DNA from: Xanthomonas campestris pv. campestris str. ATCC 33913
Lineage (GTDB): Bacteria > Pseudomonadota > Gammaproteobacteria > Xanthomonadales > Xanthomonadaceae
Direction: 5' to 3'
DNA length: 32,000 nt
Assembly (NCBI RefSeq): GCF_000007145.1
Contig: NC_003902.1
Coordinates: 3,326,497-3,358,496, forward strand
Positions 1-32,000 of the stretch are shown here, one piece after another. The first letter of the stretch is position 1, and every line of letters starts with the position of its first letter. A program made the position numbers and the translations under genes. A model generated the notes under the pieces. The model searched no databases. It was not told where the DNA came from and saw only the letters and a list, made by a program, of their open reading frames with translations.

Positions 1-231
1 GTGGACACCACGACTCGTTCAATCTGACGATGGAGACCGCGTGCCGTCAGCGTCCACGTTAAGTGCGATGACACCGGTTGGCAATTGCGAAACGCGCGAA
101 TTGCGACACCGTCGTGCGTGCGAGGTGCCATGAGGCCGGCATGCGAACACCGGTCTGCCAGCGCTCCCCGAACATGAGCAACCACGCCCGCGCCAACGAC
201 GCGGCCGACAAACCCGACCAACTGAGCCTTC

Positions 232-1008
232 CTACAACTCCAGCAGCCGGTAATGCATGCCGCGTACCACCGCTTCCACGCGATTGCGTGCGCCCAGTTT
301 GCGGGCCGCCGAATTCAGATGCAGGTTCACGGTGGCCGTGGAGCGGTTGAGCGTGGCGGCAATGCTCTTGGCAGTCATGCCCTTGGCCGAGTACTGCAGG
401 CATTCGCGCTCGCGGCGGGTCAAGGCGATGTGGTGGCAGCGGCGCTCCTGCGGATCGAGCAGTTCCTGCGCGCGTGCCTGAAAGGCATGCGCCAGCAGCA
501 GGAACGGCGGCAGCTGGGCTTCGGCCAGGCGTGGGGCCTCGGCCTGGGTGGCATTGACTGCCGCGCTGAAGGTCGCAAACGCGCCGCCGGGCAGGTGCAG
601 TGGCACGGTGACACCGGTGCCCATATCGCTGTCGCACAGGTAGCGGGTGACTTGCCGATGCTGGTCGCCCACGTATTCCACGCCCTCGGTGCGGCCTTCG
701 GTGCGGCCTTCGGTGCGGTACGACCACACGAACGGCGTGGTGCGGCGGGTGGCGCGCTGCTGCACCGGGTCGTTCTGGTAATAGCCGTGTTCGCACCAGA
801 CGTTGTGCATGTCGTCGGGCGCATTGCGCTGCAGGAACACCGACGGGGTGATCAACGCGCCCTCCATGCTCAGCGGCACCGGCGCGTAGTCGTACACCAG
901 CGACTGGAATCCCTGCGCGCAGACATCGCGAAACACCCGGTCCAGGCAGGCATTGAGCGTCTCGCGGGCCTGGAGATCGCGGCCCAGGCTGGCCAATGTG
1001 TCAAACAT
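232..1008 (-). CDS. LuxR-family transcriptional regulator (autoinducer-binding-type N-domain plus GerE/LuxR HTH); a solo within this window
   Basis: ORF 232..1080 trimmed to the ATG at 1008 (MFDTLASLGRDLQ...). The C-terminus LTRRERECLQYSAKGMTAKSIAATLNRSTATVNLHLNSAARKLGARNRVEAV is a LuxR/GerE helix-turn-helix. The N-terminal ~170 aa shows the W..Y..DP..W pattern of AHL-type ligand domains. Stop is TAG at 232-234. Confidence 0.85.
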   Translation of the reverse strand: MFDTLASLGRDLQARETLNACLDRVFRDVCAQGFQSLVYDYAPVPLSMEGALITPSVFLQRNAPDDMHNVWCEHGYYQNDPVQQRATRRTTPFVWSYRTEGRTEGRTEGVEYVGDQHRQVTRYLCDSDMGTGVTVPLHLPGGAFATFSAAVNATQAEAPRLAEAQLPPFLLLAHAFQARAQELLDPQERRCHHIALTRRERECLQYSAKGMTAKSIAATLNRSTATVNLHLNSAARKLGARNRVEAVVRGMHYRLLEL

Positions 1009-1039
1009 GGTGCATGTCCTTCGGTGCCGGCGACTGCCA

Positions 1040-1054
1040 CTGGATGACATCCAG
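1040..1054. promoter_or_regulatory. Perfect 15-bp palindrome CTGGATG-A-CATCCAG in the luxR/permease divergent intergenic region (candidate operator)
   Basis: Read directly from the sequence: 7-bp arms around one central base, 32 nt upstream of the luxR ATG (1008). No binding protein can be assigned from sequence alone. Confidence 0.3.
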
Positions 1055-1197
1055 CATGGAAAACCTAGCATTTTTACCAATGGATGGGCTCGCCGGGCGC
1101 TTTATGTTCACAATGCCGGGCAACACCCGCCCCACGGCACTGGCCGCGCGCCAGCGCCGCCAGGCACCGCCCGGCCCTCCCCTCAGCGGATATCTGC

Positions 1198-2577
1198 ATG
1201 ACCGACACCCCAGGCCGCAGCGACGCGGCCACGCTGGAACGCTTCGGCTACGCCCAGGAACTCAAGCGGCAGCTCAGCCTGAAGGACCTGCTGATCTATG
1301 GCCTGGTGTTCATGGTGCCGACCGCGCCGTTCTCGATCTTCGGCGGGGTATTCGACATCAGCGCGGGAATGGTGCCGCTGACCTATCTGGTGGGCTTCGT
1401 GGCAATGCTGTTCACCGCACTGAGCTACCAGCAGATGTCGCAGGCGTTTCCGGTGGCCGGTTCGGTGTATGCGTATGTGGGGCGCGGCTTGAGCGGCGGC
1501 ATGGGATTTCTGGCCGGCTGGGCCATCCTGCTGGACTATCTACTGGTACCCACCCTGATCTACGTGGTCGGCGCCAACGCCATGCACAACGTGCTGCCCC
1601 AGGTGCCGCAGCCCGCGTGGATCGCCTTCTTCGTGGTGCTCAACACGGTGGTCAATCTGCGCGGCATCGAGACCACTGCGCGTGCCAACCGCTTCTTCCT
1701 GTATGCGCAGCTCATCGTGCTGGCGCTGTTCGTGGTGCTGGCGACACTGGCCATCCAGCGCGGCGTCAACGGTGCGCAGTGGACCCTGCGCCCGTTCTAC
1801 AACCCGCAGGCATTTTCGCCGCAGTTGATTTTCAGTGCACTGTCGGTGGCGGTGGTGTCGTTCCTGGGCTTCGATGCGATCTCCACGCTGTCGGAGGAAG
1901 CCCGCGGCGGCAACCGGGTGGTCGGACGCGCGACGCTGTTGGCGTTGGTGCTGGTGGCCGGCCTGTTCGTGCTGCAGACCTGGCTGGCAGCGTTGCTGCA
2001 GCCGCACTTGCAGCGCTACCCCAGCGCGCAAGCGTCCAACGATGCGTTCTTCGAGATCGGGCGGCTGATTGCCGGGCCGTGGATGCAGATTGTGATTGCG
2101 CTGACGGTGGCCATCAGTGCGGCGATTGCCAATTCGTTGGTGGCACAGGCGGCCACCTCGCGGCTACTGTTCGCAATGGCACGCGACCGCCAATTGCCCG
2201 CGTTCCTCCGCTATATCCATCCGCGCACTGGCGTGCCGCAGCGGGCGATCCTGCTGGTGGCGGCCCTGAGCATGGTGCTGGGGGAAGTGTTCGTCGGGCA
2301 GATCGCGTTGCTGTCCTCGCTATGCAATGTGGGTGCGCTTACCGCCTTCGTGCTGCTGCATGTGGCGGTGCTTTGGCACTTTCGCGCGCATGGCCGCAAG
2401 GTGCTGCACGGAGTGGTGCCAGTGATCGGCATCGTGATCCTGGCCTATGTGCTGATCAATGCCGACCTGCATGCGCAGCTGGGCGGCAGCGCCTGGATGG
2501 TGGTCGGCCTGGCCGTGCTGGCCTTCCTCAAGTTCAGCGGGCGCTCGACCGAATTCCGCGCTACTGACGCGTTGTAA
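1198..2577 (+). CDS. APC-superfamily amino acid/polyamine permease (PuuP/YeeF-like)
   Basis: ORF 1084..2577 trimmed to the ATG at 1198 (MTDTPGRSDAATLERFGYAQELKRQLSLKDLLIYGLVFMVPTAPFSIFG...). About 12 hydrophobic segments and an N-terminal signature typical of APC permeases. Divergent from luxR. Confidence 0.85.
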   Translation: MTDTPGRSDAATLERFGYAQELKRQLSLKDLLIYGLVFMVPTAPFSIFGGVFDISAGMVPLTYLVGFVAMLFTALSYQQMSQAFPVAGSVYAYVGRGLSGGMGFLAGWAILLDYLLVPTLIYVVGANAMHNVLPQVPQPAWIAFFVVLNTVVNLRGIETTARANRFFLYAQLIVLALFVVLATLAIQRGVNGAQWTLRPFYNPQAFSPQLIFSALSVAVVSFLGFDAISTLSEEARGGNRVVGRATLLALVLVAGLFVLQTWLAALLQPHLQRYPSAQASNDAFFEIGRLIAGPWMQIVIALTVAISAAIANSLVAQAATSRLLFAMARDRQLPAFLRYIHPRTGVPQRAILLVAALSMVLGEVFVGQIALLSSLCNVGALTAFVLLHVAVLWHFRAHGRKVLHGVVPVIGIVILAYVLINADLHAQLGGSAWMVVGLAVLAFLKFSGRSTEFRATDAL

Positions 2578-3076
2578 ATTCCAATGCTGCGTGCGTGCCT
2601 GCGCGTGTGCGCGTGCATGCGTACGTGCGGTGAGCGCACGTCGAAGCTACCGCGCCATCTTCGACGTTGAATGCAGCGCATGGACTGCGCCATGCGTCTC
2701 CATGCGGATGCCGCACGCAATGCGTACAGATGATGTCATGCGTGCTGCTCAGTGCTGCGCACGCCACCGCCTGCAGATGCCGCTACGCCGTCGCGCAGCA
2801 TGGCGACACTCAATGTTGCGTCGCGCAATTGCATACGTTCGCGTGCCGCGCTGCGCTCAAGCATTCAACCGAGCACCGGTAAGGACTGCCGTTTGAAGCG
2901 GCAACCATCGATACAACGCGCCAGATCGCACATTTTCGTGAAAGCCACTTCATGAAAGAGATTTTAAGCACATATTCAGCGTTGAACTTTCGCTAGTCTC
3001 GTGACGCGCCATCGATGGCGCACGCGGACCACGGCCCCCGCCGTTGCCCAGCGTTCCCTGACGAGAAGGACTATCC

Positions 3077-4475
3077 ATGAATCGCAAGAATGCGTTGTAT
3101 CTCGCGTTGTTCTCCGCACTTTCCGGCACGGCGCTGGCAGCGCCGCCGACCGAAATGGACGCCGCGCCGGTGACCACGGCGCCGCAAGCCGCCAAGTTGG
3201 GTGCCGCACAGCTGCAGTCGGCCAGTTTGCGTGGTGGCGTGCTGCCAACCCGTGTTGCGCAATTGGCGGCACCCGGCAGCAGCGAACTGGCACGCGTGCG
3301 CGAGCGTCGCATTGCGCAGGTCAAGCACGGGCTGCCGTTGCAGATCGGTTTCTCGCGCGCGGTGACGCAACCTCTGGTCAACCTGTCCAAGCTGGATTGG
3401 CAGATGACCAGCGATGGCGGCCGCGTGGCAACGCTGACGCTCAGCTCCGCGCAGGCTGCTGCATTGCGCGCCTCGCTGGTGCTGCGGGGGGGCCGGCGCA
3501 ACGCCGGGCGATCCGTCCAAGGTGACGCTGCGTTTTGCCGGCAACGATGGCCGCGTGTTCGAGCAATCCGGTACCAGCTTCAGCACCAGTGGCAGTGACA
3601 TCGGCTGGTCGCCGACGGTCAACGGCGACACCTTGCTGGTCGAGCTGTCGCTGCCGGCTGGGCAATACCCGCAGAACTTCAGCCTGTCGGTGCCGCAGTT
3701 GTCGCACCTGGACATCAGCCCCACCGCCAGCCCGCGCGACATGATGACCATTGCCATTGGCGAGAGCGATTCCTGCCAGAACGACGTCGTTTGCCGCGCC
3801 AACCCCACCGCCGGTTTCACCAGTGCGTCCAAGGCCGTGGCGCGCATGGTGTTCACCACCAGCCAGGGCTCGTTCCTGTGCACGGGCACCTTGCTCAACA
3901 ACACCAACACGCCCAAGCGCAATCTGTTCTGGACCGCCGCACACTGCATCAGCACGCAGACGGTGGCCAATTCGCTGCAGACCTATTGGTTCTACGATGC
4001 GGCCAGCTGCAACGGCAATACCGCCAGTGCGCAGGCCACCACGTTGACCGGCGGTGCGTTCCTGCGCCATGCCAACACCACGCGTGACACCGCATTGCTG
4101 GAGCTCAAGACCGCACCGCCCAGCGGCGCGTTCTACGCGGCGTGGAATAGCGCAGCCATCGGGGCCACCGGCACATCGATCATCGGCATCCATCACCCCT
4201 CTGGCGACGTGAAGAAGTACTCGCTGGGCTCGGTCACCGGGCTGAACACCTCCATCGACGGCAAGACCCCGCTGTACCGCGTGGTCTGGAACGATGGTGT
4301 AACCGAGGGCGGCTCGTCGGGCTCGGCCTTGTTCACCGTCGCCAGTGGTGGCGCCTACCAGCTGCGGGGCGGCCTGTATGGTGGGTATTCGTACTGCACC
4401 GCGCAGAGCGATCCGGATTATTACTCGCGGTTCTCGGATGTGTATTCCACCATCTCCAGCTTCCTGGGCCCGTAA
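3077..4475 (+). pseudogene. Secreted trypsin-fold (S1) serine endopeptidase, lysyl/arginyl-endopeptidase-like, split by a +1 frameshift in a G7 run
   Basis: ORF 3077..3598 (frame 2) carries a signal peptide (MNRKNALYLALFSALSGTALAAP) and a pro-region. ORF 3522..4475 (frame 0) carries the catalytic domain, with His in TAAHC and Ser in TEGGSSGS. The frames overlap at GGGGGGG (3486-3492). Removing one G gives a continuous ...ASLVLRGAGATPGDPSKVTLRFAGNDG... reading. Confidence 0.8.
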
Positions 4476-4516
4476 GGCCTGATGGAGAGTCAAGCGACTG
4501 TGTAGCAGTGCTGCGT

Positions 4517-4537
4517 GCGCGACCCTTGTGGTCGCGT
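4517..4537. terminator. Hairpin between the convergent protease and cheB-like genes (possible bidirectional terminator)
   Basis: Stem CGCGACC / GGTCGCG with a 5-nt loop. Only a weak T-tract (GTTTA) follows on the plus strand. Confidence 0.3.
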
Positions 4538-4652
4538 ACGCGTTTATCTGAAGCGTGCACCTTTGCGTGGCTCGGTGTCTTGCCAGGCGATGCATAAGTG
4601 GTTGTTAGGCATGTCGTGCAACGCGAAGCCAGCTGTTACCGCTAATGCGGGC

Positions 4653-5684
4653 TCACTCTGAGGGTTCCACCGCCGCAGCGAGCGGCGATTTGCGCAGCAA
4701 CGCCTTGCGCAAGGTGTCCGCATAACCGCGGTATTCGTCCGCGCGATGGCGGTACATCGCTGCGGTATTCGGTTGCGCACGGGTGTTGGAATCGGCCATC
4801 CGCGCCACCAAGGTGGCCCGCTCGTCGATGATGCGCAGGGCAATGCGCAGGGCCTCGTCCACCGACCCTTCGGTGGCCGACAGCAGACTCTCGCCTGTGT
4901 AGGCATGCCCGACCTGGCAGCGGAACCGCAGCACAGAACTCTCCGATATTTGCGACAGCACGCCGCCACATGCCGGGCAACTCATCGCAACCGGCGTGGC
5001 GATCCGCGCGGTGTCGTCGGTCGTGGTCAATGCACCGCGTGCGATCGCCACTTCCAGACGCAAGGCATCGGTGATCACCCGCGCCGGCCCTGCCGCTGTC
5101 TGCGCCAGTTCCGCAATCAGGCCGCCCAACTCGGCGCTGCTGCGAACGGCATCGGCAGGCACGCGCTGCAGCGCACTCAGCGGCATGTCGCTGGCCACCG
5201 CCTCGCCAGGATCCTGCACCAGTACCGTGCCGCCGCAGGCGTGAATCGCGTCAAGACCTGCGGTGCCATCGTTGAGCATCCCCGATAGCAGCACCCCCAC
5301 CGTTCTGGGCCCGAAGGCCACCGCTGCCGAGCGGAACAAGGCATCGATCGAAGGCCGCGACATGTTTTCGCGCGGGCCGGTGCCCAGCACGATTCGCCCG
5401 TCGGCCACCATCAGGTGACGGTCGGCCACCGCGACATAGAGCGTGTGCGGTTCGATGCGCATGCCATCGGCGGCCTCGACCACGGTAATGCCGTTGGCAC
5501 CGGCACTGACCGTGCGCATGATGCCGTGACCATGCGCCGACATGTGCAGCACCACCAGGATGGCGGCAGGCGTCTGCGCTGGCAGCGCACCCAACAAGCG
5601 CCGCAACGCCTCGCCGGCGCCAGCCGATCCACCGATCACGATGACATCGCGGTGCTGCTGGGGATGCAGGTCGTTGTCGACCAT
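4653..5684 (-). CDS. CheB-type protein-glutamate methylesterase domain protein lacking a receiver domain, with a C-terminal Cys-rich/helical extension
   Basis: ORF 4653..6155 trimmed to the ATG at 5684 (MVDNDLHPQQHRDVIVIGGSAGAGEALRRLL...), preceded by GGAG 6 nt upstream. The DVIVIGGSAGAG...LVVLHM...LLSGMLNDGTAGL pattern matches the CheB catalytic domain. The C-terminus has CPACGG...RFRCQVGH. Confidence 0.8.
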   Translation of the reverse strand: MVDNDLHPQQHRDVIVIGGSAGAGEALRRLLGALPAQTPAAILVVLHMSAHGHGIMRTVSAGANGITVVEAADGMRIEPHTLYVAVADRHLMVADGRIVLGTGPRENMSRPSIDALFRSAAVAFGPRTVGVLLSGMLNDGTAGLDAIHACGGTVLVQDPGEAVASDMPLSALQRVPADAVRSSAELGGLIAELAQTAAGPARVITDALRLEVAIARGALTTTDDTARIATPVAMSCPACGGVLSQISESSVLRFRCQVGHAYTGESLLSATEGSVDEALRIALRIIDERATLVARMADSNTRAQPNTAAMYRHRADEYRGYADTLRKALLRKSPLAAAVEPSE

Positions 5685-5946
5685 GGGCGACTCCAGTGAT
5701 GAGCCGGTTTCACCATCGCGTGGGCCGTGTTGGCGCAGTGCGTAGAGCCGTGTAAACGGCGACGAAAGAAGACGGTCTCTTCGCATCGGTGAAGCGGGCA
5801 GCGGGCAGCGGGCAGCGACCTCATGCAGCACAGTGCACACACTTCGCATCTGAATGCGTGATGGCACGCCTGCAGGCACCCTTCGGTATCGGCGCCGATC
5901 CGCGGCGGTGCTAGGCTCAGCGCTCCATTGCGTGGCGAGAGCCGGC

Positions 5947-6207
5947 ATGACGGACACAACAGGATGTCGAGACCTGGCGCACGCGCTTGCCGAGCTCTGG
6001 CGTTTGAGCGAGCTGCATCGTGCAAACGAAAGCGCCTTCTGGGACGGTTTTGCCGCCTTGATCAGCACGCTGGAGATCAGTGGCATGACCGCGCGCGAAG
6101 TACGCACTGCGCTGTGCAGCGAAATCATGGCATTACGCACACTAGGCACGCGCACCTATCGCCCTGGCATGCTGCGTTACGCGGTACCGGTCATCGTGCA
6201 GCGCTGA
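5947..6207 (+). CDS. Hypothetical small protein (86 aa)
   Basis: ORF 5854..6207 trimmed to the ATG at 5947 (MTDTTGCRDLAHALAELWRLSELH...). GAGAG lies upstream, and third-position GC is coding-like. I recognise no family. Confidence 0.4.
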   Translation: MTDTTGCRDLAHALAELWRLSELHRANESAFWDGFAALISTLEISGMTAREVRTALCSEIMALRTLGTRTYRPGMLRYAVPVIVQR

Positions 6208-6337
6208 AGCGCGGTGCGATTCGTCACTGAGAGGTACATGCGGCCTGTGGCGGCTGGCGAAGCAGCCATCACCCCACACCATCCCGCTTTCTTTTCCGCA
6301 TGGTTGCGCTGCCGAGACAGCGCGTCCTAACCCATCG

Positions 6338-6366
6338 GCGGCACGGGGTAGGCGCACCCGTGCCGC
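6338..6366 (-). terminator. 10-bp-stem hairpin 17 nt downstream of the KGG gene stop
   Basis: GCGGCACGGG / CCCGTGCCGC arms with a 9-nt loop. No clear U-tract follows on the minus strand. Confidence 0.35.
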
Positions 6367-6382
6367 TGCCAGCAGTGCCGAC

Positions 6383-6619
6383 TCAGCGGTTGCCGCCGCC
6401 GCTGTTCTCGCCACCCTTGCGGCCGATGTCGGCCATGTGCTCGCGGTCCTGGCTCACCGACTCACCGCCCTTGCGGCCGGCTTCCCTGGCTTCTTCGGAG
6501 TCGAACTCGTGTGCATTGCCGCTGGCGTGTGCGGCCTTGCCGCCCTTGCTCGCAATCTCGCGTTGCTTGTCTTCGTCCATCGATGCGAAACCACGGTTGC
6601 TGGTGTTTTGATCAGCCAT
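6383..6619 (-). CDS. KGG-repeat general stress protein (YciG-like)
   Basis: ORF 6383..6634 trimmed to the ATG at 6619 (MADQNTSNRGFASMDEDKQREIASKGGKAAH...RKGGES...RKGGEN). Three KGG motifs. A strong GAGGAG Shine-Dalgarno lies 7 nt upstream. Confidence 0.85.
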   Translation of the reverse strand: MADQNTSNRGFASMDEDKQREIASKGGKAAHASGNAHEFDSEEAREAGRKGGESVSQDREHMADIGRKGGENSGGGNR

Positions 6620-6872
6620 TGGTGTACTCCTCAACTGTGTGGAACACGGCAGAAATACCGTAGGCGTAGTGTTGATCCGGGCCGATTAAACCCACGTCCA
6701 GCCGATGCCACGAGCACGTAGACGAGGCTGCCGCGCACGGGCGGCACCATCGCGGCGCGCTAACGTGGTCTTGTGTTTCGGCATGGCCTGCCACGTGCGT
6801 GCAACGGCCTGCACACTCCACGTGTGTGTGCCGATCATGCACACTGTTGGCCCCGCTCAGCCAAGGACGCGT

Positions 6873-7277
6873 ATGCGCCACTCTTCCCCTTTCTCTGCCG
6901 TTGCCACGCTGGTGCTGGTCTTGGGCGCAACCGCTGCGCCGGCCATGGCCGCAGCCAAGCCCGCCAACAGCGAGGACGTCAAGGCCTATGCCCTGCAGCT
7001 GTGCCTGGATGCCAATTACCAACGCGCAGGCAAATATGCCGAAGACCAGTTGCGCGACCGCTCGTTCCTGACCACCACTTACGCGCTCGACAACGCACGG
7101 GCCGGGGCCACTGCGCGCTTGCACGAGTTCGTCGCAAAACAGACGGCCGACTTCCACCGCGCCGAGGTGCCAATGAAGGACGAGCAGCGGCTGGGGCCGT
7201 ACAACCGGATCTTTGCGCAGTGCATGGCCTTCTATCGGTCAGCGCCACTGAGCGAGTTTGTGCAACGCCTGCGTTGA
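6873..7277 (+). CDS. Secreted/periplasmic hypothetical protein (134 aa)
   Basis: ORF 6705..7277 trimmed to the ATG at 6873, with AAGGA upstream. Signal peptide MRHSSPFSAVATLVLVLGATAAPAMAAAKP. The mature part contains two Cys. No family recognised. Confidence 0.65.
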   Translation: MRHSSPFSAVATLVLVLGATAAPAMAAAKPANSEDVKAYALQLCLDANYQRAGKYAEDQLRDRSFLTTTYALDNARAGATARLHEFVAKQTADFHRAEVPMKDEQRLGPYNRIFAQCMAFYRSAPLSEFVQRLR

Positions 7278-7724
7278 GCATCCCGAGTAGACGCGACTGC
7301 GACCTTGCTGTGCAGGCGCGCGTTCCGTTGCAGTCGCTTGATCAGCTGCGTGCGGCGGGCGTCGTGCCGGCACGTCCCGTCCCGGTGCGTCGCTGCATGT
7401 CGCGGCACCGCAGTTATTCACGCACGGCGGCGATTACGCCGTGACCGGCATCGTGGTGCGCGAGGGGCCTATCGGTACCGACACCAGCGCAACGGAACTG
7501 CGGGTGCACCTACAGCTGCTGCCCCCGGCTTCACCGAAGTCCCCAGGCTCACCGAGCCCGCCCTGCTGGCGGCATCGATGCTGACCACCTTCCCGCGCTT
7601 GCAGGCAACCGTGGCGCAGGCGCAGGTGAGGCGGTCTGTCCGCTTCTCGCCCTGGTATGGCCGTGGATGGATTGAAGTACCGCCGCACCTGTACCCGGAT
7701 GCCGAGGCAAGTGCGTGTGTGTAA
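7274..7724 (+). pseudogene. Possible decayed or mis-sequenced gene read as a three-frame relay (frame 2 to 1 to 0)
   Basis: A TTG at 7274 overlaps the upstream TGA as TTGA. Protein-like, high-GC3 segments continue across frames: ...LQSLDQLRAAGVVPARPV / GASLHVAAPQLFTHGGDYAVTGIVVREGPIGTDTSATELRVHLQLLPP / GFTEVPRLTEPALLAASMLTTFPRLQATV...SPWYGRGWIEVPPHLYPDAEASACV*. Candidate junctions are the C3 runs at 7376-7383 and the C5 run at 7522-7526. No family recognised. Confidence 0.3.
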
Positions 7725-7739
7725 GAGCAGGACCGCGTC

Positions 7740-7868
7740 ATGGACGCACGCCTGGATAGCGTCCACGCCGCATGCCAGACAGCCGCTGCCCACGCCCAGA
7801 CCTGCGCCACCATCGGTGCGCGGTTGGCCGCTGAACGCGATGACCTGCAACGCTGCCTCAGCGAATAA
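7740..7868 (+). CDS. Possible small ORF (42 aa, 3 Cys), below the ORF-track size cutoff
   Basis: ATG at 7740, with AGGA 7 nt upstream. Peptide MDARLDSVHAACQTAAAHAQTCATIGARLAAERDDLQRCLSE*. GC3 is about 78% by my hand count. Confidence 0.25.
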   Translation: MDARLDSVHAACQTAAAHAQTCATIGARLAAERDDLQRCLSE

Positions 7869-7943
7869 CCGAAACAGCGACAGCGGCGCTGGCTGGCCGC
7901 TCCGCTGCGTGACGGCTTTACAGCGTAACGACCCTGCTGTCCG

Positions 7944-9440
7944 TCAGCCCCAGGTGCTTTGATCCACCTTGCAGTAGCTGTCGATAAACGCCTGCTGGGT
8001 CGGCAGCTGTGTCACCACGTGCTGCAGTGGCTGGCGGATGCCATCCAGCAACTGCTGCAGATGCTGGTCGGGCAAGGCGCGCGTCAACGGATGATGCTGC
8101 GCGGGCGCAACGCGCTGGCCGAGCAGCACATGCGTCCAGGAATCGACACGGAACAGTTCGTCGCCATCCTGCCAAGCATGGGCGCCCTCGCGCCATGCAC
8201 GCAGGCGCAGCTGCAGCGATTCCGGCAATTCCATCGCGCGGCATTGCCGCCACAGCGCCTCCTCGCGCTGGGTGGCGTGGTAATGCAGGATCACGAAATC
8301 GCGCACGTGCTCGGCTTCGGCGCGGCTGATGCGGTTGAACAGGTCCACCTGCGGTTGCGCGATGCCATCGGCGGGGAACAGCGTGATCAGGCGCATCACC
8401 GCCACGATCGCCAGATGGATGCTGGTGGATTCCAGTGGCTCCACGAAACCGCTCGCCAGGCCCAGCGCCACCACGTTCTTGTTCCAGGTCTGCAGCCGGC
8501 GGCCGGTGACGAACGGCACCAGCATCGGGTCGCGCCGTGGCGTGCCTTGCACCGCTGCCAACAGCATGGCGCTGGCTTCATCGTCGGAGAGGTGCGCCCG
8601 TGCGTAGACCAGCCCGTTGCCCACGCGATGCTGCAGCGGAATCTGCCAGCGCCAGCCGGCCGCATGCGCAATCGCGCGTGTATACGGCACCGGCGGCTCC
8701 ACCGATTCGGTCTGCACCGCAACTGCACGGTCGCAGGGCAGCCAATGGCTCCAGTCTTCATAGCCGGTGTGCAGGGTCTGCTCGATCAGCAGCCCGCGAA
8801 AACCGGTGCAATCGATGAACAGGTCGCCCTCGACCACTTGCCCGTCTTCCAGCACCAGCGCCTCGACGAAGCCGCTATCGGCATGCTGGCGCACCTGCTG
8901 GATCTTGCCCTCGATGCGGGTGGCGCCATAGCGCTGCGCGTGGGTGCGCAGAAAGCGCGCATACAGGCCGGCATCCAGATGGTAGGCATAGTTCACCGCG
9001 GGCTGCTGCAGCACCGCGAAGCGGTCCGCACGCGCGGCCTGCGCTTCCAGGCAGTACTCGTCGAAGCCGCTGTGCATGCCACGCCGCTGCGCCTCCAGCC
9101 AGAAGTGGTGGAAGGCGCACACCAGCGTGCCCTGCCCGGTGCTGCCAAACGGGTGGATGTAGCGATCACCCTGGCCTTGCCAGTCCTCAAAAGAGATGGC
9201 CAGCTTGAAGGTGCCGGCTACCGCACGCAGGAATTCCTGCTCGTCGATCTGCAGGAAGCGATGAAACGCGCGGATCGGCGGCACGGTGGATTCGCCCACG
9301 CCAATCGTGCCGATCTGCTCGGATTCCACCAGCACGATCTCCAGCAGCCCGCGAAACTGATGCGCCAGCGCGGCGGCGGCAACCCACCCGGCGGTGCCAC
9401 CGCCGGCAATGACAACCTTGCGAATGCGTGCCTGCGTCAC
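7944..9440 (-). CDS. Flavin-dependent tryptophan-halogenase-family protein
   Basis: 498 aa with a GTG start. Motifs present: GGGTAGW (GxGxxG FAD motif), Lys79 in GTFKLAISFEDW, GWRWQIP (WxWxIP), and FVEPLESTSI. Confidence 0.9.
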   Translation of the reverse strand: MTQARIRKVVIAGGGTAGWVAAAALAHQFRGLLEIVLVESEQIGTIGVGESTVPPIRAFHRFLQIDEQEFLRAVAGTFKLAISFEDWQGQGDRYIHPFGSTGQGTLVCAFHHFWLEAQRRGMHSGFDEYCLEAQAARADRFAVLQQPAVNYAYHLDAGLYARFLRTHAQRYGATRIEGKIQQVRQHADSGFVEALVLEDGQVVEGDLFIDCTGFRGLLIEQTLHTGYEDWSHWLPCDRAVAVQTESVEPPVPYTRAIAHAAGWRWQIPLQHRVGNGLVYARAHLSDDEASAMLLAAVQGTPRRDPMLVPFVTGRRLQTWNKNVVALGLASGFVEPLESTSIHLAIVAVMRLITLFPADGIAQPQVDLFNRISRAEAEHVRDFVILHYHATQREEALWRQCRAMELPESLQLRLRAWREGAHAWQDGDELFRVDSWTHVLLGQRVAPAQHHPLTRALPDQHLQQLLDGIRQPLQHVVTQLPTQQAFIDSYCKVDQSTWG

Positions 9441-9477
9441 TGCGCGTTCCTCGAAGAAGGGTGAAAAGTGAACCTGA

Positions 9478-10509
9478 TCAGCGATTGAGCCGGGCGATCA
9501 GCAGTGCGCGCAGTTGCCGCGCGAGCGCCGGGTCGATGGTGCCCAGCACCTGCCGCGCGGCCTCGGGCAGATGTGCGCCAGCCTGCTCGGCTGGACCGAA
9601 TACGTAGTAATCGAACACTGCGCGCCAGGCGGCTTTTTCCGCGGCGGGCCGGTCGCGGATGGACCACAGCGCGTGATACAGCGCCGGCATCGGTGCGGGC
9701 ACGTGCGCGGGCATGCTGCCCCACCAGTAATTGACCAGCACGTTGAAGGGCTGCAGCGCCATCACGTGGTGCCACCACATGCTGGGAATGAACACCGCAT
9801 TGCCCGGCTGCAACACGGCGGTACGCGCATGCGGCAACGCCTGCGCAAAGCGCGGATAGCGCTGCAGATCGGGCGCGGCCAGGTCCACCATGCTCACCAC
9901 CTGCCCGCCCGGCGTCGGCTCCAACGGCCCGGGATACAGGTTGGCAATCTGCTCTGGCGGAAACAGCGTGAAGCGCCGCTGCCCCACCGCGCAGCAGGCG
10001 AGATTATTCGGCACGTCGTAATGGCACGAGGCGACCACGCGGTTGCCGATCCAGATGCTCGGCTGCACGTTGCTGCCGCTGGCGCGCATGTCCAGGTCGT
10101 TGCCCGCACGCAGCCCGGGCAGGTAGTCATCGACCGGCAGCGAGGCCAGGTAATAGGTGGGCGGCTGCGCATCGTTGCGATGCGCTTCAATCGCCTCCAG
10201 CACACTGCCCAAGCTGCCACGGCGCACTTCGAAGTTGAGGTCGGTGACGTCATCGGTGTAGAACGGGCGCCCGGCAATCTCCGGGCCGCCATACGAATAT
10301 TGCAGCGGCTGCGCACGGTCGAACCTGCGCAACACAGCCATTGCCTCGGCATCGCCACGCTGGCCGGCCTGCACCAGCTGCCAGTCGCGTGCCACCCCGC
10401 GCAACACCACCGGCTGCGCTGCGGCACAGAGCGCGGCCAGCGGCAGCGCATCGGCCGTGCAATCGCTGCGCTCGGCAATTGGTGCCATGGCGTCGAACGG
10501 CGTGGTCAT
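9478..10509 (-). CDS. JmjC/cupin-like Fe(II)-oxygenase-fold protein
   Basis: 343 aa with ATG at 10509. A putative facial triad is HYD in ASCHYDVPNN plus a His in SMWWHHVMAL. The gene starts 10 bp after the SapC stop and ends 37 bp before the halogenase start. Confidence 0.85.
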   Translation of the reverse strand: MTTPFDAMAPIAERSDCTADALPLAALCAAAQPVVLRGVARDWQLVQAGQRGDAEAMAVLRRFDRAQPLQYSYGGPEIAGRPFYTDDVTDLNFEVRRGSLGSVLEAIEAHRNDAQPPTYYLASLPVDDYLPGLRAGNDLDMRASGSNVQPSIWIGNRVVASCHYDVPNNLACCAVGQRRFTLFPPEQIANLYPGPLEPTPGGQVVSMVDLAAPDLQRYPRFAQALPHARTAVLQPGNAVFIPSMWWHHVMALQPFNVLVNYWWGSMPAHVPAPMPALYHALWSIRDRPAAEKAAWRAVFDYYVFGPAEQAGAHLPEAARQVLGTIDPALARQLRALLIARLNR

Positions 10510-10519
10510 CTGCGTGGGC

Positions 10520-11278
10520 TCACGCGTGCGCGGCGGCAGGTGTGGCAGTGGCCTGCTGCAGACGACGCTGTTTTTCAGCCATCAAGCGGCGCAGATTGTG
10601 CTGCGAGGCCAGCATCAGGAAGGCACCTTCCAGGTAACCGGCCTGATGCAGCTGATGCAGTGCATGCGCGTCGAGGGATGCCAGGCGTTCGCGGTCGATG
10701 GCATACAGCCCGTCCAGATGCGCGCCGTGGTTGGCGTCCAGCGTGATGTCCAGCCGCACCGGCTGGATCAACCCGAGCGCATCGAACGCCGCGCACATCG
10801 GCTGCCCGGCATCCATGCCATCACGGATGCCGCGCAACACATCGATGATGTGCTGCAGATACGGGCTATGACCGCCCTGCGGCAAGAACACCGGCTCGCC
10901 GTCCGTGCGGCTCAGGCGCGGATGCTCCAGGTCGACATGGATCACCGGCTCCTGTACCAGCGCGCCATCGATGCGCTGCTCCTGGAAGCCGATCAAAAAT
11001 GGCCCTTTGGCAATGATTCCCGGCAGGTAGCTGGCATTCCAGCGCTGGTCCTGCAGGAAGAGGTTCTCGTCGTGCGCAAAGCCCAGCACCGCCACAGCCT
11101 GGTATGCGCCGCTGGCGGGATCCTTGCGAAAGAACAGAGGGTATTCGCGCTGCAACTCGGCAAATTCGGTGACGAAGGCCGGCACCAGGCCAACCGCATC
11201 GCCAAACTGCGCCCCGAACTGCAGGATGACGCGCACATCGTGATGCGCCACATTGTTGAGCACTGCGTATCGCGTCAT
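10520..11278 (-). CDS. SapC-family protein
   Basis: ORF 10520..11461 trimmed to the ATG at 11278 (MTRYAVLNNVAHHDVRVILQFGAQFGD...), with GGAG 5 nt upstream. The N-terminal pattern and ~250-aa length match SapC-family proteins as I recall them next to TBDR genes. Confidence 0.8.
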   Translation of the reverse strand: MTRYAVLNNVAHHDVRVILQFGAQFGDAVGLVPAFVTEFAELQREYPLFFRKDPASGAYQAVAVLGFAHDENLFLQDQRWNASYLPGIIAKGPFLIGFQEQRIDGALVQEPVIHVDLEHPRLSRTDGEPVFLPQGGHSPYLQHIIDVLRGIRDGMDAGQPMCAAFDALGLIQPVRLDITLDANHGAHLDGLYAIDRERLASLDAHALHQLHQAGYLEGAFLMLASQHNLRRLMAEKQRRLQQATATPAAAHA

Positions 11279-11557
11279 CGAAACTCCGGCGGGTAAGTGG
11301 CCTGCCCGGCCCTCTCCGCTGTAAGGCGGCGGTGGAGCGGCCGCTGCATCAAGCGTCTGCTGCAGGCGAGCATTGCGAAAAAGCGCGCCGCCGGCAAGCC
11401 GCACAGCACCATGCAGCTGCAGACGTGCACGCACCGCATCCGCGTGCGGCACGCGCAGCACGCTCGCCAGGCGAGGCGCATTGACGCACCGGCCTCAAGC
11501 GGTGCGGCAAGCGCAGTGCGCAGCTGCCGTAGACCGGCAACTGCGCCCCATCCGCGG

Positions 11558-14500
11558 TTAGAACGCGTAGCGCACGCCCAGCGTATAGCGCGGTTGCTGG
11601 TCGATCAGGCGGATGATCTGCTTGTCCGATCGCCCGTGCCAGCGCACGTCCTCGCCCGTCAGGTTGATGGCTTCAAAGCCGATCGACAGCTGCTTGCTGA
11701 AGGCGTAGCTGACACTGAGGTCCCACTGCTGGTACGCCTCGACGTAGTACGGGTTGCGGTTGGAATTGTCCTGGTTGGCGGCGATCAGATACTCGTCGCG
11801 CCAGTTCCATGCCAGACGCGCGCTGAAGCCGTACTTTTCGTACATCAGCATGGCATTGGCGGTGTCGCTCAAGCCCAGCAAGGCGAACTGGTCGCGGTCG
11901 ATCACGGTGTTGTCGAAGCCGACATCGCCTTCCACGATGGTGTAGTTGGCGTAGATGCCGAAGCCGCTGCTGCCGAAGAAGTACTGCCCTCCCAGTTCCC
12001 AGCCATGAATATTGGCCTTGTTCTGGTTGATCGGCCGCGAGACATCGAACTGATACAGCGGGTCGCTACTGTTGCCGGTGATGTCGTAAGCGTTCTCCAG
12101 CGCCAGGCTCTGCGCGGAGCTCCCGTTGTAGGCACCCAGGCCGCCGGTGGCTGCGGCGTTGCGCAACAACGCCATGGCCGCGAACAGCGAGGTGTCGTTG
12201 GCCGAACACGCCGCGGCAACGTCATTGCCGGACGCACCCACCTGGGCTGCGCAGGCACCGCTTTGCAGGAAGGCCAACGCCGCCTGCGCATCCGGCCCGG
12301 AGGTAGGGTCGGTGAGCCCGTACAGCGATTCGCGCGACACCGTGTTGCCGATGAAGTTGCTGACGCGCTTGTTCCAGAACGTGGCCGACACATAGCTGGC
12401 GTCGGCGAAGTACCACTCCAGCGCCAGGTCGAGGTTGTCCGATTCCAGCGGATCGAGCTGCGGGTTCTGCGAGTCGCCACCGGCACGGTTGGAGGGGTTG
12501 ATCAGGATCGAACCGTTGGGCGTGTTGGGCGTGGGCCCGGCAATCAGGTTGTTGTAGGGTGCGCGCGCAATGGTCTGGCCGAACGAGGCACGCCCCTTCA
12601 GCTGGTCGGTGATGTCGATGCTGAAATCGAGATTGGGCAGGATGTAGTTGTAGCTGGTCTTTTCACTGAAGGGCTGCAGCTCTGCCGAACGGACCAGCTG
12701 GAAGTCGTTGTTGGACTGCCACAGCAAACCGGTTGGCGTGGCCACCTGCGACACCGATTCCACATCGGTGCGCTCGTAGCGCAGGCCCAGCCGCGTATTG
12801 GTGGTCATGCCGGCGATATCGCCCTGCAATTCCAGCTGCACGTACGCCGCGCGGGTCTTCTCTTCCACCTGGTTATCGGCGCTGTATTGCGGGTTGTAGC
12901 GCGTGGTGGCGCCGTACTGGCTGCCACCCCACAACGCGAGTTGGTCGGCATCGCCACGCCAGGCGCTGGGCGCCGCGCCATTGGCATTGAAGTCCTTGAA
13001 CATGCCGGTGATGCTGACCGGCTGCAGCAACGCCACCATGCCCGGCTCATTGCCGGCATTGGCCACGCTCCAGTCACCGAGCGTGGAGTTGGTGTCGCTG
13101 GTGAGCCGGTTCATCTTGGTATTGGCCGAGCTCACGCCGAACTGGAAGCGGCCGTCGTCGAAGTCGAACGTGCCGTCCACACGCCCTTCCTTGATCTCGT
13201 TCACCTGCGATTGGTAGTAGATGCGCAACACCTGCGAGCCCAGGTTGCCCGCGGTGAAGTCCGGGTTGACCACGCCATTGGTGCCGGCCAGCGAATCGGC
13301 CGCGGTGGGGTACCAGGTGCGTGCGCCGATCGGCAGCGAATTGTTGAACCACAACTCCTGGCCCCACTGCCCGCCGCACAGCGGGCCGCTGGCGCAGTTG
13401 TTGGTGCCGGCAAGGCTGAAATAGGTGGCGCTGCCGCCGGTGACCGGGTCGTTGGGCAGGCTCTTGGTCTTGGAGTTGTGCGCATCGAAACTCAGCTGGA
13501 AGCGGTCGCTCACCTGCCAGTCCGCGTTGAAGCCGAGCGAGCCGAGCGTGTACTTCTGCTCGTTGCGCTGCTGCTCCATGCCGAAGTCCTTGGCACCACT
13601 GGGCACATCGCGCAGATACACCGGCGTGGCCACGGCCTGGCCGGTATCGAAGGTCAGGTCGGTGAAGCTGTTGGCGCGCTGCAGCCAGATGCCCTGCTCG
13701 CCACGCTCCTCGCGGATTTCATTGGACGAATAGGTGTAGTCCAGGGTCAAGGTCAGGCTATCGGTGGGCGCAAACTGCATCACCGCCTGGCCATTCATGC
13801 GCTCGCGCTGGAAGTCGGCGAACGCGTAGCGGAGGTCATTGGGCATGCCGTACAGCTGGCCGATCGCCGGTGCGTTGGTCACCACCGCATCCGGACGCAG
13901 CGCGGGATCGGTGCCGGTCCAGCGCTGGATATTCCAGGTGTTTTCGGTGGCCTGCACCGAGCCGCCATGGCGCTTCTGGTAGCTGGCGCTCAGGCCGATA
14001 CCGAAGGTCTTGTCGGGGTTGGTGTAGCTGAAGATGCCCGACACTTCGGGGGTGAGCGAATCGCCGAATGGCTGCGAGCGGTCAGACACCATCTTGGCGC
14101 CGGCATTGGCCACCACGCCGGAATGGTTGAACGGCTTGTCGGTCTGGATATTGATGGTGGCGCCGATGCCGCCGCTGGGCGCCGTGGCGCGGCTGGTCTT
14201 GTAGACCTCGATGCCGGTGATCGCTTCAGAGGCCAGCTGCGCGAAGTTGAACGCGCGCGTGCCCACGTCTACGCCGCCGATTGGCGTTTGGCCCGGTGCG
14301 CCGAAGGCGTCCGCACCCGGGATCAAGCGCCCGTTGAGCGTGACCGTATTGAACTGCGGGCCGAAGCCACGCGCGGTGACCTGCGCGCCCTCGCCATCGC
14401 GGCGTTCGATCGAGATACCGGTGATGCGTTGCAGCGACTCGGCCAGATTGGTATCCGGGAATTTGCCGATGTCTTCAGCGCTGATCGCATCCACCACGCC

Positions 14501-14713
14501 GGCGGCGTCGCGCTTGATGCCCATCGACTGGTCCAGGCTGCTGCGGATGCCGGTGACGTTGACGGTGTCGAGCGTGGTAGCAGCGTCGCTGCTGGACTGT
14601 GGCGGCGGTGCTTGCGGCGTCGTGTCCTGCGCAAAGGCGGGATTGATGACCAGCAAACCGCCAACGAAGGTGAACATGGCCTTCGACTTGAAGCTCTTCA
14701 ACGTACGACGCAT
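11558..14713 (-). CDS. TonB-dependent outer-membrane receptor
   Basis: ORF trimmed to the ATG at 14713, with GAGGA upstream. Signal peptide MRRTLKSFKSKAMFTFVGGLLVINPAFA. TonB-box-like TLDTVNVTG and plug-domain motifs are present. The ~1050-aa beta-barrel ends in ...YTLGVRYAF with a terminal aromatic residue. Confidence 0.95.
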   Translation of the reverse strand: MRRTLKSFKSKAMFTFVGGLLVINPAFAQDTTPQAPPPQSSSDAATTLDTVNVTGIRSSLDQSMGIKRDAAGVVDAISAEDIGKFPDTNLAESLQRITGISIERRDGEGAQVTARGFGPQFNTVTLNGRLIPGADAFGAPGQTPIGGVDVGTRAFNFAQLASEAITGIEVYKTSRATAPSGGIGATINIQTDKPFNHSGVVANAGAKMVSDRSQPFGDSLTPEVSGIFSYTNPDKTFGIGLSASYQKRHGGSVQATENTWNIQRWTGTDPALRPDAVVTNAPAIGQLYGMPNDLRYAFADFQRERMNGQAVMQFAPTDSLTLTLDYTYSSNEIREERGEQGIWLQRANSFTDLTFDTGQAVATPVYLRDVPSGAKDFGMEQQRNEQKYTLGSLGFNADWQVSDRFQLSFDAHNSKTKSLPNDPVTGGSATYFSLAGTNNCASGPLCGGQWGQELWFNNSLPIGARTWYPTAADSLAGTNGVVNPDFTAGNLGSQVLRIYYQSQVNEIKEGRVDGTFDFDDGRFQFGVSSANTKMNRLTSDTNSTLGDWSVANAGNEPGMVALLQPVSITGMFKDFNANGAAPSAWRGDADQLALWGGSQYGATTRYNPQYSADNQVEEKTRAAYVQLELQGDIAGMTTNTRLGLRYERTDVESVSQVATPTGLLWQSNNDFQLVRSAELQPFSEKTSYNYILPNLDFSIDITDQLKGRASFGQTIARAPYNNLIAGPTPNTPNGSILINPSNRAGGDSQNPQLDPLESDNLDLALEWYFADASYVSATFWNKRVSNFIGNTVSRESLYGLTDPTSGPDAQAALAFLQSGACAAQVGASGNDVAAACSANDTSLFAAMALLRNAAATGGLGAYNGSSAQSLALENAYDITGNSSDPLYQFDVSRPINQNKANIHGWELGGQYFFGSSGFGIYANYTIVEGDVGFDNTVIDRDQFALLGLSDTANAMLMYEKYGFSARLAWNWRDEYLIAANQDNSNRNPYYVEAYQQWDLSVSYAFSKQLSIGFEAINLTGEDVRWHGRSDKQIIRLIDQQPRYTLGVRYAF

Positions 14714-15330
14714 CGATGTGTCCTCGGGTGGTGTGCAACTGCCCACGGCCGTGCGCGCGACATGCGACACCGCCACTGTCTTTGCCGGCATCCCTGCGGA
14801 TGTCCGGCGAACTGCCTGCAGCAAGTTCTGTGATCCCCTGCGGTGCAACTCAACGACGGATCCCCCGAGCCAGTCGTGTCCTGCCCGTCGCGTACGACGG
14901 CGACTTCCTCTCTGATCCGTTCCAGCTGATGACTGCGCCAGTGGCCCTGCTCTGCAACAGCCGCTGGCGTGATAGCGCTAACACGCGGCGCAGCCTAATC
15001 ACCGGCAACAGCGCTTGTCACCGTGCGTTGCAGCAAATCTTTAACAACCCGACCGGGCCTGCAAACAACGCTGCGCTTGAGCCCGCAGCGCAGCTTCAAC
15101 AACGGCGTGGCTGTAAGCGTTACCAAGCACGCCTCGAAAACACACCGCCAAAACGCGCTGAAAACAGGCCGCATAACCGTTGCAGGCGTGACCATGCCGA
15201 CACTTGCGCAAGCGCCCTGCCAACGCGGCCGGATGTGGATCGCTTATCGAAGAACGATGCGACGGTGCGGGCCGCAACCCGCGTGCGCAGTGCTGCGTGC
15301 AAACGGTGGCGTTGCTGCAAGGCGCGCACG

Positions 15331-15367
15331 ACAACGGCGCAATCGCTGCAATCGATTGCGCCGTTGT
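15331..15367. other. Perfect 15-bp-stem inverted repeat (ACAACGGCGCAATCG-N7-CGATTGCGCCGTTGT)
   Basis: Read directly from the sequence. It lies between the peptidase terminator and the TBDR upstream region. Confidence 0.6.
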
Positions 15368-15396
15368 GGCCTTGCTCAACAGTGCGTGCCGTCAGG

Positions 15397-15419
15397 AAAA
15401 AGCGCGCAGCAATGCGCGC
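15397..15419 (-). terminator. Rho-independent terminator of the M1 peptidase gene
   Basis: On the minus strand: GCGCGCA-TTGC-TGCGCGC followed by TTTTT, starting 21 nt after the TAG stop at 15440-15442. Confidence 0.6.
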
Positions 15420-15439
15420 GACGGCGGCGGTGCTGGCGC

Positions 15440-17431
15440 CTAGCGGGCAAGCTCCAGCGTGTTGTCGGCACGTGCCGCATCCGGCAGTGCATGGTCTGGG
15501 TCCAGGCGCACGCGCAGTACTTTCTGCGTAGTCGCCAGCGTGAGCTTGGGTGCGGTCTGCTGCAGCCAGGCTTCCACCGGTACCCGCCGGTCCAGATGGC
15601 TGCCGTCTGCCAGGTCCGCGCGCAGCGTGACCGGCATCACCAGCCGCTGCCGGCTGCGCAGGGTGACCTGCACGCCCTTCGCCGGGTCCTGGTCCACGTA
15701 GTGCGCCTCGCTGATGCCCATGTCCAGCTGCCAGTTGTTGAAGTACCAGCCCCGCCACCACCAGCTCAGGTCCTCGCCGCTTTCGCTTTCCATCAAACGA
15801 AAGAAATCCGAGGGTGTCGGATGCTTGAACGCCCAGGTGGCGATGTATTTGCGAAAGGCCGGATCAAAGCGCGCAGGCCCCAGGATTTGTTCGCGCAACA
15901 ACACCAGGCCCAGCGCACCCTTGAAGTAGGTCAAGGGGTGGCGGTAGGTCTCGCTGGTGGCATCGGCGGTGTCCATCAAGGTCGGTGCGTTGGCGTCGGC
16001 CAGCAACGGCAAGATTTCGTCCACCGGGTTGCCGCCCTTGGGCGCATATTCCGAGTCGCGCTTGGGGGCGTATTCGCCCTTGTTGAAGGCATCCGATGCG
16101 TAGACGTCGATGAAGGTGTTGAACCCTTCGTCCATGAAGGCATGCCGGCGCTCGTTGGAACCGACAATCATCGGGAACCAGGTGTGGCCGATCTCGTGTG
16201 CGGTGATCCAGAACAGGTCCTTGCCGCCATCGTCGAACCCGTCGAACACGATGCCCGGATACTCCATACCCGCGCCGTAGCCACCCAGGTTGATCGCGGC
16301 CGGCCACGGGTATGGGTACCACTGCGAAAAATGCTCGATCGCACCTTTGACGTACTCGGTGGAGCGGTTCCATTTCGCCTCGCCCACGCCTTCCACCGGA
16401 TACACCGACATCGCCAGCGACTGCTTGCCATCGGGCAGATTGATACGCGCGGCATCCCACACGAAGGCCGGCGACGCGGCGAAGGCCACATCGCGGGTGG
16501 TGTCCATGTGGAACCGCCAGGTACGCGTGCGCGTGCTTGCCGGCGCCGCAGCACGCGCGGCTACCTCGGCGGGCGTGCGAATCAGCACGGTACGATCGCT
16601 GCCGCGTGCCTGGGCCAGGCGTTGCTGTTCGGTACGGCTGAGCACCTCATCGGGATTGGTCAGCGCGCCGGAGCCGGCCACCAGAAATCCGTCGGGCACC
16701 GTCACCGCGTAGTCGAAGCTGCCGTATTCCAGATAGAACTCCGAGCCCAGATACGGCTGCGTGTCCCAGCCACGCAGGTCGTCGTACACGGCCATGCGCG
16801 GGTACCACTGCGCAATCTCGTAGATCTCGCCCTGCTTGCTGTTGCTCACCGCCGTGCGCCCACCCCAGGTGCCGGGAATGCGGTAGCGGTAGCGGATATG
16901 CACGGTGAGCGCCTTGCCCTGCCCGGCCAGTGGCTGCGGCAGGTCCACGCGCAGGCGCGTGTCGTCCACCAAGAACGGTACCGCCTGTCGGCGCCCGCCG
17001 CTGTCCACCTCGACGCTGGCGATCTGCATGCCCTCGGTGGTCTGGGAGCGGCGCGATGGCCGGCTGGCGGCAGCACGCGCGTCGGCACGGTAGCGGTTCT
17101 GGTCCAGCTGCAGCCACAGCACGTCGAGCGTGTCCGGGCTGTGGTTGGTGTAGCGGATCGCCGCTTCCCCGGTGAGGGTGTGGGTGGCCGGGTCGATCTA
17201 CGCGCTGAGGTCGTAGTCGGCCCGGTTCTGCCAGAACAGCGGCCCCGGCTTACCGCTGCCGCCGCGATACGCGTTGGGCGCATCGGGCAGCTGCAAGGGC
17301 GCGAACAGCGCCAGCGGGTCGAACGGGCTGGCCGCTGCAGGAGCGGCCGCTGGCGGGGCCGCCAGTGCAGTGAACGAAAGACACGCGAGTGCAAGCGCAA
17401 CAGCCAGCGAGCGGCGCACGGTGGGGAACAT
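15440..17431 (-). pseudogene. Secreted M1-family zinc metallopeptidase (aminopeptidase-N fold) interrupted by an in-frame TAG
   Basis: ORF 17198..17482 carries a signal peptide from the ATG at 17431 (MFPTVRRSLAVALALACLSFTALAAPP). ORF 15440..17122 is in the same frame. The reading ...NRADYDLSA-TAG-IDPATHTLTGEAAIRYTNHSPDTLDVLWLQLDQN... is continuous across the stop at 17198-17200. The gluzincin motif HEIGH-X18-E (ITAHEIGHTWFPMIVGSNERRHAFMDEG) is present. Confidence 0.85.
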
Positions 17432-17512
17432 GCGAAGTCCTGCGACGAGGGGGGACAACCATCCTACGGCGGCCCACCTCATCCAGGCACTGCCATTGGT
17501 CCCGGTGCGCGC

Positions 17513-17959
17513 TCAGCCGCCGACAGTGCCCGACAGGCGCACTGCGCCGTCACCGCTCTCGGCCAGAGTGTCGCCGGGGTTGCTCAGGCGGCAGCGCCGC
17601 AGCGACAGGCAGCCGCAGCCGATACAGTCGGTGAGCTGGTCGCGCAGCGCCTGCAGCTCGGCAATGCGTGCGTCCAGCTGGCCACGCCAACGTGCCGACA
17701 TGCGCGCCCATTCCGCGCGCGTGGGTGTGCGCTGGTCCGGCAGCACCGAGAACGCATCCAGCACCTGCTGCAACGGGACGCCGAGCCGCTGCGCCACGCG
17801 GATCACCGCGATCCGCCGCAGCACATCACGCGCATACCGGCGCTGATTGCCGGCAGTGCGCAGGCTACGGATCAACCCCTTGCGCTCGTAGAAATGCAAC
17901 GCCGATACCGCCACGCCACTGCGCTTGGCCACATCCCCCACGGACAACTCACGCTGCAT
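17513..17959 (-). CDS. soxR: Redox-sensitive MerR-family activator SoxR
   Basis: ORF trimmed to the ATG at 17959 ([30 protein letters not shown]...). It has a MerR HTH and the [2Fe-2S] ligand motif [12 protein letters not shown]. Confidence 0.9.
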
Positions 17960-17967
17960 TGCCTTGA

Positions 17968-17985
17968 CCTCAACCTTGGTTGAGG
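17968..17985. promoter_or_regulatory. SoxR box inside a MerR-type long-spacer promoter facing the MFS gene
   Basis: CCTCAACC-TT-GGTTGAGG has perfect 8-bp arms. It is embedded between TTGACC (17964-17969) and GATGCT (17989-17994), a 19-bp spacer, 9 nt from the soxR ATG. Confidence 0.7.
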
Positions 17986-18062
17986 CAGGATGCTGCGCGG
18001 CCATGGCGGGATGCAAGCCCTGCCCGCGCTGCCGTTTCACGCTTTGCTTTCTTGGATGTTCA

Positions 18063-19434
18063 ATGACGACCCACACCACTCTGCCCACTGCATCGCCCAC
18101 CGATGCGCGCGCCACCTCCATTCTCGCCGCGCCGTACCGCGCCACCACGCTGGGCATGGTGGCGTTGGTGGCGCTCAACGCGTTTGAATCGCTGGCAGTG
18201 GCCGCGGCCATGCCCACGGTGGCGCGCGAATTGAATGGCCTGCCGCTGTACGCACTGGCCTTCGGCGGCACCTTGGCGACCAGCGTGGTGGGCATGACCG
18301 CGGCCGGGCGCTGGAGCGACCGGCGCGGGCCGGCGGGCGCATTGGGCGCCGGGTTGCTGTGCTTCGTACTGGGCCTGGTCATCGCCGGGCTGGCACCGAA
18401 CATGCCGCTGCTGATCGCTGGACGGCTGCTGCAGGGCCTGGGTGCAGGCGCCTACTCGGTAGCGCTGTACGTCATTGTGGGCCGCCTGTATCCGGAGGCC
18501 CTGCGCCCGCGCGTGTTTGCCGCGTTCTCTGCCGGCTGGGTGGTGCCGTCGTTGATCGGGCCCGGCATCAGTGGCCTGATCGTGCAGCACGCCGGCTGGC
18601 GCTGGGTATTCCTGTCGGTGCCGCTGCTGGCGATCCCGGCCGGCCTGATGCTGCTGCCGGCGCTGCGTGGACGCGACTGGAGCACGCAGGCCGCGCTGCC
18701 CGGCAAGGACGCGCTGGGCTGGGCGATTGGCGCGGCACTGGGTGTGCTGGGCGTGTATGTCGGTGGCCAGTTGCACGGCCTGCCCCGCCGTGCTGGCGAT
18801 GGCGCCGGCATTGGCGGTCACCGGCGTGTGCGCCTGGCAGCTGCTGCCGGCCGGCACCTTGCGGCTGGCACGCGGCCTGCCCAGCGTGATCGCGTTGCGC
18901 GGGATCGCGGCGGCGGCGTTCTTCGGCTTCGAAGCGTTTCTGCCGCTGCTGTTGTCGCGCGAACGCGGCCTGTCGCCGCTGCTGGCCGGCATTGCGCTGA
19001 GCGTGGGCGCCTTGGGCTGGTTCAGCGGTTCGTGGTACCAGGGCCACAGCACCGCTGGCTGGTCGCGGCCACGGCTGCTCAAGACCGGCGCGGTGCTGAT
19101 GTCGGCGGGCATCGTGATCAGTGCGGGTGCGATCTGGCCGGCCGTGCCGGTGCCGGCCGCCATCGCCGGCTGGGCCGTGACCGGGTTGGGCATGGGCCTG
19201 TTGTATCCGAGCCTGTCGGTGCTGACCTTGTCGCTGTCACCGACCGCCAAGCAAGGTGCCAACAGCTCGGCCTTGCAGCTCAGCGAGGCGATTGCGGTGG
19301 CGGGCGTCCTTGCGGTGGCCGGCGCCTTGTTTGCCGCGCTATTGGGCTCGGCCACCCCCTTGGCCTATGCCAGCGTCTTTGCGCTGGCGTGGGTGCTGGC
19401 GCTGAGCAGTTTCTGGGTGGCGCACCGGGTGTGA
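18063..19434 (+). pseudogene. MFS transporter (12-TM type), divergent from soxR, split by a +1 frameshift in a C4 run
   Basis: The frame-0 ORF from the ATG at 18063 ([12 protein letters not shown]...GVLGVYVGGQLHGLP) turns Arg/Ala-rich after 18786. The membrane-protein reading resumes in frame 1 (ORF 18667..19434: ...PAVLAMAPALAVTGVCAWQLLPAGTLRLARGLPSV...). Deleting one C from CCCC (18783-18786) restores ...GQLHGLPAVLAMAP... Confidence 0.8.
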
Positions 19435-20076
19435 GCGTGGCGGTGGCGAACGTCACTGCGTCGCGTTGCTGCCAGCGCGTGGCCCAAGAGCCACTCCGCA
19501 GCGTGCTGCGCGCGCGTGGGCTGGCTGCTGGCCCGGTGCAATTGGACGGCGTGGATGGCGCGTCAGTGGTCGTGGGCGGCGACATCGCCGCGTCTCAGAT
19601 ACGCGCCCGCGCCGAAACCAGTCCACAGCCGCACGATCACTTTGCCGAGTCTGCCGGGTTCGCGCCGATCACAGCGCTGGACACACACCTGCAACCGAGT
19701 GGTCTTTTTTCGCCACCCATCTTGACAGCGTGACGGGCCGGGGCCTGTGCCCACTTGTCCACAGCCTTGTGCAGTCTTCATCCACAGGGGATGTGGAAAA
19801 CCCGATCAACGCAGTGCGGGCGGCACGGCTTGCGTGCAGTTGCCGGTGTGTGCAAGGCGTTTTGATGCGATGTGCTGAATGCAGGGCCACGCGCTGCGAT
19901 GGATGCGCATGGCGACAGCAACCATCTACTGCCGGTTCCAAACGCGTGGAGTGCACGCCGAGATTGAGCCCAAGCGATTGGCGCGCAGCAACTCAGCAGA
20001 GAGCCGGCCGTCGCCGCGCGTCAGTACGCATGCCACTGATGTAGCTGCTCGAAACCGGACCCGCGCATGCAGCGCA

Positions 20077-20100
20077 CACCGCCACCTCGCAGTGGCGGTG
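20077..20100 (-). terminator. 9-bp-stem hairpin 17 nt downstream of the last gene of the pspA-like operon
   Basis: CACCGCCAC-N6-GTGGCGGTG. The following T-tract is weak. Confidence 0.35.
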
Positions 20101-20116
20101 CACGCATAGCAGCGTC

Positions 20117-21283
20117 TCAATCCACGATCACGTGCGGCACGAACCGCGAGGTATCGCGGGTGATCGGGCCGTCGTCATCGCGCATGCCCAGGCCCGCCGG
20201 GCGATCGGCCACTACCCAGCTGCCGACCAGCGCATGCCGGCCGTCGAACACCGGCAGCGGATGATGCGCCTGCAGAATGGCCAGGCCATCCAGGTACGGC
20301 CCATCGGTGTGCGCCATCTCGCCCTGCGCGGTAACCAGCGCGATGTTGGCGCCCTCGCGCGACAGCAACGGCTTGCGCACCCACCCGGCAGTAGGCGCCT
20401 CGCCGGCCTGTGCAAAGCGCGCGGCGAGCAGATTGGGGTGGCCCTGATGGCGCTCCCACAACAGCGGCAGGATGCCCTTGTTGCTCAGCACTGCCTTCCA
20501 TGCCGGTTCGATCAGACGCACGCGGTTGGCGATCAACGCCGGGCCGAATCGCTCTTCCATCATGAATTCCAGCGGGTACAGCTTGAACAGCGTGTGGATC
20601 ACCCGGTCCTGCTCATCGGTGAACCAGCCATCTGCGCTGAGGCCGATGTCTTCGATCGCCACTTCCTCGGTGCTGATGCCCACCTGGTGCGCGCAATCGC
20701 GCAGGTAGCGCACGGTGGCGCGGTCTTCCAGCGAATCACGCACTGCAGAAAAATGCATCTGCGGGCCAACCGCTCCATCCACTGCCAGCGCACCCAGGGT
20801 TTCGCACAGCAGGTCCTGGATCAGGTTGTACTGGTCGGTGCCCTTGGGCAGCGCGCCGCTGGCAATCTGCTGTTCCAGCCACAGCCACTGGAAATACGCC
20901 GCCTCGTACAACGAGGTCGGTGTGTCGTAATTGAGCTCGTACAACTTGGCCGGGCCATTGCCGGCATAGGCCAGATCCATGCGGCCGTACAGATGCGGGT
21001 CGCGGTTCTTCCAGGAGGTGGCGATCCAGTCCCAGTAGAACGGCGGCAGTGCCAGCTGCGTCATCAACGCTTCGGAGCCGACCACCTCGTCGACCAACTG
21101 CATCGCCATGTCGTGCAGCTCCTGCGTCGGCGTCTCGATGTCGTCTTCGATCTGCCGCAACGAAAACGCGTAGTACGCGCTTTCGTCCCAATACGGTTCG
21201 CCGTCGATGGTGTGGAACTGGAAGCCGAGCGATTCGGCCTGGGTGCGCCAATCCGGGCGCTCGGCGATGGCAATACGTTGCAT
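20117..21283 (-). CDS. Glutathionylspermidine-synthase-family ATP-grasp ligase (YjfC-like)
   Basis: ORF trimmed to the ATG at 21283 (MQRIAIAERPDWRTQAESLGFQFHTIDGEPYWDESAYY...), 388 aa. The N-terminal and central motifs resemble the E. coli YjfC / GSP-synthetase preATP-grasp family. Confidence 0.9.
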   Translation of the reverse strand: MQRIAIAERPDWRTQAESLGFQFHTIDGEPYWDESAYYAFSLRQIEDDIETPTQELHDMAMQLVDEVVGSEALMTQLALPPFYWDWIATSWKNRDPHLYGRMDLAYAGNGPAKLYELNYDTPTSLYEAAYFQWLWLEQQIASGALPKGTDQYNLIQDLLCETLGALAVDGAVGPQMHFSAVRDSLEDRATVRYLRDCAHQVGISTEEVAIEDIGLSADGWFTDEQDRVIHTLFKLYPLEFMMEERFGPALIANRVRLIEPAWKAVLSNKGILPLLWERHQGHPNLLAARFAQAGEAPTAGWVRKPLLSREGANIALVTAQGEMAHTDGPYLDGLAILQAHHPLPVFDGRHALVGSWVVADRPAGLGMRDDDGPITRDTSRFVPHVIVD

Positions 21284-21284
21284 G

Positions 21285-21860
21285 TCAGCCGCCAAACCCG
21301 GAGCTGCGCCCGCCACTGCCGAACGAGCTGCGCGCCGCGGCGCTGGAGCCAAAACCCGAGCGCGACACGGTGATGGCGCGGGTTGGCATGTCCACGCTGC
21401 CGGCGCGGCCGCGCACGGTGCCGATGCGGTTGCTGGCCACATCGCCGTTGGGCTTGTAGTAGCCGCCGCTGCGGTAATCGCGGTATAGCGGCATCGCGCC
21501 GCCATAGCGATACCCGCCGCCGCTCATGTTGCCCAGCGCGTAGCCGAGCAGAAAGCCGCCCATCGGCGGGATCCAGCTCTGCTGCCCCTGGGTCTGGCCA
21601 GGCACTTCGGTGCAGCTGCCAAATTGCGCATCGCACTCGTAGCGCGAAGTGAAGCGCGGCGCGGCCTGCTGGTGCTTGGCCACGGCCTCGTCATACGCCT
21701 TCAGACACTGCTGGATGTCGCCCTGTTCCTGCTTGATCTGGTAGCAGTCCGAGGCCGACTGCAACACCACGCCGGTTTCCGGCTCCGAGCCGCAACCGGT
21801 GACGAAGGCGGCCGGCAGCGCGGCCATCAGGGTGAGCTTGAGATTGCGTGATCGCTTCAT
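21285..21860 (-). CDS. DUF1190-family lipoprotein (YjfM-like)
   Basis: Lipobox MKRSRNLKLTLMAALPAAFVTGC and a Gly/Ser/Arg/Tyr-rich C-terminal half. Its stop lies 1 nt before the ligase start. Confidence 0.8.
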   Translation of the reverse strand: MKRSRNLKLTLMAALPAAFVTGCGSEPETGVVLQSASDCYQIKQEQGDIQQCLKAYDEAVAKHQQAAPRFTSRYECDAQFGSCTEVPGQTQGQQSWIPPMGGFLLGYALGNMSGGGYRYGGAMPLYRDYRSGGYYKPNGDVASNRIGTVRGRAGSVDMPTRAITVSRSGFGSSAAARSSFGSGGRSSGFGG

Positions 21861-21872
21861 GCCTGCGCTCCG

Positions 21873-22277
21873 TTACGGCGTGATCGCCGCGGCGTTGATC
21901 AGGCCAACCGCGATCGACACGCCGGCCGAAAAAATACCGGCGGCGGCGACGTTGTCGGTGATTTGCCGCGAGATGCGCCCGGCCACCAGGTTGGCCAGCA
22001 GATACGCCACCACCTGGATACCGCAGGCCACCACGCCCCAGATCAAGGCATCCACCAGGCTCACCGAATGGGTGATGGCCGAATGCAGCGGCAGCGCCAC
22101 GCCGATCAGGTTGCCGGCCAGCGCGGTGGCGGCCGCCACGTTGCCCTGGCGCAGCAGGGTGAAATCCTTGTGCGGGGTGACCAGGGTCACCAGCACCACC
22201 GCGACGATCAACACGCCCAGGCCGGTGCCGAAGTAGGAAAGAAACGCGAGGAAACTCTGCAGATTGATCGGGTTCAT
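21873..22277 (-). CDS. DUF350-family small membrane protein (YjfL-like)
   Basis: 134 aa with four hydrophobic segments (MNPINLQSFLAFLSYFGTGLGVLIVAVVLV...). Its position in the operon matches E. coli yjfL. Confidence 0.8.
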   Translation of the reverse strand: MNPINLQSFLAFLSYFGTGLGVLIVAVVLVTLVTPHKDFTLLRQGNVAAATALAGNLIGVALPLHSAITHSVSLVDALIWGVVACGIQVVAYLLANLVAGRISRQITDNVAAAGIFSAGVSIAVGLINAAAITP

Positions 22278-22311
22278 GACAGGACCAGGGTGGTGGAAGA
22301 CGGGTGAGCGC

Positions 22312-22989
22312 TCAGGTGATGTCCAGATCGGCGACGGTGACGTCGATGCCGACCGCGTAGGTGACGCAGAATTCGTTGGGGCCGGAATCCTCGCCGGTGA
22401 CCAGCAGGAATTCTTCGCGCTGCAACTCCGGCACCGGCCGGCTGTAGAGCATCGCGTAGTGGGTCAGATCGCCATCGCGGCGCGGCGGCTGATAGCGGTA
22501 CAGCACCTCGTCGTAGGCAATCGGCGGAATGCGCGCGGCATCGTCGGTGGATTGGGTGGCACGGTCCCAGCGCTTGCCGGCGTACTCGATCTGCGCCGCA
22601 CCCAGGTGCGGATGCTGCATCACGAATTCCTGGAAGGCCTGCTTGCTCGGCGGATTCACCGTCTCGCAATACACGAAGGCCTTCATCGCCTCCAGATCGC
22701 CACCCACGGTGGTGACCTGCAGAAACGCGTCATCGTCCAGATAGAACCGGTGCAGCGCATAGCCATCGCCCAGATTGACGTGGCCATAGCACGGGATGCC
22801 CTGATGCCCGCCCGGCAATTCGGCGGTCATCGCCTCGGGCGCCATGCGGTACAGCGTGGTGTCGATCTCGAGCTGGCCACCCACGCGCAGCCCCAACGGC
22901 AGCGCATGGCCGATCGCGCCAGTGCCGGTGGTCGGCAGCGGTGGCGGCTGGGATTGGCCGAACAACTTGCTGAAAAAACTCATCGTCAT
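22312..22989 (-). CDS. DUF2491-family protein (YjfK-like)
   Basis: I chose the ATG at 22989 because it overlaps the channel gene's TGA as ATGA; the ATG at 22983 is an alternative. Peptide: [12 protein letters not shown]...HRFYLDDDAFLQVTTVGGD... Confidence 0.75.
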   Translation of the reverse strand: MTMSFFSKLFGQSQPPPLPTTGTGAIGHALPLGLRVGGQLEIDTTLYRMAPEAMTAELPGGHQGIPCYGHVNLGDGYALHRFYLDDDAFLQVTTVGGDLEAMKAFVYCETVNPPSKQAFQEFVMQHPHLGAAQIEYAGKRWDRATQSTDDAARIPPIAYDEVLYRYQPPRRDGDLTHYAMLYSRPVPELQREEFLLVTGEDSGPNEFCVTYAVGIDVTVADLDIT

Positions 22990-24068
22990 GCACCTCGTGG
23001 CGATGGGGAAGCGGAAACGGCCGCAGCGCGCAGGGCCTGCCACGCGATGGATTGCGCAGGCACGCGCTGCTCGGCCAGGTAATACAGCATGGCACCGGCC
23101 GGTACAGCGGTCTGTGCGGGCGGGTTCAACCGCAACGCGCCATCGGGCGCGCGCAGGCCCAGCAACAAGGCACCGCGCTGGCTGAAATCAGCCGCCAGCA
23201 GGCTGTAATCCAGCGCCTCCAGCTGTGCCGGCACGGCCAGGCTGAACTGCGTGGGGCCGTCGTCCACCGACAACAGCTCGGCGGTGATCGCGGCACTGCC
23301 CGGGTCCTGCGCGGCGCGGGCCAGGATCTCGGCAGTCATCGGGCGCGTGCATTCGATCGCCGGGTAATGGCAGGCCACCAGCCGCGCGGCGCTGGCCGAA
23401 TCGAAATGCGCCACGATGTGCGCGCGCGGCGCATGCGCCATCAGTGCGAAGACCGCAGCCAGGGTCTGGTCGTCGGACGGCGGATTGACGATCACCCGCG
23501 CCGCACCGGCGATGCCCGCACGCAGGTAGACATCGGTGTGGGTGTACGACTCGGCAGCCACGAAACGCATGTGGTCGGGCATCGGGTTTTCGGCCACGCC
23601 CTCGGCCACCAGCACCACGCCTTCGTCGTCGGTGGCGGTGTCGGACAACAACAACTCCAGCAAGCGTGCCGAGGCCGCGCCTTGCCAGCCGATCAGGATG
23701 GTGTGCCCGCTCAACTGCGCGTAGGCCATCTTGCCCATGTGGTGGCGCCTCCAGAAGGTGATGAGCACCGCGCTGGTCTTGGCCAGCACCGTGGCGAACA
23801 GCGCCACCGCGCCCGGCATCAGCACGAACGCGGCGATATAGCGCCCGGCCACCGAGCCCGGCGACAGATCGCCGTAGCCGATGGTGGTGGCAGTGGTCAT
23901 GTAGTAATACGGAAACGCGTCCAGGCCGACGAGCTTGTGCTCACCGGCCAGGACGAACAGCACCCAGCTCAACCCCATGTGCGCCAGCAGGGCCAGCGCC
24001 ACCATGCCCCAGCTCACGCGGCGCACGTGGCGCCGCAAGACCCGGTACAGCCGTCCGACGATGATCAT
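22986..24068 (-). CDS. Two-TM potassium channel with a cytoplasmic RCK/TrkA-like domain
   Basis: 360 aa, ATG at 24068 with AGGA upstream. Selectivity filter TTIGYGD flanked by two hydrophobic helices. A C-terminal ~220-aa domain begins [19 protein letters not shown] (Rossmann-like). Confidence 0.9.
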
Positions 24069-24094
24069 GGCGCGTCCTGTGCCGTGGGGTGCGG

Positions 24095-24868
24095 TCAGCT
24101 GTCGCTGCGCGGAACCTGCTGCACGTCGCGGACCTGGCCGATCAACGGCGCGGTGCCGCTGGCGGTGTCGTGCCCGAGCTGAGCGGCCGGCTTCTTGAAG
24201 CGCGCCAGCACCGCAGCGGCGTTGGACTCGCCTTCCATCAGGCCGGCCGCGGCCAGACGCCGATTCAGATCGCCATCGCCGGTGGACGATTCGAGCTCCT
24301 CAGCCGATTCGATGCGTGCGGAGGTTTCGGCCTGGCGCGCCTTGATGCGCTCCAGCGATTCCAGTGCCGACCCCATCTTGCTGCTCGCACCGGAATGCCG
24401 CGCGGCAATCGCGGCCTGCGCTTTCTGCACCGCATCGGTGGCCTTGACGGTGTCGATCTGCTGGCGCATGCCGCGCAGCTGGTTTTCGGTTTTCTGGATG
24501 GTGGCCTTGAGCGTCACCACCGACTGATCCAGCGCGGTCTTGGAGGCCTTGTCGCCGGCGTCCTCGCTTTCCAGCGCCGCCAGCTTGACCGCCACATCGT
24601 GCGCCAGCGCTTCATCGTTCTTGGCCAGCGCGCCTTCGATATAGCGCGTGTACTCGGCCATCTTGCCGGCGCGCGCGTCGATCTTCTGCTGCGCCAGCTT
24701 GCTCTGCGCCATCAGCTTGGTGAGCTCTTCGCGCGAACGCGTGAGCTGGGCGCCGGCATCGCGCATTTCCTGGTCCAGGATGCGCAGGGCGTTGGCGTCC
24801 ACGGCCTTCTGGCCGGTTTCGTGTGCGGTGCCACGCAGCAGCGTGATCAGCTTGGAAAAGATACTCAT
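24095..24868 (-). CDS. PspA/IM30-family protein (YjfJ-like)
   Basis: 257 aa beginning [38 protein letters not shown]... Long heptad-rich helical sequence typical of PspA/IM30. Confidence 0.9.
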
Positions 24869-24880
24869 GACAACACGCCT

Positions 24881-25297
24881 TTAGGAAAAGAACGGCTTGA
24901 GGGATTCGGCGGCATCCAGCGTATTGGCCGCCAGGGTCTGGATTTCCTCGTCGATCTGGTCGAGCGTCGAGGAGGCCGACAATTCGCCGAACACCACGTA
25001 GGCGTCCTTGCCGTCGACCTGCACCAGACCGAGATTGGAGAGCGGATTGAGCGGGTTAAGCCGCAGGCACGCGTCGTTGAACGCGGCGCGGTCGCTGACC
25101 TGGTCGGCGTTGGCCAGCAGCGTGGACACGAACACCTGCGAACCGGACGCGGCCACCTGGATCTGCATGTCGCCGTGATCGGCCAGGGTGAGGTTGATGG
25201 CCGGCTCCAGCCCGTCGATCAGTTCGACCTCGATCGGCTGGTCGCGGTAGCGCTCGGCCAGCAGGCCGTGCAGTTCAACAGTGGTGTACTGCGTCAT
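24881..25297 (-). CDS. DUF2170-family protein (YjfI-like)
   Basis: ORF 24881..25354 trimmed to the ATG at 25297 ([24 protein letters not shown]...), with AGGA upstream. It is the first gene of the operon, 12 bp upstream of the pspA-like gene. Confidence 0.75.
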
Positions 25298-25484
25298 GGG
25301 ATGTCCTGTCCTTTGGTCATTCGGCGGCGGAGTGCGGCGGCGGTGAGGCCGCAACGGTCAAGCAATGGGCGGACATACTACAGAGACTTGGTGAACAGCA
25401 GAACGGCCGTCAGGCAGGGGGCATTCAGGGCCACTTCGCTGCCATCAAGCACGGCCGGCGCTGCGGCCCGGCAGGGCCGTGGCC

Positions 25485-26084
25485 TTACGGATACAGCATC
25501 CGCTTGCTCCAGTGGCTGGCCGCGTCCGCCTCGTAGCGCCAGCGCTCGTGCAGGCGGAATTTGGCGCCGTACCAGAACTCGAATGCCTGCGGCACCACGC
25601 GGAATCCGCCCCAGCCATCCGGGCGCGGCACGTCGCGGCCGTCGAAGGTGGCTTCGACCTTGGCAATGGCCGCCTCGAACTCCTCGCGCGAGCCCAGCGT
25701 CTGCGATTGCAGCGACGCCCAGGCACCGATCTGGCTCATGCGCGGCCGCGAGGCAAAATAGGCGTCCGATTCGTCGGCGCTCACCAGTTGCACGCCGCCT
25801 TCGATCCGCACCTGGATGCCGGCCTCGCGCAGGCTGCGCCACAGGAACAGCAGCGCCGCCTGCGGGTGGGTCTGCAGGTCGCGGCCCTTGGCGCTGTCCA
25901 GATGCGTGTAGAAGACGAACCCGCGTGCATCGAACGCCTTCAGCAACACCGTGCGCGCGCTTGGCCGGCCGTCCAGGTTGGCGGTGGCCACGGTCATGGC
26001 GCTGGCCTCGATTTCGGCACTGTTCTGCGCCTCGGCATACAGCGTGGCGAAGGTGGCGAGGGCTTCTGCGTACAGATCGGTCAT
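25485..26084 (-). CDS. pdxH: Pyridoxamine 5'-phosphate oxidase
   Basis: [12 protein letters not shown]...[24 protein letters not shown]...[17 protein letters not shown]...RMLYP. I preferred the ATG at 26084 over the TTG at 26093. Confidence 0.9.
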
Positions 26085-26278
26085 GGCAGGCAAGGGAAGC
26101 GAAACAGACGCCTATTGTGGGCGCATCGCCGCCGCTGCGCCTATGGCCCTGGTGTCGCAGTGGCGGCTGCGGCCAAGGCCGGCAGCGCAGGATCTGCAGC
26201 GACAGCCCACGCCGCCGGGAGGATCACGCATGGCGCACGCGGCCCTGGGCCGCAATGCCAATGTTACGATCCGGGCGC

Positions 26279-26821
26279 ATGAACCCCGCTCCCAATCTCG
26301 TGATGATCGGCCCGATGGGCGCCGGTAAAAGCTGCATCGGCCGCCGCCTGGCCGAGCGCTTCGGGCTGGATTTCGTGGATGTGGACCAGGCCATCGTCGA
26401 GCAGGTCGGCAGCAGCATCCCCGCGATCTTCGAACAGCACGGCGAAGCGCGCTTTCGCCAGCACGAAGCCGAGGCCCTGCACGGCCTGCTCGCGCAGAGC
26501 AACAAACTGGTCTCCACCGGCGGCGGCGCGATCCTGGATGCGGGCAATCGCCAGCGCATCCGCGAGCGCGGCTTCGTGGTGTACCTGCATGTGAGCGTGC
26601 CGGCCCAGCTCACCCGGCTGGCGCGCGACCGCAATCGCCCGCTGCTGCAGCGCCCGGACCGCGAACAGGTGCTGCACGGCATGGCCGCGCTGCGCACCCC
26701 GCTGTACCAGGAAGTGGCCGACCTCACCCTGGAAACCGATCACCTTTCCCCCGCCGAGGCCACCGCGCAGCTGGTGCTGCGCCTGGCCGCGCAATGGCGC
26801 ATGTCGAGTACCCCTGCATGA
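26279..26821 (+). CDS. aroK: Shikimate kinase
   Basis: The last 180 aa of the spurious long ORF 24089..26821. ATG at 26279 ([37 protein letters not shown]...) with a Walker A motif. Collinear with E. coli AroK. Confidence 0.95.
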
Positions 26822-27930
26822 CTCTTCCCCCCTCCTTGCGCAGCGTCGAAGTCGACGGCGCGCAGCCGTACACCATCTCCATTGCGCCGGGCCTGCTGGC
26901 CGACGGCGCGCGCCTGGCCCGCCACGTACGCGGCCGCCACGTGCTGCTGCTCAGCGACACCCAGGTGGCGCCGCACTATGCCGCCGGCGTGCGCGCTGCA
27001 CTGTTGCAGGCGCGGCCGGACCTGCAGCTTGGCGAACTGGTCATCGCCGCCGGCGAAGCCTCCAAAACCCTGGACAACTTCTCCCTGGCGATCACCGCAC
27101 TGGCCGAACTGGGCGCCACCCGCGATGCCTGCGTGTTCGCGCTCGGCGGTGGCGTGGTCGGCGATCTGGCCGGCTTTGCTGCCGCCTGCTGGATGCGCGG
27201 GGTGGATTGCGTGCAACTGCCCACCAGCCTGCTGGCGATGGTGGATTCCTCGGTCGGTGGCAAGACCGCGGTGGACATCCCGCAGGGCAAGAACCTGGTG
27301 GGGGCATTCCACCCGCCACGCGCGGTGATTGCCGATACCGACACCTTGCGCACCCTGCCCACGCGCGAGCTGCGCGCTGGCCTGGCGGAGGTAATCAAGT
27401 ACGGCGCCATCGGCGACCCGTTGTTCTTCCAGTGGCTGCATGCCGAACGCCGCGCGCTGCTGGACGGCGACCCGGCCGCGCTGGCGCAGGCGATTGCACG
27501 CAGTTGCGAGCACAAGGCCGACATCGTGGCGCGCGACCCGCTGGAAAAAGGCGAGCGCGCCCTGCTCAACCTGGGCCACACCTTCGGCCACGCCATCGAG
27601 ACAGAACAGGGCTACGGCGCGCCGGGTAACGACAACCTCAACCATGGCGAAGCGGTGGCAGTGGGCATGGTGCTGGCAGCGCGGCTCTCGGCCGCACTGG
27701 GCATGGCCGACGCCCAGGACACCGAGGCACTGCGCACCCTGCTGCATGAATTCGGCCTGCCCACCCAGATCCCGACCGGCCTGGCACCGGAAGCCCTGCT
27801 CGGCCGCATGCGGCTGGACAAGAAAAACATCGCCGGCCGCCTGCGCCTGGTGCTGTGGCGCGGGATCGGCAAGGCCGAAGTCGTCCCCGACGTGGACGAA
27901 GCTGCGGTGCTGGAGATTCTGGCCGACTGA
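26818..27930 (+). CDS. aroB: 3-dehydroquinate synthase
   Basis: The ATG at 26818 overlaps the aroK TGA as ATGA. Motifs [24 protein letters not shown] and [12 protein letters not shown] match AroB. Confidence 0.95.
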
Positions 27931-28000
27931 GGTTTGTGCTCGCCGGCTGACGTTTGCGCTAGCCGACTGAGGTTTGGCGCTGGTCAGGTGAGGTCGGGCG
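27921..28000. repeat. Degenerate 20-bp tandem repeat x4 whose first unit contains the aroB stop codon
   Basis: Units are ggccgactgaggtttgtgct / cgccggctgacgtttgcgct / agccgactgaggtttggcgc / tggtcaggtgaggtcgggcg. Confidence 0.6.
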
Positions 28001-28110
28001 CGGGCCCGGTGCGGCTGGCGTGGAGCGCCCGCTGCGGTGGTCACGTGTGGCCGGCGCGGAATGCTGGGTGCCGCGTTACGCCCGCAAGCGGCCGCGTCGA
28101 CATGCCCGCC

Positions 28111-28572
28111 CTCGTAGGAGCGCGCTTGCGCGCGAGACGCCTTCCCGGTGACGCCCATCGCACGCGACGCCTTCCCGTTCCCGGTAACGCCCATCGCGCG
28201 CAAGCGCGCTCCTACGCGCAGCCATCGCCCTGATCGACCACGTTGCCCAGGCACCTAATCTGCTCGCCGACTGCAACGCAGACCACCACACATCTGCAGG
28301 CATCACCACGCAATCGCATCGCCGATACCCGGAACTCGTAGGAGCGCGCTTGCGCGCGATGGGGGCCTTCCCCGATAACGCCCTCGCGCGCAAGCCTCCT
28401 GCGGGCCACCCTCGACCTGATCGGTCATGCCACATCTCTGGCTTGGCGGTCCTCCCACAGTCCTGGTCCACACCGCCAACCAATCGCAGCGCCGATATCC
28501 CGTCTTTGTAGGAGGCTTGCGCGCGATGGGGCCTTCCCGGTAACGCCCCTCGCGCGCAAGCGCTTCCTACAG
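28111..28572. repeat. Cluster of three REP-like palindromic elements within ~170-220-bp tandemly related units
   Basis: Three arm pairs GTAGGAGCGCGCTTGCGCGCGA ... TCGCGCGCAAGCGCGCTCCTAC. Copy 1: 28114-28135 / 28194-28215. Copy 2: 28338-28359 / 28384-28402, right arm degenerate. Copy 3: 28508-28526 / 28550-28570. The loop core ggccttcccggtaacgccc is shared, and flanks are also related (caatcgca.cgccgata.cc; atcg..ctgat.g). Confidence 0.85.
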
Positions 28573-28834
28573 AGCACCATCGATCTGATGGGTCATGCCC
28601 TGCCCGGCCCGCCAGGCAACTCAACAAGACGCTGCGCGTTCACTGCACGCGCTCGCAAAGGCACTGCCATTACGCGGCGCCGTCCTCTGCCCTTGTAGCT
28701 GACAACCCGCCGCTCATCCGCCAGCCGCCCCTGCCAGCCGCCCGCCGCCCCCACACGCAAGGCCTTCGCGATCACGGCAATCGCCCCGCACCCAGCCAAC
28801 GCAGCCTTCAGCAGCGCCCGGCTACAATTGGCCC

Positions 28835-29086
28835 ATGCGCATCCTCCTGCAACACGATCCGGGCGGCAACGAGCCGCTTCGCTACGTCCAGCTGACCCTG
28901 CAACCGGATCTGTTCGGTGGCTGGGAACTGCTGCGCGAGAGCGGCCAGATTGGCGGGCGCACGCAACTGCGACGCGACCAATACCTGCTGCAGGACGAGG
29001 CGGACCGGGCCTTCGAAAAGGCCCGCGACACCCAACTCAAACGCGGCTTCCATGTCATCACCGGCGGCGCCGACGCGCCGCGCTGA
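28835..29086 (+). CDS. Small stand-alone WGR-domain protein
   Basis: 83 aa: MRILLQHDPGGNEPLRYVQLTLQPDLFGGWELLRESGQIGGRTQLRRDQYLLQDEADRAFEKARDTQLKRGF. The pattern Y..L...PDLFGGW.L.RE.GRIG matches the WGR fold signature. Confidence 0.75.
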   Translation: MRILLQHDPGGNEPLRYVQLTLQPDLFGGWELLRESGQIGGRTQLRRDQYLLQDEADRAFEKARDTQLKRGFHVITGGADAPR

Positions 29087-29098
29087 GGAATCACCTCC

Positions 29099-30163
29099 AT
29101 GCTCAAGAACGACCGTCTGTTGCGTGCCCTGCGCCGCCAGCCCGTGGACCGCACCCCCGTCTGGCTGATGCGCCAGGCAGGCCGCTATTTGCCGGAATAC
29201 CGCGCCACCCGCGCGCGCGCCGGCAGTTTCCTGGGCATGGCCAAGAACCCGGACATCGCCTGCGAAGTCACCCTGCAACCGCTGGAACGCTTTCCGCTGG
29301 ATGCGGCGATCCTGTTCTCCGACATCCTGACCATCCCCGATGCGATGGGGCTGGAGCTGTATTTCGTCGAAGGCGAAGGCCCCAAGTTCCGCCACCCGGT
29401 GCGCGACGCCGACGCCATCCATCGCCTCGGCGTGCCGGACATGGAAACCGAGCTGCGCTACGTGATGGACGCGGTGCGCTTGATCCGCCGCGAGCTGGAT
29501 GGCGCGGTACCGCTGATCGGCTTCTCCGGCAGCCCGTGGACGCTGGCCTGCTACATGATCGAAGGCGGCGGCAGCAAGGAATATGCGCGCATCAAGGCCA
29601 TGGCCTTCAACGCGCCGCAGCTGCTGCACCACCTGCTCAGCACCGTCACCGATGCGGTGATCGCCTACCTGTCCGCACAGCGCGCGGCCGGTGCGCAGGC
29701 GCTGCAGGTGTTCGATACCTGGGGCGGCGTGTTGTCGCCGGCGATGTACCGCGAATTCTCGTTGCCCTACCTCACCCGCATCGCCCAGGAACTGGAGCGC
29801 GGCAGCGGCGAAGAGCGCACCCCGCTGGTGCTGTTCGGCAAGGGCAATGGCGCCTATGTGTCCGAGCTGGCCGCCAGCGGTGCCGAAGCGGTGGGCGTGG
29901 ACTGGACGATCTCGCTGGCCGACGCCGCTGAACGCGCCGGCGGCCGTGTCGCCCTGCAAGGCAACCTGGACCCGGCCACGCTGTACGGCTCGCCCGACGC
30001 AATCCGCAGCGAAGTCGGCAAGACCCTGGACAGCTACGCGTACGGCAACGGCGGCTCGCGCGAAGGCCACGTCTTCAACCTCGGCCACGGCATGTCGCCG
30101 GACATGAATCCGGATCACGTTGGCGTGCTGGTGGAAGCGGTGCAGACGCTGAGCAAGCGGTGA
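29099..30163 (+). CDS. hemE: Uroporphyrinogen decarboxylase
   Basis: 354 aa: [38 protein letters not shown]...[14 protein letters not shown]...VFNLGHG. These are canonical HemE motifs. Confidence 0.95.
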
Positions 30164-30172
30164 AGTAGCAAG

Positions 30173-30198
30173 CGATCGACAGCCACTGCTGTCGATCG
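30173..30198 (+). terminator. 11-bp-stem hairpin 10 nt after the hemE stop
   Basis: CGATCGACAGC-CACT-GCTGTCGATCG. No U-tract follows, so intrinsic-terminator status is uncertain. Confidence 0.4.
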
Positions 30199-30597
30199 TG
30201 CACGATGTCGGTCTGGCTCATGGTGACGACCGATGTCGTGCGATGGGATGCTGTCCGCGCGATGCGACAGCGACTGACAAGGCACGCGCTAACCCATCGA
30301 CCTCGTGGACGTGGTGCTCAAGCAAGCCTTCTGACATGCGCCAAGCTGGCGGCGAACGTGCCGCCCTGCGTTTGCCATCCCAGCCGCAATCCAGCGCCAG
30401 CCGCACGCGTGTGCTACCAGGGCCGCCAGGCGTGCCAACTGGTTGGTATCGGGCCCCGACAATGCCACTGCGGGTACCGGGGTCAAGCCTTGATCGAAAC
30501 GGGTGATCCCAGTGTGCGGTCGCGCCTGCAGAAAGGCGTGCGCGGCTTGCAACAGATCCATCGTGGACACGGCTGGGCGCAAAGAGCACCGGCGTAA

Positions 30598-31090
30598 ACG
30601 CCGAACGCTTGGCCTCGGTGCAGCGTTCAACAGCACAACCAAGCCATCAATCGATGCAGCCCCGCACGACCGTTGGGAACACCAAGACACTGGCAAACGC
30701 CGAACGTCGGCGCGGCACCACGCGATCGACAGCACCACCCACTCATCGATTGCTCACGCTCCGCATAACCATTGAGCACGCAAGCTTGAGGCGCAGACGC
30801 CGAACACCTGGACTGCCCGCCGCGATGGACGGCACAACCAAGACGCCGATCAATGAAGCCCTGCGCAACCGTTGAGCGCATAAGGCAACGACGCAGACGC
30901 CAAAAAGTTTGCTACCGCACGGCACTGCGCGATCGGCGGCAAATCAAGTCGACGATCAATGCAGCCTTGCGCAACCGCTGGGCCCACCAGACAGGGAGAT
31001 AGACACCGAACACCGGCCCCGGTGCGGCGCAGTCGAGAGCACAACCAACCCATCGCTCGATAAAGCCCCGCAAATGCGCACACCCTTCTG
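30598..31090. repeat. Degenerate ~100-bp tandem array of five units in the hemE/mdtD intergenic region
   Basis: Anchors ACGCCGAAC at 30598, 30697 and 30797, ACGCCAAAA at 30897, and ACACCGAAC at 31003. Periods are 99, 100, 100 and 106 bp. Each unit carries a core like GCGATCGACAGCACAACCAAGCCATCAATCGATGCAGCCCYGCGCAACCGTTGRG. Confidence 0.75.
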
Positions 31091-31143
31091 AGTTCCTGCA
31101 CAGCGCGGCGGAGATAATGCCCCGTCCTCTCGACGGAGCCCCC

Positions 31144-32000
31144 ATGTCTCAGCCCGTTCCCGTCATGCGCGCCTATGCCACCATCAAGCCGCTGTTGTGG
31201 CTGGTGTCGCTGGCCATCTTCATGCAGATGCTGGATGCGACCATCGTCAATACGGCGCTGCCGTCGATGGCGCGCAGCTTGCGCGAGAGCCCGCTGCAGA
31301 TGCAGTCGGTGGTCTTCAGCTATGCGTTGGCGGTGGCGATGTTCATCCCGGCCTCGGGATGGATCGCCGACCGTTTCGGCACGCGCCGGACCTTCCTCGC
31401 CGCGATCATCGTGTTCACGCTGGGCTCGTTGCTGTGCGCCGCCGCGCAGCAGTTGCCGCAGCTGGTGGCCGCACGCGTGGTGCAAGGCATTGGCGGTGCG
31501 ATGTTGCTGCCGGTCGGCCGGCTGGCGGTGCTCAAGACCGTGGCGCGCGCCGACTTCCTGCGGGCGATGAGCTTCATCGCGATCCCGGCGCTGATCGGGC
31601 CGCTGATCGGGCCGACGCTGGGCGGCTGGCTGGTGGAGATCGCCTCCTGGCATTGGGTGTTTCTGATCAATCTGCCGATCGGCGTGATCGGATTCATCGC
31701 CGCACTGAAGATCATGCCGGACCATTACGGCGACGCACGCAAGCGCTTCGATCTGGTCGGCTATCTGATGCTGGCGTTCGGCATGGTGGCGCTCTCGCTG
31801 GCGTTGGACGGCATTGCCGAGCTCGGCCTGCGGCATGCGTTCGTGATGTTGCTGGCGATCGGCGGGCTGGCCGCACTGGCCGGCTATTGGCTGCATGCGG
31901 CCAGTGCACCGGCGGCGCTGTTCCCCTTGGCGTTGTTCAAGGTGGCCAGTTACCGCATCGGCATTCTGGGCAATCTGTTCGCGCGCGTGGGCAGCGGCTC
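31144..32000 (+). CDS. mdtD: MFS (DHA2-family) transporter, MdtD-like; 3' end outside the window
   Basis: ATG at 31144, with GGAG 5 nt upstream. The frame stays open to the window end, so it is absent from the ORF track. My translation MSQPVPVMRAYATIKPLLWLVSLAIFMQMLDATIVNTALPSMARSLRESPLQMQSVVFSYALAVAMFIPASGWIADRFGTRR...VQGIGGAMLLPVGRLAVLK... is collinear with E. coli MdtD as I remember it. Confidence 0.85.
   Translation, partial: MSQPVPVMRAYATIKPLLWLVSLAIFMQMLDATIVNTALPSMARSLRESPLQMQSVVFSYALAVAMFIPASGWIADRFGTRRTFLAAIIVFTLGSLLCAAAQQLPQLVAARVVQGIGGAMLLPVGRLAVLKTVARADFLRAMSFIAIPALIGPLIGPTLGGWLVEIASWHWVFLINLPIGVIGFIAALKIMPDHYGDARKRFDLVGYLMLAFGMVALSLALDGIAELGLRHAFVMLLAIGGLAALAGYWLHAASAPAALFPLALFKVASYRIGILGNLFARVGSG

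Follow-up and report, generated by a model that had tools for sequence, protein, structure and literature searches.

The seven minus-strand genes at positions 20117-25297 of the window (the whole stretch of 32,000 nucleotides of the Xanthomonas campestris pv. campestris genome that was analysed) correspond to yjfI-yjfJ-kch-yjfK-yjfL-yjfM-yjfC, an operon conserved in Gammaproteobacteria; they are the copy found in Xanthomonas and constitute the complete version of the cluster known from E. coli as yjfIJKLMC. The K+ channel gene between yjfJ and yjfK is an old, integral yet dispensable part of this operon.

Identity and layout of the operon

Profile searches place all seven proteins in the families originally predicted (Table 1), six by Pfam matches above the gathering scores and the channel likewise through Ion_trans_2; the TrkA_N match of the channel, at 17.6 bits, falls under the Pfam cut-off of 23.8, and its RCK domain is assigned through MthK. 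The gene order is identical to that of E. coli yjfIJKLMC, and the six common proteins are 25-51% identical, including 36% for the YjfI-like protein, 34% across 231 aa for the YjfJ-like protein, 35% for the YjfL-like protein and 51% for the YjfC-like protein.

Table 1. Features of the operon, with positions in the window.
Feature	Position	Strand	Evidence or remark
yjfI-like (DUF2170), 138 aa, CesT/Tir-like chaperone-fold PspA partner	24881..25297	-	Pfam DUF2170 3e-44
yjfJ-like PspA/IM30 (bacterial ESCRT-III) paralogue, 257 aa	24095..24868	-	Pfam PspA_IM30 1.4e-38
MthK-type K+ channel, 360 aa, two TM helices, pore helix, one C-terminal RCK	22986..24068	-	Ion_trans_2 1e-10
Candidate internal translation start, GGAGG 9 nt 5' of in-frame ATG (Met111)	23736..23752	-	Sequence read
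yjfK-like (DUF2491), 225 aa, mainly beta-strand cytoplasmic protein; start overlaps channel stop	22312..22989	-	Pfam DUF2491 2e-65
yjfL-like (DUF350), 134 aa, small inner-membrane protein	21873..22277	-	Pfam DUF350 3e-36
yjfM-like (DUF1190), 191 aa, predicted lipoprotein, lipobox VTGC	21285..21860	-	Pfam DUF1190 2e-32
yjfC-like ATP-grasp ligase, 388 aa, YjfC/YgiC peptide-spermidine ligase family	20117..21283	-	Pfam GSP_synth 6e-148
Promoter-like block upstream of yjfI	25371..25404	-	Candidate; kept across Xanthomonas
GC-rich hairpin, 12 nt 3' of yjfC stop	20072-20105	-	Between convergent genes

The ORF coordinates return intergenic gaps of 12, 26, -4, 34, 12 and 1 bp, identical to those given in the original prediction. 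Three of the genes begin at an ATG within a longer listed ORF: 19 codons inside a TTG ORF for yjfI, 18 codons inside a GTG ORF for the DUF2491 gene and 74 codons inside the listed ORF for the ligase. At the junction of the channel gene and yjfK, stop and start are read as GCATGACGATG, an ATGA overlap. An alternative yjfK ATG lies two codons downstream, from which the protein would begin with MSFF as in E. coli YjfK and the gap would be 2 bp instead of -4; the translational coupling predicted for the two genes is tight with either start.

The seven genes probably form a single transcription unit, as judged from their spacing. The lack of excess internal terminators (4 terminator-like sites versus 2.8 +/- 1.6 expected, which is not above chance), the conserved upstream block and the strong terminal hairpin also favour one unit. 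In an alignment of the 230 nt 5' of yjfI from 13 Xanthomonas loci and the window, the ribosome-binding region AAGGACAGGA at 25304-25313 is conserved, and the sequence ..TTCTGCCGGTC..CAGTCTGTAGTATGTCC is conserved regardless of the identity of the upstream gene. The promoter-like block contains a -10-like TAGTAT at 25375-25380 and is regarded as a candidate only, because a scan for the sigma-70 consensus gave no match there. The hairpin expected after the last gene folds with an energy of -37.5 kcal/mol (z = -4.2), and none of 200 shuffled sequences is equally stable. It is probably a transcript end or stabiliser; lacking a U tract, it was missed by the terminator scan.

The channel gene across genomes

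Of the 80 genome loci that a DUF2491 probe retrieved, most of those from Xanthomonas and many from Lysobacter have an intact channel gene between pspA and yjfK, and the same slot is occupied in Frateuria, Glaciecola, one Alteromonadaceae MAG, Enterobacter, three Citrobacter and one E. coli. The slot is common to Lysobacterales, Enterobacterales and Alteromonadales, and the channel usually overlaps yjfK in it, with a start-stop overlap (-4 or -1) that recurs in all three orders. Pairwise distances between the channels correlate with the distances between the other module proteins (r = 0.93-0.98, Mantel 0/2000). The channel co-diverges with the module (r = 0.98), and this co-divergence, together with the same slot in three orders, rules out a strain-specific insertion, the outcome that the original prediction had named as contrary to it. 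In metagenomes, channel-derived patterns led to 23 loci with a detected neighbouring module gene, and at 21 of these the channel adjoins pspA and/or yjfK and is oriented alike.

The channel has also been lost many times from operons that retain the other six genes, as in Pseudoxanthomonas, Luteimonas, some Lysobacter, X. bromi, X. maliensis and nearly all E. coli, and frameshifts and deletion scars reveal independent decay in at least three lineages; the core function thus does not depend on the channel. The expectation that E. coli has the same gene order without a channel holds for the order and for K-12, in which the yjfJ-yjfK gap is 50 bp, but not for the species as a whole, as rare strains carry the same seven genes at the rlmB-aidB locus and 19 of 5426 complete E. 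coli genomes have the channel in the same slot. These repeated losses, the rarity in E. coli and a standalone relative outside any module (L097, 40% identity), which adjoins unrelated genes, would suit an ordinary ligand-gated K+ channel that merely happens to lie in the operon and serves general K+ homeostasis on its own, with no mechanistic link to PspA or the ligase. However, such a passenger would hardly keep one position and translational coupling over about 70% sequence divergence, and the slot shared by three orders with start-stop overlaps, the co-divergence and the metagenome neighbourhoods all argue against this explanation, which we consider unlikely.

The locus is flanked by housekeeping genes, namely pdxH, aroK/aroB and hemE in the window, and rlmB and aidB in E. 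coli. PspA first came to light as a phage-induced protein, and defence systems include ion channels and membrane-disrupting effectors; an anti-phage or abortive-infection operon, in which a protein of the phage-shock type and an ion channel collapse the membrane potential on infection, can accordingly be imagined. A marginal PADLOC match of YjfI to AbiEii (E 6.6e-4) points in this direction, but none of the seven proteins has a real PADLOC match, and both the conserved chromosomal site among housekeeping genes and the vertical inheritance across orders, unlike that of defence islands, make this role highly improbable.

Structure of the channel and its candidate internal start

The channel aligns over its full length with MthK (3rbz, residues 8-329, E 1.8e-15), and the top Foldseek matches of its AlphaFold2 model (pLDDT 83) are all MthK (E 7e-18, TM 0.62-0.73); the predicted RCK domain is confirmed through MthK by this sequence alignment and by the model comparison. 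The filter TTIGYGD comprises residues 61-67 and is encoded at 23868-23888. Residues T62, G64, G66, D67, H122, G127, W128, L139-141, D199, H217, E239, D255, G257, S258, N315 and P316 are invariant in the channel family. The filter is canonical, and the sequence and fold are like those of MthK. The channel lacks the Ca2+ triad of MthK and also a GxGxxG motif.

Met111 of the channel aligns with residue 107 of MthK, the internal start that yields a soluble RCK protein (PMC2573919, PMC2920069), and a candidate start at Met111 would yield a soluble RCK protein of residues 111-360. Of all the Arg codons in the seven genes, only the AGG that forms the GGAGG is of the AGR type, and this codon is kept as AGG/AGA in every Xanthomonas locus as well as in one Stenotrophomonas and several Lysobacter loci.

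Partner proteins and proposed function

The YjfI-like protein matches the "DUF2170 family protein" of PDB 8q8o (6.5e-19); its assignment as BacA itself was rejected, as the NCBIfam BacA equivalog gives 102 bits at a cut-off of 300. The function of the PspA family is well established. Residues 2-227 of the YjfJ-like protein match the Vipp1/PspA structure 6zvr (E 0.0026), and the protein lies below the canonical PspA equivalog TIGR02977, with 28 bits versus a cut-off of 243. For the YjfK-like protein, the AlphaFold2 model (pLDDT 86, pTM 0.81) has no significant neighbour in the PDB, the best being PsbP (E 7e-3, TM 0.21-0.27), and its sequence shows no signal peptide. Four hydrophobic segments are read directly from the translation of the YjfL-like protein.

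The ligase matches YgiC (PDB 7uk8, 1.2e-124) and YjfC (7uk6, 7.5e-124) over its full length, and matches GspSA and trypanothione synthetase only across their synthetase halves; GspSA has an amidase domain, which the YjfC-like ligase lacks. The RefSeq product name of YjfC is peptide-spermidine ligase, and E. coli YjfC and YgiC are reported as peptide-spermidine ligases (Pederick et al. 2023, as cited in PMC11762307 and PMC12568646). The substrate chemistry, which the original prediction left blank, is thereby filled in at the level of the family.

The DUF1190 gene ends 1 bp upstream of the ligase gene. Its product has a conserved tail, ..TVSRSGFGSS..ARSSFGSGGRSSGFGG, with a Gly-Gly end (codons 21288-21293). 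A GG end is found in 50 of the 58 distinct DUF1190 tails of the fetched loci; among 146 DUF1190 representatives at <=50% identity, the last two residues are GG in 108, GS in 17 and SS in 10, and a lipobox-like motif is present in 132. In E. coli, the C-terminus of YjfM is HWGG, and that of its paralogue YgiB, encoded in the paralogous DUF1190-ligase pair ygiBC beside tolC and without PspA, is SMGG. We propose that the Gly-Gly C-terminus is the ligase acceptor, which is our preferred assignment and among the most speculative steps. The DUF1190 tail is predicted to be periplasmic from the lipoprotein signal and the ligase has no signal peptide, so the modification would need to precede export. 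Additionally, in enterics the codons for the final Gly-Gly (TGGGGAGG) also serve as the ligase Shine-Dalgarno, and part of the conservation may therefore be at the nucleotide level.

The family-wide tail, the reported ligase activity of the family, the ygiBC pair and the operon variants of Ravi et al., in which other proteins take the place of the PspA dyad and the polyamine genes are kept (PMC11237479), could also indicate that the module is mainly a polyamine-conjugate pathway, in which yjfK-L-M-C produce a spermidine-modified peptide or lipoprotein for the envelope and export or anchor it, the PspA dyad and channel being secondary and only buffering the membrane meanwhile. Against this stand the conflict of topology between an exported substrate and a cytosolic enzyme, and transcriptomics of heat-evolved E. 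coli, in which the upregulated, co-regulated set is yjfIJKL and not the ligase pair (PMC12492005); we judge this arrangement quite unlikely.

The component families fit, and suggest, a role of the operon in envelope or ion stress. A link to stress is also favoured by the established function of the PspA family, by the upregulation of yjfIJKL in heat-adapted E. coli and by the phenotypes of BacA/BacB in P. aeruginosa. A membrane-repair and ion module is the reading that we favour and, taken as a whole, hold to be moderately likely. YjfI would hold or regulate YjfJ, as suggested for BacA/BacB; upon inner-membrane damage or loss of the proton motive force, YjfJ would polymerise on the inner leaflet and seal or remodel it, as PspA/Vipp1 do. 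The channel would be a tetramer, its gating ring probably completed by soluble RCK from the internal start as in MthK, and may open on a cytoplasmic ligand that is neither Ca2+ at the MthK site nor a dinucleotide at the GxGxxG site. K+ would then flow down its gradient and reset the membrane potential and turgor during membrane repair. In parallel, YjfC, driven by ATP, would amidate a peptide carboxylate with spermidine, preferably at the DUF1190 Gly-Gly end. KefC is gated by glutathione adducts, and by analogy the RCK ligand may be the product of the ligase or else free polyamine; together with the Gly-Gly acceptor, this ligand and this analogy are the most speculative steps.

The operon type is known and functionally uncharacterised, and the Xanthomonas locus adds one more member. 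The statement that the module had been noted in comparative genomics but not characterised experimentally is borne out by Ravi et al. 2024, who described the operon type including the channel (PMC11237479), and stands for the system as a whole; it does not extend to some of its parts, given the upregulation in heat-evolved E. coli above and BacA/BacB, a related dyad of DUF2170 and PspA proteins that affects biofilm formation in P. aeruginosa (PMC10948618). The present analysis adds the channel slot across three orders, its co-divergence, independent decay and rarity in E. coli, a channel with neither Ca2+ triad nor GxGxxG, the conserved internal GGAGG-ATG, and the Gly-Gly tail as a proposed ligase substrate.

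Gene content, packing and boundaries of the operon

The seven genes yjfI, yjfJ (pspA), the K+ channel gene, yjfK, yjfL, yjfM and yjfC lie on the minus strand of the window, and a profile-HMM check bears out the families to which the original prediction had assigned their products, each Pfam score being far over the gathering threshold. The gaps of 12, 26, -4, 34, 12 and 1 bp are reproduced when recomputed from the coordinates, with the start codons as picked in that prediction, and the first of them separates the DUF2170 gene from the PspA_IM30 gene directly downstream. Inspection of the junction sequence reveals that the channel stop and the yjfK start share an ATGA; an alternative yjfK ATG two codons downstream would give a protein beginning MSFF, like E. 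coli YjfK, with a gap of 2 bp, and the channel and yjfK genes are coupled whichever ATG serves. GC3 is 0.79-0.88 in the operon ORFs (yjfM left out) in a window with a G+C content of 65%, and these ORFs have the codon bias of real genes.

Features of the operon and its surroundings (window coordinates; genes from the ORF list of 18.5-27.5 kb; E-values from Pfam)
Feature	Position	Strand	Pfam family	E-value	Remark
yjfI-like gene	24881-25297	minus	DUF2170	3e-44	
yjfJ-like PspA paralogue gene	24095-24868	minus	PspA_IM30	1.4e-38	
K+ channel gene	22986-24068	minus	Ion_trans_2	1e-10	
yjfK-like gene	22312-22989	minus	DUF2491	2e-65	
yjfL-like gene	21873-22277	minus	DUF350	3e-36	
yjfM-like gene	21285-21860	minus	DUF1190	2e-32	
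yjfC-like gene	20117-21283	minus	GSP_synth	6e-148	
Sigma-54-like TGGCAGCGAAGTGGC	25430-25444	minus			
Conserved block ..TTCTGCCGGTC..CAGTCTGTAGTATGTCC	25371-25404	minus			upstream of yjfI
-10-like TAGTAT	25375-25380				within conserved block
N-terminus of PspA paralogue	24840-24868	minus			amphipathic
GGAGG-N9-ATG (Met111)	23736-23752	minus			in frame inside channel gene, aligned with MthK Met107
YjfK N-terminus MSFFSKLFG	22960-22989	minus			
YjfM conserved tail	21288-21340	minus			ends Gly-Gly
Hairpin	20072-20105	minus			begins 12 nt past yjfC stop
LuxR-family solo	232-2577				
Halogenase-like/TonB-dependent receptor cluster	7944-14848				

The hairpin that had been noticed after the last gene is present, with a folding energy of -37.5 kcal/mol (z = -4.2) that none of 200 shuffles equals. 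It carries no U tract, which explains why it was missed by the consensus terminator scan; within the operon region, that scan found no excess of terminator-like sites over chance. On the basis of the close spacing, the absence of excess internal terminators and the terminal hairpin, the operon is probably one transcription unit.

No promoter was found by a sigma-70 consensus scan of 19600-25700. The conserved block ..TTCTGCCGGTC..CAGTCTGTAGTATGTCC upstream of yjfI, in which the -10-like hexamer lies, is kept in 13 Xanthomonas loci regardless of the gene that precedes it, and this block is the best candidate for a promoter or operator of the operon. Additionally, the element TGGCAGCGAAGTGGC resembles the sigma-54 -24/-12 consensus and the corresponding sites at psp in E. 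coli and at bac in P. aeruginosa; the reading as a sigma-54 promoter was dropped because the surrounding stretch varies among other Xanthomonas.

The neighborhood of the operon consists of ordinary chromosomal genes (pdxH, aroK/aroB, hemE, an MFS transporter gene and an M1 peptidase gene, together with a TonB-dependent receptor cluster and a LuxR solo), and no Rfam family or tRNA was found in the whole window. Two of these neighbors are unrelated to the operon: the LuxR-family solo, which has an autoinducer-binding domain and GerE and is divergent from an amino-acid permease gene, and the cluster encoding a tryptophan-halogenase-like protein, a cupin and the TonB-dependent receptor.

Regarding the individual products, YjfI matches PDB 8q8o ("DUF2170 family protein") at 6.5e-19, four hydrophobic segments can be made out in YjfL, and YjfM combines a lipoprotein signal (..FVTGC) with a tail rich in Gly, Ser and Arg. 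The AlphaFold2 model of YjfK is confident and mainly β-stranded (pLDDT 86, pTM 0.81), and a Foldseek search with it against the PDB returned nothing significant, the best matches being PsbP (E 7e-3) and, after it, Mog1 and SciW (E ~0.1), all with TM <0.3. The description of YjfK as an outer-membrane porin (PMC12492005) finds no support in the sequence, which has no signal peptide. A link between DUF2491 and DUF4178, which would join two of the operon classes of Ravi et al., was not retained: no Pfam match was obtained at E = 1 with 28 members. The YjfK N-terminus MSFFSKLFG, which precedes a low-confidence Pro-rich linker in the model, is similar to the amphipathic N-terminus of the PspA paralogue, and it may be a short amphipathic membrane-targeting helix.

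Architecture, candidate internal start and history of the potassium channel

The 2-TM K+ channel with a TTIGYGD filter that had been read from the nucleotide sequence is upheld, with the filter at residues 61-67. Residues 8-329 align with residues 5-319 of MthK, the Ca2+-gated 2TM-RCK K+ channel of Methanothermobacter (phmmer, E 1.8e-15), and the AlphaFold model (pLDDT 83), whose helices fit TM1, the pore helix and TM2, has its best Foldseek matches in MthK (E 7e-18, TM 0.62-0.73). The protein is therefore a 2-TM channel with a TTIGYGD filter and one RCK domain; the RCK domain, for which Pfam TrkA_N alone stays under threshold, is confirmed by the same alignment and fold comparison. In the loci listed, the filter residues T62, G64, G66 and D67 are invariant across three bacterial orders, as are H122, G127-W128, L139-L141, D199, H217, V219, E239, D255-G257-S258 and N315-P316 of the RCK domain.

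MthK (PDB 1lnq, 3rbz, 6u68) and the channel are colinear and share the TxGYGD filter and a single RCK domain per subunit, although their identity is only ~20%. The Ca2+ triad D184/E210/E212 of MthK aligns with N195/H221/D223 of the channel, and the channel family varies at these positions in the loci listed (N/H/Y/F; H/W/Y; D/E), so the channel should not be called a Ca2+-gated MthK orthologue. In contrast with the NAD(H)/nucleotide-binding KTN domains of the Kch/TrkA/KtrA type, the loop after β1 is not GxGxxG; it reads LIGWQGAAS, and only G127-W128 is invariant there. From the replaced triad residues and the missing GxGxxG motif, we infer that the gating ligand is not Ca2+ at the MthK site and probably not a dinucleotide. 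KefC and KefB offer a parallel by analogy only: a KTN/RCK domain governs their K+ flux in response to a small molecule of the glutathione type, and the RCK channel here is co-encoded with a glutathionylspermidine-synthetase-like ligase. KefC and KefB, however, are CPA2 antiporter-type transporters and not tetrameric channels, and a link between the channel ligand and the ligase is put forward as a conjecture.

To complete its eight-RCK gating ring, MthK uses soluble RCK protein that is translated from Met107, a start codon inside the gene (PMC2573919, PMC2920069). At the aligned position of the window channel, GGAGG stands 9 nt 5' of the ATG of Met111 and is built from an AGG arginine codon, the sole AGR codon of the seven genes; over twelve genes of the window, 1.1% of arginine codons are AGR. 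Every Xanthomonas locus listed keeps AGG or AGA at that codon, as do one Stenotrophomonas and several Lysobacter loci, and the third positions near it vary. In enterics, AAAGGA occurs ahead of ATG codons within the same channel linker, and a Met at the position of MthK Met107 is absent in Glaciecola and in the Alteromonadaceae locus. These features are good sequence-level evidence, not proof, that the channel gene may also make a soluble RCK protein.

The distribution of the channel was followed in two directions. In the forward scan, one genome per species was searched with patterns from a DUF2491 alignment and the seven genes were located by tblastn, which gave at least 80 loci; in the reverse scan, metagenomes were searched with channel-derived patterns. 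The wider distribution comes from these pattern scans, as word-indexed protein searches reached only Lysobacterales relatives. Both scans are biased by their probe patterns, and the counts of presence and absence that follow are thus examples and not frequencies. The window channel shares 91% identity with a Xanthomonas arboricola protein and 99% with a protein of another assembly, and the closest loci among the matches listed are all Xanthomonas. Among the 80 loci listed, nearly all Xanthomonas species have an intact channel in the slot between pspA and yjfK, as do many Lysobacter and allies, Frateuria, one of two Stenotrophomonas metagenome-assembled genomes (MAGs), Glaciecola, an Alteromonadaceae MAG, Enterobacter, three Citrobacter species and one E. 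coli. The channel is missing, with a gap of 33-260 bp, in Pseudoxanthomonas, Luteimonas, some Lysobacter, X. maliensis, Xanthomonas sp. AmX2, a groundwater gammaproteobacterium and K-12-like Escherichia. In four Lysobacter loci (L051, L054, L058 and L061), 284-462 bp separate the end of the pspA match from the channel start, compared with ~25 bp in Xanthomonas, which could mean that PspA extends further at its C-terminus or that another small gene lies there.

The start-stop overlap of the channel and yjfK genes (-4 or -1) is seen in all three orders in the loci listed, and in enterics the channel gene overlaps pspA too. In pairwise distance, the channel diverges in step with the other module proteins (r = 0.93-0.98; Mantel 0/2000; loci listed), which fits a channel that already belonged to the module before the three orders split and has moved with it ever since. 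In the metagenomes, the channel is beside pspA and/or yjfK in the same orientation in 21 of the 23 listed loci in which a neighboring module gene was detected. The two variant layouts are those of L108 (3-1113), in which yjfI-pspA is divergent from the channel, and of L094 (58-2129), in which the channel is directly followed by yjfL, with yjfK absent. A lone channel relative with 40% identity, on a low-GC metagenome contig (L097, 5932-7029), adjoins trypsin-like, DsbA-like and NUDIX genes and has no module genes within 6 kb.

Remnants of the channel gene are found as well. The X. populi gene has a frameshift (L020, 8978-9935); in X. bromi (L024, 7406-7644), only residues 19-54 and 285-330 are left in a 412-bp gap, ~230 codons having been deleted; and a Stenotrophomonas MAG (L030, 1602-1748) retains a 50-codon remnant, residues 78-127. 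These are three independent decays, caught in progress. The repeated loss shows that the core function of the module has no need of the channel, and the reading in which the channel is a passenger in the operon has to be weighed against the neighborhood survey and the distance correlation; it is considered unlikely. Among the outcomes that would refute it, the original prediction had listed a channel gene inserted in particular strains and not co-varying with the module; the survey and the correlation reveal no such insertion. We conclude from the compared loci that the channel is an old, integral but dispensable component of the module.

The ligase and the tail of the DUF1190 protein encoded before it

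The window ligase (388 aa) matches PDB 7uk8 (YgiC, 1.2e-124) and 7uk6 (YjfC, 7.5e-124) over its full length, and it matches only the synthetase half of trypanothione synthetase and of GspSA (GspSA residues 248-617). Like E. coli YjfC and YgiC, it is a stand-alone GSP_synth ATP-grasp domain with a DUF1190 gene immediately 5', as in yjfMC and ygiBC; unlike GspSA, it has no amidase (CHAP) domain. The RefSeq product name of E. coli YjfC and YgiC is "peptide--spermidine ligase", a name that reportedly follows the study of Pederick et al. in 2023, in which both are said to be peptide-spermidine ligases. By relationship, the window YjfC is a putative ATP-dependent peptide-spermidine ligase acting on a peptide carboxylate.

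The DUF1190 gene is always immediately 5' of the ligase gene, at 1 bp in the window, 2 bp in yjfMC and 5 bp in ygiBC. The tail of the DUF1190 proteins is strikingly conserved; it follows the pattern ..TVSR[SG]G[FY]G[SR]S..A[RK].. and ends in [W/F/Y/R]-Gly-Gly. Among the loci listed, GG ends 50 of the 58 distinct tails, the others being GS, SS, pseudogenes or mis-hits; E. coli YjfM (L001, 12388-13026) ends in HWGG, and its paralogue YgiB (L112, 2745-3416), encoded before ygiC, ends in SMGG. The ending extends to 146 full-length relatives of no more than 50% identity, which were collected by an exhaustive HMMER search among 1.84 billion representatives. GG is the ending of 108 of them, GS of 17 and SS of 10, and 132 of the 146 have a lipobox-like motif. 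Apart from the tail, a 1328-aa protein from the DUF1190 search (P0257) has 11 separate stretches that match the Cys-rich segment of DUF1190 (query residues 36-74), which indicates that this motif can occur as a tandem repeat.

An explanation of Gly-Gly as a mere by-product of the Shine-Dalgarno sequence of the ligase gene was considered. It is partly true in enterics (TGGGGAGG), in which the last DUF1190 codons TGG GGA GGC double as that sequence. At 38 of the 62 distinct DUF1190-ligase junctions in the loci listed, however, the codons are GGC-GGC, which is not a Shine-Dalgarno sequence; for this reason the by-product was rejected as the sole cause, and at least part of the constraint on Gly-Gly acts at the level of the protein. 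The ligase family was founded on glutathionylspermidine synthetase, an enzyme that joins spermidine by an amide bond to the C-terminal glycine carboxylate of glutathione. In light of this reaction and of the Gly-Gly tail, we propose, as a conjecture by analogy, that the Gly-Gly carboxylate of DUF1190 proteins could be the natural acceptor of YjfC-type ligases. The lipoprotein is exported and the ligase is cytosolic, so the spermidine modification would have to precede export. The acceptor idea was not found stated in the literature searched, a scope outside which the primary ligase paper lies.

A mechanism for the operon can be outlined from what is known of the families. YjfI would chaperone or restrain YjfJ, which would polymerize on damaged inner membrane; the RCK-gated channel would pass K+ and so reset membrane potential and turgor; and YjfC would amidate a peptide carboxylate with spermidine. 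Two further steps are conjectural: the acceptor would be the YjfM tail, and the RCK domain would have as its ligand either a polyamine or what the ligase makes, in analogy to the gating of KefC by glutathione adducts. In the fullest form of this scheme, YjfC and YgiC would spermidinylate the Gly-Gly end of the YjfM or YgiB encoded upstream before its export, the non-Ca2+ RCK channel would sense the pool of polyamine or conjugate and couple K+ flux to the modification and to PspA-type repair, and the channel would be made both full-length and, from Met111, as soluble RCK; taken together, these claims are improbable and are held tentatively. The alternative in which the operon is a polyamine-conjugate pathway with PspA as an accessory is also given little credence.

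In bacteria, membranes are guarded by PspA/ESCRT-III proteins, and the cytoplasm has polyamines and K+ as its chief cations. An operon that joins PspA, polyamines and K+ is an entry point to the coupling of membrane repair and ion balance in bacteria, and it is widespread, occurring in plant pathogens (Xanthomonas), enterics and marine Alteromonadales. E. coli K-12 has a minimal version with easy genetics, and the rare E. coli with a channel at the same locus allow direct comparison. If the Gly-Gly acceptor is true, it would define a new post-translational modification in bacteria, in which spermidine is placed on the C-terminus of an envelope lipoprotein, and it would supply a function for two E. 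coli y-gene pairs, of which one belongs to the tolC operon. Beyond the identity and packing of the genes, the channel architecture and the long association of channel and module, which are established here, three new points are offered as leads: the age of the seven-gene form, with independent decay in several lineages; the MthK-style internal start; and the DUF1190 Gly-Gly tail. If none of the ideas on a soluble RCK product, on the channel ligand and on the Gly-Gly acceptor holds, the locus is still a correctly annotated member of a known, unexplained operon family.

Relation to known systems

A phage defense system is the most improbable of the readings considered: PADLOC gave no match for six of the seven proteins, and the match of YjfI to AbiEii is marginal (6.6e-4). 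The operon also differs from the canonical Psp system (pspABCDE/pspF). The PspA paralogue has a weak match to Vipp1/PspA, and it scores 28 bits against a cut-off of 243 for the canonical PspA equivalog TIGR02977, so the YjfJ-like protein is not canonical PspA; no PspB or PspC match to Pfam is present among the seven operon genes, and a sigma-54/PspF promoter is not retained.

The biofilm-associated bacABCDEF cluster of P. aeruginosa (PA3732-) resembles the window operon in opening with a DUF2170 gene, that of BacA, for which there is a crystal structure, followed by that of the PspA_IM30 protein BacB. The BacA/BacB dyad affects biofilm formation and rhamnolipids, and BacA seems to restrain the expression of partner genes (PMC10948618). 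The window YjfI, however, scores 102 bits against a cut-off of 300 for the BacA equivalog NF050185, and nothing conserved upstream of the window yjfI corresponds to the sigma-54 site that has been proposed for bac. The operon is not a Bac system, which is defined by the BacA equivalog and the BacC-F partners.

The yjfIJKLMC cluster of E. coli (b4181-b4186) has the identical order, and its six shared proteins are 25-51% identical to those of the window. The original prediction of the same order without a channel stands for the order and for K-12, in which the yjfJ-yjfK gap is 50 bp, and 5407 of 5426 complete genomes also lack the channel; it does not stand for the other 19, which carry the channel, annotated as "potassium channel family protein", in the yjfJ-yjfK interval of the ordinary rlmB-aidB locus (L071, 8928-9998; L113, strain EC42405, 4503-5573). 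The Xanthomonas operon, in contrast, is at another chromosomal site, between pdxH and an MFS transporter gene. In the channel-bearing E. coli locus L071, YjfI is 80% identical to K-12 YjfI, yet YjfK to YjfC are 92-98% identical, which suggests an old or imported allele. In heat-adapted E. coli lines, a promoter mutation upregulates yjfIJKL (PMC12492005).

The closest description is that of Ravi et al. in 2024, whose operon class comprises CesT/Tir (YjfI)-PspA, an ATP-grasp ligase related to glutathionylspermidine synthetase, a K+ channel, DUF350, the lipoprotein DUF1190 and DUF2491, and was proposed to tie polyamines to PspA-based membrane dynamics (PMC11237479). The module had been thought to be noted in comparative genomics and not characterized, which is correct for the system (PMC11237479) and not for the ligase, whose activity has since been reported. 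This type of operon has already been published together with its channel: every component listed for group 3 of Ravi et al. (PMC11237479), the channel among them, is present in the window operon on one strand.
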